NCBI GenBank assembly: GCA_009692465.1
Contig: SHZD01000002.1
Location: 1,284-65,283, forward strand
Origin: Myxococcales bacterium
GTDB taxonomy: Bacteria; Myxococcota_A; UBA9042
Reading direction: 5' to 3'
Length of the DNA: 64,000 nt
Part shown: positions 1 to 64,000 of the stretch, piece after piece
Layout of the letters: each line of letters begins with the position of its first letter
Numbering within the stretch: position 1 is the first letter of the stretch
Made by a program: the position numbers and the translations under genes
Notes under the pieces: model-generated
Database searches by the model: none
Told to the model about the DNA's origin: nothing
Seen by the model: the letters and a program-made list of their open reading frames with translations, nothing else

Positions 1-373
1 TCTTGCGCTCTTTGGCGCGCGGATCGCGAGTCAGCATACCGGCTGCCTTTAGGGGGCCGCGCATATCCGGCTGAAACGTGGTCAACGCCCGAGCGATGCC
101 ATGGCGAATCGCCCCAGCTTGCCCAGCGAGGCCGCCGCCATCGACATTGACATTGACGTCAAACTTGCCCGGCAACTCGACCACAGAAAATGGCTCGTTG
201 ATGACCATTTCCAAGGTGGGCCGCCGCATATATTCGGCGATTTCACGATGGTTGACCGTAATCTTGCCGGTACCCTGAGATAAGTACACGCGCGCGGTGG
301 CTTGTTTGCGGCGGCCGGTCGCGTACCAGCGCTTGGCTGGACCTTGGGATTCGGTGACTCGTTTCGTTGCCAT
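1..373 (-). CDS. rpsI: 30S ribosomal protein S9 (3' end runs off the window)
   Basis: Manual translation from ATG 373: [31 protein letters not shown]...[19 protein letters not shown]...[11 protein letters not shown]; canonical S9 motifs; follows rplM. Confidence 0.97.
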
Positions 374-494
374 GGACTACCTGTTGAGGCGAAAAGCCTG
401 AAGTGTGGACGGGCGTACGCTTGTTACTGCCCGGATTGGGACCCAGTTTCTACACGGTCAAGGTCAACCGCACAGCTGCTTGGGGCGTAAGGCC

Positions 495-935
495 CTAAGC
501 TGGCAGGGATTGCGGTTCCTGGGCGGCGTGCGGATGATTGGCGCCGGCATAGACTTTGAGCTTAGTGATGAGACGGCGACCCAAAGCGCCCTTAGGCAAC
601 ATGCCCCAAACGGCCAAGCGCACCGCATGCTCGGACTTGCGTTGCAAATACACCCGAGCCGGCTCGCTTTTGATGCCGCCGGCAAATCCGGTGTGCCGAT
701 GGTAGACCTTGGTTTCCATTTTCTTGCCGGTCAAGGTCGCCTTGCTGGCGTTGACGACGACCACGAACGAGCCGCAGTCGGCATTGGGCGTGTAGCTCGG
801 TTTATCCTTGCCACGCAAGATGTTGGCCAACTTGACCGCAGCGCGGCCCAAAACCGCACCATTGAGGTCAACGATGTACCACTGGTGGGGTACAGATTCT
901 TTCTGCATGCTTGCGGTTTGTTTGGTCAGTGACAT
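495..935 (-). CDS. rplM: 50S ribosomal protein L13
   Basis: WYIVD..G.VLGR, LRGKDKPSYTP..DCG, YHRHTGFAGG, GMLPKG, KLKVYAG..HPHAAQ motifs. Confidence 0.98.
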   Translation of the reverse strand: MSLTKQTASMQKESVPHQWYIVDLNGAVLGRAAVKLANILRGKDKPSYTPNADCGSFVVVVNASKATLTGKKMETKVYHRHTGFAGGIKSEPARVYLQRKSEHAVRLAVWGMLPKGALGRRLITKLKVYAGANHPHAAQEPQSLPA

Positions 936-1004
936 GGGAAAACCTTGCTTTCGGTGACAGCCGTCGCCTGCGCGACTTGGGCTGAAGTGGGTTCAGGAAA
1001 CTCT

Positions 1005-1096
1005 TTGTCAATTCGCAGTACTATTGTCAATTCGCAGTACTATTGTCATTCGCAGTACTATTGTCATTCGCAGTACTATTGTCATTCGCAGTACTA
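1005..1096. repeat. Tandem repeat, 5 x TTGTC(A)ATTCGCAGTACTA (two 19-bp then three 18-bp units)
   Basis: Read directly; each unit contains the palindrome AGTACT; no spacers. Confidence 0.95.
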
Positions 1097-1269
1097 GTGG
1101 CACGATGCGACGATCATGTACCTCATTGAACTGCAGGCGTCGCGTCAAGCGTCCGGGCGCTTTGGGCCCAGCAGAGTCGCCGCACCACCTGCCCGTTCCG
1201 GGTCGCCGGGATTGGACCCGTACCCGCGATCGCCAACCGACTCAGGGTTCTGGTCAACAGGCGGTATTG

Positions 1270-1317
1270 CGCATATCGATGCGCATATCGATACGCATAT
1301 CGATACGCATATCGATT
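1270..1317. repeat. Tandem repeat, 4 x 12 bp CGCATATCGAT(A/G/T)
   Basis: Read directly. Confidence 0.92.
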
Positions 1318-1463
1318 CGACTGCAATCCAAATCGATTGATGTTGGATATTTGCCGCAGCGGCGCTTCTTGTTGGATGCAAAATCCAGAAGTTAGGCCGC
1401 GACCGGTGGTCAAGTCGAAAAGTGTGGCCGGCCGAAGGGCATTTGGCCACACGAGGGCGCGAA

Positions 1464-1492
1464 ATTTTAGAGGAGCCTGTGACGACTGTCAA
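1464..1492 (-). promoter_or_regulatory. Sigma-70-type promoter facing rplM-rpsI
   Basis: Minus strand TTGACA-17 bp-TAAAAT, near consensus. Confidence 0.7.
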
Positions 1493-1543
1493 CGCCAAAT
1501 CCGGCAATTTCAGGCTGCTCAACGCCCGTGTCAGCCGAGTTAG

Positions 1544-2707
1544 CTAGTACCCGCAGGCGGCGCGCAGGGCTTGCACGTGAGTGATGCGCTCCCACGAAAA
1601 CGTGTTCTCGCCGCGGCCAAAATGGCCACCGGAGGCTGTAGCCGAATAGATCGGCCGTTGCAGGTTGAGGTGGTTGATGATCATTCGCGGGCGAAAATCG
1701 AACACTTCCAGCGCCGCTTTTTCGATTCGCTGGGGATCGACTTTTTCGCCGCCAAAGCAGTCCACTTTTACACTAGTCGGTTCGGCGACCCCGATCGCGT
1801 ACGAGACCTGAACTTCGCACTCATCGGCAAGTCCGGCTGCCACAATGTTTTTTGCCACGTAGCGCGCGAAATAGGCAGCCGACCGATCGACCTTGGATGG
1901 ATCTTTGCCCGAAAAAGCCCCTCCGCCGTGGCGACCCCAGCCGCCGTAGGTGTCGACGATGATCTTGCGGCCGGTCAGCCCTGCGTCGCCGTGCGGGCCG
2001 CCAATGATGAAAAGGCCGGTCGGATTGATGTGGTACTTGGTGCCCGCGTGAAGCAACTCGGCCGGAATAACTGGCGCAATCACATGTTCGTGGATCGCCG
2101 CCACGAGATCGTCGTGGCTGACATTGTCGCGGTGCATCGTGCTGATCACCACCGCATCGACAGCCACCGCCTGGCCTTGAGCGTAACGCACTGAAACTTG
2201 GGATTTACCGTCCGGGCGCAGCCATGCCAGAGTGCCGTCGCGCAGCAATTGCTCCATCCGACGAGTCAATTTGTGGGCCAAAGTAATCGGCATCGGCATC
2301 AGTTCTTCGGTCTGATTGCAGGCATAGCCGAACATCAGGCCTTGATCGCCGGCGCCTTGCTCCTTGTGCAAGCCCTCGCCTTCGGTGACGCCTTGGGCGA
2401 TGTGCGCCGACTGTTGGCCAATCGACAGCAGCACGCCGCACGACTCAGACTCAAAACGATCCATGGGATCGCAGTAGCCGATGCGCTTGATGGTATCGCG
2501 GACCACTTTGCGGTAGTCGACGTTGGCCGAGGTCGTGATTTCGCCCGCCAAGACTACAAGTCCGGTCGTGGCCAGGGTTTCACAAGCAACTCGCGCCGTG
2601 GGGTCGGTCGTCAAGATTGCGTCGAGCACGGCGTCCGAGATCTGGTCGCAAATCTTGTCAGGGTGGCCGGCAGTGACGGATTCGCTGGTAAAGGTAAAGT
2701 CGCGCAT
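1544..2707 (-). CDS. metK: S-adenosylmethionine synthetase
   Basis: [42 protein letters not shown] signatures. Confidence 0.99.
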
Positions 2708-2766
2708 AGTCCTTAGCTGTCCCCAAAGGATGGTTTTGGGGGCGCGGACTATCTAAGCGCAAGCGC

Positions 2767-5196
2767 ATGTTGTCAAGGGGCGCGCGCACCCCATCGGGCG
2801 GTGCAACTGGCGGCAGCCGCAGGTTTTGCGGTACACTAATGCCCCAAGTTCGGGTGACGGGCAGCCACAAAGCCATGATTTTGCTAAATAATAGCGATTG
2901 GACCCTTCGTCTGAGGGATCTTACAGAATCGAATGGTTTTTGTTGGCGACCGCTGGCTGGTGGCCTTCGCCGCTCAGGGGTAGCGCTCGCGGCCAAGGGT
3001 GTTTGTGCTGCCCTTGCGGTCAGTGTCCTTGCTAGCACGGCCTGCGTCGGCGGCAGCAGTGACGGCTCCTCTGGACCCGCCATTGCCAGCGTGACCGACG
3101 CTGCGGTGGCCCGCTTTAACGTTGACGTCGGCAAGTCTGCCCCTAAAACCAGTAGCGATGCCGCTCAGGACAGCAGTGGCGGCAGCGCACCGACCGGCCA
3201 ATCCGGCGACAGCGCATCACCGCCGTCTGGCACCGTCGATAGCGGCGAGCAGGCCGACTCTGCGGTGGCAGCCAGTGCGGAGGGCGTCGATTCCAAGAGT
3301 CCAGATAGTTTGGCTAATTCGCAGAACTGTGAAAAGGACAAGTTCTGCATCGACGCCAGCGACTGCCCGGTAACCCCGTGTACTCAGGGGCAATGCAAAG
3401 GTGGCTGCTGCATCGTGTCTCCCGTTGTCGACGGCAAGACTTGCGACGACAGCAACAAGTGCACCGCCACCGACACCTGCAAAGTCGGCGTGTGCACCGG
3501 CAAGGCCAAAAGCTGCGACGACGGCAAGGACTGTACCGCCGACAGCTGCAACACGGTCAACGGCAAGTGCGTGAGCGTCATCGCCGACAAATCGTGTTTG
3601 ATCGTCGGCAAGTGCGTGGCTCAAGGCGAGGTTAGCCAAGCGAGCGCCTGCAAAACTTGCGACCCCGTCAGCAGCACTGACAGTTGGACTGTTGCCGCCA
3701 ATTGCTGCGCCGACGCCAGCGAGTGCCCGCCGGCCGGTGTGTGCGATACCCCTGTGTGCGACCCTGTCGCCCATACCTGCGGGTTCGAGAAGAAAGTCGG
3801 TTGCTGCATCCAAGACAGCGACTGCAGCGACGCCAATGCGTGCACCAAGGACAGTTGCGATGTGGCGCTTGGCGTGTGCAGCTACGCGGCGATCAGTTGC
3901 GTGGATCCCAACCCGTGTCAGGCCGCAACATGCGTGGAAGCGACCGGCGAATGCAAAGCGGTCACCAAGCCCGGCTGGTGTATGGTCGATGGCAGTTGCC
4001 ACACCGAGGGCGCTACCAGTTCAGCGAACCCGTGCTTGGTTTGTAACTCGGCGAAATCAAATACGGAGTGGAAAACCGCTATCGGCACTGCTTGCAGCGA
4101 CAGCAACCCGTGCACCTACGGAGACAGCTGTCAGGTCGGCGGCAAGTGCGTCGGTTCACCCCAACAGGGTTGCTGTCAAAGCAACGCCGACTGCAAACCC
4201 ACCGGCGATCCCTGTGCCGCCAACGTCTGCGATCTTGGGCAAGGCTTGTGCATTTCCAAGAGCTTAGCTGGGTGTTGCACTAGCGGTACCTGCTGCGACG
4301 CGGCCACTAATTCGGTCAAGCCGGCCAAAAGCACCTGTGGCGGAGGCGCGATCAGCGTCCAGTACCAGTGCAGTGGCCAAATTATACAAAGTCAAGAAAT
4401 TTCGCCTGGTTGTAATGGGGCGAGCGCCACCGGTTGCTCCAGCCAGACCCAGTTCTTGGTCAGCGGGCCGTGGCAAAACGTACAGACCTGTCCCGCCAAC
4501 ACCCAGTGCGCGGCGGCGGGCAGCGGCCAAAAGCCGACTTGTGCCAGCACCCAACCCGCCGGTTCTTGTGCCAATTCGTGCGGGTCCAAGAGTATCACCG
4601 GCGTTTGTTATTGTGACGCAATTTGCACCGGTGCCGGCGATTGTTGCAAGGATTATATGACGTTTTGTGGCTGCGCTAGTGGCGAATGTTGCGATGTCAC
4701 CACCAAATTCCCAAAAACGGCTGGAACGACCTGTGGCGCGGTCAAGACCCAGTTTCAGTGCAGCGGTAAGTTGGTGCAAAAGCGCACGGGCAACCCAACT
4801 TGCGACGGCAAGAACATCTGCGCCACCGCCACAGCGAGTATCAAGTGGGGCAGCTATGGCACCACGCAAACCTGTGGATCGACGCAGAATTGCCACGCCG
4901 CGGCCGATGGTTCGTCCGCCAGTTGCGTGGCAATTCCGACTGGCACCTGCATGGGCCACTGTGGCACCAAGAGCACTGGATCGTGCTATTGCGACACGGC
5001 GTGCAAGGGCCTAGGCGACTGCTGCGCTGACTTTGACAGCGTCGGCTGTGCCACAATGCAAACCTGCGGCGCCAAGGCCACCACCACCTGCAAAGGCAAG
5101 TGCGGCGGCCAGGGCATTGGCCTGTGCTGGTGTGACTCGTTGTGCGAGTCTATCGGCGACTGCTGCCCTGACAGGGCCGTTTGCGCTTGCAACTAG
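2767..5196 (+). CDS. Secreted Cys-rich lipoprotein with CDDxNxCT repeats and three somatomedin-B-like domains (start uncertain)
   Basis: Hydrophobic stretch ending LASTAC; Ser/Gly linker; three CxxxCG..C(Y/W)CDxxCxxxGDCCxD motifs. Confidence 0.85.
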   Translation: MLSRGARTPSGGATGGSRRFCGTLMPQVRVTGSHKAMILLNNSDWTLRLRDLTESNGFCWRPLAGGLRRSGVALAAKGVCAALAVSVLASTACVGGSSDGSSGPAIASVTDAAVARFNVDVGKSAPKTSSDAAQDSSGGSAPTGQSGDSASPPSGTVDSGEQADSAVAASAEGVDSKSPDSLANSQNCEKDKFCIDASDCPVTPCTQGQCKGGCCIVSPVVDGKTCDDSNKCTATDTCKVGVCTGKAKSCDDGKDCTADSCNTVNGKCVSVIADKSCLIVGKCVAQGEVSQASACKTCDPVSSTDSWTVAANCCADASECPPAGVCDTPVCDPVAHTCGFEKKVGCCIQDSDCSDANACTKDSCDVALGVCSYAAISCVDPNPCQAATCVEATGECKAVTKPGWCMVDGSCHTEGATSSANPCLVCNSAKSNTEWKTAIGTACSDSNPCTYGDSCQVGGKCVGSPQQGCCQSNADCKPTGDPCAANVCDLGQGLCISKSLAGCCTSGTCCDAATNSVKPAKSTCGGGAISVQYQCSGQIIQSQEISPGCNGASATGCSSQTQFLVSGPWQNVQTCPANTQCAAAGSGQKPTCASTQPAGSCANSCGSKSITGVCYCDAICTGAGDCCKDYMTFCGCASGECCDVTTKFPKTAGTTCGAVKTQFQCSGKLVQKRTGNPTCDGKNICATATASIKWGSYGTTQTCGSTQNCHAAADGSSASCVAIPTGTCMGHCGTKSTGSCYCDTACKGLGDCCADFDSVGCATMQTCGAKATTTCKGKCGGQGIGLCWCDSLCESIGDCCPDRAVCACN

Positions 5197-5399
5197 GAGC
5201 CTGTCGGAGATCAAACGCATTTTGAATATCTGTCCGGTTATACACAATGAATCTATTACGATCCGACAGTCTCCTAGCCATTCAGATATTCTCAACTGTC
5301 CAAGAACTGTCCGGAGTAAATCCGTGCAGTTTCGGACAGTTGCCGCCGTCTAGCCAGGCGGCGCTAGGAGCGAGTCGGAATACTCCGACACGCTCCTAG
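5193..5399 (+). mobile_element. Element A copy 1 (207-bp CTAG-bounded composite MITE-like repeat)
   Basis: CTAGGAGCCTGTCGGA...TCCGACACGCTCCTAG; closely similar to four other copies. Confidence 0.9.
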
Positions 5400-5414
5400 A
5401 GGCAAGGACTCGCA

Positions 5415-6206
5415 TTGTCGCCCGCCATCTTCGATAGCCACGCCCATTTTGATGACAGTCAGTGGCCACCAGCGACGCTAGTCGCCGATTTGGGCCGCAT
5501 TCAGGGTTTGGCTGGAGCGGTCAGCGCCGGCTTTGGCCCCGAGCGATTTGCCGCCAGCCGCGCCGTGTGCCGGGCGGTGCGCAAAGTCCGGCGCGCTGTC
5601 GGTTTGCATCCGTGGTGGCTGGCCGCCCATGACCAAACCCAGCGCGAGGCCGGTTGGCAAGCCGTTGTCGCCGAACTGGACGGGGCCGATTCCGACACGA
5701 TCGTGGCGATCGGCGAACTGGGTGTCGACAAGAATCGCAAGCACCTGATGGATGCAGACCAGCAGATGCGCTGGATGACCCTCGCTCTGCACCAAGCCAA
5801 GCGGCGCAATTTGCCGATCGTGCTGCATATCGTCGGTTGGCATGGCCACGCGCTGGACGCGTTGCGCGCGGTGTCGCCGCGGTGGCGCGGCGTGGTGCAC
5901 CGGTTTTCTGGTTCGCCCGAACTGATACCGCGCTATACTGACCTCGGGCTGCACGTGGCGCTGGCCTTGGAGCCGCGTTTGGACGTGAGCAAGCGGCAGG
6001 TAGTGGCGCGCGCGGTGCCGGCAGATCGGCTGCTGCTGGAAACGGACTGGCCGTTTCTCGATCTCGACTATCCGCAGGCCGTGCAGGAATTGCGGTTGAT
6101 GGCTGCACAGATCGCCGATGCCCGCGGTGAGGACCTGTCGAGTTTGATAGCGACGAACAACGCCAATTGCCGTCAAGTTTACGGTTTAGGGCTCGTAAAT
6201 GAATAA
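5415..6206 (+). CDS. tatD: TatD-family nuclease/hydrolase
   Basis: DSHAH, GLHPW, AIGELGVD, VLH, VHRFSG, LLETDWP motifs. Confidence 0.9.
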   Translation: MSPAIFDSHAHFDDSQWPPATLVADLGRIQGLAGAVSAGFGPERFAASRAVCRAVRKVRRAVGLHPWWLAAHDQTQREAGWQAVVAELDGADSDTIVAIGELGVDKNRKHLMDADQQMRWMTLALHQAKRRNLPIVLHIVGWHGHALDALRAVSPRWRGVVHRFSGSPELIPRYTDLGLHVALALEPRLDVSKRQVVARAVPADRLLLETDWPFLDLDYPQAVQELRLMAAQIADARGEDLSSLIATNNANCRQVYGLGLVNE

Positions 6207-6606
6207 GTCATTCATGTACCGCGCCCGTTTGCCTGCTAGAGAGTTCCGCATGCCGCCAAATCGGCACCCTCGACGCATCAAACTCATGGAGCGGCAGGTG
6301 GAATGTGGGCCGCAAATGCGGACCACCGCCGGGGTTTGGGGGCGGCGCGCCCCCAAGTTTCTAGTTACAGACCCGATCAAGTGGGATTTGCTCGGCGGCT
6401 CAGTGCTTGCTTGGTGGGTCGCGAGCCTGCGGCACTTATTCAGTGGCCTGCGGGTTGGCCTCAGGCCGCTCCGTTTTGTTTGGGAATTCTTTGAGGTTCG
6501 GCGTCAATTGCTCGGGTCTCTAGGTGGGTCGCAAGCTCGCGTCTTTACAGCCGACTCGCTGGTCTGCTCATTTCGCGGATCAATCGAGTTGTTCTTTTAC
6601 ACGCCC
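6189..6606 (+). mobile_element. Degenerate B/C-like host element interrupted at CTAG by two inserts, one being element E
   Basis: Ends GGGCTCGTAAA...TTTACACGCCC; joining 6189-6239 to 6524-6606 restores similarity to element C. Confidence 0.6.
6368..6523 (+). mobile_element. Element E copy 1 (~155 bp)
   Basis: Nearly the reverse complement of 51659-51817. Confidence 0.85.
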
Positions 6607-6625
6607 TTTGTTGGAGAATGGCGAC

Positions 6626-7591
6626 GTGAGCACCGTGCAACCTATCGATCTCACTAGCGCGGAACGGCCGCGCAAACTGGCCAAATCGCGGCCGGCCGAG
6701 CGACGCTTCGATCGCTTGGTGCGGTTGGTCAGCGTGCCCGGTTTTCGGCGGCTGCAAGATGCGCACGTCATCGTATTTGGCGTCGGCGGCGTCGGTGGCT
6801 ACGCCGCGGAGGGGTTGGCGCGCTGTGGGGTCGGCCACCTGACGCTGGTCGACTACGACGTGGTGTGCGCCACCAATCTCAATCGCCAGATTCAAGCCTT
6901 GGCCGGCAACGTCGGCAAGCCCAAGGCCCAACTTTTGGCCGAGCGGATTGCCGCCATCAACCCTCAGTGCACTGTTCGGGCTGAGATCGCGTTTTACAAC
7001 GCCACTACTGCCGATCGGTTGTTGCCATTGCACGCTCCGCCCACTTTTGTGGTCGACGCCATCGACAATGTGACGGCCAAGCTGCATCTGCTCGACCGCT
7101 GTCGGCACAACGGCATTGCGGTGGTGTCGTCGATGGGTGCGGCGGGCAAGCTGGATCCCACCCAAATTCGGGTGGCCGACTTGTTTGAAACGCATACCGA
7201 TCCGTTGGCCCGCGCGATTCGCAAAGCGCTGCGCAAGAACTACGGTTGGCCGCAGGCATCAGCGCAAGGCAAGGCCGCCAAGTCTGGAATTACGGTAGTG
7301 TATTCAATGGAGTCGCGGCGCTACCCGCTGCCGCCCGATTGGGATGCGGAGCACGGTTTTCAGTGCATTTGTCCGCCCAACGAGGCTGACATTCACCAGT
7401 GCGGCCATCGCAACTTGATCGAGGGTTCCGCGGTGTTTGTGACTTCGGTGTTTGGTATGACGGCGGTAAGCGTGGTGGTGCAGGCCATTGTCGCCGAACT
7501 GGTCGCTCCGACCATTGCTGCGCAACCGGATCGCTTCAATCAGCAACAGCCGTCGCAAGACGCCGTCATGGCGCTCAACTCAGTAATCTGA
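6626..7591 (+). CDS. tcdA: ThiF/MoeB-family tRNA threonylcarbamoyladenosine dehydratase
   Basis: GVGGVGG, DYDVVCATNLNRQ, VVDAID, SSMGAAGKLDP, DPLAR..RK motifs; GTG 6626 preceded by GGAG. Confidence 0.88.
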   Translation: MSTVQPIDLTSAERPRKLAKSRPAERRFDRLVRLVSVPGFRRLQDAHVIVFGVGGVGGYAAEGLARCGVGHLTLVDYDVVCATNLNRQIQALAGNVGKPKAQLLAERIAAINPQCTVRAEIAFYNATTADRLLPLHAPPTFVVDAIDNVTAKLHLLDRCRHNGIAVVSSMGAAGKLDPTQIRVADLFETHTDPLARAIRKALRKNYGWPQASAQGKAAKSGITVVYSMESRRYPLPPDWDAEHGFQCICPPNEADIHQCGHRNLIEGSAVFVTSVFGMTAVSVVVQAIVAELVAPTIAAQPDRFNQQQPSQDAVMALNSVI

Positions 7592-8581
7592 CAGCGACTT
7601 CTTTGGGTCACTGCCGCTAGGCCCGCCCGGCGTGCCCGTCCCCGCAAACGCCATCATCACGTAAAACGTGGTCCAACTGGCCGCCTGCTTGGCCGCGCCG
7701 CGGACTTTTTCAGGCACCGGTTCGCCTTCCTGCTTGCCGCCTTGCCGCCATGCCGCCAAGTGGTCGCGCACCGCTTCGATGGCAAAGGTCATTTCGGACT
7801 TGCGCACGGTGGCTTGTTGATCGTGACGATCCAACCAATGATCGGCCAGCAAGTTATCGCCAGCGGCCAAGCACAGATACGCGCACAGCTCACAAAAGCC
7901 GGCGTCCAGTGGCGCGTCCATTGGCACTTCCATGGCCGCCGCTTGCGCGCGATCAAACAGGCGGGCGGTCAGCAATGCGGCGGCCAAATACGCTAGACCG
8001 TGGCCACTACTGAGCGCTGTCGCCAACACGAAACCGCCGCGCAACGCCATCGACGCGTTGCCGATTTCGGCCCACTCCGCCATGGCGTCCAAAAGCTTGG
8101 TTGGCCAGGCGGCCGGCGGCAGTTCGCCCATGCCCGCTAGCTCGTCCATCGCGTCGCGCGGCGACGGGGCCGCGGCAAGATGAGCTTCGACGGCGTTGAG
8201 CACATGCGCAATGGTCGGCGCACTATGGCTATCCGCCCACTGCACCGAAAAATCAGCGTCAATCAAATACAGCAACATGCGCGCCAAGCGGTCTTTGGGC
8301 CATACGTCTGGCGCCCAGCGCTCCCACAGTTCGCGGACCGCCATCCACGCCAGCACTCGCTGTTGCTCATCGTCGCTGGTGCATTGGGTCAGCCAGCTGT
8401 CCTCGATGTCAGCTTGCATCTGCGCTTGTACGGCTTCTTGAACAAACGGGTCGCGCGCGGTTGCAATGCCCAACTGGCTCAGCATGTCGATCAGATCGGC
8501 ATCCGAAAAATCGCGCAACACAGGTTCGGCGGCATCCCAAGAGGCCAATTTGCCGGTGGGTTCGTTGCTAGCATTGCTCAT
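7580..8581 (-). CDS. Hypothetical helical protein
   Basis: Long ORF with plausible composition; ATG 8581; no recognised motif. Confidence 0.7.
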   Translation of the reverse strand: MSNASNEPTGKLASWDAAEPVLRDFSDADLIDMLSQLGIATARDPFVQEAVQAQMQADIEDSWLTQCTSDDEQQRVLAWMAVRELWERWAPDVWPKDRLARMLLYLIDADFSVQWADSHSAPTIAHVLNAVEAHLAAAPSPRDAMDELAGMGELPPAAWPTKLLDAMAEWAEIGNASMALRGGFVLATALSSGHGLAYLAAALLTARLFDRAQAAAMEVPMDAPLDAGFCELCAYLCLAAGDNLLADHWLDRHDQQATVRKSEMTFAIEAVRDHLAAWRQGGKQEGEPVPEKVRGAAKQAASWTTFYVMMAFAGTGTPGGPSGSDPKKSLSDY

Positions 8582-8682
8582 AAAAGTACCTAATATTAAA
8601 TAGTTAGACGCCGAGGCTGCGCGAGACTTTGGCTGGGTAGGCGCCCACGTCGCTGACCCAGACCTCCTACCGACTGTGGCGA

Positions 8683-9153
8683 TCAGCGTTTGAGTTGCTG
8701 CAACGCAGCCTGCACGGCTTCGGCGTGGCCTTTGACCGCGACCTTGGGCCACGCCTTGACCAGCACGCCCTGAGCGTCAATCAAAAAGGTCGAGCGAATG
8801 ATCCCCATGATTTGCTTGCCATACATGACCTTGGCACCGAAGGCCCCATAAGAGCGCATGACTTCTTTGTCTGCGTCGGTCAACAGCACAAAATTGAGGC
8901 CATATTTTTTGCGAAATCGCTGGTGAGCAGCGGCCCCATCAGCAGAAACGCCCAGCACCACCGCGTCTAGGTCGTCCGCCCAAGCCTGATTGTGGTCGCG
9001 AAAATCGCAGGCCTCGATCGTACACCCCGGCGTATCGTCGCGCGGATAGAAATACAGCACGACCGGACGACCGTGCAGACCAGCCAACGACACCGTGGTG
9101 CCGTCATCGGCGGGCAGTGAGAATGGCGGCGCTGGTTGACCAATTTCGGGCAT
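8683..9153 (-). CDS. bcp: Peroxiredoxin Q / BCP
   Basis: VVLYFYPRDDTPGCTIEACDFRD, GIIRSTFLID. Confidence 0.95.
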   Translation of the reverse strand: MPEIGQPAPPFSLPADDGTTVSLAGLHGRPVVLYFYPRDDTPGCTIEACDFRDHNQAWADDLDAVVLGVSADGAAAHQRFRKKYGLNFVLLTDADKEVMRSYGAFGAKVMYGKQIMGIIRSTFLIDAQGVLVKAWPKVAVKGHAEAVQAALQQLKR

Positions 9154-9291
9154 GGCGATCTCCGCGGCTGGGCTGACCACAACCCTTTGCGGCGAGGGCC
9201 CAACACAGCAAAGCATGGTCCGCGGCGCTAACTTGCGCAAGTATGCTTGCTCAAGCTGCGATTGTGCCGTACGGTTGCGGTGGAGGTCGCC

Positions 9292-10026
9292 ATGCGGATC
9301 GCAATCATCAGTGACATTCACGCCAACATTCAAGCGCTCACCAAAGTCTTGGAGCGCTGCGAACGCGAAGACGTCGACGAAGTCGTGTGCCTCGGTGACG
9401 TGGTCGGGTACGGCGGAAATCCCAATGAATGCTGCGAATTGTTGCGCGAATGGTGCAACGTCGTGCTCATGGGCAACCACGACGCGGCTACCGTAGGCGT
9501 GATGGATGCCGACTACTACTACGACTCGGCGCGCCGGGTGTTGTATTGGTCGCGCCAAGAGTTGACCGACGAGAATTTTCGCTGGTTGTACTCGCTGCCG
9601 TACACCCATCAACGGCCCCACGCCGACGTCGCGTTTTACCACGCGGCGCCGATCATGCCGTCAGGGTTTTTCTATGTCGTTCGCGGTGAAGAGGCCGAAG
9701 CGCTGACGCGGATGAAAGAGGGCTTTTTTACCCATAATTTCATTGGACATTCGCACCTGACCACCGCCTATGAGTACACCGGCAAGAAGGTCAAAGAAGT
9801 GACCGGCCACTATCAATATCACGAAGGCAGCCGCTATTTGGTCAACGTCGGCTCCGTTGGCCAACCGCGCGATCGCAACCCTCAGGCCTGCTTTGTAATT
9901 TTCGACTGTGAAACCAAGGCGATGCAGCACGCGCGCGTGGCGTACGACATTGCCGGTGCCCAAGCCCGCATTCGTGAAGTCGGCCACGACGACAAATTCG
10001 CCAAGCGATTGCAGGTCGGCCAGTAG
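9292..10026 (+). CDS. Calcineurin-like metallophosphoesterase
   Basis: SDIHAN, LGDVVGYG, GNHD, GHSH, NVGSVGQPRD. Confidence 0.93.
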   Translation: MRIAIISDIHANIQALTKVLERCEREDVDEVVCLGDVVGYGGNPNECCELLREWCNVVLMGNHDAATVGVMDADYYYDSARRVLYWSRQELTDENFRWLYSLPYTHQRPHADVAFYHAAPIMPSGFFYVVRGEEAEALTRMKEGFFTHNFIGHSHLTTAYEYTGKKVKEVTGHYQYHEGSRYLVNVGSVGQPRDRNPQACFVIFDCETKAMQHARVAYDIAGAQARIREVGHDDKFAKRLQVGQ

Positions 10027-10030
10027 AACT

Positions 10031-10097
10031 GACCGGCCAGCAGCACCGACCGGCCAGCAGCACCGACCGGCCAGCAGCACCGACCGGCCAGCAGCAC
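10031..10097. repeat. Tandem repeat, 4 x 17 bp GACCGGCCAGCAGCACC
   Basis: Read directly; starts 5 bp after a stop codon. Confidence 0.95.
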
Positions 10098-10308
10098 GCG
10101 TCGGTTGCGCTAGGTGCTCGGTTCGAACTGCTCGCGCCATAACTAGTGAACATCGCTATTGACTTGCCTCCAATGACCGTTGGGGCTGGCTGGGCGTCGG
10201 CCAGACCGGCCAGAACAGTTACTGCGCTAGATCTTGCGCGGCTGGCCGCCTGTCCTAACTTTGCCGATTCTGTGGCGCCGTGCGGGCGCGATTAGGCAGG
10301 CTAAATCC

Positions 10309-11721
10309 ATGAAAAAAGAACAAGTTATCCTCGTTTTAATTCTAGTTTTTGTGGGCGGCTATGTGGCGGGCCGGGCCTCGCACAAGCCCAGTTCGTCGTC
10401 CACTTCGGCTTCGCCGCCGACGCTGGCGCCAGCAAGCCCTATGCCTCAGGTCGCGGCTGGCAGTCCGACACCGTCGCCTTCGCCTGCGCCCAGTTCGAAT
10501 CCGAGTCCGACACCCAGTCCTAGCCCTAGTCCGAGTCCCAGCCCGAGCGCGGCACCCAGTGCCCCAGCCGATCCGAATCAGATCTGGCGCGCCGTGATCC
10601 ATGATGACGACGCCAAAAAGGGCCCAGATTCGGTCAACGTCAAAATCGTAATCTTTGGCGCATTTGGCAATCAGGAAACCGTCGACTTTGCGCCGACCCT
10701 GCAAAACGTGGTCCAGGACTTTGGCGACAAGGTGCAGATTCGCTGGAAGCACAAAGTGGTACCCATGCCGCATCCCGATTCGATCTTCGCTTCCGAAGTG
10801 GCAGCTGCGGCCAATGCACAAGGAAAATTCTGGCCGCTTTTCGACAAGCTCATCAAAAGCTCGTCGATCTCGCCCAATTCGATCGAAACGGCCGCCAAGG
10901 AATCCGGGATCAACTGGGACAAGGTCAAGAAGGAAGTCGATGCCGGCAAGTGGCGTATGCAGGTGCTGCGCGACAGTTTGCTGGCCAGCGAGATCGCCGC
11001 CAATACCTATCCCAACATCATGGTCAACGGCGTGCGGTTGGCCGCGCCTAAGACCTACGATCGGCTCAAGCCCATTATCGAAGAGCAGCTCAAGAAGTCC
11101 GAGGAGCAAGCCAAGACAATGGGCAAGAAAGGGGTGGAGTTTTATCAAGAAATTGTCAAAGCCGGCAAAAACTTTGAACAAATGGGCGGACCCAAGCAGA
11201 CCTTTGACGCCGCCGGCAGTCCCATTTTGGGCAAGGCCAACGCTAAGATTCAGGTCGCGGTGTTTGAGGACTTTCAGTGTCCCTTTTGTTCCAAGGTTGG
11301 TCCGAGCTTGAAGGAATTCGCCAAAAAATTCCCCAACGACGTCGCCATTGTCTACAAGCACATGCCACTCGATATCCACGACAAGGCCCAAGGCGCGGCG
11401 GAGGCATCGATGGCAGCTCTGCAACAAGGACAAGACAAGTTTTGGGCGTACCACGACATCTTGTACAACAATCAGAACTCGCTGGAACAAGACAACTTGG
11501 TCAAATACGCCGAGCAGGCCGGCTTGGATATGGCTAAATTCAAGAAGGATTTGGAGCAGGGCACCGGTAAGCAGGTCATTGGCCGCGATGTCAGCGAGGG
11601 TCAACGGGCTGGCGTGTCCGGTACTCCTTCGGTGTACATCAACGGCATGAAATACCAAGGTCCGCGCGGGTATCCGCCTGAGGGCCTCGAAGCGGTCGCC
11701 CGTACCTACTACGGCCTGTAA
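10309..11721 (+). CDS. Membrane-anchored tandem DsbA-like (thioredoxin-fold) protein
   Basis: N-terminal TM, Pro/Ser linker, two thioredoxin-fold domains; the second has FEDFQCPFC and GVSGTP. Confidence 0.9.
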   Translation: MKKEQVILVLILVFVGGYVAGRASHKPSSSSTSASPPTLAPASPMPQVAAGSPTPSPSPAPSSNPSPTPSPSPSPSPSPSAAPSAPADPNQIWRAVIHDDDAKKGPDSVNVKIVIFGAFGNQETVDFAPTLQNVVQDFGDKVQIRWKHKVVPMPHPDSIFASEVAAAANAQGKFWPLFDKLIKSSSISPNSIETAAKESGINWDKVKKEVDAGKWRMQVLRDSLLASEIAANTYPNIMVNGVRLAAPKTYDRLKPIIEEQLKKSEEQAKTMGKKGVEFYQEIVKAGKNFEQMGGPKQTFDAAGSPILGKANAKIQVAVFEDFQCPFCSKVGPSLKEFAKKFPNDVAIVYKHMPLDIHDKAQGAAEASMAALQQGQDKFWAYHDILYNNQNSLEQDNLVKYAEQAGLDMAKFKKDLEQGTGKQVIGRDVSEGQRAGVSGTPSVYINGMKYQGPRGYPPEGLEAVARTYYGL

Positions 11722-11782
11722 GCGAACTCGCCAGTTCGTCGCAGCAGTAGATTGTCTGAGCGCTGGCAAAAAGCCTTGCAGG

Positions 11783-12352
11783 TCACCGCTCGCCGGTCGT
11801 CTCACCTTCGGGTGCCAAGCGGGCCAGCACGGCTTCCAAGGCTAATTCGGCGCCGCCATCGTCCGTCATCCAATCATGGGCATCGAATCGGCTCAGATCG
11901 CACACCCGCTGGCCCGGCGCAGCGTCTGGGATCGCGGCACACGCCTGCAGTTTGGCCACCAACGATCGCAGCGATCGGGTCGGCACTCGGGAAAACTGCA
12001 GCTGAGGGACGGGGTGGCAAGCCACCCAGCCGCCGTGATTGTTGCCGCAATACATCGCGGCGGTCCAAGTCAACTGCTCGCTATTTAAGGCTAAAATCGT
12101 CGGTCGGTAACCCAAGCGCCGCAGCGCCGCCGCCGCCATCAGCCCGCCGTCTAGCGGATGAACCTGACGGTCGCGCAGCGCGGTCAACGGGCTATGCAAC
12201 CGCGACCAGTCGACCGCGGCGATGCGGTTGAGCCAATCTGCGATGGCTGCCGGATCACTCAGGCGTTCGATCTCGCGCAGCGCCAAATCCGGCCATTGCG
12301 CGGTCAACGCCGTGAAACTCGCCATGCTGCTTTGGACTGCGCCTGCTGCCAT
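11783..12352 (-). CDS. Hypothetical protein, possibly a degenerate transglutaminase-like fold
   Basis: HSPLTALRDRQVHPLDGGLMAAAALRRLGYRP resembles a recalled SPR.V...RAHC.EGA..AAAAL...G..P family. Confidence 0.6.
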   Translation of the reverse strand: MAAGAVQSSMASFTALTAQWPDLALREIERLSDPAAIADWLNRIAAVDWSRLHSPLTALRDRQVHPLDGGLMAAAALRRLGYRPTILALNSEQLTWTAAMYCGNNHGGWVACHPVPQLQFSRVPTRSLRSLVAKLQACAAIPDAAPGQRVCDLSRFDAHDWMTDDGGAELALEAVLARLAPEGETTGER

Positions 12353-12480
12353 CCGTGCCCCTGCCTCTAGCGCAACCGACCCCAGCGCCGGGCGGCCACT
12401 GTGCCCCGCGCGGCGATGACAAGCAAATCCAACGCGCGCTAGACTGAGATCACGGTGCCGGGCGGCGCCCAGAGATCAGG

Positions 12481-13434
12481 ATGGCAATAGCAGTAATTCC
12501 AGGCAACTCGCCCGATGTGCGTGTGTGGCTCAACGGCAGTATCGTCGATGCGCAGGCCGCCCGATTGCCGCACCTGACCCACTCTTTTCACTATGGTTTA
12601 GCTGCGTTCGAGGGCATTCGCGCCTATGAAACAGCGTCAGGGCAGGGTGCGGTGTTTCGCCTGCACGACCACTGCAAGCGCTTGGTGAACAGTGCCCACA
12701 TTGCAACTCTGGATGCTGGCTTGCAATTTACTGCCCAAGACATTGCCGACGGCTGTGTGCAGGCGCTGCAAGCCAATAAACTTGCTGCGGGCTACCTGCG
12801 GCCTGTGATCTACATCGCCGACGGCGCCATGGGCATTGGTGCGGCGGCCAACCCGATTCATGTGCTGATTGCGGCGTGGAAGTGGGGCGCGTATTTGGGC
12901 GAAGAAGGATTGCGCAACGGTATTGCCGCCAAGATTTCTGCCTTCCAACGTCCGGGCCACGCCACCGTCATGTCCAAGGCCAAAATTACCGGACATTATG
13001 TCAACTCGATCTTGGCCAAACGCGAAGCGCTGGCTTGTGGGGCCGATGAGGCGATTCTGCTCAATGAGCAAGGGTATGTCACTGAAGCTTCTGGCGAAAA
13101 TATCTTTATGGTCCAAGACGGCGTGTTGATTACGCCGCCGCTCGGTCTCAATATTTTGGGCGGCATTACCCGGGCGACCATTTTGAAAATGGCCCGCGAT
13201 CTCGGGGTGCCGACCGAAGAGCGCTTGTTCGCTCGCGATGAATTGTACTGCGCGGACGAGGTGTTTTTGACCGGCACCGCCGCCGAAGTGACCCCGGTCC
13301 GCGAGGTCGATGGGCGCAAGATCGGCGCAGGCGGCCGCGGCCCGCTAACGACGCAACTGCAGCGCGCCTATTTTGAGGTCGTTCAGGGCCGCAATGCGGA
13401 TTACGCTCGCTGGCTGACCCCATTTTCGGTGTAA
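12481..13434 (+). CDS. ilvE: Branched-chain amino acid aminotransferase
   Basis: HYGLAAFEGIRAY, KAKITGHYVNS, EASGENIF, GITR, FLTGTAAEVTPV. Confidence 0.97.
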   Translation: MAIAVIPGNSPDVRVWLNGSIVDAQAARLPHLTHSFHYGLAAFEGIRAYETASGQGAVFRLHDHCKRLVNSAHIATLDAGLQFTAQDIADGCVQALQANKLAAGYLRPVIYIADGAMGIGAAANPIHVLIAAWKWGAYLGEEGLRNGIAAKISAFQRPGHATVMSKAKITGHYVNSILAKREALACGADEAILLNEQGYVTEASGENIFMVQDGVLITPPLGLNILGGITRATILKMARDLGVPTEERLFARDELYCADEVFLTGTAAEVTPVREVDGRKIGAGGRGPLTTQLQRAYFEVVQGRNADYARWLTPFSV

Positions 13435-13493
13435 AATTCGAGCGGTCGCTTGGCCCTGCCAACCGCTGCACCAAACCTGACAGAAAGTAGCGA

Positions 13494-13699
13494 CTAGGAG
13501 CCTGTCGGAAATCAATCGGCTGTGAAATGTCTATCAGGTTATACACAATGAATCTATTACGATCCGACAGGCTCCTAGCCAGTCAACTATTCTCAACTGT
13601 CCGAAACTGGCCGAAGTGAATCCGTGCAGTTTCGGACAGTTGCCGCCGTCTAGCCAGACGGCGCTAGGTGCGAGTCGGAATACTCCGACACGCTCCTAG
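13494..13699 (+). mobile_element. Element A copy 2 (206 bp)
   Basis: Same termini and core as 5193-5399. Confidence 0.9.
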
Positions 13700-13752
13700 A
13701 GCGCGAATTCAGGCCGCAATATGGGCGGCACGGCGAAATTAGGGCGGAAGTC

Positions 13753-15126
13753 ATGGCGTTTTTCGAGCAATTTGCGGCGTGGATGCCTGAAGATTTTGCC
13801 GCTTGGCAACCAGCCAAACGAGCATCCAACCGCTTTACCCCCGAGCGCAGTCGGGTGCGCGAGCGCCTCAAGTCGTTGGTCGAACAGGCGTTACTCCGTC
13901 AAAGTCTGCAGCGCGGTGACTTGGAACTGTGGGCCAGCAAAGCCGAGCCGCATTTTTTCAATGACCACGTAGTCGACCACGCCATCGCCCTTTTGGCGCG
14001 ACCGCAGGCCTTTCGCGATCGGCTGGAGGCGCTGAATTCTGCGGTATCCAGTGCTAATCCAGAGAAATTTCATGCGCATATTGGCGTGCGCGTCGATGTG
14101 GACGGCGTAGTCATCGAGCTGAGTGCGCCGGCCGGCGCCGCTTTTGAGCTGGAGGCCGCCCGCGCCGCCGTACACGACTGGTCGATGTGGGCGGAGTTAT
14201 TGGGTTGGGCGCTGCCGGCCAGTGATGCGCGCGATGTCAGTGTGGCCCGTCGGTGGTCGGTGCAAGAGGCGCTTGACTGGGCCGACCCGATCGGTGATGT
14301 CGGGATGTGGGCGAGCCAAGCATTGCCCGCTCTGGCACAACTGCTTGAACAGACTGATAAAAACTCGAACACTCCGCCAAGCGCGGCGCTGCCAGTGCCT
14401 GCAGCCGCGGCGCTGCCGCCTGCCACGATTCAAGCTCCACCGCGCCAATGGCAGCCCTATCGGCCAACCGCCCCGGCCCCACCACGGCGGGCCCCGATCG
14501 AGCCGCGACCCAGTCTGATCGAGCGCATCGTACCGTATATGCAAGCGCCGCCTGAGCCGCCGCCCCTGCACCACCACGACCAGCATGGGCACGGCCATGA
14601 ACGGCGAGAGCCGCCGCGCGATCGCGGTGCTGAGGGCAATTGGCAGGGTTCGCCACCCGCTGGGCGCCACCGGGATACACAGTGGCGGCCCGACAGTCAG
14701 CGCCAGCCCGACCGGCCCGAGGCGCATGGGCCGCCAGATACGCGCGGTGGGCAGCGCTCAGTTGCTGATCCACGAATGGGCGACGGGCGCCCGCGGCCTG
14801 ATTCCCGGTTGGGCGACCCGGGCTCCGATGCCCGCGGCGGGCTTGCTGGAATCGATCAGCGTCGGCGTCACCCAGACGAGCACCGACCGCCTGATCGTGG
14901 CCGAGCGCCGCCGCGAAGTCACGGCGATCACCAGTCGAGTTCGCGGCCGCCTGCTGCCCCGCCGCCGCCGCAAGGCCCTCAGTCCGGTGCGCTAGTGGTG
15001 CTGACCGGTGGCTTGTTGGCCGGCAAAGAGGGCCAAGTCGTGGCCAATCTGGGTCGAACAATCAAAGTGCGCGTTGGCAAACTGGAATTCGAGCTGCCGG
15101 CCTATCAGGTTCAAGCCGCCGCCTAA
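13753..15126 (+). CDS. Hypothetical protein with a disordered Pro/Arg-rich linker and a C-terminal KOW motif
   Basis: C-terminal GALVVLTGGLLAGKEGQVV...IKVRVG matches the KOW pattern. Confidence 0.75.
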   Translation: MAFFEQFAAWMPEDFAAWQPAKRASNRFTPERSRVRERLKSLVEQALLRQSLQRGDLELWASKAEPHFFNDHVVDHAIALLARPQAFRDRLEALNSAVSSANPEKFHAHIGVRVDVDGVVIELSAPAGAAFELEAARAAVHDWSMWAELLGWALPASDARDVSVARRWSVQEALDWADPIGDVGMWASQALPALAQLLEQTDKNSNTPPSAALPVPAAAALPPATIQAPPRQWQPYRPTAPAPPRRAPIEPRPSLIERIVPYMQAPPEPPPLHHHDQHGHGHERREPPRDRGAEGNWQGSPPAGRHRDTQWRPDSQRQPDRPEAHGPPDTRGGQRSVADPRMGDGRPRPDSRLGDPGSDARGGLAGIDQRRRHPDEHRPPDRGRAPPRSHGDHQSSSRPPAAPPPPQGPQSGALVVLTGGLLAGKEGQVVANLGRTIKVRVGKLEFELPAYQVQAAA

Positions 15127-15399
15127 GGGCCCGTGCAAAATTAAGTCGATTTTGAACCCCGGCCCCTTGCTTGCCTGCTGGGTCGCTAAAGAACTGTCCT
15201 CAACTAACTCGATCGATCTGGGCACCACAGGAGCGGCGAGTCGGCCTTTGAGGACGCGAGCTTAGCGACCAACAAAGCCAGCAAACGGAATCAGTCCCAC
15301 AATGACTTATTCTGGGACAGTTCCTAACTCGCGGCCTTGCAATCCGGCTCGACGCTGCATTCCTATCCCGAAGCGATCGCGTCGTTCTTGCACGCGCCC
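15127..15399 (+). mobile_element. Element B interrupted by element C
   Basis: Ends GGGCCCGTGCAA...TTGCACGCGCCC; an uninterrupted relative lies at 30831-30969. Confidence 0.8.
15190..15324 (-). mobile_element. Element C copy 1 (135 bp, TAA duplication)
   Basis: GAACTGTCC...GGACAGTTC inverted ends; reverse complement of 37014-37148. Confidence 0.85.
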
Positions 15400-15427
15400 C
15401 AAGGCCAAGATGAGCGTAAATGCTCCA

Positions 15428-16801
15428 TTAAATCAAGCCAATCCGGACCAACGTCGCAATGGTGCTCCAGCCTAGGGCGAACACCAACGCCACCGCACCC
15501 ACCCACAAAAACTGCCGCACCACTCGCCGGGTCGGCCACCACGGCGGGGTCGCAGCCGATGTCCATTGCGCCTGGCTGATCACTGGATCGGGATGCGTCG
15601 AATGGGCGGCGGCCATATCCAGATCGGCGCGCTGGTCAGGGGTCAGGTAGGCGCGCGGATACATCATCGAAGGCTGACGGGCACTGGCTGGCGCAAAGGT
15701 TTCCGGTGCAGTTTGACTATGTTGGGGCCGACGGGGCCGAGCTTGCGGGTGCTCTAGAGGGCTTTGCGCCACCACCGACAGCTGCGAAGGCTGGTACTCG
15801 TCGGCGCCCATTTTCGCCAACGGCGGGGTCGCAATCGCGTTTTGTGGCACCGAGCCCGGCGGCGCAGCTTGCAGCAGTTTGCGCACGTCTTCGGCGAGAC
15901 GCGCGTTATCGTAACCAGGCGAAGTGGTGCGCAGCCAGCCTTCCAAATCGGCGGCCAGTAGCCCCATCGACTGATAGCGGGTCGCTTTGTTGCGCTCCAA
16001 AGCCATGTGAATGATCGCCGATAGTTCGGTAGACAGCCCGTCGGCCAGGTTATGCGCCTTGGTGATCGGATCTTCGCGCACGGCGCGCAACACCGCAAAC
16101 GGCGAACCGGAGCCCATCGCGCGAAACAGTGGCTTGCCGGTCACCATTTCCCACATGCACACGCCGAGGCTGAACACGTCGCTGCGGCCGTCGACCAGCT
16201 CGGCGCTGGCCTGCTCGGGGCTCATGTAGGCGTATTTGCCTTTGATGATGCCAGCCATCGTCTGCTGGATGCGGGCGGCGACCTTGGCGACGCCAAAGTC
16301 GATGATCTTGACCTCGCCGCCGCGCGCAATCAGCACGTTTTGTGGGCTGACATCGCGGTGGACAATGCCCAGCCGGGTGCCATTTTCGTCGAGCAGCTCG
16401 TGCGCGTGCTCCAAGCCGCGGGCAATGCCGGCGCAGACATAGGCGACCATCGTCGGCGACGCTCGCGCTCCGCGGTTTTCGCAGGTCGCCGCCAGCGTGC
16501 CCAAATCGACGCCGTCGACGTACTCCATAATGAAAAAATAGGTGCCATCGTGGCAGCCGAGCTCAAAAGTCTGAGCGATATTGCTGTGATCAAAGCGCAT
16601 CGCTAGGCGCGCTTCTTGAACCAACATCTCGACTGCGCTTTGGTCCTCGGTCAACTGGGCGTGCATGCGCTTGAGCGCCACCAACTTGTTGTCGCCGTGC
16701 GTCGTCGGCGCCTTGGCCAGATAAACCTCGGCCATGCCGCCGCGACCTAGGCGCCGCAGTAGCTCATAGGGTCCAAATTGTTGAGGAAATTCGTTGCGCA
16801 C
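15428..16801 (-). CDS. Eukaryotic-like Ser/Thr protein kinase with a C-terminal TM helix
   Basis: LGRGGMAEVY, VALK, HRDVSPQN, DFGVAK, GKYAYMSPEQ, DVFSLG. Confidence 0.96.
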   Translation of the reverse strand: MRNEFPQQFGPYELLRRLGRGGMAEVYLAKAPTTHGDNKLVALKRMHAQLTEDQSAVEMLVQEARLAMRFDHSNIAQTFELGCHDGTYFFIMEYVDGVDLGTLAATCENRGARASPTMVAYVCAGIARGLEHAHELLDENGTRLGIVHRDVSPQNVLIARGGEVKIIDFGVAKVAARIQQTMAGIIKGKYAYMSPEQASAELVDGRSDVFSLGVCMWEMVTGKPLFRAMGSGSPFAVLRAVREDPITKAHNLADGLSTELSAIIHMALERNKATRYQSMGLLAADLEGWLRTTSPGYDNARLAEDVRKLLQAAPPGSVPQNAIATPPLAKMGADEYQPSQLSVVAQSPLEHPQARPRRPQHSQTAPETFAPASARQPSMMYPRAYLTPDQRADLDMAAAHSTHPDPVISQAQWTSAATPPWWPTRRVVRQFLWVGAVALVFALGWSTIATLVRIGLI

Positions 16802-16873
16802 GGCCCAGCCACAGACAAGGGCATTACTCTAACACTGCGTCCGCAGCCAGCCAACTTTGGCGACGTCTCAAAA

Positions 16874-17776
16874 TTAGCATAAAAATTCAAGAAGTTCCAC
16901 GTTGACCGCCTCTGGTTCTTCTTGCTGCAGCCAGTGGCCGGCGTCGGCAAAATAGCGCACTTCAAACGGCCCGCTGCACCAGTGTTGCGCTTCGGGTGCC
17001 AGAAAATCGCCCAACGCCGGATCCTTGCGACCCCACAGCGTCAGCACCGGACACGCGATCGGCCGCGCCAATGAGTCGGTCAGCGCCAAGAACTTGGGGA
17101 TCGAGCGGTAATAGGCCAGCGCCGCTTGGGCAACTCCCGGCCGGGCGATACGCTCGCCGTAGACGGCAAAATCGGTGCGCGCAAAGGCCGAACGCTTGCC
17201 AGCGGCCCCCAAAAACGATCGAGCCATGGCGGTCACGGGGTCTTTGGCAATCCAACGCTCGGTCAAGCCGGGAATCTGAAACATCACCATGTACCAAGAC
17301 TTGAACAACTGCGACGGATGGCGCCACAAGGACCGACGAAAAGCCAACGGGTGCGGGGCATTGAGAATGACCAACCGCTGCACAACCTGCGGATGCACAG
17401 CCGCCAGCGCCCACGCGATGGCGCCACCCCAATCGTGCGCCACCACCATCGCCGACTCTGCGTGGCCACGCTCGCTTTGCAACACCTTGATAAGAAGCGC
17501 GATGTCCTCGGCAAGAGTGGCGATATCGTACCCGCCTTGGCGCGGGTCCGGCTTGTCACTGTCGCCATAACCGCGCAAGTCGGGTGCCACGGCCAAAAAT
17601 CCGGCGTCGCCCAGCGCCCGCAATTGGTGCCGCCACGACCACCAAAACTCGGGAAAGCCGTGCAAAAACACCACCAGCTGCCCATTGATGGGACCGTGGC
17701 TGGCCACATGCAGACTCAGGTGCGGGCGAACCGTTAGCCGTCGCTGAGAAAATCCTTCAGTTTTAGGTAGTTGCAA
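16874..17776 (-). CDS. Alpha/beta hydrolase, epoxide-hydrolase-like (start uncertain)
   Basis: LHGFPEFWWSWRHQ, PDLRGYG, AHDWGG, GHWLQQE. Confidence 0.93.
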   Translation of the reverse strand: MQLPKTEGFSQRRLTVRPHLSLHVASHGPINGQLVVFLHGFPEFWWSWRHQLRALGDAGFLAVAPDLRGYGDSDKPDPRQGGYDIATLAEDIALLIKVLQSERGHAESAMVVAHDWGGAIAWALAAVHPQVVQRLVILNAPHPLAFRRSLWRHPSQLFKSWYMVMFQIPGLTERWIAKDPVTAMARSFLGAAGKRSAFARTDFAVYGERIARPGVAQAALAYYRSIPKFLALTDSLARPIACPVLTLWGRKDPALGDFLAPEAQHWCSGPFEVRYFADAGHWLQQEEPEAVNVELLEFLC

Positions 17777-17778
17777 CC

Positions 17779-20700
17779 CTAACCACCACAGCCAGGCAAC
17801 GGAATATGGGTGCAACTGCCGTTAAAGGTGTTGCAGAAGTCCTGGGTGCATGGGTTCTTGTCGTCGCATTCGACCGCGGACTTGCACACCGGCTTGGGGT
17901 TGCAGCCCGGAATTTTCTGGTGGGCGCACTTGCTCTGCAGCAAGTCGCAGAAGTCGACAGTGCACGAGTTAGCGTCATCGCAGTCGGTCTGCAACTTGCA
18001 CTGTGGGTTGGGATTGCAGCCGGCAATGGGGGTGTAAATGCAGTTGCCGCTAAAGGTGTTGCAAGTGTCGAAGGTGCAACTGTTCTTGTCGTCGCACTCG
18101 GTGTTGACCTTGCATTGGGCGCCACAATTGCCGATTTTTTGGTAGACGCAGCCGACCAGCGGCAGGCACGCATCCACAGTGCAAGCGTCGTTGTCGTTGC
18201 AGGTTGCCACCTTGCCCGAGCACACGCCGTTGGCACAGGCGTCGCCGGTGGTGCAGGCGCTGTTATCGTCACAGCTACCGCCGCTCGCCGGTTTGACCCC
18301 GCACAGGCCTAGCACGCACGCTGGGGTCAGGCACGCCATTGCGCTCGACTTGCACTCGCTATCGATTTTGCACTTGTTGCCACAGCTGGGCAGGTTGGTG
18401 AATTGGCACTTGCCGGTCAGGGTCACGCACACGTCCACGGTACAGGCGTCCGAATCCGTGCAGGCCACCGCGGGACCGCCGACGCACACCCCGACCTTGC
18501 AGGTGTCGCCCTGGGTGCACAAGTTGGGGTCGTCGCATTTGGCGCCGTCAACGACCACGCTGAACACGCACTTGGCGGTTTTGGCGTCGCAACTATCCTT
18601 GGTACACGGATTTTTGTCGTCACAGATCAACGCGACTCCAGCCTGGCAGGCGCCGCCCTTGCACACATCGCCGCTGGTACACAGGCTGCCATCGTCACAA
18701 ACCGAGCCACCATTGTTGAATTGGCAGATGCCAGCCGCGCACTTGTCGACGGTGCACACATTGGCGTCGTTGCAGTCGGTGGTGGCCTTGCAGGTGGTTC
18801 CACAGCCGGCGATCGCGGTGTGACTGCAAGCGCCGGAAGCGGGATCGCACTTGTCGGCGGTGCAGTCGTTGTTATCATTGCAGTTCTTGGCGGTGCCGCC
18901 GCATTGGCCCTTGGCGCAGATATCGGCGCTGGTGCACAAGCTTTTGTCGTCACAGGCGCTGCCGTTGTTGCCCAAATTGTGGGTGCACTTGCCGTTTTCC
19001 TTGTTGCACAAATCCACCGTGCACGGGTTGGTGTCGTCGCACCCGACTTTGGTGCCGCCACACACGCCAGCGCTGCAGACGTCGCTGCCGGTACACAGAT
19101 CGCCGTCGTTGCAAGCCGCGCCGGTCAGTGCCTTGTTTTGACACAGCTTAGCCACGCAGGCGGGTTGAAAACAGACGTTCTTGGCGCCGCAATCCGCGTC
19201 AGTGGCACAGTTGGCTCCGCATTTGGGAATGCCGGTGAAAGCGCACTTGCCCGTGACCACGGAACAAGCATCGACCGTGCATGGATCGTTGTCAAAACAG
19301 GCAATTGCGGTGCCAGCGCAGCTGGCTGCCTTGCAGGTATCCCCTTGGGTGCAGCCATTGCCGTCGCTACACCCAGCGCCGTCCTGGGCGGCCAGCGCCG
19401 CGCACTTGCCGGTCGTTTTGTTGCAACTGTCGATCGTGCAAGGGTTTTTATCGTCGCAGACCACGGCTTTGCCGACGCCGCACAGGCCTTGCGCGCACAC
19501 TTCGCCGACCGTGCAGCCGTTGCCATCGTCGCACAGGCCACCACTGGCGTTGGCAACCGCACAGGTGCCCACGTTGCATGTGTTCTTCGTGCATGGATTT
19601 TTGTCGTCGCAATCGCCGTCCGCTTTGCAGTCACTGCCACAGCCCGCAATCGGCGTCGCCACACACTTGCCGGTGCCCTTGTCGCAACTGTCTGCGGTGC
19701 AAGCATTGTTGTCGTTGCAGGTCACTGCGCCGGTGCCGCTGCACATGCCCAGCTTGCAGGCGTCGCCCAGCGAACACAGGTTGCCGTCGTCACACGGAGT
19801 ATTGGTGGCCAGTGGGCTGGCGAGACAGGCGCCGTTGCCCTTGTCGCACGTGTCGAGCGTGCACGGATTCTTGTCGTCGCAAACCACTGTTTTACCTTTG
19901 CATACACCTGCTTGCGCTTCGACGGCACAGGCGTCACCACTGGTGCAGGCGTTGCCATCGCTGCATGCCCCGCCCGCTTGTGGTTTCTGCTGGCACAGGC
20001 CTTGTACGCAACTGTCGGTGGTGCATGGATTCTTGTCGCTGCAGTCGGCGGCAGTCTTGCAAGCGTCGCCGCAGTTGGGGATGTCCTTGAAACTACACTT
20101 GCCGCCCGCACAGGCATCGAGCGTACACGGGTTGGCGTCCGTGCATGGCAAGGCCGAGCCCGCGCATTTTCCGGTGACGCAGCTGTCTTTTTCGGTGCAG
20201 GCGTCTTTGTCCGTGCAAGCCGCGCCATTGGCCAGCGCGATGGCGGCGCATTTGCCGGTAGTTTTGTCGCAACTGTCCGTGGTGCAAGGATTGCCGTCGT
20301 CGCATACCGCGGCAGCGCCCGCCACGCATACGCCGACTTTGCACTGATCCGAGAGTGTGCATAAGTTAGCGTCTTCGCAAGCAGAACCGTCCGCGGCATT
20401 GGCGACTACACACTTGCCGGTGGCCTTGACGCAGCTGTCGATGGTGCACGGATTGCCGTCGTTGCAGATCTGGGCGCTACCAGCGACGCATTTGCCCGCC
20501 GCACAGCTGTCGGCCGCAGTGCACAAGTCGCCGTCGTCGCACGGGCCGTCTTTGGCGGCGTTGACGCACTTGCTTTTTTCGCAACTATCAGCTGTGCAAG
20601 GGTTTTTGTCGTCACAGGGGCTGGCGTCTTTGCAGTTGCCACCGCAGCCGGCGATCGGGTCCGAAGTGCAAGCGCCAGTTTGCAGAGCGCAGGTGTCTAA

Positions 20701-22242
20701 CGTGCAAGCGTCTTTGTCGTCACAGCTTTTCGCCGCCGATGCGCACACCCCCTTGCTGCAGGCGTCTTTGTCCGTGCAGGGATTGTTGTCGCTGCACGGG
20801 CCGGCCTCGGCAAACACGCTGGTGCATTTTGCGGTCGCGCTAGCGCAACTATCGGTGGTGCACGGATTGCCGTCGTCGCAACTGAGCGCGCCGCCAGCGC
20901 ACTTGCCGCCAGAGCAAGTGTCCTTGTCCGAGCAGGCATTGGCGTCGTCGCAGGCCTTGCCGTCGTCGTTCTTGCTGGCGCATTTGCCGGTGGCCGGGTC
21001 GCAACTGTCCACGGTGCACCCATTGGTGTCGTCACACACCAGCGCCGCGCCAAAGCAGCCACCGCCCACGCAGGCGTCCTTGTCGGTGCACAGGTTGTCG
21101 TCACTGCAGGTGGCAGTGTCCAGCGGGACAGGGGTGCAAAAACCGGCGGCGCACTGGTCTTTGGTACACGGATTCTTGTCGTCGCAGTCGGCGCTAGCCT
21201 TGCACTTGCTGCCACAACCGGCGATGGCAGTGGCCTTGCACTTGCCAGACGCCGCGTCGCAAGAATCTTCGGTACAGGGGTCCCCATCGGCGCAAACCGT
21301 TGCCGACCCTGAGCATTTGCCAGTTTTGCACGTTTCGCCGGTGGTGCAGCCGTTGTTGTCGTTGCACACATCGCCGTCGGCGGTCGCACTAACCGAGCAA
21401 GCGCCGGTTTTGGCCTCACAGGCATCGGTTGTGCACGGATCGCCATCGTCGCACGGCACAATGACGCCGACGCAAATGCCGGTCTTGCAGGCCTCGCCGC
21501 CAGTACACAAGTTGCCGTCGTCACAGGCGGTGCCATCGGCTTGCGGTTCACTGCTGCAAGCACCGGTGGAAGCGTTGCAGCTGTCACTGGTGCAGCCATT
21601 CTTGTCGTCACAGTCGGCGTCGGTCGCGCAGCCGGTCTTGGCGCAACCAGCAACCGGGCTGAACACGCAAGCGTTGCTGGTGGCATCGCAGGCATCGCTG
21701 GTACACAGATCGCCGTCGTCGCACACTTTGGCTTTGCCTACGCACTGACCTGCAGCGCAGGCTCCACCGACTGTGCAATTGGCGCTGGCGGTGCAGGCCG
21801 CGCCGTCAGCAGCCACACTTACTGAACAAATGCCGGCGACGCAGACTGCGACACTGCAGGAGCCCACGGCCAATTGGCAGTCGTCGTCCGTCGCGCACTG
21901 CGGCGCTGAGTCCGCTCCGCCATCCGCTGGCGCTAAATCGGTCGGCCCGCCGTCTGCGGTACCGTCACCACCCACGGCGCTATCGCCAACTGCTGGCACA
22001 TCGGCAGTGGGCAGGCCATCGCCAGCAGTGCCGTCGGGGCTCTTGGCGGTGCTGTCGCCGATGGCATCCACGCTGGCAGCGCCGACGTCGGTGCCGGTTG
22101 CACCTGAGGCCTGCGCGGACCCGGCCACAGCGGCAGTGTCCTCACCGCAGCCGACCAGCGCCGCAGGTCCACCACCTGCCGCCGCCCACGCTACTGCCAA
22201 CCATGCGAACTGCCGACGCGAACCATGCGAAACCTGCATCAC
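17779..22242 (-). CDS. Giant Cys-rich repeat lipoprotein (Dictyostelium CTDC-like repeats), 1487 aa
   Basis: Lipobox-like LVGC; dozens of CDDxNPCTxDxC units; no catalytic domain evident. Confidence 0.92.
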   Translation of the reverse strand: MMQVSHGSRRQFAWLAVAWAAAGGGPAALVGCGEDTAAVAGSAQASGATGTDVGAASVDAIGDSTAKSPDGTAGDGLPTADVPAVGDSAVGGDGTADGGPTDLAPADGGADSAPQCATDDDCQLAVGSCSVAVCVAGICSVSVAADGAACTASANCTVGGACAAGQCVGKAKVCDDGDLCTSDACDATSNACVFSPVAGCAKTGCATDADCDDKNGCTSDSCNASTGACSSEPQADGTACDDGNLCTGGEACKTGICVGVIVPCDDGDPCTTDACEAKTGACSVSATADGDVCNDNNGCTTGETCKTGKCSGSATVCADGDPCTEDSCDAASGKCKATAIAGCGSKCKASADCDDKNPCTKDQCAAGFCTPVPLDTATCSDDNLCTDKDACVGGGCFGAALVCDDTNGCTVDSCDPATGKCASKNDDGKACDDANACSDKDTCSGGKCAGGALSCDDGNPCTTDSCASATAKCTSVFAEAGPCSDNNPCTDKDACSKGVCASAAKSCDDKDACTLDTCALQTGACTSDPIAGCGGNCKDASPCDDKNPCTADSCEKSKCVNAAKDGPCDDGDLCTAADSCAAGKCVAGSAQICNDGNPCTIDSCVKATGKCVVANAADGSACEDANLCTLSDQCKVGVCVAGAAAVCDDGNPCTTDSCDKTTGKCAAIALANGAACTDKDACTEKDSCVTGKCAGSALPCTDANPCTLDACAGGKCSFKDIPNCGDACKTAADCSDKNPCTTDSCVQGLCQQKPQAGGACSDGNACTSGDACAVEAQAGVCKGKTVVCDDKNPCTLDTCDKGNGACLASPLATNTPCDDGNLCSLGDACKLGMCSGTGAVTCNDNNACTADSCDKGTGKCVATPIAGCGSDCKADGDCDDKNPCTKNTCNVGTCAVANASGGLCDDGNGCTVGEVCAQGLCGVGKAVVCDDKNPCTIDSCNKTTGKCAALAAQDGAGCSDGNGCTQGDTCKAASCAGTAIACFDNDPCTVDACSVVTGKCAFTGIPKCGANCATDADCGAKNVCFQPACVAKLCQNKALTGAACNDGDLCTGSDVCSAGVCGGTKVGCDDTNPCTVDLCNKENGKCTHNLGNNGSACDDKSLCTSADICAKGQCGGTAKNCNDNNDCTADKCDPASGACSHTAIAGCGTTCKATTDCNDANVCTVDKCAAGICQFNNGGSVCDDGSLCTSGDVCKGGACQAGVALICDDKNPCTKDSCDAKTAKCVFSVVVDGAKCDDPNLCTQGDTCKVGVCVGGPAVACTDSDACTVDVCVTLTGKCQFTNLPSCGNKCKIDSECKSSAMACLTPACVLGLCGVKPASGGSCDDNSACTTGDACANGVCSGKVATCNDNDACTVDACLPLVGCVYQKIGNCGAQCKVNTECDDKNSCTFDTCNTFSGNCIYTPIAGCNPNPQCKLQTDCDDANSCTVDFCDLLQSKCAHQKIPGCNPKPVCKSAVECDDKNPCTQDFCNTFNGSCTHIPLPGCGG

Positions 22243-22677
22243 TGCCCTCCCGTTTCCGAGTCGCCTAGGGCGACACCATTTCTAAATCGCTTACGGCGAC
22301 AAAATACTGCAAGATCAGTGCTGAATTGCTGATCTGCACGTTCTCTTCACGCAAATCCACGGACAAGGGCCGCAGGTGCCGATCGCAATCGGGCGGATAC
22401 TGGTGGTGCGATCGCCCACCGTTGTTCCGTCGACTTGCGGCAGGCGCAAGGGTGCGTCTACCGCCGCGTCAAGCCAAACGACCCTGCCCACCAATGCTAC
22501 AGAACACTGCTCGTAGATGCCTCGGACCACTTGCAGCGCGGCAATCAAGTAGCACTCCAATTGTAGCATACGGGTCGACTGCGCGCGCAACCTCAACCGT
22601 GCAGCGCTTACACCCTTCCCCTGCCTGCCAAAACGTCCTACCATCGCCCCGCGTCAGCCCGCAGGCTGGAGGCAAGC

Positions 22678-23304
22678 ATGAGTCCGGTACTGGCAGGTTT
22701 GGCATTGGTGATCGCGCTCGCCGTCGTGGTGATCTTGATCGCTATGCGCAAAAAAACAGCGTCGCCTGCAGCGCATGCCCCAGTGTCGCCGACAGCATCT
22801 GCCCCTGTGTCGCCTCCAGCGTCTGCCCCTGTGTCGCCTCCAGCGTCTGCCACGGCCGGTCGCGCCACCTTGGCGGCCGCTACGCGACCCGTTTCAGCCC
22901 CTGCGCCCATCGCCGCTGCCGCTAAGCCCGCGCCTGCAGTCGGTGAACTTCCAGCGGTGCTCGACAAGGTCAGTTGCACCTTCAACACCGCCTTGCATGG
23001 GGCGATGCCGCCCTTTGGGAAATTGTCGTTTAGTGGTGGCGTTGTGTTGTTTGAGGCTAGCTCACGGGTCGTCACCAAAGCGGGCGGACTGGGCGAAGAT
23101 GGCTCGTCAACGCTGCAGTCGCTGGGCGCCATTGAGATGGGCAAATTTCGCTTCGAAATCGAGGCGGCGACGGTTCAGCGCATCGATTTTGGCCCTAAAA
23201 GCGCCACGGTCCACGCCGATTCGGGGACCTACCTGTTTGAGGGGCTGGCGACCTGCGGCCCATTGCTCAAGCCGTGGTTTGGTTCCCATGGGCTGGAAGA
23301 CTGA
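22678..23304 (+). CDS. Membrane-anchored hypothetical protein
   Basis: GGAGG RBS, N-terminal TM, repeated PVSPPASA linker, beta-rich C-terminal domain. Confidence 0.75.
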   Translation: MSPVLAGLALVIALAVVVILIAMRKKTASPAAHAPVSPTASAPVSPPASAPVSPPASATAGRATLAAATRPVSAPAPIAAAAKPAPAVGELPAVLDKVSCTFNTALHGAMPPFGKLSFSGGVVLFEASSRVVTKAGGLGEDGSSTLQSLGAIEMGKFRFEIEAATVQRIDFGPKSATVHADSGTYLFEGLATCGPLLKPWFGSHGLED

Positions 23305-23469
23305 GTTTGTGCAGGGCTGAACGGCTGTAGTTTTAAACAGTTGTAGTCTTGCGCCGCCGAAGCCGTGAGCAAGCGAAGTCGCGAGCAACCGAAGCCCTGG
23401 GCAGCGCTCAGTCTGAGCCACATCGGCGGACCAACTGACCACCAGTACCAGCTAAACGTGTTGAATTGA

Positions 23470-23715
23470 CTAGCGAATGCTGGTTGACGACGGCTCATTG
23501 CCACTGAGCGGGCGCACAGAAAATAACGGCCGCGGTCCACGCTTGGTCGCCGCGATGGCATTGACTGCGCGCACCTCTTGCGGTTGCAGTCCAGCATCGC
23601 CCGGCATTTGGGTGGCAGTAGCGCAGCAGCCTGTCGCCACGGTCGCAAAGACGGCAGCAAGCGCGCCGACAAGTAAATGCACTAAGAGAGTTGGTGATTT
23701 GCCTAAGCGCTTCAT
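23470..23715 (-). CDS. Possible small lipoprotein
   Basis: MKRLGK + hydrophobic stretch + ATGC; short ORF. Confidence 0.35.
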   Translation of the reverse strand: MKRLGKSPTLLVHLLVGALAAVFATVATGCCATATQMPGDAGLQPQEVRAVNAIAATKRGPRPLFSVRPLSGNEPSSTSIR

Positions 23716-23825
23716 CTTCACGGTCCAGCAGCGAGCGAGCGCCCGCGGCCGGTGAGACGGTTGGTGGTGCCCTACGGTTTGGGCGCCAGTCCCACCCTGC
23801 TCCAAAGGCCGCCCACCGGACCCGA

Positions 23826-24815
23826 CTACAAGAAGCGATCCATGCCGCTGACACCGTCGCTGGTTTGGCTGTCGCCGGCTTGATACTCAGGATCCAGCAA
23901 CGCATTGATGTGGGCCATCACCACATCGGTGGCCGCGCGAAACTTGGGCCCATGCGTTTCTGCAGCGGCCCGGGTCAGAGGCGCATACGCTTCGGTCACC
24001 CGGTGAGGTGCCAATTGCGGGCCATTGAGCTCCAATGGCTGACCAAACCGGTAGACAATGCGCCCCCCTTTCGACAACGGCCGATTGGTCGGATACGCCT
24101 TGTCGCTGCCATTGCACCCAACCGGCACGATGGCCGCGCCCAGATGCTGCGCGACTTGCACCAACCCCGTATGACCGCGGGCCAAGCGGGTGCTGCGGGT
24201 GCCTTGCGGAAAAACCAAAACATTGACCCCCAACTCACAAATCGCCTGCCGATTCAGGCGGATGACGTGATCCAGCAATGGCGCAAAGCGGGCCTCAAAC
24301 CAGGCGACAAAACCCTCCGCGTTGCCACCAAATTGAGCAATAAATGTCTGAACTTCAGGTGATTGTGCGCCAGTATCAACCGCAAGTGGGTCCATCGTCC
24401 CGTCGACGAGGTTGCGCAAGAAGCGGTACTCGGGGTCGGCCATCGGGCGCTTGAAGTGAGCACGAAAATCGGTTGCCAGCACATAACCGCGTGACGGCAA
24501 TGGAATATTATTCATCAGGTCCAAAAACTTGGCGGTCGGCCGATGGTCGTAGTACTTGCCTTTGACCCAGGTCGCCGTGAACGGGAATCCGCGCCGGTAC
24601 ATGCTGTACTGTGCTGGCCAATAGTTGTAGCGATCCGTGTGGTTCATCGCCAAGAACACCGTGCGGTCCCGCGGCAAGTTGTCCAAGCCCTCCATGATGA
24701 TTTCGGTGCGGCGTGGCAGCAGGTAGTCCCACGACAACACTAGATTTGCAAAGGCAATTTGGCCAATCGGGCGGCGATGTAGCCGCAGTTTGCTTAGGCG
24801 GTCGATGTCGATCAT
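23826..24815 (-). CDS. PlsC-like lysophospholipid acyltransferase
   Basis: AMNH motif, VFPQGTRS, IVPVG. Confidence 0.85.
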   Translation of the reverse strand: MIDIDRLSKLRLHRRPIGQIAFANLVLSWDYLLPRRTEIIMEGLDNLPRDRTVFLAMNHTDRYNYWPAQYSMYRRGFPFTATWVKGKYYDHRPTAKFLDLMNNIPLPSRGYVLATDFRAHFKRPMADPEYRFLRNLVDGTMDPLAVDTGAQSPEVQTFIAQFGGNAEGFVAWFEARFAPLLDHVIRLNRQAICELGVNVLVFPQGTRSTRLARGHTGLVQVAQHLGAAIVPVGCNGSDKAYPTNRPLSKGGRIVYRFGQPLELNGPQLAPHRVTEAYAPLTRAAAETHGPKFRAATDVVMAHINALLDPEYQAGDSQTSDGVSGMDRFL

Positions 24816-24949
24816 GGATGGAAGGCCTGTGCAGCGTTAAGCGGTGTTGGTCAGCACTTGCCGATGGTAGCGTGCGCGGCGCAAAAACGGCAACCGCTGG
24901 CGCGATTCGTCAGCAATATCACACGATCACTGGTCCGGGCGCGCCCAAT

Positions 24950-24964
24950 TGGCACGGTACTTGC
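24950..24964 (+). promoter_or_regulatory. Sigma-54 (-24/-12) promoter
   Basis: TGGCACG-GTAC-TTGC matches TGGCACG-N4-TTGC. Confidence 0.65.
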
Positions 24965-25157
24965 GGTGGGGGGGCGCCGCCCCCTGTTGCTCGTGCAGCA
25001 AAAAATGCGCACGATACGTCGGCCCCCGTGGACCTAGGCGTTTGTCGCAGTAGTGTTCCGACGCACTCTTGGACCGCGGCCGTACCTGTTCGGATTGGTG
25101 CACAGAGGCCATCGGGCCAAGCCGCTATCGCGTACAATAGGCACTTGCGAGGCAGAT

Positions 25158-27404
25158 TTGAGCGAGTTTGCGGATGAGCAACGAGAAATCTTAGCATCTG
25201 CAAGACGTTTGCGGCGCCAAGGGCACGTCGATGCCGCTCGCCAGGCGCTTGGCGCAGGATGGCAGCAGGCTGAACAGGAGCAGCGACCGCACGGCTGGCT
25301 GGCCCTTGAACTGGCGGATATCTGTTTTGATCAAGCCGATTTGGCCCAGTCTGCCCACTGGGCAGCGCAAGCGGACCGCTCCCACCAATACCACGCCGAC
25401 GCCGCAGGCTGTGCGGCTGCCGCACTGGTACTGGGCGACGTTGCTTGGGCCATCGGCCAACCGGTGCAGGCGCGGTCGCATTGGGCCAATGCGCGCTCGA
25501 TTGCGGACGCCGCTGGAGCTGGCCCCCTAGCCAGCCGCGCCCTGCTGGCCTTGGCCATTGCCCAAGTCGGCGGGGACGCCGCGGTAGCCGACGCCCAATT
25601 GGATGCCGCCGAGGCCCGCGCCGCGGTCGTGCCAGTCACCGATGACCCCGATGCCCTTGAAGTCTGGAAAAAGCAAGCGGATGCCGTGCGGGCATCGCTG
25701 GCGATTCACCGTGCCTATCAAGCGGTAGCGGCACGCCGGTGGCCAGAAGCCCGGCTGTTGCTGGGCGCCGCCGCGCAATCCGCTGGTCAACTCGCTGATC
25801 CATCGCTGTACGCCAATTGTTTGCGCGTGGATGCCGCGTTGGCGCGCAAGGCCTGTGATCCGGATGCGGCCGTTGTTTCATTGCGCTTGGCGGTGCGGGC
25901 TGCCACCGCTGCCGGAGCCACACCGCTGGCGTGGCAATGCCGCTGTGAGCTGGCGCTGGCGCTAATCGACAACGAAGCCTGGGCCCAAGCGGCAGAATTG
26001 ATACCCGCCGAGTTGCCCCAAGAACTGACACAGTTGCCCGCGATCGCCGCCGCGGTCCTGGAGTCGTTTGCGGCAATTGCACTTGCCAGCGGTGACCCGT
26101 CCGCGGCTGAGCCTGCGCTATACCGCGCCATTGAAGAGCGCCGCCGGGCCGCCGACGTCGGCGGTGAACTACGGGCCTTGGCTGCTTTGGCCGATGCGCT
26201 GCGTTTGAGTGGTGCTCGAACGGAGGCAGTGGCGGTCGAGCGGCGCCTGCAAGCACTGGCGGCTTCTACCGGCCAACTAGGCCACCAACTTGTGGTCTGC
26301 CAAGTTGCCTGTCGGTTGGCTGGCGAAGGAGTCTCGGTCGAGTTGGCCAACCGGGCCGTCCAATTGGCCGCGGCGGCCGGCGGCATCGTCGATCAATTGG
26401 TCGCCTTGGACGGTGCCGCTGACAGCCGATTGCGCCATGGCGATGCCCAAACCGCGCTCGCCATTGCCAATCAAGCGGTGGCGTTGGCCTACGAGCAACC
26501 GTTGGTTCGCCTGCAAGCCCGCAGTCAAGCCCGCCGCTGTCAGGCCCTGTTTGCGGTCGGTGACATCGCGCACGGGCAAAACGCGGCGCAACTTGCCGCT
26601 GAACTTGCTGAAACTGCAAATGATTGGCAATCACGGGCCTGTGTGTTGTTGGTGGTGGGTGGTCAGTTTGCCGCCGAAGGCCGGGCAGATGAGGCCGTAC
26701 TGGCCTTTAGCCGGGCCCAACAGGCTGCAGACAGCGCCAAGCGCACCGATTTGCAAGGAGAATCTTGGCTGGCGTTGGGTCAAGTGTGGGCTGGGCTGCG
26801 CACTTTTGACGACGCTGGGGTTGCCTTCGCCAGAGCGGCCCAAGTGGCCCAAGCTTGTGGAGCGATTGGACTATGGGTGCGAGCCTTGCGCGGTCAGGCG
26901 TGGTGCGCGCGCGAGCAAGGGCAGAGCTCGCGGGCATTGGCACTGCTGGCCCAAGCCCGGCAGACGGCTCACGCCGCAGACCTGCCCGCGATTGCCTGCG
27001 CCGTGGAGGTCGATGAGGCGCAACTATGGATCAGCACAGGCGATTTGACTGCAGCCGCCCAGCAATTGACCGCGATCGACTTGCACCTGGTGTCCACCGC
27101 GGTGCGCGGCGAAGCACTGGCGCTTTTGGGGCAAATTCACGCCAAGCAAGGCGATTTTGCCCGCGCCGACGCTCTTTTGGTACGCGCTTTGGTCGAGTTG
27201 CGCAGGGCCGGTGAGCCGCGCAGCCTAGGTGCCGCCTTGTATGTGGCCGGTCAAGTCGCTGGCGCTCGCGGCGATGGCGAGCGCGCCGGACAGGCGTTGG
27301 CGGAGGCACTGGCTTTGGCGGTGCGCGGCGGTTTGCCCGAAGTTGCCCTGATTCGCGCCACCATTGACCGTATCGGTCGGCAGGCTAGCGAGCAACAGCT
27401 GTGA
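25158..27404 (+). CDS. Ala-rich TPR/helical-repeat protein
   Basis: Repeated A..LG..W/A...A...F..A helical units; TTG 25158 preceded by GAGG. Confidence 0.8.
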   Translation: MSEFADEQREILASARRLRRQGHVDAARQALGAGWQQAEQEQRPHGWLALELADICFDQADLAQSAHWAAQADRSHQYHADAAGCAAAALVLGDVAWAIGQPVQARSHWANARSIADAAGAGPLASRALLALAIAQVGGDAAVADAQLDAAEARAAVVPVTDDPDALEVWKKQADAVRASLAIHRAYQAVAARRWPEARLLLGAAAQSAGQLADPSLYANCLRVDAALARKACDPDAAVVSLRLAVRAATAAGATPLAWQCRCELALALIDNEAWAQAAELIPAELPQELTQLPAIAAAVLESFAAIALASGDPSAAEPALYRAIEERRRAADVGGELRALAALADALRLSGARTEAVAVERRLQALAASTGQLGHQLVVCQVACRLAGEGVSVELANRAVQLAAAAGGIVDQLVALDGAADSRLRHGDAQTALAIANQAVALAYEQPLVRLQARSQARRCQALFAVGDIAHGQNAAQLAAELAETANDWQSRACVLLVVGGQFAAEGRADEAVLAFSRAQQAADSAKRTDLQGESWLALGQVWAGLRTFDDAGVAFARAAQVAQACGAIGLWVRALRGQAWCAREQGQSSRALALLAQARQTAHAADLPAIACAVEVDEAQLWISTGDLTAAAQQLTAIDLHLVSTAVRGEALALLGQIHAKQGDFARADALLVRALVELRRAGEPRSLGAALYVAGQVAGARGDGERAGQALAEALALAVRGGLPEVALIRATIDRIGRQASEQQL

Positions 27405-27543
27405 GTGTCAGCTCCGCCTTTTGTGGGTATCAACGCGCGCGGACGCTTACGCCACCATCGCCAGTGCGGTGCACCGACCCTGATCTGGGCGCGGTCGGCG
27501 GCCAGCCAGCCAATGCAATTTTTTTGACCGTGCCGGAGCTGCC

Positions 27544-29136
27544 ATGATCAAACTGCTGTTGCCGCGCAAACTTGCCGGGCTAGCCGCGCCGAGTTCACCG
27601 AACGATGACGTCGACACCCTGGATTTCAAACCTACCACCGGTGTGCGGCCCATGGATATCATTCCGTGCTTGACGGTCCTGTGCCACCCGGACATCGCCA
27701 TGATCGGCGCTCAGCACGTGCTGGGACTGGGCGCAGAGCCGGTGTTGCTGTCGCGGCTGGAACCGCTTTTCACGTTGCCGCCCGGACCCGATCAGGCGCC
27801 CCTGCAAGATCCTCACGTCAGCCGGCGGGCGATTGCCATCTCGCGCAACGGCGACGGCCTGCAATTTCGCGCCCCGGACGGTGGCGTCGCCTGCCATATC
27901 GGCGGCGTGCCGTTGCTACAAGTCCAGCATGTCGCCATGACCGCGCTCGAACGCGGAGTTACGCTGCGTCTGGGTCGCCACGTGGCGCTTCTACTGCACA
28001 ACCGGCCAGCGCTGGAGCTGGCCCGACCGACCGACTTCTTGGTTGGGCAGTCGCACGTCATCACCGACCTGCGCAACAACGTCAAAAAGGTGGCTCAGCA
28101 CGCCGTTCACGTCATGTTGCAGGGCGAGTCCGGAGTGGGCAAGGAATTGGTGGCGCGGGCTCTGCACGAAGTGTCGCCGTGGCGTGGCGGGCCGTTTATC
28201 ACAGTGAACACCGGGGCGATTCAGGCATCTCTGGCCAATTCTGAACTTTTCGGCCACGTCAGGGGCTCTTTTACCGGTGCCGTTGGCGATCACGATGGCT
28301 TTTTTGCCCGTGCTGACGGCGGTTCGCTGTTTTTGGACGAGATCGGCGAGCTGCATTCGGACGTTCAAGCCCTGCTGCTGCGCGCGCTGGAATCTGGCGA
28401 AATTCAGCGCGTTGGCGACCGCAAGTCGCGGCAGGTCAAAGTGCGGGTGATTGCCGCCACCGACCGGCCCGATGTGGAAGATCGTCTGCGAATTCCGCTA
28501 ATTCAACGGCTCAGTGGCTATCGAGTCACGGTGCCGCCGTTGCGGGCGCGGTTTGAAGACTTGGGCCTGCTGCTGTACCACGCGCTGCGCGTCGAATTTG
28601 CGCGTATTCGCATGGCCTTTCCGCCGGTGCTGCGGGTCCGCCCTCAAGAGCCCGTCGTGCCCCCCGAAGTCTTTGAGCGCCTAGTGCAGCATGGGTTTTC
28701 TGGCAATGTGCGCGAGCTTTTCAATGTGGCCAAGCGCCTGACGATCGACGGATTGGACCGCGGCACTTCCGAAATTGTCGCCAGCGTTGAGCAAGCACTG
28801 GTGCACACCCAGGCTGAACAATCGCCAGCGCCGCAGCTTGCGGCAGTCCAAGCTCGCGGTCATCCTTCGCCGTCCCAGATCGACGACACCATGCTGATCG
28901 CGGCCTTGCATCGCAACAACTGGCAAATGGCCCCGACTGCCCGCGACTTGGGCATTGCCCGCAGTTCACTGTATTTGTTGGTGGATGACTGCCCCAAGGT
29001 GCGTAAAGTCGTGGAAATCTCTCAGCAAGAGCTGCAAAGCGCGCTCAACGCCACCAGTGGCGATCTGGACCGGGCCGCGTCGCTGCTGCAGGTGTCGGCA
29101 CGCGGGTTGAAGGCTCACGTCAAGAAAACTGGGTAA
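27544..29136 (+). CDS. Sigma-54 enhancer-binding protein with an FHA-like N-terminus
   Basis: GESGVGKE, ELFGHVRGSFTGA, FLDEIGE, RVIAAT, GNVREL, C-terminal HTH; DPHVSR in the N-domain. Confidence 0.92.
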   Translation: MIKLLLPRKLAGLAAPSSPNDDVDTLDFKPTTGVRPMDIIPCLTVLCHPDIAMIGAQHVLGLGAEPVLLSRLEPLFTLPPGPDQAPLQDPHVSRRAIAISRNGDGLQFRAPDGGVACHIGGVPLLQVQHVAMTALERGVTLRLGRHVALLLHNRPALELARPTDFLVGQSHVITDLRNNVKKVAQHAVHVMLQGESGVGKELVARALHEVSPWRGGPFITVNTGAIQASLANSELFGHVRGSFTGAVGDHDGFFARADGGSLFLDEIGELHSDVQALLLRALESGEIQRVGDRKSRQVKVRVIAATDRPDVEDRLRIPLIQRLSGYRVTVPPLRARFEDLGLLLYHALRVEFARIRMAFPPVLRVRPQEPVVPPEVFERLVQHGFSGNVRELFNVAKRLTIDGLDRGTSEIVASVEQALVHTQAEQSPAPQLAAVQARGHPSPSQIDDTMLIAALHRNNWQMAPTARDLGIARSSLYLLVDDCPKVRKVVEISQQELQSALNATSGDLDRAASLLQVSARGLKAHVKKTG

Positions 29137-29145
29137 AATCATTCA

Positions 29146-30357
29146 CTACTCGGCTTCTTGCAGCCACTTTACCGCTGCGCGCAGCATCAGTTCGCCCCCA
29201 ATCGGCAGCGCGGCCTCGTCGACCACAAAGCGCGGTGAGTGGTGTGGCTCGCTGGAGCCATCCGCTAGGCCACAGCCGACAAAGAAAAAGCACGCTGGCA
29301 CCTGCTCCGCAAAATAGGCAAAATCTTCGCCGGCCATCATCCGCAGCTCGGTATCCACCGTCGCCACATTGGGCATTTGCCCAGCGCACTGAGCCACCAA
29401 CTGGGCCATGTGGGCATCATTGTGCAGCGCCACGGTGTAGCGGGTGTATTCGCAATCGGCCTTGGCGCCATAGGCCCCCGCCGCCCGCACCGCCGTCGAC
29501 CGCAACCAACTGGGCAGTTGGTCGGCAACTTGGCGGCCAAAAGAGCGGCACGTCCCACGCAACTCGACGGTTTCGGCGATGACGTTGAAGGCCGAACCGC
29601 CGTGAATGCTGCCCACGGTGACCACCAGCGGCTCTAGCGGGTTGTTTTGGCGCGATACCATGGCTTGCAGCGCCTGCACCACCGCGCTGGCCGCCACCAC
29701 TGCATCGATCGCTTGATGGGGCAGCGCGCCGTGGCCACCGCGACCGCGCACGATAATCTTGAAGTCGTCGACGTTGGCCATGATCGGCCCGGCTGTCGCG
29801 CTGATGTGGCCTACCGGCAGACCCGACCACACATGCAAGCCCAGCGCCGCTGTCACTTGCCGCGTCAAATCGCCGCACCATCCACCACTGAGCAGACCCT
29901 GCTCGATCATGGCGACCGCGCCGCGGCCGTTCTCTTCACCCGGCTGAAAGGCCAATACCAGCCTAAAGTCGAGCTGATCCCGATACTTGGCCAAGCGTGC
30001 CGCCACGCCCAACAGGCACGCCATGTGCGCGTCATGCCCGCACGCGTGCATCTGACCCGCCCGCCGCGAAGCAAAGTCCAAACCGGTTTGCTCTTCGATC
30101 GGCAAGGCGTCCATGTCGGCGCGCAACAGCAACGTCGGCCCACTACCGTGCCCCACCGCGATCGCCAGCCCGGTGCCGCCGACGTCCTGCGGTTGCCAAC
30201 CCATGTCCTGCAGAGCTGTGCGGACAAACGCCTGGGTATCGGTCTCGCACAGCGACAACTCAGGTTCAGCGTGCAAATGCCGCCGCCACCTGACGATTGC
30301 CGCGACTTCTTCAATCGAAAACGGCGCACACAAATCATCGCATAACTTTGAATTCAC
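29146..30357 (-). CDS. M20D-family amidohydrolase
   Basis: LHAEPEL, RADMDALP, MHACGHDAH, FQPGEE, GEDFA, HHSPRF. Confidence 0.95.
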   Translation of the reverse strand: MNSKLCDDLCAPFSIEEVAAIVRWRRHLHAEPELSLCETDTQAFVRTALQDMGWQPQDVGGTGLAIAVGHGSGPTLLLRADMDALPIEEQTGLDFASRRAGQMHACGHDAHMACLLGVAARLAKYRDQLDFRLVLAFQPGEENGRGAVAMIEQGLLSGGWCGDLTRQVTAALGLHVWSGLPVGHISATAGPIMANVDDFKIIVRGRGGHGALPHQAIDAVVAASAVVQALQAMVSRQNNPLEPLVVTVGSIHGGSAFNVIAETVELRGTCRSFGRQVADQLPSWLRSTAVRAAGAYGAKADCEYTRYTVALHNDAHMAQLVAQCAGQMPNVATVDTELRMMAGEDFAYFAEQVPACFFFVGCGLADGSSEPHHSPRFVVDEAALPIGGELMLRAAVKWLQEAE

Positions 30358-30728
30358 TTGTTATTCCTTGCTAGACGCTGATGAATGTAGTGGCTTGGCT
30401 CCACCGCGGCGATCACGGTTTCGAGCACATGGCCGACTTGGTGGATACCGCCAACCGCGGGGCGCAAGCCGACAAACTCCGCGCCCATCCTGCCTTTCTG
30501 GCGCAAATCAAGCTGACGAGCGCGCATCAGCGCCCGGGCCGCGATCTGGCTGTCGCACGCTTCACAAGCCACCAGTTGGGCTGGCGGCACGCTGTACACG
30601 ACCTGATCATTGGCCATCCAGCGCACGGACACCTCAGATTTTTCGACGCGATCGGCGTTGACTGCGCACACCGTGCTCGCGCCGTGCTCGGTCATGCGGA
30701 TCGTCAGCACGAAAAAAGGCATCTGCAT
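30354..30728 (-). CDS. Small hypothetical protein
   Basis: Stop overlaps the amidohydrolase start (GTGA coupling). Confidence 0.55.
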   Translation of the reverse strand: MQMPFFVLTIRMTEHGASTVCAVNADRVEKSEVSVRWMANDQVVYSVPPAQLVACEACDSQIAARALMRARQLDLRQKGRMGAEFVGLRPAVGGIHQVGHVLETVIAAVEPSHYIHQRLARNNK

Positions 30729-30830
30729 TCGCTTTTGGCAAGGTGTGGAAATCGAAAAAGGCGGCTCCAAGCTCCAGCGCTTTCAAGGTCGGATCGGTTG
30801 AGCACCCTAAAGTGTCGCCCAGCCCGCAAT

Positions 30831-30969
30831 TAGAGCCAGTGCAAAATCAAGTCGATTTTGCTCCCCGGCCCATTGCTTGTTTGGTGGGTCGCTAACTCGC
30901 GGCTTTGCAAGCCGCCAGTACGCCTCGTTCCAATCGCGGATCGATCGAGTTATTTTTTCACGAGCCCTT
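30831..30969 (+). mobile_element. Element B, uninterrupted copy (~135 bp)
   Basis: Colinear with the 15127-15399 host after removing element C. Confidence 0.75.
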
Positions 30970-31008
30970 TCGGCTTTCGGCAGTGTAAAGTCATCGACGA
31001 GGGCGGGC

Positions 31009-31374
31009 TCAGCCCTGTTCGGTTGGCAGGCCCGCTTGCAACCAAGCTTTGTAGCCACCCACCAAGGAAAACACATTCGCGTATCCCATCTTCTGCAAAT
31101 TATCTGCCGCGAGCGCGGAGCGAAAGCCACCGCCACAGTACAACACGATCGTGGCCTCCTTGTCCGCGACGCTGGCGACGATGTCCCGCTCCAGCACGCC
31201 GCGGCCCAAATGGCGCGCACCGGTGGCATGTCCGCTCATCCACTCGTTGTCTTCGCGCACGTCGACTAGGATGGCCTGTCCATTGGCCAAAAACGCCCAC
31301 TGGTCGATAGTTGCCTCGCGAATCCGCGACTTGGCGTCGACCACTAGCGCCAAAAACTCATCACTATGCTGCAT
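31009..31374 (-). CDS. Single-domain rhodanese
   Basis: LVDVRE..EW..GH..GA.H, YCGGGFRS. Confidence 0.93.
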   Translation of the reverse strand: MQHSDEFLALVVDAKSRIREATIDQWAFLANGQAILVDVREDNEWMSGHATGARHLGRGVLERDIVASVADKEATIVLYCGGGFRSALAADNLQKMGYANVFSLVGGYKAWLQAGLPTEQG

Positions 31375-31426
31375 CGGCACCTCCACCTCGATAGTAGGTC
31401 AGGCACGGGGCGACGGCAATTCGCCA

Positions 31427-31454
31427 TTGACAACGGCATTGTGCCCTCTACAAT
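31427..31454 (+). promoter_or_regulatory. Sigma-70-type promoter upstream of rplY
   Basis: TTGACA-16 bp-TACAAT. Confidence 0.6.
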
Positions 31455-31701
31455 GCGCCCCCCGCAGCGGTCTGGGTACGGTTGTCCGCACCAAGCCCGA
31501 AGAAAAACCGCAGCGAATACAGTAGTGTTTTCAAGCGCAACGGCATCAACCTTGCCGCGGACAACCGATGCCTATCCGCACTTGTATTCGCTCACTGTGC
31601 GCGTCCACGGTGTTGGCATTCGCCTCACCTAACGCGCTGGACCACAGGCCATGCCCACGCACTTTGATCTGAATTCGGATCCGGTGCTCACAAGGTAAAC
31701 G

Positions 31702-32334
31702 ATGGAAACTGTCTCAATTTCAGCGCGGCCGCGCCTGCTTGCTGGCTCCGATGTGGCGAACAAGGTGCGCCGCGCCGGTTTTTTGCCAGCGATCATGTAC
31801 GGAGCCGGCACGCCGACCCGCATGGTCGCGGTCGATCCGCAAGCGGTCCGCAAGGGCTTGTCGAGCGCCTATGGGCGCAACCAGCTGTTTTCGGTCGATT
31901 TTGAGGGCAAGCAGCACTTGGTGATTTGCAAAGATGTGCAGATCTGCCCGGTCAAGCGCACCCTGAAACACGTCGATTTCTTTGTCGTGACGCCGGCTTC
32001 CGCCATCACGGTGACGCTGTCGGTGACGCTGTCGGGTCGGTCCGCGGGCCAAAAAGCCGGTGGTCGCCTAGAGCAGATTACCCGTTACGTGACCGTCGCT
32101 TGCACGCCAACTACGCTGCCCAAGTCCATCGACATCGACGTGACCCCGTTTGAAAACGGCACCGTCATGACGGTCGACACGCTGCCGTTGCCGCAAGGTG
32201 TCACGGCTGTGTTCAAGAAATCGTACAAGATTTTCGAGCTGTTCACGGCCAAGGCCGAAGAAACGGCCGTGGTTGACGACAAGAAGAAGCCGGCTACCGC
32301 TGCCGCTGCCCCAGCCGCGGCTGCCAAGAAATAG
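31702..32334 (+). CDS. rplY: 50S ribosomal protein L25/Ctc
   Basis: RRAGFLPAIMYG, KDVQ..PV....HVDF, C-terminal Ctc domain. Confidence 0.93.
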   Translation: METVSISARPRLLAGSDVANKVRRAGFLPAIMYGAGTPTRMVAVDPQAVRKGLSSAYGRNQLFSVDFEGKQHLVICKDVQICPVKRTLKHVDFFVVTPASAITVTLSVTLSGRSAGQKAGGRLEQITRYVTVACTPTTLPKSIDIDVTPFENGTVMTVDTLPLPQGVTAVFKKSYKIFELFTAKAEETAVVDDKKKPATAAAAPAAAAKK

Positions 32335-32437
32335 CCAACGCTAAGCGGATCAGACGTGGCTCGCGCCACTGCCAGGCGATGCGCTGGGTGACTGCTTGTC
32401 ACTTGGTCGCACCGAAAAACGGTCAGGCGGCGCTGCG

Positions 32438-33313
32438 ATGTCCAACGGCAAACCAGCGTCAGCCGGCCTTGAGCCACCCGTGCGAGCCATCGTCGGTTTG
32501 GGCAATCCCGGCAAGGCCTACGCAGCCACGCGTCACAACGTCGGCTTTATGGCGATCGAACTCCTGGCTGCGCGCCATGGAGCGAGCTGGAACGCGAAAT
32601 TCAACGGGTTGTTTGGCCGTTGCCAAGTCGTCAGCACTCCAACTGGCGGCGCTACTGGCATTGAGGCCCAGACCTCCAGCCGCGATCGAACGGTGACCAC
32701 CAGTACCGGCGACCACCGTACCGATGTCGTGCTGCTGCAGCCGCAGACATTTATGAATTTGAGCGGCCACCCGACCCAACAGTTGGCGGCCTTTTTCGGC
32801 TACAAGGCCGAAGAATTGCTGATTATTCATGACGATTTGGACCTGCCGTTTGGCAAAGTGCAAATCAAAGTGGGCGGCGGCCACGGTGGCCACAACGGCT
32901 TGCGGTCGTTGGTCGCGCAACTGGGGAGCAATGCGTTTGTGCGGGTGCGGATCGGCATCGGTCGACCCACTACGGCCGATGACAGCCCCAGTCGCGATAC
33001 CGGCAGGGGCGGCGATTCTGGCAGGGGCGGCGATTCTGGCAGGGGCGGCGATTCTGGCAGGGGCGGCGATTCTGGCAGGGGCGGCGATTCTGGCAGGGGC
33101 GGCGATTCTGGCAGGGGCGGCGACGCCGCAGTGACCCAGTGGGTGCTTTCGCCGTTTAGCCTCGACCAACGCATCGCCTTGCCGGATGTCCTCCAGCGCG
33201 CGGTTGCTGCGATCGAGGCGGTGCTTCGCAGCGGCGCCCGCGCCGCGAGTAATAGCCACAACGGCAATGCTAGCCACACCGGCAGCGGTGGCACCAATCG
33301 CGCGAGTTCCTGA
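32438..33313 (+). CDS. pth: Peptidyl-tRNA hydrolase with insertions
   Basis: VGLGNPG..Y..TRHNVGF, PQTFMNLSG, HDDLDL, GGHNGLRS, RIGIGRP. Confidence 0.95.
   Translation: MSNGKPASAGLEPPVRAIVGLGNPGKAYAATRHNVGFMAIELLAARHGASWNAKFNGLFGRCQVVSTPTGGATGIEAQTSSRDRTVTTSTGDHRTDVVLLQPQTFMNLSGHPTQQLAAFFGYKAEELLIIHDDLDLPFGKVQIKVGGGHGGHNGLRSLVAQLGSNAFVRVRIGIGRPTTADDSPSRDTGRGGDSGRGGDSGRGGDSGRGGDSGRGGDSGRGGDSGRGGDAAVTQWVLSPFSLDQRIALPDVLQRAVAAIEAVLRSGARAASNSHNGNASHTGSGGTNRASS
33002..33123 (+). repeat. In-frame tandem repeat in pth, ~7 x 18 bp GGCAGGGGCGGCGATTCT (GRGGDS)
   Basis: Read directly. Confidence 0.97.
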
Positions 33314-33516
33314 GCGGAATTTGCATTCTTCGAACTGCGACGAGCCTGTCTGGGCCCACGCAGTTTGGGCAAACCACAGAAGGTCTGCGGTTTGTTCTCC
33401 TCGCTCACACGACTGGCACCATGCCAGTGGGCTGTGGGCGAAAGCGCCAAGGCAACTGCCCATACACCGGCAGCCTTGCGCCTAACCATGGGGAGTTCTA
33501 GGGAGTTACAAGCGTC

Positions 33517-33978
33517 ATGCTGGTTCGAATGTATGAAACGCTGTTCATCACGCGAGTCGATGTCGATGCGGAAGTGGCGGAGAAAATCCACCAACGTCTG
33601 GTCAAGTCGCTCGAGGCGCTGGGCGGTGCTGAAATCAAGCTCGTCGATTGGGGTAAGCGCAAGCTCGCCTATGAAATCGCACGCCAAAAGAAAGGCAACT
33701 ATTGGTATTTCGGCTATATCGCCGATCCGCAGTTCGTCAAGGAGTGCGAGCGTCAGCTGCGCATCTCCAATGATGTAATTCGCTACCAGACGGTCTGTCT
33801 GTCCAAACTCAAGCAACTGACCGACTTTGATGTCGAGGCAGAGCGCAAACGCGCTGAAAGCCTGACCCCAGAGCGCGAAGAAGACGAAGAAGATCAGTAC
33901 CTGCGGCGCAGCGATGAGCGGCGTCCCCGGCGTGGCGATCACGATGACGACGACGACGTCGGCGAGGAGGGCGTATGA
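33517..33978 (+). CDS. rpsF: 30S ribosomal protein S6
   Basis: [20 protein letters not shown]; acidic tail. Confidence 0.96.
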
Positions 33979-33980
33979 GA

Positions 33981-34274
33981 ATGGCTGACCCACAACAACA
34001 GCAGCAGACCGGAGACAAAGGCCAAGGGGCCGCCCCTGCTCGCCAGCCGCGCCGCTTTGGCCGCCGCAAGGTGTGCCCATTTTGCGCCGACAAGACGTTG
34101 TATATCGACTACAAGACGCCAAGCATGCTCAAGCGCTTTATTTCCGAACGGGGCAAGATCGTGCCGCGGCGGATTTCAGGCGTGTGCGCCCAGCATCAGC
34201 GCAACTTGCAGCTCGAAATCAAGCGCGCGCGCATTATGGCTTTCATGCCGTATTCGAGCGCGACGGCTGATTAG
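33981..34274 (+). CDS. rpsR: 30S ribosomal protein S18 (Zn-binding C+ type)
   Basis: [36 protein letters not shown]. Confidence 0.97.
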
Positions 34275-34591
34275 TCCGGCCGCAACTCGAACACCGCCGC
34301 CAGCGCGCAGGTCCCGGCAGATAGCCGGGAAGCCAGCGTCGCTCGCTGCGGGCGAATCGACAGCCGTAGTCGACCAGTCGCGACGCGACGCCTGATGACT
34401 TGCAAGGGTCCTGCACCGGAATAGCTTATTCTTGTGCAGGACCGACTGCTTACCTCAAGAGGGGCACGCTGACGGCGCCGCGGTGGAACCACTGGTCTTG
34501 GCCAACGCGGTCGACCGATAGTGTGCTCCAAGGTGTTCTGCAGCCCTACCGCAGCGAAGATTTTGCCAATTAGTCCCAATGGGAGGACAAC

Positions 34592-35038
34592 ATGAAAGTG
34601 ATTTTGCGCGAAAATGTGCCCAATGTTGGCCGAATCGGCGACGTTCTCGACGTGGCCGATGGCTTTGGGCGCAACTACCTGTTGCCTCGCAATTTGGCCA
34701 CTCAGGCCGACGAGCGCAACGTGCGCCAGATGGACCACACCAAGCGCATTGCCGCAGCTCGGCTGTCGAAGGCGCGGGCTGAGGCTACCGAAGAAAGCAA
34801 GAAAATCAGCGGCTTGAAGCTGTCGGTTGCGAAGCACACTGGCGACGAAGGTCGCTTGTTTGGTTCGGTAACCGTCCGCGAAGTGGCTGATTTGTTGGCA
34901 GAAAAGGGCTTCAACATTGATCGCCGTGACATCGGAGTGCCGGACAATATCCGCACAACGGGTGAGTACGCGGTGACCGTCAAGTTGCACCACGATGTGG
35001 TGGCCAAACTGACGTTGGAAGTCACCGCGGCCGAGTAG
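34592..35038 (+). CDS. rplI: 50S ribosomal protein L9
   Basis: MKVIL, GFGRNYLLPR, LFGSVT, LHHDV. Confidence 0.98.
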   Translation: MKVILRENVPNVGRIGDVLDVADGFGRNYLLPRNLATQADERNVRQMDHTKRIAAARLSKARAEATEESKKISGLKLSVAKHTGDEGRLFGSVTVREVADLLAEKGFNIDRRDIGVPDNIRTTGEYAVTVKLHHDVVAKLTLEVTAAE

Positions 35039-35055
35039 CCTTGCTGGCCCTTGGT

Positions 35056-35418
35056 TAGGCTCTGCGCAAAATCTTATCGATTTCGCACTTCGGCCCACGG
35101 ATTGCACTTCGGCCCACGGATTGCTTGGTGGGTCGCAGACTTGCGGCCTAGGAGCGTGTCGGAGTATTCCGACTCGCTCCTAGCGCCGTCTGGCTAGACG
35201 GCGGCAACTGTCCCAAACTGCACGGATTCACTCCGGGCAGTTCTTGGACAGTTGAGAATATCTGAGAAGCTAGGAGACTGTCGGATCGTAATAGATTCAT
35301 TGTGTATAACTGGATAGACATTCTATAAACGATTGATTCCCGACAGGCTCCTAGCAAGCCGACTCGGCGCTCCGTTCTTTTTGCGGATTGATCGAGTCAT
35401 TCTTGCACCTGCTCCTAG
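35056..35418 (+). mobile_element. Element B-like host interrupted by element A copy 3
   Basis: The flanks join to GGTGGGTCGCAGACTTGCGGC-CTAG-CAAGCCG...GATTGATCGAGTCATTCTTGCAC, colinear with 30831-30969. Confidence 0.7.
35148..35354 (-). mobile_element. Element A copy 3 (207 bp)
   Basis: Reverse complement of the element A consensus, CTAG on both sides. Confidence 0.9.
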
Positions 35419-35497
35419 GCACACGATCGGTCGCCGGCAGCGGCGAACGGTGGTGCTGCATTTTTGGCCGCAGTTGTCGCGGTCGCCGGGCACAACA

Positions 35498-36979
35498 ATG
35501 ACCGCACACTCAACCAGTTCGCTTGCCGTGGTGGTGCTCGCTGCGGGCCTTGGCAAGCGGATGTTTAGCCAAAAGCCTAAAGTTCTGCACGAGTTGCTCG
35601 GCGAGCCTATGCTTGGCCACGTGTTGACCGCGGCGGCAGCACTGCAGCCCAGCAAGATCGTGGTGGTGTGCGGGCATGGCCGCGCTCAAGTCGAGGCGTT
35701 TGTTCAAACTTGGACCCAGCGCCAGCGCGCCAGTTTGCCCGCCGGTCTGCAGCCTCGCTGTGTCGAGCAACCGTATCAAGGTGGGACGGGTCACGCGGTG
35801 TTGTGCGCTCAGCCCGAGTGGAGCGATTGCGACGAAGTGCTTATCTTGTATGGGGATACTCCGCTCCTGACCACCGAAACGCTGGGCGAGTTGCGCCGAG
35901 CTCGCGGTCAGGGCGTGCTGTCCCTGTTGGTGGGCGAGCTCGCCGATCCGAGCGGCTACGGCCGAGTCATTCGCGATGCCCACGGCCAAGTCAGCCGTAT
36001 TATTGAGCATAAAGACGCGGACGCCACCACTCGCGCGATCGGGCTGATCAACGCCGGTATGATGTGCGTTGCCGCACCCTTTTTGGCGACAGCCTTGCCG
36101 CAGTTGCGGCCGGACAACGCCCAAGGCGAGTTGTACCTGACCGATTTGTTGGCGCTAGCGGCGGCGGCGGGCAGCCCGGGTAATCCGCATTTGGTGGACG
36201 ATCGCAGAGAGATCGCTGGTGTCAACAACCGTGCCGAATTGGCGACAGCCACTGCCCACCTGCGCGAGCGCATCAACCGCAGCTGGCAGGTGCAAGGCGT
36301 CACCTTTGACAACCCCGCCACCACCTCGGTCGGCGCAGCTGTCACCCTGAACGCCGACTGCCACCTCGGCGCACAGGTTGAACTGCGCGGAGCGACCACA
36401 ATCGGTGCCGGGGCGCGCATCGACACCGGTTGTGTGCTGACTGACTGTGAAGTCGCAGAAAACGCTCATATTTTTCCCTATTGCGTCGCTACGGCCGCCA
36501 CAATTGGTCCGCGCGCCCACGTCGGCCCTTTTGCGCACTTGCGGACTGGTACAGTGCTTGAGTCTGAGGTCAAGGTCGGCAATTTCGTCGAAACCAAAAA
36601 GGCCCATCTGGGCCCACGGGCCAAGGCCAGTCACTTGTCCTACCTCGGCGATGCGGAGATCGGTGCTGATTGCAACATTGGCGCCGGCACAATTACCTGC
36701 AATTACGACGGTGTCGACAAGTTTCGCACCATTTTGGGTCGCGGAGTCTTCATCGGCTCGGATAGCCAATTGGTCGCCCCGATTACGCTGGGCGACGACG
36801 CCTATGTGGGCGCGGGCACTACGGTTACCGCCGACGTTCCAGCGGGCGCGTTGGTAGTGACGCGCGCTGCCACCACGGTAAAGCTCGGGTGGGTAGCCAA
36901 AAAGCGCCAGGCTCGAGCAGCGGCAAAGGCCTCAGGTGCCGACGCCACCCGTCCCGCTGGCCCCGCAGAAAGCCACTGA
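35498..36979 (+). CDS. glmU: Bifunctional UDP-GlcNAc pyrophosphorylase / GlcN-1-P acetyltransferase
   Basis: LAAGLGKRM..PKVLH, GTGHAV, GYGR, EL YLTD, GNFVETK, HLSYLGDA, NYDG, hexapeptide repeats. Confidence 0.97.
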   Translation: MTAHSTSSLAVVVLAAGLGKRMFSQKPKVLHELLGEPMLGHVLTAAAALQPSKIVVVCGHGRAQVEAFVQTWTQRQRASLPAGLQPRCVEQPYQGGTGHAVLCAQPEWSDCDEVLILYGDTPLLTTETLGELRRARGQGVLSLLVGELADPSGYGRVIRDAHGQVSRIIEHKDADATTRAIGLINAGMMCVAAPFLATALPQLRPDNAQGELYLTDLLALAAAAGSPGNPHLVDDRREIAGVNNRAELATATAHLRERINRSWQVQGVTFDNPATTSVGAAVTLNADCHLGAQVELRGATTIGAGARIDTGCVLTDCEVAENAHIFPYCVATAATIGPRAHVGPFAHLRTGTVLESEVKVGNFVETKKAHLGPRAKASHLSYLGDAEIGADCNIGAGTITCNYDGVDKFRTILGRGVFIGSDSQLVAPITLGDDAYVGAGTTVTADVPAGALVVTRAATTVKLGWVAKKRQARAAAKASGADATRPAGPAESH

Positions 36980-37013
36980 TTTGGGGCCTGGCTCAGAACT
37001 GTCGGCGCTGTTA

Positions 37014-37148
37014 GGAACTGTCCCAGAATAAGTCATTGTGGGACTGGTTCCGTTTGCTTGCTTTGTTGGTCGCTAAGCTCGCGTCCCCAAAGGCCGACTC
37101 GCCGCTCCTGTGTTGCCCAGATCGATCGAGTTATTTGAGGACAGCTCC
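37014..37148 (+). mobile_element. Element C copy 2
   Basis: GGAACTGTCC...GGACAGCTCC flanked by TTA. Confidence 0.85.
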
Positions 37149-37151
37149 TTA

Positions 37152-37349
37152 GAGGGTGTTTATATTCATTGCGGAAGCGAGCGGAAACAGGCGCCCGCAA
37201 GGCGAGGCGGAGGCACTCTGACGACTGAGGCGCACTTGTGGTGCGTCGCAAGGAGGAAGAGGGCTGACAACAAAGCATGGCGGGGTCGATGAGTCCAGCG
37301 AACTCATCGACGGGTTACGCGCCGCAGGCGTTTGAAGATAAACACCCTC
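37152..37349. mobile_element. Element D (198-bp MITE, perfect 12-bp TIR GAGGGTGTTTAT, TTA flanks)
   Basis: GAGGGTGTTTAT...ATAAACACCCTC; several internal hairpins. Confidence 0.8.
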
Positions 37350-37519
37350 TTAGAGCATCCCCGCCGTGATCTCGCCGCCGTGCCACTCCACCGCGGACTA
37401 GCTTGAACTGAGCGCCTAGCTGCGTGCCACCACGACGATCAGGAATAGAACGACTCACTTGCGTGCTGTGTACCGGCCCGCCTAAGCCGCCCATTGTGGT
37501 CGCATGGTCTAGGAGCATG

Positions 37520-37726
37520 TTAGGAGCATGTCGGAGTGTTCCGACTCGCTCCTAGCGCCGTCTGGCTAGACGGCGGCAACTGTCTGAAACTGCACGGATT
37601 CACTCCGGGCAGTTCTTGGACAGTTGAGAAAATCTGAGAAGCTAGGAGACTGTTGGATCGCAATGGATTCATTGTGTATAACCGCAAAGATATTTAATAA
37701 CCGATTGATTTCCGACAGGCTCCTAG
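37520..37726 (-). mobile_element. Element A copy 4, with an 11-bp terminal duplication (TAGGAGCATGT x2 from 37510)
   Basis: Reverse complement of the element A consensus. Confidence 0.9.
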
Positions 37727-37833
37727 GCATCGCGCCTGCCCGTACTCGACTGTTGGGCTGCCAAAAATGAACCGTGCTCGGGCCCTGCGCGTCGCTATCG
37801 GACCGCAGTACCGCGCGGCGACCGGAGTTGTCC

Positions 37834-38598
37834 ATGCCTGCGCCCGTAGCGAAGGGTTTTCTAGCCCGAAATTGGTGGACGATGCTCGGCATCGCGCTGG
37901 TCGCCAATGTGGTCTTGGTGGCGACCATCTTGGCCGAACCTGATCGGTCGCGCACCCCTAGAATTGCACAAGAAAGTGGTGAGTCGACGGCTGCCGGCGC
38001 ATCGGAGGCAGAGCTGGCTGCGCCAACCACCAGCCATTCGCCCCAAACGGGCACGCCGGAGCCAGATCTGCGGCTGCCTGGTTACCTGCCGCCACTCAAG
38101 GGCATGCCTGCGCCGCAAGCTGTCGCGCAACCAGCGCAGCCTGCGCCTCAAGAGCCCAACGTCAGTCCATCCTTGCCGGCGCCCAGTCCCCAATTGCAGA
38201 CCGGCATGGCGATGGTCGACGAGTTGACCGTGCGCTTGAACGCACACCTGGATCGCATCGACGCGGCGACGGACAAGACCGCCGCGCTCGAGGAACTCAA
38301 TCGGGACTTCAACGAGATCGCGCGCAGTCTAGGCTCCCGGATGCAACAACTGCAGCTCGAAAAATGGCCCAATGAGGACCAGCAGCGGCTGCGCACGTAC
38401 GCCGAGACCAAATTAATGCCGACCATTGAGCGCATGCAGCGCCTGACCAATCTGCTTGGAGTGAGCGACGAGGACACGGTGGAGCACGGTAATCCCCTCG
38501 AGGAGCAGTTGGATGGCACCCCTGCCGATGCCGAAGAATCAGAGCCGGTACAGGCTCCGCTGGTGCCGATCGACCCCGCGCCGGCCGTGGATCGCTAG
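37834..38598 (+). CDS. Membrane-anchored hypothetical protein
   Basis: N-terminal TM, Pro-rich linker, helical domain, acidic tail. Confidence 0.75.
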   Translation: MPAPVAKGFLARNWWTMLGIALVANVVLVATILAEPDRSRTPRIAQESGESTAAGASEAELAAPTTSHSPQTGTPEPDLRLPGYLPPLKGMPAPQAVAQPAQPAPQEPNVSPSLPAPSPQLQTGMAMVDELTVRLNAHLDRIDAATDKTAALEELNRDFNEIARSLGSRMQQLQLEKWPNEDQQRLRTYAETKLMPTIERMQRLTNLLGVSDEDTVEHGNPLEEQLDGTPADAEESEPVQAPLVPIDPAPAVDR

Positions 38599-38752
38599 CT
38601 CGCCCCGCCGGGTTGGCCAATTGGACCCTGAACTGTTAGCGCAGTGCTTGTCTGCCGATTATCGCCAAGCAGCGCACGCATCTGCCGCCAGACCACTCAC
38701 TTGACACCTCCGGCAGCACCGCGCTAAGTCCGGTTGGCGCCGCAGCAATCGG

Positions 38753-41224
38753 TTGGACCCCGCCGAATGCACGCGCCTGAGGTTTGCCCTGTCCTCGCCC
38801 ACACTTGGTCTTCGCCCATTGGCGCTGAGCGTGCTCCTGCTGTCGTTGGCGGCGCTGGCCCTTGAGCTGCTGATTACGCGGATATTCTCAGCAACACTAT
38901 ATTATCACTATGCATTTTTGGTGTTGTCGCTGGCAATGCTCGGTCTGAGTGCCGGCGGTCTATGGGTGTACCTGCGCGATCCGCCCAAGCTGGGCTTGGG
39001 TCAGCGACTGGCCCACTTGGCCGTTGGATTTGCCCTATCGGCGGTGCTAGCCACCGGTCTGCACTTGTGGCTGCCGCACGGTTCGCTGCCCGAGGCGTTG
39101 CACTTGTTTGTCAACTACGTGGCCTTTGCGGTGCCGTTTGGCTTTGCCGGCGCGTTTTTCGCCGATGCATTTGCCGAAAATCAACAGGCGATCGGCAAAC
39201 TGTATGCCGCTGATTTGATTGGCGCTGCGCTAGGGGCAGCGGCCGCGGCTGGCTTGCTGGCGGTGCTCGATGGCCCCAGCGCGGTCATCGCCGTCGCCTT
39301 GGTCGGCCTGCTGCCAGCCTTAATCTTGCCCGAGCGCCGGGCGTGGCCCAGTGGGGTTGCCGCCTTGCTTTTGGTCGGGCTGGCCCTAAATTTGACCTCG
39401 CCATGGTTTCGAATTCGTTGGGTAAAGGGTCGGCCATGGGCGATGCAGCAGACCACGCTCGAGCGTTGGAACGCGTTCAGCTACATTCAAGTCGAGGCCG
39501 AGCGCGCGCCCGGCTACCCATCGTGGGGGGCCAAACCGCGGCCCACCGATCCTAAGGTCCGTTTTGTCAATTTGTCGATTGATGCGGGCGCCGGCACCTG
39601 GGCTGTTCAGCGCAGCGACGACCGCACCGGTCTCAGCTATCTCGAAACCGACGTCGCCAACTTTGCCTACCACGCGCGGACGCCCGAAACCGTACTGACT
39701 ATCGGCGTGGGCGGCGGTCGCGACATCGCCACTGCCCTCTATTTTGGCGCCAAACAAGTGACAGGCGTCGAGATCAACCCGATTTTTGACGAACTGCTGC
39801 GCACGCGTTTCGCTCAGTTCACCGGCCACCTCGCCACCGATCCGCGGGTGCGGGTGGTCATCGATGAAGGGCGTTCGTGGCTGCAAGCGTCCGGCCAGTC
39901 CTTTGATCTGATTCAAATGTCGCTGGTCGACACCTGGGCGGCAACGGCGGCCGGGGCCTATGTGCTGTCGGAAAATACGCTTTACACCGTTGAAGCGATG
40001 CAGACATTTTTGCAGCACCTGACGCCGAACGGCATGGTGGCCATTTCGCGTCACAGTTTCGTGCCGCCCAATCAATTGCTGCGAGTGGTGACCACTGCCC
40101 GCGAAGCGATGCGCCAAATGGGGATCGCCGACTTTGGCGAGCGCGTCGCCGTGTTGCGCATGGAGCACCATCGCAACGAGGGCACCGGGGTGTGCCTGCT
40201 CAAGCGCAATCCATTTACCGCCGGCGAAGTTGCGGCGCTGCGGCAGGCGGCGACGGCGATGGGCATGGAGGTCGTGTACCTGCCCCGCGAGCCAACCGCC
40301 GACACGTTGAGCGCGAAGATCTATCGCCAATTCATCCTGACCGCCGATCCGGCGCCGCTGTTGGCCGCTTACCCCTACGATCTGGAGCCGTCGACCGACG
40401 ATTGGCCCTTCTTTTTCCACATTTCGCGCCTTGCGGACATCGTCAAGTCTGGATTCGGGTTTGCCAAAGTGGCGTCGCTGGGGCCGGCTCAAGAACAAAA
40501 TATCCACGCCGTCGCGCTGCTATTTCAGGTTCTGGTCTTGGTGACGCTGCTGACGGCGGCGGTGATTCTGTGGCCGCTGCTGCGCGGGCTGCGCGCGAGA
40601 GGTCAAGCGAGCGGTCACAATTCGGCACCCTTGCGCTGGCGATTGACCTATTTCGCCGCGCTCGGTGGCGGGTTCATGTTTGTCGAAGTGCCGTTAGTGC
40701 AACGCTTTGCCGTCTACTTGGGCCACCCGATCTTGGCCTTGGCCGTGGTGTTGTCGGCGCTGCTGCTGTTTTGCGGACTGGGCGCGCTGTGGCTCGGTAG
40801 CGTTGCGGAACATCAACTTGCGCGGCTGCGCATGCCGTTGCTGCTAGCGATTGCCGCCCTGACCATCGGCGGCGCTTTGGGGCTCGATTCGGCACTTGCG
40901 GCGGGTCGCGCTTTCCCGACTGCAGTGCGAATCGCCATTTCGGTCGCGCTTTTGGCCCCCGCTGGTTTGCTGCTCGGCACCGCGTTTCCCTTGGGAGTGC
41001 GCACCCTTTTGGGCGCGCGGCCGCACGAGTTGGCGTGGCACTGGGGGGTGAACGGCGCATGCGGAGTGCTCGGTTCGGTGGCAGTGATGGCGTTGGCCAT
41101 TTACACCGGCTTTGCCGCGGCGCTGGTGCTGGGCGCGGCCATGTATTTGCTGGCGGCGTTGGCTATGCGCAGAGCGCTGGTTGGCGAATTACCCAGTAGT
41201 TCTCTAGATATCCCGCAGCAGTAG
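38753..41224 (+). CDS. Multi-TM protein with a central spermidine-synthase-like SAM-binding domain
   Basis: TM blocks around IGVGGGRD, GVEINP, DEGRS, FDLIQ, ENTLYTVEA, TDDWPFF. Confidence 0.88.
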   Translation: MDPAECTRLRFALSSPTLGLRPLALSVLLLSLAALALELLITRIFSATLYYHYAFLVLSLAMLGLSAGGLWVYLRDPPKLGLGQRLAHLAVGFALSAVLATGLHLWLPHGSLPEALHLFVNYVAFAVPFGFAGAFFADAFAENQQAIGKLYAADLIGAALGAAAAAGLLAVLDGPSAVIAVALVGLLPALILPERRAWPSGVAALLLVGLALNLTSPWFRIRWVKGRPWAMQQTTLERWNAFSYIQVEAERAPGYPSWGAKPRPTDPKVRFVNLSIDAGAGTWAVQRSDDRTGLSYLETDVANFAYHARTPETVLTIGVGGGRDIATALYFGAKQVTGVEINPIFDELLRTRFAQFTGHLATDPRVRVVIDEGRSWLQASGQSFDLIQMSLVDTWAATAAGAYVLSENTLYTVEAMQTFLQHLTPNGMVAISRHSFVPPNQLLRVVTTAREAMRQMGIADFGERVAVLRMEHHRNEGTGVCLLKRNPFTAGEVAALRQAATAMGMEVVYLPREPTADTLSAKIYRQFILTADPAPLLAAYPYDLEPSTDDWPFFFHISRLADIVKSGFGFAKVASLGPAQEQNIHAVALLFQVLVLVTLLTAAVILWPLLRGLRARGQASGHNSAPLRWRLTYFAALGGGFMFVEVPLVQRFAVYLGHPILALAVVLSALLLFCGLGALWLGSVAEHQLARLRMPLLLAIAALTIGGALGLDSALAAGRAFPTAVRIAISVALLAPAGLLLGTAFPLGVRTLLGARPHELAWHWGVNGACGVLGSVAVMALAIYTGFAAALVLGAAMYLLAALAMRRALVGELPSSSLDIPQQ

Positions 41225-41295
41225 TTCCGCGCGGTCGCCATTGCCCGACGCTGGTGAACCTGGGAACTCAGGTTGCGGCCGCTATCACTTCGGCT

Positions 41296-41502
41296 CTAGG
41301 AGCCTGTCGGAAATCAATCGGTTGTGAAATGTCTATCAGGTTATAGACAATGAATCTAGTACGATCCAACGGGCTCCTAGCCAGTCAACTATTCTCAACT
41401 GTCCGAGAACTGCCCAGAGTGAATCCGTGCAGTTTCGGACAGTTGCCGCCGTCTAGCCAGACGGCGCTAGGAGCGAGTCGGAATTCTCCGACACGCTCCT
41501 AG
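41296..41502 (+). mobile_element. Element A copy 5 (207 bp), between convergent genes
   Basis: Same termini and core as the other copies. Confidence 0.9.
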
Positions 41503-41563
41503 GCGCAGGCTGCACCAAGGCCCGGACAGTTCGTCAACCAAAGCAACAATTCCCAGCAGTTGC

Positions 41564-42850
41564 CTAGTGGCCCATTAGCGATTGGCACCAGGCAAGGTTT
41601 GCTTGAGCCAGACGCAGGCTTTCGCCGCGCTGGATCGCCTGCGCAAAAGCCGGCGCCGCTTGGTCACAGCGGCCCTCCCGCGCCCACAACACGCCCGCCA
41701 CAAAGCTAGCTGGATAGGTCGGATCCGCCGCCACCATGGTCTGGATCAGCTCCAGCTTGCGCTCGACCCGCAGGCCGGCGTGGGCCTCAATGCGAAAACG
41801 CAGCAGCAGCGCTTGCAGGTCGGTGGCAAGGTGCGGAGCTTGCCGCACCCGCACGGCGAACTGCAAAAAGCGCGACTGAGCGAGCGCTTGCACCACCAGT
41901 TGGGCCGCCACAGTCAAGCCCTGCCCCTGTCCTTGCCCCTGTGAGTGCGCAGCAAGCCCAGAGTCCGCCAACAGCTTGATCAAGCCCGGCGCCAGCGCCT
42001 GCAGGGCAGCTGCCTGCGGATCCGCCATCCCATCACGAACTTGCACTTGCCGTAGCTGAGCGCCTGCGACCACTTGGCCAAAAATGTGAGCGACGTCGCG
42101 CCCCCAACGCACGGCCATGGCCTGCACAGCTTGAACACCATGCAGTTCAGCGATGGTGCGCACCGTCTCTTCAATTTGACCTAGAATCTGCCGCGCTTGG
42201 CTGTCGTGTTGGACCTGTACCGTACCCATTTGCGCTTCGAGCGCCAGCCACTGGGCGACGTTCTTGCGCAAGCCAGCTTCTTGGCCGCGGGCTTGCTCGG
42301 TCTGCCGGCCGGCGTCAGCGGCGAGCAGTCGATCATCGCGCCGCACGATTTCATCCAGTTCGCGCTCGTCACTGTGCCAAAAGGTCAGCTGCAGTTGCGG
42401 CTGTAGCTCCCGTTTGACCCCTGGTGCCACCGCGATCGCCAGCGCGCAAGTCGCCACCAACAGGGCCAATGTCGTCGCCACCAATCCGCGCGGAGGGATC
42501 AAGGCCGGCTCAATCAGACCGTCGCTTGCGGCAGTTTGGGCACCGTCCGCTGGCGCTGCGTCTGCTGATTGCGCCCTTGCGGCGGCCGGCGGTTCCACTG
42601 GTCCAGCCGCAGTTCCAGTCTCAGCTCCAGCCGCAGTTCCAGTCCCAGCTCCAGTCTCGGCTCCAGTCTCGGCTCCAGTCTCAGCTCCAGTCCCAGCTCC
42701 AGTCTCGGCTCCAGTCTCGGCTCCAGTCTCGGCTCCAGTCTCAGCTCCAGTCTCAGCTCCAGTCCCAGCTTCAGCCACAGATTCACTTGCAGGTTCAGCC
42801 ACAGGCGTCTGCGGCAATTCGGGCTCTGGCGTCATCGGGTCGTCGGACAT
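41564..42850 (-). CDS. Membrane protein with an (AETG)n N-terminal repeat and a C-terminal TPR-like helix pair
   Basis: 12-bp repeat array at about 42610-42770, one TM, overlaps the upstream TlpA gene. Confidence 0.75.
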   Translation of the reverse strand: MSDDPMTPEPELPQTPVAEPASESVAEAGTGAETGAETGAETGAETGAETGAGTGAETGAETGAETGAGTGTAAGAETGTAAGPVEPPAAARAQSADAAPADGAQTAASDGLIEPALIPPRGLVATTLALLVATCALAIAVAPGVKRELQPQLQLTFWHSDERELDEIVRRDDRLLAADAGRQTEQARGQEAGLRKNVAQWLALEAQMGTVQVQHDSQARQILGQIEETVRTIAELHGVQAVQAMAVRWGRDVAHIFGQVVAGAQLRQVQVRDGMADPQAAALQALAPGLIKLLADSGLAAHSQGQGQGQGLTVAAQLVVQALAQSRFLQFAVRVRQAPHLATDLQALLLRFRIEAHAGLRVERKLELIQTMVAADPTYPASFVAGVLWAREGRCDQAAPAFAQAIQRGESLRLAQANLAWCQSLMGH

Positions 42851-43509
42851 TGGGCCGCCAGCCAGCGTCGCATTTTGGCACTGGTCCATTTCTGCCCCGC
42901 AACAAAGCGCGCTCGCACCTTGCCCTCGCTCAGCACCCACGTTTCGGGCAGTTTTTCGCTGCCAAACCGCACCCGCAACATCTTGTCGGCCTGACCAGAT
43001 TGGCCTTGCGGATCGCGCAACCAACTGCCCGAGGGCGGCGCGATAGTTGCCAGCGTCCGCTGCAGCGTGGAGTCCGCTGCCGCCCACTCATCGTCGTACG
43101 ACACCGCCACCACTTTGCAATTGCGGCCCTCGGCACTGTCGGCTAATGCCGCGATTTCAGGCAGTTCGTCGATGCACGGCGGGCACCACGAGGCCCAAAA
43201 ATGCAGCAGCACCGTGTCGTGCTTGGCCAGCAATTCGCGCAGCGAGGTCGTTTTGGCTGCGGCAGCGCCGATCGGACGCAGTTCTAGCGCCACGTCGAGC
43301 TCGCCGGCCTGCAGCGGCCGGTCAAAAGTCTCCGCCCCAAGCTCGGAGGCTATGCGAACCGCGCGCGTGTGACTGGCGGCTGGTGTCACGACCCGCCACC
43401 CAACCAAGGCCATGGCAAGGACCACTAACCCAAAGCCTAAGCGCGTTCGATAGGCGGGCAACACTGCCGGTGTCAGCGACGGAGTGGATGGGGCTGCGGG
43501 TGAAGTCAT
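42832..43509 (-). CDS. TlpA/ResA-family thiol-disulfide oxidoreductase
   Basis: TM anchor, LLHFWASWCPPCIDELP, KLPETW. Confidence 0.9.
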   Translation of the reverse strand: MTSPAAPSTPSLTPAVLPAYRTRLGFGLVVLAMALVGWRVVTPAASHTRAVRIASELGAETFDRPLQAGELDVALELRPIGAAAAKTTSLRELLAKHDTVLLHFWASWCPPCIDELPEIAALADSAEGRNCKVVAVSYDDEWAAADSTLQRTLATIAPPSGSWLRDPQGQSGQADKMLRVRFGSEKLPETWVLSEGKVRARFVAGQKWTSAKMRRWLAAQCPTTR

Positions 43510-43724
43510 CGTCGCCAAAGGCTGTGGGTCGGCCTGCCGCCGATTTTGACCGGTTCTGCGCCTTACAGCAAGCGCCGCGTGGTGTTCAGATCCAGCTACT
43601 GAGCTTGAATGCTCCGCAATGTCACAGACTTTTCAGGCTGAGAGGCGCTCGTTGGCCGGCGCTACCCAACCGCACGTGAAACAGGCACCATCGCGGCCCG
43701 CCCACTCGAGGCGGCTGCGCAAAC

Positions 43725-45344
43725 ATGCAACGACATCAGGGGCGCACCGCCCGCCAAACCCGCATCGTAGCTACGATTGGCCGCGCCCCCGATGGCGACT
43801 GGCCGCCGTTTTTGAGCCAGCTGTGCGCGGCCGGCGCCGACGTCTTGCGCCTCAATTTCTCCCATGCCGATGCCGATTACGCCAAGGAACGCGTGGTGTT
43901 GCAATGGGCAAATCAACCGACCCCCAACCTTGAAGCTCCGCGTGTCGCCACCATGGCCGACTTGCAGGGTCCCAAATGCCGCATCGGCGCTCTGGGCTCG
44001 GACGGCTTGACGCTGATCGAAGGGGGTCTGGTTGCCCTAGTTGCCGATTCGGATTCAGACACCGCGATTGCCGCCACGGCCGCCATCGGCGTTGGCGTCA
44101 TCGTGCCAGTCCCGCAACCGACCGCCGGCTGTCTGATCAATGGGTTGCGCGCCTATTTGGCTGAACATCCCGATGAGCAGCCGACAATTCTGTTTGGCGA
44201 CGGTGACTTGGTGGTTCAAGTGAGCCATTTGCTTGGCGACGCCGTGATCACCACCGTGGTCGCGGGGGGCGTCCTAGGGAGCAAGAAAGGGCTGACGGTG
44301 CGCGAGATCGATCTCGATCTGGATCCGTTTCCTGAAAAGGACCAAAACGACCTGTTGTTTGCGCTGGATCACGCGGTCGATTTCGTCGCGCTGTCGTTTG
44401 TCCGCAGCCCCGCCGACCTGCACCGGGTCCGCGCCTTTATCGACCTCAACCTGCGCGCTGGTCATCCGGCCCCGCGCTTAGTGGCGAAGATAGAAACGCT
44501 TGCCGCCGTCCACAACATCGAACCCATCTTGCAGGCGGCCGACGGCATCATGGTTGCCCGCGGCGATTTGGGTTTGCAGCTTGGTTTTGACGAAGTGCCC
44601 GCGGTGCAAAAGTTTTTGGTCGATGCCGCCCGCCGCCATGGGCGTCCGTGCATTGTCGCTACCCAGATGCTCGAGTCGATGATCACGGCGACCCTGCCAA
44701 CGCGTGCCGAAGCGACCGATGTTTTCAATGCGATTCTCGACGGCGGCGACGCGGTCATGCTGTCCGGCGAAACGTCGGTTGGGTCTCGGCCGTGTCTAGT
44801 GGTGCAAACTATGGACCAAATTGCGCGCAAAGCAGAGCAATTTCGTAGTGCTCAGCGCCATACCCGTCCATCGTTGGCGTTGCCGCCGGCGGAGAATTCG
44901 GGCCACGTCGAGCGCATCAATGCCGAGTTTGCGCGCACGGCAGTTCAGTTTGCCGAAAGCCTACCGGCGTTCGCCATCGCTTGTTTTACCCGAACTGGCA
45001 ATACGCCGGAACGCATTAGTCGCTTTCGCCCGCCGGTCCCGATCATGGCGTTTTGTGCCACCGAGCGCACCGCTCGCCAGAGCTTGTTGTACTGGGGAGT
45101 TCACCCCTTTGTTCTTCAAGGGTTTGATGCTAAACAGGATCGCATGGCCATGATGGTCCAACGCGCGCGCACGATCTTGCGCGAGCATTACCACATGGGT
45201 GCTGGCGATGCCTTGGTTCTGACCGCCGGGGTCGACTGGGTGCGCGGCGGCACTAACGTGCTGCAAGTGTTGATCGAAGACCACGCGGCTGCGGTGGTGG
45301 CTAGCGATCTGGTCAACGGGGTTGGCGAGGCATCGCCGAATTAG
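43725..45344 (+). CDS. pyk: Pyruvate kinase
   Basis: RLNFSH, DLQGPK, AKIET, MVARGDLG, ATQMLESM, PTRAEATDV, MLSGET. Confidence 0.96.
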   Translation: MQRHQGRTARQTRIVATIGRAPDGDWPPFLSQLCAAGADVLRLNFSHADADYAKERVVLQWANQPTPNLEAPRVATMADLQGPKCRIGALGSDGLTLIEGGLVALVADSDSDTAIAATAAIGVGVIVPVPQPTAGCLINGLRAYLAEHPDEQPTILFGDGDLVVQVSHLLGDAVITTVVAGGVLGSKKGLTVREIDLDLDPFPEKDQNDLLFALDHAVDFVALSFVRSPADLHRVRAFIDLNLRAGHPAPRLVAKIETLAAVHNIEPILQAADGIMVARGDLGLQLGFDEVPAVQKFLVDAARRHGRPCIVATQMLESMITATLPTRAEATDVFNAILDGGDAVMLSGETSVGSRPCLVVQTMDQIARKAEQFRSAQRHTRPSLALPPAENSGHVERINAEFARTAVQFAESLPAFAIACFTRTGNTPERISRFRPPVPIMAFCATERTARQSLLYWGVHPFVLQGFDAKQDRMAMMVQRARTILREHYHMGAGDALVLTAGVDWVRGGTNVLQVLIEDHAAAVVASDLVNGVGEASPN

Positions 45345-45472
45345 CGTTTGGCCACTCAAGGGTCCATTGCCCGCGCCAAAATCACCGCCGCCCCGCTTTG
45401 CTCTTGCCAACCCCACGTTTTCTCGCTACACCCAAGGCTAGCCTGCCAGTGTGCGGCCCCTCGGCAAGACGG

Positions 45473-46519
45473 ATGCACGTATCGCCTTTTTCGCTTCGCC
45501 GTCTCGCCTTGTTCGGGGCGATGTTGACCGGTTGGAGCGCTTGTTCGGACTCCAAAGCTGGGCCATCTGTCGGTTCAAAGGCAGTGGCCGCCGGCGACAC
45601 CACAGGGACCGAGTCCGGCGACGGCATCGGCGGGGACGGCAGCGGCAATACTGGCAACGGCAACGGCGACAGCAGCGGTGGCTCTGGCTATTCGGCGCTC
45701 GACCCGGCGGTCAAGGGCAATTGGATGAAGCCGATTTTGGGCAATTGCATCAACGCCGAAGAGTGGTTGGTGTTGGCGCCACCCGAGACGCTAGTGCGCA
45801 CGCTCATCGATCGCAACGACTGCGGGCCCCATTCGTTGGCTAAAGTCGCCGGGACTATGAAGATCCTGCCCAATCAGATCCTCGAGCTGACGTTTCAGGA
45901 TAAGGCCGCTTATCAACAATGGAAACGCACCGCGGCGGTCCTCGATTCTGTGGTCGGCGTGCCCGAGCCGCAATTGGCGGACCCCAACTACAAGCGTGGC
46001 AAGCGCGGCCTGACGATGCTCGCGTTCGTGCGCGGGACCACGGGCGGCCCCTTTGTGCGCAGTGACATCCATCAAACCGTTATCGAAAAGCCCAAACCTT
46101 TGGATACCAAGACCACCACCAATGTCCAGCTTTTGATATCGCCGCCGCCCGATACTGCTCAAGATGGCCAGGCCTGCACGATGAGCGCGACCATTTCGGC
46201 CCAATACGAGCCGGGCGGCACCGAAAAGATCACCTACGGCAGCGAAAAACTGGACTTGCCGTGCCATTTTTCCGTCGACAAGAACACCGGTTGGCTGCGC
46301 ATCGTCGCCGACGGCCATGAGACTTCGCTGGCCTGGGACAAGCTATTTGAATCCAAAGGCTTGTGGAAAAAATACTCGAGCCAAGTGGGTCAATTGCTCT
46401 ACGACAGCTTTCGGCCCAACTTGCTCCAACCGCCTGAACAGCGCGGGGTCTTAGTGTCGCTGGCAACGCTGGGCTGGTACTACGAATTCATCAACGAAGC
46501 GCCAACTTCGGTCAAGTAG
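45473..46519 (+). CDS. Putative lipoprotein
   Basis: Signal peptide ending WSAC, Gly/Ser linker. Confidence 0.75.
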   Translation: MHVSPFSLRRLALFGAMLTGWSACSDSKAGPSVGSKAVAAGDTTGTESGDGIGGDGSGNTGNGNGDSSGGSGYSALDPAVKGNWMKPILGNCINAEEWLVLAPPETLVRTLIDRNDCGPHSLAKVAGTMKILPNQILELTFQDKAAYQQWKRTAAVLDSVVGVPEPQLADPNYKRGKRGLTMLAFVRGTTGGPFVRSDIHQTVIEKPKPLDTKTTTNVQLLISPPPDTAQDGQACTMSATISAQYEPGGTEKITYGSEKLDLPCHFSVDKNTGWLRIVADGHETSLAWDKLFESKGLWKKYSSQVGQLLYDSFRPNLLQPPEQRGVLVSLATLGWYYEFINEAPTSVK

Positions 46520-46612
46520 AACGCCCGCGCAGTCCATACTGAGGGTCATCGCGGTCCGCGTAAGCGCCAAGTCGCGCTCCATAGCGTCTTGGTGGCTGAG
46601 TCGGCTAAACGG

Positions 46613-48880
46613 CTACTTCCACTCAAATTTTGCGGGATTCCACGTTTTCCACGTGCCCTGCATGTTTTGCTGCAAGTCGCGGGTGCCCGCCGGGGTGCGA
46701 AACTCCACGGTTTTGAATAGCGCTTTGAGTTTGTCGTCCGGCTGGCGTTTGGCCAGATCGCCTTCTTCGATTTGGTAAAACGTAGCCGTCATGTGAGCGG
46801 CATCAGCCTGCATCACCATGAAACCATTGAGGTCCACTCGACAATAGCCCAAGTTGGGGTTCACAGGGGCGGTGCCCACCCCCAACAAGAAATTGTTGGC
46901 CGTATACGCCAAGTTGGCTGCTCCAGCGTCTCGAAGCGCCTGGTCGCTGTTGGCTTGCCGAATCAGCAAGGTTTGGTAGGTCCCCGACGAAATGGCGCCA
47001 GTCACGAATTCGACCAGCTTTTGAGTGGCGTCGCCATCCCGCATCGGTGTCCCGGCGAAAAAGGCATGAATATCGCCAGAAACCACCACTGAATTGACGA
47101 CTTTGGCCAGTGTTTCCAAGATTTGATCGCGGCGGTTCGGCATGCCATCCCAGTCCTCCGCCGACAACAAGAAGCGCTGGCGAAAGGCCGCCGGCAGCGA
47201 GTCAATGCCCGACAAGTCAATTTCGCGTCGCTGAAGGGTGTACTCGTTGCCCCACACTTTCCACGTCTGCGCCGCTTCGGTCATCGACTTGACGAACCAA
47301 GCTTGCTGTTCGTCGCCCATCGCCTGCTCGCTGGCGCCCTTGGTCTGGGCCCAGCGCATCTTGGCGTACAGCTCAAAAGGGGTACGCGACACCAAATAGC
47401 GAGTACCCAGCGCGCTGTAGCCGCTCAATTTGAGCATTTGTTGAAACGACACGCCCTTGAGCATCTTGGCCAATTCGGCGTCGGCGATCATGGGCGGAGC
47501 GCCGGCGACCTTAGCCAAGTCCTTGAGGCGGGCGTTGATCCACAGTGCCGACACCGGCCCCGCTACCGTCGCCGCCGAGATTTTGAGGTCCTTGGCGTTG
47601 TCTTTGAAAAACTTCGCATACTTGCCGCCCTCAAAATCATCAATCTTCACATAAGGCTGGGCATCGTCTGGCACTTTGCCGGCATACAGCTTGAGGGCCT
47701 CATCGTCCAGCGCAATGGCGCCGGGCAGCGCGTCCTCGGGCACCACATGGTCCGAGCGATAGCGACGCAAATCGGTCATCGCCAAGTGCAGGTGCTTGCC
47801 GAATTTGAAATCTCGGTAAATCTTTAGGTTATTTGGAAACGCCGCCTTGGGGTCAAACTCAAAATCGGCTCCCGCGGCGAAATCTACTGGCATATATTCA
47901 AACCACGCCTGATCAGCGGCAGAGCGGCGCGCAGGATCGTTTTCGTCTTTAGTTCCATCGAAATACGTGGCGTTCGCCTGCCAGCAGTCGTCGCTGAACT
48001 CGTGGTCGTCCCAAATCGCGATCATCGCGAACCGCTCGTGCATCTGCTGCAGGTCGGCATCGCTGCGGTACACCTTGTATAAGTCGCGATAGTTGCTCAA
48101 CGACTTCGCGGCGAAAAAGGCGTCCTTGGTGTTGGCGTTGAAGGCAATGGCGCTGGCCGGGTCGCTGAACTTGACGACCCGATCGGGAGTCTTGTCCTGA
48201 AATTCTGGATTACCAGTTGTTTCATAGACATAGTCGCCCAAATGGATGACAAAGTCCAGGTCTTCCTGATTCAATCTTGCGTAACTATTGTAGTACTTGC
48301 CGTTGAAGTCCTGGCACGACACCACGGCAAATTTGACGGCCACGTCAGCCGTCGCCGCAGCCGCTGTCTTGAAACGACCCACTGCCGTTTTATGGGCGCC
48401 ATTGGCAGTGGCAAAGCGATACCAATACAACGTGGCCGGCGCAAGTCCGGTCAGCCGGACCTTGGCACAGCCGTCGTGGTTGGCCGTTGCCGTGATGCCT
48501 TTGCTCGGTTTGCCACCAAACTGGACTAAAGTCTTCAATTCCTTGTCCGTTGCCACGGACAACTCCAGTGCGACGTCCGCGGTGGGTTTTGCAGGATCCA
48601 CCGCGCGCACCCACACAATTGCCCCGTCGGCGCGCGGATCGCCCGAACAAATCGACTGTGGAAAGAAGGCCTTGTCCCCGCCGCTAGCAACCGCCGCATC
48701 GCCAGCAGTTTCGGTACTGCCATCGACTGCCGCTGCGTCAGTTGCGCCGGTATCCGCGGTCGAACGCGCATTTGCACCCGCATCCGTTGCCGGTGCCGTC
48801 GGTTTGGGGTCGTCAGCGCATTTGGCCAAAGTGGCGCCGGCAGCGACCACGGTGGCGCGAAGGAAAGCGCGGCGTTGCAT
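46613..48880 (-). CDS. phoD: PhoD-family alkaline phosphatase with a Tat signal
   Basis: MQRRAFL, SGDP, SCQ, HLGDYVYE, IWDDHE, DLRRYRS, WDG, SGDIH. Confidence 0.93.
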   Translation of the reverse strand: MQRRAFLRATVVAAGATLAKCADDPKPTAPATDAGANARSTADTGATDAAAVDGSTETAGDAAVASGGDKAFFPQSICSGDPRADGAIVWVRAVDPAKPTADVALELSVATDKELKTLVQFGGKPSKGITATANHDGCAKVRLTGLAPATLYWYRFATANGAHKTAVGRFKTAAAATADVAVKFAVVSCQDFNGKYYNSYARLNQEDLDFVIHLGDYVYETTGNPEFQDKTPDRVVKFSDPASAIAFNANTKDAFFAAKSLSNYRDLYKVYRSDADLQQMHERFAMIAIWDDHEFSDDCWQANATYFDGTKDENDPARRSAADQAWFEYMPVDFAAGADFEFDPKAAFPNNLKIYRDFKFGKHLHLAMTDLRRYRSDHVVPEDALPGAIALDDEALKLYAGKVPDDAQPYVKIDDFEGGKYAKFFKDNAKDLKISAATVAGPVSALWINARLKDLAKVAGAPPMIADAELAKMLKGVSFQQMLKLSGYSALGTRYLVSRTPFELYAKMRWAQTKGASEQAMGDEQQAWFVKSMTEAAQTWKVWGNEYTLQRREIDLSGIDSLPAAFRQRFLLSAEDWDGMPNRRDQILETLAKVVNSVVVSGDIHAFFAGTPMRDGDATQKLVEFVTGAISSGTYQTLLIRQANSDQALRDAGAANLAYTANNFLLGVGTAPVNPNLGYCRVDLNGFMVMQADAAHMTATFYQIEEGDLAKRQPDDKLKALFKTVEFRTPAGTRDLQQNMQGTWKTWNPAKFEWK

Positions 48881-49080
48881 GGGAAACCTCAAAGATGTGG
48901 CGAGCGCAGCATAGTGCGCTTGGCTGGCCACTGGCAAACCTGCGGAATCGAGACCGGTCGCCCAGGCGCATGCCAGCGAAAAATCGGCGACTACCACCAA
49001 AAAATAAATGTAAACTGGCTCTTAGAAGTTGCCCGCCGCCCCAATGACTCGATCGACCTTGGTTGGACCCAAGGCGGTGG

Positions 49081-49998
49081 TTAGAGCGTGGTTCCGGCAG
49101 ATTCTACATTAAGATCAAGAAGTTGAAGTGCGCGATCTGCTTGTGCGCTGCCAAAATGAAAGACGCGCAGCAACTGATACCCGCCGCGCTGACTGACCTC
49201 AGTGGGAACGCGCTCGCCTGGATCGAGAACGATGAACTGCGGCTTGCCCGCATCGTCCGTGACCTCAGTCACAACCGCTGCTAGCCGTCGCGAGCCCCGC
49301 GTGCGCTGCAAGATGGCGATGTCACCGGCCTGGGCATCGTTGTCGGCGCGCAGTTGAGCAAAAGCCCGCAAGAACACTTCCAAATTGGCGCCGTTCCACG
49401 CGCGTTTGCGCTCGTCCAACGTCAGAGCCGGCTTGAATGCCAAACCGTACAGATGGGGATTGCGCGCGCGATGGCGCACGATTGCGCGCCGCAAAGGCAA
49501 CTGTCCGATCATGCCTCGCTCAATCAAGTCCAAGTGATTCCCAGAGTTGGCGCGCAAATCCTCAACACTGTACAGCGTCGGCGCGACCTTGCGCGCCAAA
49601 TGATCGCGGGCGGCCGCGATCAAGGCCTCAGTTAGTGGATCGCGGTCAGCGGCAGACGCCGACTTGAGCCGCGGTGGTTTGATTGCCAGCGCAACCTGCC
49701 CGGTCCTGCGGTGCGCCGCCGAAGCTGCCGTCGCCTCGCCTTCCGTTTGGGCCACAGCCGTTGGCGGCAACACCAGCGCAGCCGACGGCGCACTGCCAGT
49801 GCCATGGTTGGCGGCCAAGTGGGTGCCACTGTGCAAATCGACGCCGATCACGCGCCAGCAGGCATAGGCGACCGCGGCGATCACGGCGCCCACCGCGGCG
49901 ATGCTAATCAAGGCGCGCAACAAGGGGCGCCGACTGCGCCGACCGCCGGTAAGCGCTGGACCTGCTTGATGAAATGCGGATGACTGCGGGTGGGCCAT
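49081..49998 (-). CDS. Membrane-anchored protein resembling a degenerate DUF1287 (YijF-like) domain
   Basis: LIAAAR..., SGNHLDLIERG, NPHLY, NLEVFL, QAGDIAIL parallel the recalled DUF1287 motif order. Confidence 0.55.
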   Translation of the reverse strand: MAHPQSSAFHQAGPALTGGRRSRRPLLRALISIAAVGAVIAAVAYACWRVIGVDLHSGTHLAANHGTGSAPSAALVLPPTAVAQTEGEATAASAAHRRTGQVALAIKPPRLKSASAADRDPLTEALIAAARDHLARKVAPTLYSVEDLRANSGNHLDLIERGMIGQLPLRRAIVRHRARNPHLYGLAFKPALTLDERKRAWNGANLEVFLRAFAQLRADNDAQAGDIAILQRTRGSRRLAAVVTEVTDDAGKPQFIVLDPGERVPTEVSQRGGYQLLRVFHFGSAQADRALQLLDLNVESAGTTL

Positions 49999-50203
49999 GG
50001 CTGCTGGCTGTGCGCAAACCGGCCGCCCTTGCTGAGTGCAAGGAGAGGGTTGCTGCAAAGCGTGGCGCCCACCTACGGCCAGCCGCAAAACCGGTCAATA
50101 GCCTTTGTGCAACTCATTGATCTCGATCGTGTTTGTAAAACAACCTTTGGGATCGCCGATCTAGCTGCAAGCGCAAGCGATCGCCGCGCCTACAAAACTG
50201 GCA

Positions 50204-50224
50204 TTATCCACACCCTTATCCACA
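50204..50224 (+). promoter_or_regulatory. Two perfect tandem DnaA-box consensus sites (TTATCCACA-ccc-TTATCCACA)
   Basis: Read directly; function not shown. Confidence 0.45.
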
Positions 50225-51577
50225 GGCCAGAGCCGAGGCAAACCGGGCGCGCCACTGGGCAAGATCGAGGCGGGCTCGGTCAGCATGGGCCTGTTTTCGT
50301 TGCCCTTTATCGCGTCTCTTGGCCGGGCCGTCCCCCTGTGGTTCGTCCAACGGCGCAAACAGGCCAAAATGCAGGTTCGACGGCTGAAAGTCGGGCACGC
50401 TGGCGTCGATCACGTGCAACATCAGCGCCCCCAGCGCCGTCGACGCCGGCGGTGGTTCCACAGGCAGATCGCGCAGTTGGGCGGCCAATGCCACCGCTAC
50501 CCACCAACCACTCGCGGTCGATTCTACGTAGCCTTCGACCCCGGTGATCTGCCCCGCAAACCGCAGCTTCGGCTGGGTGTGCAGCCGCATGGTGGCGTCA
50601 AGCAAGCGCGGGCTATCCAAAAACGTATTGCGATGCACCGAACCGTAACGCAAAAACTCAGCCTCCTGCAGACCGGGGATCATGCCAAGCACCCGTCGCT
50701 GCTCAGCTTGGCGCATCTTGGTTTGAAAACCGACTAAGTTGAAGGCGGTGCGATGGCGATTTTCGGCGCGCAATTGCACGACGGCATAGGCCCAGCGTCC
50801 GGTTCGCGGATCGTCTAGGCCCGTGGGTTTCATCGGCCCAAACCGCAGCGATTTGGGCCCCGACGCGGCGATGACCTCGATAGGCTGACAACCGGGAAAG
50901 TAGCGGATGCCTTTTTCGAAGTCTTGTAGGGGCAACGACTCGGCAGTCACGATCGCCTCGACAAACGCCGTGTATTGAGCCTTGTCCATCGGGCAGTTCA
51001 AGTAATCGTCGCCGCCGCCCTTGCCCCATCGTGACGCCGCAAACACCTGTTGCATGTCAACCGATTCGGCCGAGACGATCGGCGCTATGGCGTCGTAAAA
51101 TGCCAGCCGCTCTTGACCCGTCAGCGTCACCAACTGCGCGGCCAAAGCGTCCGAGGTCAATGGCCCGGTGGCCACGACGGTAGTGATCGGACGATCAAGT
51201 GCAAGTTCAGTGACTTCACCGGCGACCACCTCAATGCGCGGGTGTTGGCGAATGTGCTGCTCGACCGCCGCGGAAAACAGTTCACGATCAACGGCCAACG
51301 CATCGCCCGCCGGCACTCGGTGCTGGTCGGCCAGCCGAAAAATCAACGAGTCCAATGCGCGCAGTTCTTCGTGCAAAAGACCGATCGCATTCAAAGGGTT
51401 GTCGCTGCGAAACGAGTTGGAGCACACCAGTTCGGCTAGCGTGTCTGCCGTTTGGGCCGCTGTGCGCCGCAGGGGTTTCATTTCGTACAATTGAACCGAA
51501 ATGCCACGCTGAGCCAGCTGCCACGCACATTCGCAACCGGCAAGGCCGCCGCCAACAATCAAAACTTGCGGTTCGAT
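50216..51577 (-). CDS. trmFO: Folate/FAD-dependent tRNA (U54) methyltransferase
   Basis: IVGGGLAGCECAWQ, ELVCSNS, ALAVDR, ATGPLT, FYDAIAP, YLNCP, GFQT, HRNTF, FAGQITGVEGY; start proposed at ATC 51577. Confidence 0.95.
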   Translation of the reverse strand: MEPQVLIVGGGLAGCECAWQLAQRGISVQLYEMKPLRRTAAQTADTLAELVCSNSFRSDNPLNAIGLLHEELRALDSLIFRLADQHRVPAGDALAVDRELFSAAVEQHIRQHPRIEVVAGEVTELALDRPITTVVATGPLTSDALAAQLVTLTGQERLAFYDAIAPIVSAESVDMQQVFAASRWGKGGGDDYLNCPMDKAQYTAFVEAIVTAESLPLQDFEKGIRYFPGCQPIEVIAASGPKSLRFGPMKPTGLDDPRTGRWAYAVVQLRAENRHRTAFNLVGFQTKMRQAEQRRVLGMIPGLQEAEFLRYGSVHRNTFLDSPRLLDATMRLHTQPKLRFAGQITGVEGYVESTASGWWVAVALAAQLRDLPVEPPPASTALGALMLHVIDASVPDFQPSNLHFGLFAPLDEPQGDGPAKRRDKGQRKQAHADRARLDLAQWRARFASALACG

Positions 51578-51658
51578 GGTTCCACTCCCACTGCGTCGCC
51601 AGCCGTGCCGGACGCGATGGCCATGCTATACCGAACTGCGGTGGGCCAACACCAGTGG

Positions 51659-51817
51659 CTAGAGACCCGACCAATTAACGCCGAACCTCAAAGAATTTCC
51701 AAACAAAACGGAGCGGCCTGACGCCAACCCGCAGGCCATTGAATAAGTGCCGCCGGCTCGCGACCCACAAAGCAAGCACTAAGACGCCGAGCAAATCTTA
51801 TTTGATCGGCTCTCTAG
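51659..51817 (-). mobile_element. Element E copy 2 (CTAG-bounded, imperfect TIR CTAGAGA(G/C)CCGA)
   Basis: CTAGAGACCCGACCAA...TTGATCGGCTCTCTAG. Confidence 0.85.
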
Positions 51818-51972
51818 CCTACCGTCGGGCAGGAATCTTGCCGCGACTGCCCGTGTTCTGTCGCCCGCGGTCTTGCGCGGACTCAACGCTAGCCTAAATT
51901 ACGCGCCCTGCGCGCGGTAACCAGTGCCGAGCAGATTGTAGAAACACAGCAAATTAGTTGGAGAATGGCCCG

Positions 51973-54624
51973 ATGGCAAAGAGCAAAGCACCGATTCCGC
52001 CACCGCCCAGCGCTGAGGCGCAGCAGGCTTCCCCACCGCCGCCAGACGCCCCCGCATTGCCGCCCCAAGGGCAAGAAGCTGGGCCGCCATCGACCAATTT
52101 ATTAGCATTAACACTGGCTTTACTTGCCGTTGGCGTCGGCGTCTCCATCTATCTCGTCCGCCACAAATTGCACGTCCTACTCGATCCGGGCTACATGTCG
52201 AGCTGCAATCTGGGCGGCGCGATCAACTGCGACAAGGTCAACATGTCCGGCATGTCCGAGTTGTTCGGCCTGCCGATCAGCTTGTACGCCATCCCCACCT
52301 ATGTGGCCCAAATTTATTTGGTCGCCACCGCCATGCGCGCAGGCAGTGGCGGCGTCGATGCGGCCACCCGCCGCCGCGGGCTGGACATTGCCGCCGGCCT
52401 TGGCTTATTGGCCAGCGTATTTTCACTGTATTTAGCCTTGTATAGCTCGATTCGGGTGGAAGCCTACTGCCTGTATTGCATCTCGCTGTACGTCGTCAAT
52501 TTTGGTTCAACCGCCTTATTGCTGGCTGCCGGATCCAAAACCGTGGGCACGGCGGTGGCCAATTGCCTCAGTCTTCTCAAGAGCTTTGAGCAACCCGTGT
52601 TGACTTCGGTGTTGGTCGCCGGCATCGGCATGGGCTGCGCGTGGCTGGGCTACGACCACACCAAATCGGCGATGGAGCACAGCTACAAGGACTGCCTCGA
52701 CTGCCAAATGGACTCGAACTTGCCCAAGTGCAAGACGATCAAGTGTGGCAACGCCGCCGCTCCGGTCACCGTCGACGCGGCTGCCTCTGCAGCCGCCAGT
52801 GCGGCCGCCGCGAGCCAAGCCGGTGCCCAAACCAACCAAGGAGCCGCGACGGCCGGCATCGCCCCAGTCCAAGCGGGGCAGGCGATCCCAAGCGGTGCCG
52901 CGGCGGTCGGCATGGATGGTTCCGAGTGCGGCAAGACTTACGGCGTGTTGACCAAAGAAGACGGGTGGACGATCTACAATCCGTGCTTTGATGAAGAGGA
53001 CTTGCGCGATACGATTGGCCCCAAAGACGCCAAGGTCACGGTGGTCAAGTACTCCGACTTTGAGTGTCCGTATTGCAAGTACTTAGCGATGACCATGGAA
53101 CCGGTCAAGACCAAGTTTAAGGATAAAGTTCGCTTTATTATGAAGCACTTTCCGATGAATCCGACCTGCAATCGCTATATGCAGGGCTACGACAAGCACC
53201 CCAATGCCTGCAATGCCCACGCCACCGGTCTGTGTGCTGGCCGCCAGAATAAGTTCTGGGAAATGCACGACAAGTTGTACGCCAATCAACCCAGCTTGGA
53301 TCCAGCGGCCAACCGCAAAGCGGCTGAAGAATTGGGCTTGGACATGGCCAAATACGACGCTTGCATTGCAGATCCGTCGATTTGGCAGAAATTCAACAAG
53401 GATATCGATGCTGCGGTACGCGCGGGCATCAACGGTGCGCCGCGAACCTACATCAACGGAATGTTGGTCACCGGCTCGGCAACCACCCAAATTTTGGAAT
53501 ATATGGTCCAAAAGGCGCTGGATGACCCGCGGCCGGCTTGGGTCCGTTTCGAGCAAGACAAGCTCAAGCAAGCCCAATTGGCCCCTAAACCCGACGGCAC
53601 TCACATGATCGCCGCCAAGACGGCCAAAGGCGCGTTCTATATTGATCCCTATGAAGCGTCGATTGCCAAAGATGGGCGCGCGGTCAGCATTGCCGACGTC
53701 GATCCGGCGATGGCTTCGTGGGTCGAAGCCGAGCAAGCGTGCAAGCAGGCCGGCAAGCGCTTGTGCAGCGAAGAGGAGTGGGTGTCGGCCTGTTCGGGCG
53801 TGCCCGCGATCGACAACAACACCAATCAGCAGTTTGCCGACGACGACGTCGAGGGCAATATGTATCCGTATGGCACGTTTTATGAGGCCGGCAACTGCGT
53901 CGATCAAGAGGACAAGTACAAGGGCAAATACGTCAAGACTGGCACTAAGGACAAATGTCGCACCCCGGCAGGTATTTTCGATCTTGCTGGCAACATTGGC
54001 GAATGGACCGGCGCCACCAAAGAAACCGCTGGCTTGATGGGCGGGCACAACAATTCGGGCGAACGGGCGGCGTGCAATCAAGGCTCACGCAGCTTTGGGG
54101 TCGGCAATCGCAATCAGACTACCGGCTTTCGCTGTTGTGCTGATGCCGACGTTGCCCAAAAGAACGTTGCCCCGTCGGACCTCAAGGGTAGCGACACCGA
54201 CTTGGTCGGCAAGCCGGTGCCCGCCTTCACCGGCAAAGACAGCAACGGCATCGTCATTGATTCCGATGGCTTCAAGGGCAAAGTCACGCTCGTTAATTTC
54301 TTTGCTTCGTGGTGCGGACCGTGCAAGAAGGAGTTCCCCGAACTGGTCACCTTGTGGAAAGAGCACAAAAGCAAAGGATTTCAAGTCGTTAGTATTGGCG
54401 TCGACCGCGAAGAGGGGCGCTCGCTGGAATTCGCCAATGGTTTTGAATGTCCGTGGGGCGTCATCGCCGATCCGGAGTCTGAGCTGATGGGTAAATTCAA
54501 CGTCTATTCGATGCCGGCGACCTTCATTGTCGACCGCAAGGGTGTGATTCAGTTCTACGACACTGGCTTTAAGCCCGAAGAGCAACTCCAAAAATTGCGC
54601 GACGCCATCACCAAACAGCTGTAA
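51973..54624 (+). CDS. VKOR - DsbA - FGE/sulfatase-modifying-factor-like - TlpA four-domain fusion
   Basis: VKOR: SCNLGGAINCDKV and CLYC in TM helices; DsbA: YSDFECPYC, HFP, GAP; FGE-like: KRLCSEEEW, YPYG, FDLAGNIGEW, GFRCC; TlpA: NFFASWCGPC, MPATFIVD. Confidence 0.88.
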   Translation: MAKSKAPIPPPPSAEAQQASPPPPDAPALPPQGQEAGPPSTNLLALTLALLAVGVGVSIYLVRHKLHVLLDPGYMSSCNLGGAINCDKVNMSGMSELFGLPISLYAIPTYVAQIYLVATAMRAGSGGVDAATRRRGLDIAAGLGLLASVFSLYLALYSSIRVEAYCLYCISLYVVNFGSTALLLAAGSKTVGTAVANCLSLLKSFEQPVLTSVLVAGIGMGCAWLGYDHTKSAMEHSYKDCLDCQMDSNLPKCKTIKCGNAAAPVTVDAAASAAASAAAASQAGAQTNQGAATAGIAPVQAGQAIPSGAAAVGMDGSECGKTYGVLTKEDGWTIYNPCFDEEDLRDTIGPKDAKVTVVKYSDFECPYCKYLAMTMEPVKTKFKDKVRFIMKHFPMNPTCNRYMQGYDKHPNACNAHATGLCAGRQNKFWEMHDKLYANQPSLDPAANRKAAEELGLDMAKYDACIADPSIWQKFNKDIDAAVRAGINGAPRTYINGMLVTGSATTQILEYMVQKALDDPRPAWVRFEQDKLKQAQLAPKPDGTHMIAAKTAKGAFYIDPYEASIAKDGRAVSIADVDPAMASWVEAEQACKQAGKRLCSEEEWVSACSGVPAIDNNTNQQFADDDVEGNMYPYGTFYEAGNCVDQEDKYKGKYVKTGTKDKCRTPAGIFDLAGNIGEWTGATKETAGLMGGHNNSGERAACNQGSRSFGVGNRNQTTGFRCCADADVAQKNVAPSDLKGSDTDLVGKPVPAFTGKDSNGIVIDSDGFKGKVTLVNFFASWCGPCKKEFPELVTLWKEHKSKGFQVVSIGVDREEGRSLEFANGFECPWGVIADPESELMGKFNVYSMPATFIVDRKGVIQFYDTGFKPEEQLQKLRDAITKQL

Positions 54625-54652
54625 GCGAGCGCAGCAGCCCCCTAATCAGCGC

Positions 54653-55474
54653 GTGCGTCCGCAATCATTGCTCCTCGGCTTGCGGGACCTAGGCAAGCCG
54701 TACTGGCTGCTGATCGCCAATGCGGGGCTGCTCATCGGGTTGGCCTGCGGCTGCAGTCGAGTCGCGGCGCCCTCCCAAGTGGTGGATTGGCGATCGCTGC
54801 GGCCGGGCCTGAGCTACGCGGCTGTTTCGATCGGCATCGACAACGGCGATCACCGCGCCAGTGCCCACGTGGTCCGCTTCGATCCCAGTCGGTACGAGTT
54901 GCAAGTGGTGCTGGCCGCCGAAACTGGCGCTTCGCTCGCGCAGGCTTCTGCCTTTCGCCAAGCTGCCCACGGTCTGGTCGCCTTTAATGGAGGCTATTTT
55001 GATCACCAATGGCGGCCTTTGGGGCTGCTGGTTAGCCGTGGCGCTGAACTGTCGCCGTTGCGCAAAGTCGACCACGGCGTGTTTGCACTGGCGCGGCACG
55101 CGGCACTGGTTCGCCACGCCCGTCAATGGCTTGCCCCGCCCGACCTAGAGTTTGCGCTGGAGTGCGGGCCGCGGTTGCTGATCGGCGGCCAAGCCCCCCA
55201 TTTTCGCTCTGCTGATCGCGCCCGCCGTACTGCACTGGCACTCGATGACCGCGGTCGGGTTGTGGTCGCTGTCACTGAAGGGGTTGTAAGTCTTGCTGAG
55301 TTCGCTAATTGGCTGAGCAAACCAGCCACTGCAGGTGGGGTCGGAGCGACAGAGGCACTCAACCTCGACGGCGGTCCGTCGTCTATGTTGGAGGTGGCGG
55401 TGGACGCTACTTTTGCGCAAGTGTTGGCGCCAACCCCCGTGCCGGTCGGTGTTGCGATTGTCGAGCGCAAGTAG
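54653..55474 (+). CDS. Phosphodiester glycosidase (NAGPA/DUF2233) family lipoprotein
   Basis: FNGGYF, GPRLL, ARRTAL, ALNLDGGPSS. Confidence 0.88.
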   Translation: MRPQSLLLGLRDLGKPYWLLIANAGLLIGLACGCSRVAAPSQVVDWRSLRPGLSYAAVSIGIDNGDHRASAHVVRFDPSRYELQVVLAAETGASLAQASAFRQAAHGLVAFNGGYFDHQWRPLGLLVSRGAELSPLRKVDHGVFALARHAALVRHARQWLAPPDLEFALECGPRLLIGGQAPHFRSADRARRTALALDDRGRVVVAVTEGVVSLAEFANWLSKPATAGGVGATEALNLDGGPSSMLEVAVDATFAQVLAPTPVPVGVAIVERK

Positions 55475-55638
55475 AAGGCCCCTTTGCAACATCGGAGGAT
55501 CACATGTGTTTGATCGACGCTCTCAATTTTGGAATCGGCGGCAATTTGGTGCACACTATCAGGCTGCATTGGCGGCGCCTGCGGCCGCCAGTGCTTTCGG
55601 TCTGCGCGATTTCAGGCCGTATTTTCAAGGACTTTTTG

Positions 55639-57249
55639 ATGCTTTTCGCTCCCCAACGCCCCCTGCTGACGACGACGCGCCGAGCCGCTCGGCTGCTGGC
55701 GTTGCTCGTGCTGTTGCCGGTGACCACCCTTTTGGTCGGCACGCTGCCGGGCAACGGCGTGATCACCAGCGCGTACGCGGCCGACGAAGACAAGCCAGCG
55801 CTGGCCGTCGTCCACTTCGTCAAACGCGGCGACGCCGGCATGTTGAGCGTGCAACGCATCGAAGAATACCTGCGGCAGATGCTCGACGCCGGCGGTGCGG
55901 TCAAGATGTTGCCGGCCAAAGTCGTCGAACTGGGAAAGCCGCTGACGGGACCGGTTCGCCCGGCCGCCGCGGCCAATCTACCGGTGTCGCCTCAGGCCAA
56001 AGCTATTGAAAAAGCAGATAAACTTGTCGCTGCAGCTCGCGATATCGTCGCCGAGGGCGAGGCGCTGGCCGATGGCATCAAGCTTTTGGCGGCGGCTGTG
56101 GAGCGGTATGAGGCCAACTTTGTCGAGTTGGCTGATTTCTCTAAGTTAGTAGATGCGTACGCGCTAAACGCCCAGGCGTTGCTGATGCAAGGCGACACCA
56201 AAGGCGCCGCTGAGTGGGTAGCCCGCGCTTTGGCGATTCAGCCGACTTTTGTGGTCGATGGGCGCAAGCAAAACAAGGACCTCAAGGCCGTAGTGGACAA
56301 ATCCCGCGACGGGTTGGAAGCCAAGCCGCGCACGACCATTGCCGTCGAATCCACCCAACCCGATTCGGAGGTTTACGTCGACGGCGTCAAGATTGGCACC
56401 GCTCCGGCCACCGCCAGCGATCTGCTTGCCGGCGTTCATTTCGTTCAGGTGCGCAAGGCTGGAGCATCGCCGTGGGGCCAACAGCTACTCGCCAAAGGTA
56501 AGCCTTTGCAAACAAAGGCTATACTTCAAATGCAGGTGGCACCAGAAAACGAGATCGCCATCTCAGTGAGCCCAGACGACATCAAGGAGTTTGCCAATAA
56601 GGGCAACTTTGGCGAGAAGATCTTTAAGAATTCTGCTGCGTTGTTCGCTCGGCAAATCGCGGCGACTCACATTTTATTTGGCCTGGTCAACCGGCGCCCT
56701 AGCACCCTAGAACTACACCTTTTCGTGTTTTCCACCAAGACCAAGAAAACCTGCAGCGTTTCGCCGATTGAGTACGCAGCCAATCTCAACAACTTGCAGA
56801 TGCAGACACTGGACGCTGAAGGCAAGGTGCGTATCGCCGTCCTCAACTGCGCCACCGATGTCAGCGGCGTACCCGCCATTTATGCCAACGCTCCCCAGCC
56901 GAAAGATGAACCGGTAGCGCCGGACATCGTGCCGACCCCGCCCGATGCCGAGCCCAAGGCCGATGTCACGGACGACCCCAAACCGGAGCCCAAGCCGGAG
57001 CCGAAACCGCAGCCCAAGCCGGAACCGCGGCGCGCGGATGTGCTCAAGAAAGTTGAAAAAGACGACCCTTACAAGGACTTACTGAAGGATTCCAATGCTG
57101 ACGCCACCGATAAGCCGTTCTATACCACTTGGTGGTTTTGGACAGCCGTCGGCGTGGTGGCCGTCGGTGGTGGCGGTGCGGGCGCCTACGCGGCGACTCG
57201 CGGTGGCAATGTGGTGACCGGGTATGGTGTCAAGGTGACAGTGCCCTAG
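55639..57249 (+). CDS. Secreted PEGA-domain protein
   Basis: Signal ending AYA; VESTQPDSEVYVDG..G.AP....L.AGVHFVQVRK; C-terminal PFYTTWWFW + TM. Confidence 0.85.
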   Translation: MLFAPQRPLLTTTRRAARLLALLVLLPVTTLLVGTLPGNGVITSAYAADEDKPALAVVHFVKRGDAGMLSVQRIEEYLRQMLDAGGAVKMLPAKVVELGKPLTGPVRPAAAANLPVSPQAKAIEKADKLVAAARDIVAEGEALADGIKLLAAAVERYEANFVELADFSKLVDAYALNAQALLMQGDTKGAAEWVARALAIQPTFVVDGRKQNKDLKAVVDKSRDGLEAKPRTTIAVESTQPDSEVYVDGVKIGTAPATASDLLAGVHFVQVRKAGASPWGQQLLAKGKPLQTKAILQMQVAPENEIAISVSPDDIKEFANKGNFGEKIFKNSAALFARQIAATHILFGLVNRRPSTLELHLFVFSTKTKKTCSVSPIEYAANLNNLQMQTLDAEGKVRIAVLNCATDVSGVPAIYANAPQPKDEPVAPDIVPTPPDAEPKADVTDDPKPEPKPEPKPQPKPEPRRADVLKKVEKDDPYKDLLKDSNADATDKPFYTTWWFWTAVGVVAVGGGGAGAYAATRGGNVVTGYGVKVTVP

Positions 57250-57382
57250 AGAGCCGATCAAATTAGATTTGCTCGGCGTCTCCTTGCTTGTTTCGTGGGT
57301 CGCGAGCGTGCGCCCGAGGCTTGCCGCCGCTTCGGTTTTGTTCGGGAATTTATTGAGTGTCGGCGATAGTTGGTCGCGTCTG
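57246..57382 (+). mobile_element. Element E copy 3 (degenerate, shorter)
   Basis: CTAGAGAGCCGATCAAATTAGATTTGCTCGGCGTC matches the left end of E. Confidence 0.75.
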
Positions 57383-57462
57383 CGAAGCGGTCGACCAAGG
57401 CGTACGTAACCGGCGCCAAATTTGGACTGCGTGTGCGTATGATCAGGGGCGGAGTGACACGA

Positions 57463-59283
57463 ATGGAACAATTGGCACACTCTTGGGCAAGGCCGTTCGC
57501 GCCGAGTACTTTGCGGTGGTTAACCGTTGCTCGGCACTGGTCAAAGTGCGCCGCGCTCGTCGGCGCGGTTGCGTGTGCTGGCGAGGTCAAACCGCCGACG
57601 ACGGTCGAATTGGCCGTTCGCAAACCGGTTGCCAGCGAGGACAACCCGTTCGGCTTGGCCGGCGACAAGTTTGTGGCCATTACTGCGGAGGTCCCCGGGG
57701 TTCTGGACGGCACCTACCGCTCGGTCAAACCCTACGCCCCAGGCGCCGCGCTCGATTTGGGTTGTACCTCTGCAACCGCATGTCCTGGTATCCCTTACGC
57801 AACTGGTGTCCAGGTCCGCGTAGAGTTATGGTCCAGCGACAAAGGTGCGCCCGCGCCGCCCGTTGTCGGCCGCGGTCGTTCGGTGCCGTTTGAGCAAGCC
57901 AAGGGCGGCGCCACCAAGAAACTCATGCCGTACGTCACCCGCACCAATCGCTTTGCCCCCGCCGAGTCCGACGCCGGAAGCAAGGCGCTCATTGCGGCCA
58001 AAGCCGGCGCCGCCACTGCGACTCAACCCGGGCCGGATGGCAATGTCTATATTATCGGCGGCGCCGAGCCATTACCAAACAAAAACAATGCATTTGATAT
58101 CGCCAGCTATACCAATTTTTCCGACGCCATCGCCAAGTATTCGCCCAATTTGCGCCAAGTCGGTATGGTCAGCGACCTAGGCCCAGACTACCGCCTAAAG
58201 GTGGCGCGCGCGTTTCATTCCGCGGCAGCCAGCCGCAACATCGTCGCCATTGTCGGCGGTTACATCGCGGGTCAAAACAGCGCCAAATTCACCAACTCCA
58301 TTGAGTACATTGAAAGCAACGACAAGGTGCGCACAAGCATTGGCAAGTCGCCCGATTTGGTCTTCGCCCGCGCCGGCGCGAGCGTCGTGTGCCTTTTTGA
58401 CGACGACGAGTATTTTCTGATTCTGGCCGGCAAAGGCGAAATCGACTGCACCAAGGAGGCCTACTGCGCCGGTAACACTTGGGAATTATGGCATAAAACT
58501 GCAGGAAACCTGGCTCAAGGACAACTCAAGGATCCGCGCTGGAATCACGCGGTCGTCAAAGTACCAAGTGCCGATGGCGGCTATGTCATGCTCATCGGTG
58601 GCGAAAATGACGTCGGCGTGCTGCAGACCTTTGAAGTAATTCAGTATTCTAAACAAGGGTTTGTGTCCAAAAAGGGTCAGGCCTGCAAGCCCGAAGCCAA
58701 AGGCTACGGCACCTGCGAACCACCGACTTCTTCGACATTTTACTGGGAACCGCTTACTCAGGGGCTTCCCGTTGCCCGCACGCTGCCCGGCGCGTTGTTT
58801 TCAACCGTCCCCCGTGGTACGGCCAACTTCGACTATCGCTACGTGTACATCGTGGGTGGCTTTGAAGACACCGCACACACCAAACCGTTGGCCCGTATGG
58901 ATGTTTTCAACATTGGCAAAGGCAGTTATCTCAATCCAGATGGTTACCCGATGCAGGTCGCGCGCGGCGCGCCGATGGTAGCGCTGGTGCCCCATGGGCC
59001 CACCGAAGGGCAAGTCTTGATTGCCGGCGGCAGTAAGTCGGACACCCAGCATCTGAACAGCGCGGAATTCGTGTTTGTTCGCGTGGTTGATCGCACAGTG
59101 TCGCCGCCGACCACGTCGATCGAAATCGCCCCAGTGGACAATGATCTGCCCGACGGCGTGCGCGTCTTGGGCAACGCGGTGGCTCTCAACACCGGGCACG
59201 TCCTCGTGGTCGGCGGCGTCGGCACCGGTGCTGGCAATGCCCTTGAAGTTCGCAACGAGATTGCCTTATGGAATCCTTTTTGA
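57463..59283 (+). CDS. Kelch-repeat (beta-propeller) lipoprotein
   Basis: Lipobox AVAC; repeated V(Y/L)I.GG and (A/P)R..H motifs. Confidence 0.85.
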   Translation: MEQLAHSWARPFAPSTLRWLTVARHWSKCAALVGAVACAGEVKPPTTVELAVRKPVASEDNPFGLAGDKFVAITAEVPGVLDGTYRSVKPYAPGAALDLGCTSATACPGIPYATGVQVRVELWSSDKGAPAPPVVGRGRSVPFEQAKGGATKKLMPYVTRTNRFAPAESDAGSKALIAAKAGAATATQPGPDGNVYIIGGAEPLPNKNNAFDIASYTNFSDAIAKYSPNLRQVGMVSDLGPDYRLKVARAFHSAAASRNIVAIVGGYIAGQNSAKFTNSIEYIESNDKVRTSIGKSPDLVFARAGASVVCLFDDDEYFLILAGKGEIDCTKEAYCAGNTWELWHKTAGNLAQGQLKDPRWNHAVVKVPSADGGYVMLIGGENDVGVLQTFEVIQYSKQGFVSKKGQACKPEAKGYGTCEPPTSSTFYWEPLTQGLPVARTLPGALFSTVPRGTANFDYRYVYIVGGFEDTAHTKPLARMDVFNIGKGSYLNPDGYPMQVARGAPMVALVPHGPTEGQVLIAGGSKSDTQHLNSAEFVFVRVVDRTVSPPTTSIEIAPVDNDLPDGVRVLGNAVALNTGHVLVVGGVGTGAGNALEVRNEIALWNPF

Positions 59284-59406
59284 CAGGTTCGGTGCCGGTT
59301 GAGCCCAAGTCGAGTCTGCAAATCGCTCGGTGTGATGCGGTTCAGACCGCTAATGTGGTGTCGCCCGGGCCGGGGTAGTTCGGTTCGGTCAGCCGTTGTG
59401 CCTTCA

Positions 59407-59448
59407 CAATTGCACGTTGACGACGGTTCAATTGCACTTTGACGACGG
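59407..59448 (+). repeat. 20-bp direct repeat at 22-bp period, CAATTGCAC(G/T)TTGACGACGG
   Basis: Read directly; the second copy contains a TTGACG -35-like hexamer. Confidence 0.8.
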
Positions 59449-59608
59449 CGCCCGCTCGGGCACACTATGGGTCCCGCGCCGCTGGCGACAGCTGCGTAGC
59501 TAAGGCCGCCTCCGAGCGCTCAGGTTATCTCGTACAAGTTACCCCCGCAGTGCGCTTGCCCTGCCACCCATCCTAGAGCCGATCGGCCACCCTGGAGAGC
59601 AATCCACC

Positions 59609-62600
59609 TTGCAGCGCTTGCCTACACCTCACCGGCAGAGCACAGCGCGCGCTCCAGCCTATTCGTGTCCGAAACCATTACATGCCTTTGTCGGAAAACT
59701 ATTTGCAATTGTTGCTACTATTTGCGCTTTGGTTGCCGCGCCAGACGCTCATGCTGTCGTCATTGGCACCTATCCGCAAACGCCGACGGAATTCAAAGTT
59801 CATGGCAAGGCCGTCCAACTGGGGGCGTCGCTTGTCACCAACTTCACCGACTACCGCTTCAACGACAAGCTCAAGCCGGAATCCGCCGACACCGTCAAGA
59901 TTGCTCAAAAGTTACCGCAAGATGCGGTGATCATTGCCGCCTACTTGTATTGGGGCGGCTCCCAATTGGCCGCCGAGGCCGACAGCAACGCCACATTTAC
60001 GGTAGCCGACGGATTTTCATCCAATGTCGAGGCTGACGTCTGTCAGGCCCGCACGGATACCGCGGGCAGTGGCACCCACTTTTTGTGTCGCAAAGACGTG
60101 ACAGCGCTCATCGCCGCCCACCCCGGCAGCGATTTTTGGAACGGCAATTACAAAGTCGGCGACGTCAGCGCCAAAGTGGCGGCCATCAAGTTCAAATCGC
60201 CTAACACCAATGATTGCGGGACCAAGCCCACGGGCGTGCCCGAAGATGTGTGCTGCGCGCCCAGCGACGGCTTCTGTCAGGCCCGCCATGCCTCGTGGTC
60301 GCTGGTCATGGTTTACGACACCAAGTTCAGCGAATCCACCCAGCGTGACATTTTCCTGTACGACGGCTTCGTTCTGCTCGACGAGACTCCGACCAGCACT
60401 GGCCAGATTTTCTTTACCATCAACAACTTCTTGGTCGGCGACCCGCCAGACGCCCAATTGGCCTACTACGCCATGGAAGGTGACAAGCAATTGGGCAATC
60501 CGGCGCAGGACCCGCCGGGCACCGCCGATAGCCCACCGTGTGGAACATGTTTTGATTTCGTGCAGTTTAACGGCACCAAGCTGACGGGCGGCGCCGGTAA
60601 CAACGACGTTAACAACATCATGAACTCGACGCCAGAAGCGGGTATCGATCTGGATTCATTCGATATCTCGCCACTGGTCAAGACCGGTGACACGTCGGCG
60701 ACGTTTCTGGTGTCGTCCGGCAATGGCTCACTGGCCGACAACACCCAGCAGGTCAACAACGCCGGGGCCGGCGAGATGTTTCTGTACGGCTATACGTTGC
60801 TGCAGATCAATCGCAAAGCCCCAAATTTCAAGAACATTATCAGCGGGTTGTCGGTCAATGCCAGCGAGGCTTCCGCTGGCGACGTGCTCACTTTTACGCT
60901 CGACCTGCTCAACAACGGCCAACTTGACGCCGAAAACAGCGTAGCCAAGCTCGGGTCCTTTCCGCCGCCCGGCCTCGACTATGTGGCCAATTCAACAACT
61001 GTCGACGGCGTGGCCCAGCCCGATGTCGGTGGCACGTCACCGCTCGCGACCGGCCTCAATTTGGGCAACATCACCAATACAGCTGGCGGCAAATCGGTCC
61101 GCAAGATCACTTTCAAATTCAAAGTGAAATCGCCACCGGGCGTCAATGAGGTCACCGCATTTTCGGTGCTGGACTACCAGTACAAGGGCAGCGCCGCCTC
61201 CACCACCATCTACAAGGACCAGTACGTCGGCAACCCCGTGACGGTCAAGATCGTTGCGCCCAAGCTGGCGACGCCCAAGCTGACCGCCCAACCTACTGCC
61301 GCCGCACCGGGAGCGAATATCACCTTCAATCTGGAACTGGAAAATATCGGCACCAACCCAATTCTGGTCAATTTTGACTGGGCCGCGCCGCCGGAAATGC
61401 AGTTGGGATTGACGCTCACCTGCCCAGCCAGCGTGCTGATTGGAACCACCAAGCTCAGCGTGTCCCAAACGGCTGGGGTCAATGGCACCGGCGCGGTCGC
61501 AGCGGTCAACTTGCAACTGGCTCCAGGGCAAAAAGTGCTGTGCAACTGGGAGGCTGCGGTGCTCAGCGCTCCGCAATTGACGGCCAAGGGCGTCAACCCG
61601 ATCAACAACCACGCCGTTCTGTCCCAAGCCAGCGTGACCGCAGACGGTAAGCTGCTGGTGTCGGACGATCCGGCCCAATCTGGGGCCACTGATCCGACCA
61701 AAGTGCTGCTATCGGCGCTGTCGGTTTTTACGACGTCGAGCAAGTCGGTCACCGACCTGAGTCCGTCGACCCCGCTGTTGGCCGGTGATCAGGTGCAATT
61801 TACGCTGACGCTGGTCAATACCGGACCCGTTTCAGGCACCGTAACCGTGACCGATCCATTGCCCTCGGCGCTCGAATTCGTGTCGACGAGCAGTCCAGAG
61901 TTGGTGCTCAACGGCGGAACGCTGCAAGCCAGTAATGTCGTGATTGCTGCCGGCGCGACTAAGAACCTGATTTTTATTGCTAAAATCAAGGATTCGACCC
62001 CGCCCGGTACGTCGTTCGCCAATGTGGCGACCATCAGCCCCAACGACGGCGGCCCGCCCAAAGTGATTCAAACCCTGCCGCAAACCGTGCCAGTCGGCCC
62101 CGATCTGGCCACTTCGACCAAGAGCGCGGTGGACACCAATGGCGGTGACTTAGAACCGGGCGATTCGCTGCTCTACACGCTGACGTTTAAGAATTCGGGC
62201 AAAGAAGACACGGGCACTTTTCAAGTTGTCGATCCGATCGACCCTAATATCGTTGAAGTTACCGGCATTACCGCTGGCGGTGTGCTCGATCAGGCTAGCA
62301 AGCAAATCTCCTGGAGTGTGCCGCCGATCGCCGCGGGTGGTCAGGTGCTCCTGCAGTTCACCGCCAAAATCGGGGCGCTGGTGCCGACAGGGACGACTAT
62401 CACCAATCAGGCGACCGCCAGTGGCGGCGAACTGTCCAAGCCGACTGCGGTTTCGGCCTCGATCAAAGTCCAGGCGCAGCCCAATATCTCGGTGTTCACC
62501 AATTCCGTGACGTCGTCGGCTGGCAGTGCCTTTAATCCAGGCGACACCGTGACCTACGTGTATACCGTGCAAAATACCGGTAGCGGTGCGGTGCAAAAGG

Positions 62601-64000
62601 CCCTGCTTTCGGCCGGTTTTGATGCCAGCCTGCAGATTGTCTCGACCACAGGTGGTGGCCAAATAACCGGTCAGACGATCAACTGGGACTTGGCGACGCT
62701 GGCTAAGGGGCAACCTGCGGTAACGATTACTGTCGTTGCCAAGCTGGCAGCCGTTGTCGCCCAAAACAAGCTAGTGTCGAACCAAGCGCAGTTGGTCGGC
62801 GAAGGGCTTGGGGCTCCGGCGCTCTCGGACGACTCAAAACTGCCAGGAAAAACTGATCCAACAGTGTTTACGGTCACTTCTGCGCCCACTTTGGTCACTT
62901 CGCAAAAGTCGTTTGTCGATGCTAATGGCGGTCAAGTGCAGGGCGGCGACCAAGTGACGTTCAAGGTGACGGTGGCCAACACCGGCAACGCCGCAGCGTC
63001 GGCTGTGGTGGTGACCGACACCCTGGCTGCGCAATTGACCCAGGTCGTGGTTCAAGGGGGCACTTTTGACGCCGTGACCCGCATCGTCAAGTGGAACGCG
63101 CTGGCGACGGTGGTGCCCGGCGACAAGCCGATCGAGCTGACGGTGGTCGCGGTAGTCGACAAAGCGACTCCGTCGGGGACCTTGGTCAGCAACTTCGCGG
63201 ACTTGACCTTTACCGAAACGCCCAAGGTCGCCAAAACCAACACCGTGAGCTTCACGGTGGTCAATCTGCCGGACTTTGGCGCCTCGACCAAAGCGGTCAG
63301 CGCGGCTGTAATTGGCGCGGGCGAGGCTGTCACCTGGACCATCACCGTCGTCAACTCCGGCAATCAGGCTGGCAACAACATCATCGTGACCGATCCGTTG
63401 CCGTCCCAAGTCGAGGGATTGGTATTGTCCGATGGCGGCGCCGTCGATGCCACCGGCAAGGCGACCTTTACCTTGGCGTCATTGGCCGCAGGCGCGAGTA
63501 AGTCGCTGACGATCACCGCTAAGCTCAAGAAACCACTCGACAAGGACACCAAAGTTTGCAATCAGGCGAGTGTCGTTTCGACCGAAAACACCGCCCCGTC
63601 GCCGACCAATCCGCCCGGCGCGGTGCCCAAGCCTGGTGGCGAACCGACCTGTTTTGTTGTCAACTCCGCGGCCAAACTGACTGTTCATAAAGACGTCTTT
63701 GACAGCAAGTCTGGGGTGCAACTCAATGGCGGGGTGGCCAAGCCCAAGCAAGTGTTGCGTTGGCAGATCAAGGTCCAAAATAGCGGCAATGCGATCGCCA
63801 AAGATGTGGTGATTCAGGACCTTATTTCGACCAACCTGAGCGATATCGTGCCTTTGGACGGCGGCACTTTGGACGCAACGGGCAAGATTTTGACTTGGCC
63901 CGTGGTGCCGACACTGGGAACCGGGGCCGCCGACCAAATTGTGGTGCGGTTTGACGCCACGGTGCCCGCTGGGGCCGACAATGGGCTGGCCATTGCCAAT
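59609..64000 (+). CDS. Giant secreted DUF11-repeat surface protein (runs off the window; absent from the ORF track)
   Basis: TTG 59609 after GGAG; signal ending PDAHA; AAYLYWGGS; repeated K.V.D.NGG...PGD.L.YT..V.N.G...V.DPLP units; same frame at the window end. Confidence 0.88.
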   Translation, partial: MQRLPTPHRQSTARAPAYSCPKPLHAFVGKLFAIVATICALVAAPDAHAVVIGTYPQTPTEFKVHGKAVQLGASLVTNFTDYRFNDKLKPESADTVKIAQKLPQDAVIIAAYLYWGGSQLAAEADSNATFTVADGFSSNVEADVCQARTDTAGSGTHFLCRKDVTALIAAHPGSDFWNGNYKVGDVSAKVAAIKFKSPNTNDCGTKPTGVPEDVCCAPSDGFCQARHASWSLVMVYDTKFSESTQRDIFLYDGFVLLDETPTSTGQIFFTINNFLVGDPPDAQLAYYAMEGDKQLGNPAQDPPGTADSPPCGTCFDFVQFNGTKLTGGAGNNDVNNIMNSTPEAGIDLDSFDISPLVKTGDTSATFLVSSGNGSLADNTQQVNNAGAGEMFLYGYTLLQINRKAPNFKNIISGLSVNASEASAGDVLTFTLDLLNNGQLDAENSVAKLGSFPPPGLDYVANSTTVDGVAQPDVGGTSPLATGLNLGNITNTAGGKSVRKITFKFKVKSPPGVNEVTAFSVLDYQYKGSAASTTIYKDQYVGNPVTVKIVAPKLATPKLTAQPTAAAPGANITFNLELENIGTNPILVNFDWAAPPEMQLGLTLTCPASVLIGTTKLSVSQTAGVNGTGAVAAVNLQLAPGQKVLCNWEAAVLSAPQLTAKGVNPINNHAVLSQASVTADGKLLVSDDPAQSGATDPTKVLLSALSVFTTSSKSVTDLSPSTPLLAGDQVQFTLTLVNTGPVSGTVTVTDPLPSALEFVSTSSPELVLNGGTLQASNVVIAAGATKNLIFIAKIKDSTPPGTSFANVATISPNDGGPPKVIQTLPQTVPVGPDLATSTKSAVDTNGGDLEPGDSLLYTLTFKNSGKEDTGTFQVVDPIDPNIVEVTGITAGGVLDQASKQISWSVPPIAAGGQVLLQFTAKIGALVPTGTTITNQATASGGELSKPTAVSASIKVQAQPNISVFTNSVTSSAGSAFNPGDTVTYVYTVQNTGSGAVQKALLSAGFDASLQIVSTTGGGQITGQTINWDLATLAKGQPAVTITVVAKLAAVVAQNKLVSNQAQLVGEGLGAPALSDDSKLPGKTDPTVFTVTSAPTLVTSQKSFVDANGGQVQGGDQVTFKVTVANTGNAAASAVVVTDTLAAQLTQVVVQGGTFDAVTRIVKWNALATVVPGDKPIELTVVAVVDKATPSGTLVSNFADLTFTETPKVAKTNTVSFTVVNLPDFGASTKAVSAAVIGAGEAVTWTITVVNSGNQAGNNIIVTDPLPSQVEGLVLSDGGAVDATGKATFTLASLAAGASKSLTITAKLKKPLDKDTKVCNQASVVSTENTAPSPTNPPGAVPKPGGEPTCFVVNSAAKLTVHKDVFDSKSGVQLNGGVAKPKQVLRWQIKVQNSGNAIAKDVVIQDLISTNLSDIVPLDGGTLDATGKILTWPVVPTLGTGAADQIVVRFDATVPAGADNGLAIAN

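Follow-up and report, generated by a model that had tools for sequence, protein, structure and literature searches.

VKOR-DsbA fusions are a known route of disulfide formation in bacteria that lack DsbB, and the repair of wrong disulfides in these bacteria, where DsbC is missing, is a largely unsettled matter. The structure of a cyanobacterial VKOR-Trx fusion has reportedly been solved. In Bacillus, BdbD and ResA belong to separate, opposing pathways, with BdbC and CcdA as their membrane partners. The Scs operon comprises ScsB, ScsC and ScsD; the ScsC-like and ScsD-like proteins have the DsbD-like ScsB as their partner in the membrane. According to a preprint, 9.3% of the VKOR proteins in InterPro are fused to a protein belonging to the thioredoxin superfamily (bioRxiv 10.64898/2026.03.05.709764). 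In M. tuberculosis, VKOR is reported to be the main periplasmic oxidant, acting with a DsbA-like partner (PMC3781833; PMC3792642), and a mutation of its active site is described as suppressing the loss of the thioredoxin-like CcsX, on which cytochrome c maturation depends (PMC3781833). This suppression shows that an oxidase and a reductase oppose each other on one client.

In this work we focused on a gene of a Myxococcales bacterium whose product carries VKOR, DsbA-like, FGE-like and TlpA/ResA-like domains, in this order, on one polypeptide. It lies within a 64,000-nucleotide stretch of DNA, the whole of which is referred to here as the window. The fusion is the joined form of a two-gene unit, composed of a secreted TlpA-like protein and a VKOR-DsbA-FGE protein, that is widespread in Myxococcota, and the family bears on the question of how wrong disulfides are corrected.

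Gene organisation and occurrence

The open reading frame (51958/51973..54624, forward strand) has an ATG at 51973 with a GGAG about 10 nt upstream, and all four families, VKOR, DsbA-like, FGE-sulfatase and AhpC-TSA/Redoxin, score above their Pfam gathering cut-offs. The motifs listed by an earlier, sequence-only reading of this DNA (the VKOR loop cysteines, CLYC, CPYC, CGPC and the linker cluster CLDC..C..C) were all located by translation (Table 1).

Table 1. Positions in the window of the four-domain gene, its domains and motifs, and the gene that follows
Feature	Position	Strand	Remarks
Four-domain gene	51973..54624	+	883 aa plus stop codon; translation checked
N-terminal tail, Pro-rich	51973..52098	+	residues 1-42; predicted cytoplasmic, disordered
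VKOR domain	52099..52653	+	residues 43-227; predicted four-helix core and fifth helix into periplasm
VKOR loop Cys	C78 at 52204-06, C86 at 52228-30	+	translation
VKOR CLYC	52468-52479	+	residues 166-169
Periplasmic linker, low-complexity	52654..52932	+	residues 228-320
Linker Cys cluster CLDC..C..C	52693-52746	+	translation
DsbA-like domain	52933..53532	+	residues 321-520
DsbA-like CPYC	53065-53076	+	residues 365-368
FGE/C-type-lectin-fold domain	53590..54153	+	residues 540-727, ~188 aa, compact
TlpA/ResA/DsbE-like thioredoxin domain	54196..54621	+	residues 742-883
TlpA-like CGPC	54313-54324	+	residues 781-784, within WCGPCKKEFP
NAGPA (phosphodiester glycosidase) gene	54653..55474	+	Pfam; 28 nt after fusion stop

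The architecture, which the sequence-only reading did not recognise, turned out to be common in Myxococcota. At least 61 of 301 sampled genomes contain a strong match to the fusion family, all 24 other genomes of the window's taxonomic family have a multi-domain match, and the Atlas holds architecture clusters of 70 and 174 members, the nearest simpler architectures being two-domain VKOR-DsbA clusters. No description of the four-part architecture was found in the literature searched, and it appears to be uncharacterised in print.

All 16 short-form (VKOR-DsbA-FGE) genes of the phylum survey, representing 15 loci, served as the sample of the split form. An adjacent TlpA-like ORF on the same strand was present at 15 of the 15 loci, upstream of 15 genes and downstream of one, and the split TlpA-like proteins whose complete sequence was read, four in number, each have their own signal peptide. 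Among the genomes with the split form are closed or nearly closed ones of the same phylum, with 9.4 Mb on one contig and 8.1 Mb on two. The TlpA-like module is thus an obligate partner, either fused or encoded by the neighbouring gene at every split locus. Trees of the TlpA-like domains contained three separate groups and did not show the split and fused modules as closest kin.

No terminator-like site was found in the gap between the fusion and the NAGPA gene, and the gene order fusion-NAGPA-PEGA-Kelch-DUF11 giant was the same at 12 of 12 loci, within the window's taxonomic family only. In one distant homologue (L107) the next gene carries a MopE-type metal-binding motif. Neither DsbB nor a match to the DsbC-type dimerisation domain (PF10411; E. 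coli was the only control giving a signal) was found in the 92%-complete genome. It encodes one DsbD_TM-thioredoxin protein, away from the fusion, and DsbD_TM is present in 40 of 41 relatives. No DsbD or CcdA gene was seen beside the fusion or the split pairs, for which 21 of 39 flanking ORFs were scanned and the flanks vary. The genome also holds 18 DsbA-like matches, 13 Redoxin matches and two more VKOR fusions, so that the fusion protein need not be a general oxidase.

The coupling to the window's Cys-rich proteins that the sequence-only reading put forward is not supported as a specific link. These proteins are encoded 30-49 kb from the fusion gene, Dicty_CTDC repeats occur in 41 of 41 related genomes, including 10 without the fusion, and among genomes of families other than that of the window the load of repeats did not differ between those with and those without it.

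Features of the individual domains

The VKOR domain scores 79.8 bits with PF07884, the cut-off of which is 27.5, and the match extends over residues 47-181 and profile positions 3-131 of 134. Its loop pattern C-x7-C-x5-S (C78/C86/S92) and its CxxC align with human VKORC1 and VKORL1 at the same spacing. To assess conservation, 69 full-length members of the family, chosen from 121 homologous proteins, were aligned; C78 is kept in 68, C86, C166 and C169 in all 69, and S92 in at least 90%. The model has helices at residues 41-70, 102-122, 130-162, 167-186 and 209-246 (pLDDT > 90); the predicted loop between helices 2 and 3 (122-137) is basic, and hydropathy is consistent with a four-helix core followed by a fifth helix. 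Residues 1-32 of the N-terminal tail, Pro-rich by composition, have a pLDDT < 50.

The additional cysteine cluster that had been noticed in the linker is indeed present in the window's protein, but it is lineage-specific (C241 in 5, C244 in 2, C253 in 3 and C258 in 1 of the 69 sequences) and lies in a segment that is disordered in the model (247-314, with pLDDT < 50 at 247-250 and 260-314). The linker measures 47-156 aa among 12 sampled relatives.

The DsbA-like domain matches Thioredoxin_4 (PF13462, 70.1 bits) and DSBA (PF01323, 67.8 bits) over residues 347-511. C365 and C368, as well as C399, C413, C421 and C464, are present in all 69 sequences; the cis-proline is P490, and across the family the CxxC site reads C-[PGAQS]-[YF]-C and the cis-proline loop G-[AT]-P. 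Structure comparison (VIA) gave Z 20-21.7 over 170-175 residues to 3gyk, BdbD, alpha-DsbA2, ScsC and BcfH, and the best sequence matches among solved structures were copper-tolerance proteins of the ScsC type (E ~1e-7). CPYC-type sites are found in oxidases as well as in isomerases. The score for the Rcas_1661 thioredoxin-like (seleno)lipoprotein family NF041057 (78.1 bits) was below the equivalog cut-off of 190, and the in-frame TGA of relatives is no more than a stop codon there. Judged by their sequences, the VKOR and DsbA-like parts have every feature of a disulfide-generating pair, which bears out the earlier suggestion of an oxidase pair at that level.

For the FGE-like domain (model pLDDT 95.5) the FGE-sulfatase match of Pfam reaches 38.1 bits against 23.3, at residues 576-682, and covers only profile positions 90-192 of 255. 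Eight cysteines, C590, C598, C607, C642, C662, C701, C721 and C722, the last two forming a vicinal CC, are invariant (69/69), and the pattern is held in 82 of 91 FGE-like domains, including tandem, kinase-linked and stand-alone contexts. The fold compares with TvpA, CalU17, pFGE, Mtd, EgtB, PorK and PvdO at Z 14-17 (pFGE 16.0 by VIA), and with FGE and pFGE at E 5e-8 by Foldseek; by sequence, its nearest relative with a solved structure is pFGE, which is non-catalytic (E 6e-4). The Cu(I)-binding catalytic Cys pair of FGE, two closely spaced cysteines of the C-terminal segment, is absent, C701 being the only cysteine between G690 and G718. By these sequence criteria the domain looks non-catalytic.

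The TlpA-like domain matches AhpC-TSA (83.3 bits) and Redoxin (81.5 bits) at residues 745-874. C781 and C784 are found in 68 of the 69 sequences, the single miss being a gap in a protein without the domain, and the M-P of the cis-proline site (M847-P848) is kept in the family. It matches DsbE (PDB 3gl3) at E 3e-22, and fold comparison gave Z 23.5 with an rmsd of 1.3 A. Its WCGPCKKEFP aligns with WCEPCKKEFP of ResA; WCGPC is also the classical thioredoxin motif. The equivalog and subfamily cut-offs of NCBIfam were not reached for ResA (84.4 of 170 bits), DsbE (75.2 of 123), TlpA (54.4 of 230) or StoA (56.6 of 210). Its structural neighbours are mixed, with the reductants ResA and CcmG on one side and the oxidants M. 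tuberculosis DsbE/DsbF and SdbA on the other, so that a reducing direction for this domain is a guess.

Predicted docking and possible mechanisms

The split TlpA-like protein was modelled in complex with the FGE-bearing chain, from which VKOR was left out. The ipSAE was 0.76 (0.77, 0.73 and 0.76 in the single runs), the best of three controls giving 0.00; of solved complexes, 116 of 157 attained that mark, and of mismatched pairs 2 of 215. The runs had at least 85% of their contacts in common, with a partner pLDDT of at least 86. All confident contacts of chain 1 fall within the FGE-like domain, at residues ~575-582, 643, 651-659, 683 and 706-715, and on the side of the TlpA-like module the predicted ligand is made up of its N-terminal tail together with one face; the CxxC and cis-proline of the module are outside the predicted contacts. 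As both alignments contain fused relatives, the prediction may reflect intramolecular packing in the fused forms. As a single in-silico prediction with custom alignments, it supports binding rather than proving it. The FGE fold had earlier been proposed to be a non-catalytic binder of substrates; the missing Cys pair and the predicted binding agree with the first part of this proposal, but the modelled partner is the TlpA-like module and not a substrate.

In our best reading, to which we give an even chance, the protein is a quinone-linked disulfide oxidase (VKOR to DsbA-like) combined with a lectin-fold adaptor and an obligate second thiol-disulfide site. It would be an inner-membrane protein with a cytoplasmic N-terminus, the five helices predicted by the model forming a VKOR-type quinone reductase and the remaining chain being periplasmic. 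By homology, VKOR would reduce a membrane quinone, make a disulfide de novo and, by way of its two loop cysteines, pass it on to the DsbA-like domain, which would then oxidise exported proteins. Based on the missing Cys pair and the complex prediction, the FGE-like domain may act as a non-enzymatic adaptor that holds the TlpA-like module, and the latter could provide a second site of thiol-disulfide exchange beside the oxidase. The direction at this site would most probably be reducing, either to proofread and isomerise disulfides that are wrong or to hold certain cysteines in the reduced state, and the module might be recharged by a DsbD-type protein encoded elsewhere in the genome. Isomerisation by this domain is a role that we infer. 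A reductant placed on the same chain as an oxidase would be prone to futile cycling, which speaks against the best reading.

A more far-reaching form of this reading, which we consider doubtful, is a self-contained oxidative-folding machine of Myxococcota, a counterpart of Ero1 and PDI within a single unit. The quinone-driven VKOR would charge the DsbA-like domain, the lectin-fold adaptor would clamp the N-terminal tail of the ResA-type module, the oxidising and the reducing CxxC would face the same client, and the FGE fold would be re-used as a peptide-binding docking module. If true, disulfide formation and proofreading would be available together for a very large disulfide-rich secretome in bacteria without DsbB and DsbC.

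Alternatively, the TlpA-like module may itself be kept oxidised by VKOR or the DsbA-like domain and serve as a second disulfide donor for another range of substrates, or as a relay, with the FGE-like domain as scaffold. Oxidants of the TlpA/CcmG fold are among its neighbours (M. tuberculosis DsbF, Z 19.5, and DsbE, 19.0; SdbA, 19.2), the linkage to an oxidase by fusion or operon would make sense with electrons running in a single direction, towards quinone, and the lack of a linked DsbD/CcdA gene fits as well. The WCGPC with KKEFP resembles the reductant ResA, however, and the predicted complex, modelled without VKOR, seats the module on the FGE-like and not on the DsbA-like domain; we consider such a dual oxidase or relay possible, although not probable.

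We consider it unlikely that the TlpA-like module is a reductase protecting one class of client cysteines at the very place of action of the oxidase, for instance those in the haem-binding CxxCH of apocytochromes c or in copper sites. This is the job of ResA/CcsX or TlpA elsewhere, and the ResA-like motif, the reported suppression of CcsX loss in M. tuberculosis (PMC3781833), the sequence similarity of the DsbA-like domain to ScsC-type proteins and the MopE-type gene after one distant homologue would all fit. On the other hand, no conserved gene for cytochrome c maturation or copper adjoins the fusion or the split pairs, other Redoxin-family proteins of the genome could serve those pathways, and oxidases of the BdbD/DsbA type match the DsbA-like domain structurally as well as ScsC does.

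EgtB/OvoA-type sulfoxide synthases have an N-terminal DinB-like iron-binding domain ahead of their FGE-fold domain. It is very unlikely that the FGE-like domain is itself an enzyme, be it an oxidase or a modifying one, of the FGE/EgtB/PvdO superfamily, with the flanking thioredoxin folds serving its redox cycle and electrons passing to quinone. In favour are a fold common to true enzymes (FGE, EgtB, OvsA, SenA, ToxD), the eight invariant cysteines with their vicinal CC and numerous invariant acidic and aromatic residues. A Cu(I)-binding pair cannot form with one cysteine in that segment, the Pfam match is partial, and the 8-Cys pattern, recurring in such varied contexts, fits structural disulfides. 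Furthermore, Pfam found no iron-binding N-terminal domain of the EgtB/OvoA type, its place being taken by the DsbA-like domain, the closest sequence relative is non-catalytic, and only 3 sulfatase-family ORFs of the genome stand against 12 canonical FGE-sulfatase domains, full-length and located elsewhere in it.

Finally, the fragmented source genome (294 contigs) and the separate TlpA-like gene of other lineages might suggest an assembly or gene-calling artefact joining neighbouring genes, but this is refuted by the recurrence of the fusion in independent assemblies (all four families in about 109 of 120 homologues among the matches listed, from many assemblies) and by contigs across the junctions from other samples (one spanning 52213-54324 with 0 differences, and one of another study, 94% identical, spanning 51830-54129); the reading frame is uninterrupted, simple read-through would not yield the domain order of the fusion since the split TlpA-like gene lies mostly upstream, and the four-part architecture first noticed in the sequence is one real polypeptide.

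Comparison with described systems

The bacterial VKOR-Trx fusions and two-domain 'VKOR/DsbA family proteins' have the same VKOR loop cysteines and CxxC, the fifth helix and a periplasmic CxxC domain of thioredoxin fold; the family described here has in addition the 8-Cys FGE-fold domain and the ResA/TlpA-like module, conserved in fused form or as a neighbouring gene. The cyanobacterial VKOR-Trx structure was absent among the best 50 structural matches listed.

M. tuberculosis likewise combines a VKOR (Rv2968c) with a DsbA-like partner of the Thioredoxin_4 type (Rv2969c), opposed by a ResA-like thioredoxin, but there the proteins are separate, an FGE-fold domain is lacking and the reductase has no genetic or physical tie to the oxidase. 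Bacillus subtilis BdbD is among the top matches by structure for the DsbA-like domain (Z 21.0), as is B. subtilis ResA for the C-terminal domain (Z ~21, 27-28% identity, CKKEFP common to both); unlike in Bacillus, the two folds stand here on one chain behind VKOR. The Scs copper-tolerance system resembles the fusion in having a DsbA-like protein with a CPYC-type site (ScsC, Z ~20) alongside a TlpA-like partner and a redox protein of the membrane. It differs in its membrane partner, which here is VKOR, expected to drain electrons to quinone, instead of the DsbD_TM/DsbD-like ScsB, which supplies electrons, and the fusion has no copper gene context.

By analogy only, PDI may be comparable in function, with two CxxC sites of thioredoxin fold around a non-catalytic domain. 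In contrast to PDI and DsbC, the middle domain is unrelated in sequence, the genome yielded no DsbC-type dimerisation domain, and the protein is predicted to be membrane-anchored with its own disulfide generator. The FGE-like domain has the fold of pFGE (SUMF2), Mtd, TvpA and PorK (Z 15-17, rmsd 2.6-2.9 A over 150-164 residues), and pFGE, its best sequence match, also lacks the catalytic Cys pair; compared with pFGE, the domain is shorter (~188 aa), has eight invariant cysteines, is placed between two domains of thioredoxin fold and has a predicted TlpA-like ligand. What is new relative to these systems is that fusion or gene adjacency constantly joins an oxidase with a thioredoxin of the ResA type by way of an FGE/lectin-fold domain, a combination not met with in the literature searched; if the docking is true, protein docking inside a redox machine would be an added use for non-catalytic domains of the FGE fold.

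The fused gene, its domains and its active sites

The sequence-only reading had described a VKOR-DsbA-FGE-TlpA fusion encoded as one chain, and this was confirmed by the uninterrupted open reading frame (ORF), by a Pfam scan reporting four families, each above its gathering cut-off, and by the motifs. The loop cysteines C78/C86, CLYC (166-169), CPYC (365-368) and CGPC (781-784) are where they had been placed, and the linker cluster CLDC..C..C was found by translation at residues 241-258. A GGAG lies approximately 10 nt 5' of the ATG, and a scan for promoters and terminators gave counts no better than chance. The nearest NCBIfam entries for the C-terminal domain are ResA, DsbE and TlpA, with scores under every curated cut-off. 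The coordinates are collected in the table.

Coordinates of the fused gene, its domains and other features (window nucleotides unless residues or a fetched locus, L, are indicated)
Feature	Position	Strand	Description
Cys-rich protein	2767-5196	+	809 aa, 12.4% Cys, Somatomedin_B and weak Dicty_CTDC match
AhpC-TSA/Redoxin protein	8683-9642	-	318 aa
Tandem DsbA-like protein	10234-11721	+	495 aa, two tandem DsbA-like (Thioredoxin_4) domains
Cys-rich protein	17779-22242	-	1487 aa, 14.6% Cys, 20 Dicty_CTDC stretches
Four-domain fusion	51958/51973..54624	+	883 residues from ATG at 51973
VKOR	residues 47-181		Pfam E 2.6e-22
Thioredoxin_4/DSBA	residues 347-511		Pfam E 3e-19 and 1e-18
FGE-sulfatase	residues 576-682		Pfam E 1.8e-9, covering only profile positions 90-192 of 255
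AhpC-TSA/Redoxin	residues 745-874		Pfam E 2e-23 and 7e-23
Fusion-NAGPA-PEGA-Kelch-DUF11 gene order	54653-64000	+	also in L095-L106; NAGPA, phosphodiester glycosidase
VKOR fusion, source genome	L002 559-2109	-	516 aa, contig C19
VKOR fusion, source genome	L003 1405-2838	+	477 aa, contig C167
Variant with two DsbA-like domains	L111 7049-9988		979 aa, VKOR-DsbA-DsbA-FGE-TlpA
Second copy of four-domain protein	L112 4255-7716		related genome
Second copy of four-domain protein	L113 10059-13970		related genome
Second copy of four-domain protein	L114 9944-13633		related genome
Duplicated split system	L122 1533-6712		TlpA-like, VKOR-DsbA-FGE, VKOR-DsbA-FGE, TlpA-like

The closest database protein has 882 aa, with 97% identity over 100% of the query. 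By our count from the table of listed homologues, all four families are present in approximately 109 of 120 (30-97% identity, 729-1016 aa, from assemblies at NCBI, ENA, JGI and Logan); the fusion is not an assembly artefact. VKOR is missing from 10 listed proteins of 495-731 aa, whose contigs measure no more than 4.2 kb in nine cases and 9.6 kb in the tenth, and the redoxin domain is missing from one (P0121, 656 aa). These homologues come from Myxococcota, Myxococcales or 'Deltaproteobacteria' MAGs and one Binatia MAG, under the names 'redoxin family protein', 'thioredoxin domain-containing protein' or 'vitamin K epoxide reductase family protein'. Assembly support over the domain junctions was obtained from public runs of freshwater and lake metagenomes, in which contigs from other samples together bridge VKOR/DsbA, DsbA/FGE and FGE/TlpA. 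Positions 52213-54324 are spanned with 0 differences by a contig from another sample of the same study and positions 51830-54129 at approximately 94% identity by a contig from a different study; a third study contains 100%-identical contig pieces, for example over 53150-53768.

Conservation was evaluated in an alignment of 69 full-length relatives picked out of 121 homologous proteins. The four VKOR cysteines, the DsbA-like and TlpA-like CxxC motifs, four more cysteines in the DsbA-like domain and eight in the FGE-like domain each occur in 68-69 of them. Across the family the DsbA-like active site reads C-[PGAQS]-[YF]-C with a cis-Pro loop G-[AT]-P, and the TlpA-like site S-W-C-G-[PSN]-C-[KR]-[KR]-[EQ]-x-P with an M-P loop. 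The linker cysteines are kept in only 1-5 of the 69 relatives, so the cluster is a local peculiarity rather than a general feature of the fusion.

The full-length AlphaFold2 model has a mean pLDDT of 87.4 and a pTM of 0.64, with residues 1-32 and 247-314 disordered. Its helices (41-70, 102-122, 130-162, 167-186, 191-204 and 209-246) comprise the four VKOR core helices and a fifth one, with the basic 122-137 loop predicted inside; the loop cysteines, CLYC and everything beyond residue ~228 are predicted on the periplasmic side. The C-x7-C-x5-S spacing and the CxxC of the VKOR part align with human VKORC1 and VKORL1. Among the matches listed, the structural neighbours of the DsbA-like domain are 3gyk (Z 21.7), BdbD (21.0), Wolbachia alpha-DsbA2 (20.8), ScsC proteins (~20) and corynebacterial MdbA/TsdA (~19), and a search with the full-length model gave single-domain matches only.

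Fused and split forms in Myxococcota

A multi-domain match was found in all 24 other genomes of the window's family (best E <= 1e-190; some matches are truncated by the end of a contig) and in 6 of 16 genomes from other families of the class, the other 10 having single-domain-level matches only. An even sample of the phylum gave matches at E <= 1e-60 in at least 61 of 301 genomes, a floor value because a stricter first look was used in this search. The matches are of two kinds. The first covers residues ~347-880 in ORFs of ~750-1230 aa, mostly 800-870, and corresponds to four-domain proteins. The second covers residues ~349-725 in ORFs of ~620-900 aa and one of 1650 (16 rows, 15 genomes), and all 15 loci of this short kind were taken into a neighbourhood comparison. 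Each of their VKOR-DsbA-FGE genes terminates directly after a GFRCC motif, and each is adjoined by a same-strand TlpA-like ORF matching residues ~716-881 (E 1e-17 to 1e-30). This ORF lies upstream of 15 short-form genes; the exception is the second gene of a tandem pair, which has it downstream. SWCGPC and a separate signal peptide were found in each of the four split TlpA-like proteins that were read from end to end. Selenocysteine was considered and rejected, '1 TGA inside' being reported for nine short-form matches: in the five frames inspected the TGA is the stop codon directly after GFRCC. The NCBIfam (seleno)lipoprotein match of the fusion is weak.

Fused and split forms occur together in several genomes of the phylum sample, and the corresponding Atlas clusters (174 members for the short form, 70 for the long) are both mostly from Myxococcota. 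From this linkage in fetched loci and Atlas clusters, the four modules form one conserved unit, which in the window's lineage is a single chain. In a quick tree of TlpA-like domains, with two long-branch paralogues inside, the split clade has a support of 95 and its joint node with the fused domains 85. A careful tree without the two paralogue rows gave three separate groups: fused (98/91), split (88/86) and paralogues (96/83). Such trees, resolving three separate groups only, appear compatible with one conserved unit. A related-locus search in genome contigs was dominated by the generic ASWCGPC motif, the family members among its matches being L015-L017 only.

Within the window's family the fusion is followed by NAGPA, PEGA, Kelch and DUF11 giant genes, in this order, at 12 of 12 loci, down to 46% identity; the order is missing from five other-family loci and three paralogue loci (0/8). 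The flanks of the split pairs are variable, and a scan of 21 of their 39 ORFs revealed neither a CcdA/DsbD gene nor a conserved third gene. In the duplicated split system the gene order of the second pair is the domain order of the fusion. The second copies of the four-domain protein lie in all three loci directly 3' of a gene of 1150-1300 aa encoding a Ser/Thr kinase, STAND NTPase and TPR. Atlas neighbours of the entry P0001 provided leads only: SCO1/SenC with FGE-sulfatase (473 aa, Verrucomicrobiota, score 0.77), VKOR with DsbA and rhodanese (Acidobacteriota), and CcmF with AhpC-TSA (Chloroflexota).

The FGE-like domain and its predicted partner

Folded alone (residues 530-735), the FGE-like domain reached a pLDDT of 95.5 and adopted the FGE/C-type-lectin fold, with structural Z values of 17.0 for TvpA, 16.3 for CalU17, 16.0 for pFGE, 15.5 for Mtd, 15.4 for EgtB, 15.3 for PorK and 14.1 for PvdO, and 5-7 for ordinary C-type lectins. 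pFGE and FGE were matched by Foldseek at E 5e-8, and of the solved structures the non-catalytic pFGE is its closest relative by sequence (E 6e-4). The segment corresponding to the two copper-binding cysteines of FGE holds a single Cys. A true FGE serving sulfatases was rejected: the catalytic Cys pair is missing, and a sulfatase-maturing role is unlikely because elsewhere in the source genome there are 12 full-length canonical FGE-sulfatase domains, for no more than three sulfatase-family ORFs. This genome has one full copy only of the present subtype.

A search against 1.84 billion representatives gave 3405 relatives of this domain at E <= 1e-3, of which 47 reach E <= 1e-30. In a Pfam scan of the best 52 of the 3405, 19 were VKOR+DsbA+FGE+Redoxin proteins, 10 were VKOR+DsbA+FGE proteins with their C-terminus at the FGE-like domain, and 13 had this domain alone or in tandem; one was a PEGA-domain protein kinase, another a LamG/TPR protein of 2865 aa, and the remainder were fragments or had no further assignments. 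Where these best 52 cover the domain well, 82 of 91 copies keep the eight-Cys pattern, which fits four structural disulfides. Since all eight are nearly always present, co-occurrence carries no information on their pairing.

The split TlpA-like protein of L119 was modelled with the DsbA-FGE part of its neighbour, each chain entered as an alignment. The ipSAE was 0.76 (runs 0.77, 0.73 and 0.76), the best of three controls reaching 0.00. Among 157 solved complexes this mark was attained by 116, and among 215 mismatched pairs by 2; the docking alignments, both of which include fused relatives, were not the ones used for this calibration. The runs have at least 85% of contacts in common, with a partner pLDDT of 86 or more. 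The first chain makes its confident contacts exclusively through the FGE-like domain (window numbering ~575-582, 643, 651-659, 683 and 706-715); on the partner side the N-terminal tail and the equivalents of residues 810-812 and 834-845 are involved, and the TlpA-like CxxC and cis-Pro lie outside the contacts. The model thus supports a predicted binding of the split TlpA-like protein to the FGE-like domain. No complex of FGE and TlpA folds is described among the listed solved neighbours of the FGE-like domain and the full model.

Redox context and proposed function

In the source genome (5.8 Mb, 294 contigs, 92% complete) neither DsbB nor a DsbC-type dimerisation domain was found. It has three VKOR fusions, 13 Redoxin matches, one DsbD_TM-thioredoxin protein and 18 DsbA-like (Thioredoxin_4) domain matches; DsbD_TM is present in 40 of 41 relatives. 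Some ORFs carry three DsbA-like domains in tandem, including one of ~670-690 aa on each of contigs C220, C247 and C252. The window itself has two more periplasmic thiol-redox genes, those of the tandem DsbA-like protein and the AhpC-TSA/Redoxin protein in the table. The two further VKOR fusions have an unassigned Cys-rich C-terminal part with CPHC or CSHC and a kinase gene directly upstream; a link of VKOR fusions to protein kinases is recurrent.

The extremely Cys-rich proteins to which the fusion had been tied are real, and their genes lie 30-49 kb from it. The proposed tie was not upheld. The Dicty_CTDC repeat occurs in 41 of 41 related genomes, with or without the fusion, and in 0 of 14 control genomes, at hundreds to thousands of first-look candidates per related genome. 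The median load is 306 candidates per Mb in fusion-bearing genomes (n = 31) versus 123 in the others (n = 10), a difference rejected as evidence for a link because it is phylogenetically confounded: outside the window's family the values are 142 (n = 6) and 123 (n = 10; p = 0.26).

By homology, VKOR would reduce quinone and oxidise the DsbA-like domain, which would then oxidise exported proteins. The lack of the catalytic pair, together with the predicted complex, suggests an adaptor role for the FGE-like domain, by which the TlpA-like module would be held; the site of this module may work in the reducing direction, in proofreading or protection. This direction is the least certain element; it is suggested by the ResA-like motif and by analogy with the oxidase/reductase antagonism known from M. 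tuberculosis (PMC3781833). Alternatively, the TlpA-like site may also be kept oxidised and act as a relay or as a second disulfide donor, like M. tuberculosis DsbE/DsbF (PMC3853704). We consider this rather unlikely. Among the matches listed for the C-terminal domain, the oxidising M. tuberculosis proteins DsbF (Z 19.5) and DsbE (19.0), and also SdbA (19.2), stand beside DsbE 3gl3 (Z 23.5, rmsd 1.3 Å over 140 residues), ResA (~21) and CcmG (18.8). The motif WCGPCKKEFP of this domain aligns with WCEPCKKEFP of ResA. As the fold matches both ResA/CcmG and DsbF/DsbE/SdbA, fold and motif give the family, not the direction of electron flow.

Sequence comparison and modelling together show what the four domains are and that their active sites are conserved, as well as the predicted topology and the linkage of fused and split forms. 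The earlier idea of a one-chain oxidative folding machine is plausible, and gains a better frame from the relationship of split to fused forms and from the predicted docking; an isomerase role within it would be conjectural. The fusion is a real, conserved elaboration of the VKOR-DsbA disulfide-forming system, and with its FGE-like and TlpA-like parts apparently one so far unstudied: full-text literature searches, with subscription journals outside their coverage, gave no paper in which VKOR is described with an FGE-fold domain, nor one on the four-part system. According to passages of bioRxiv 10.64898/2026.03.05.709764, fusion to a thioredoxin-superfamily member is found in 9.3% of the VKOR proteins in InterPro; fusions to other domains form a further category in that paper.
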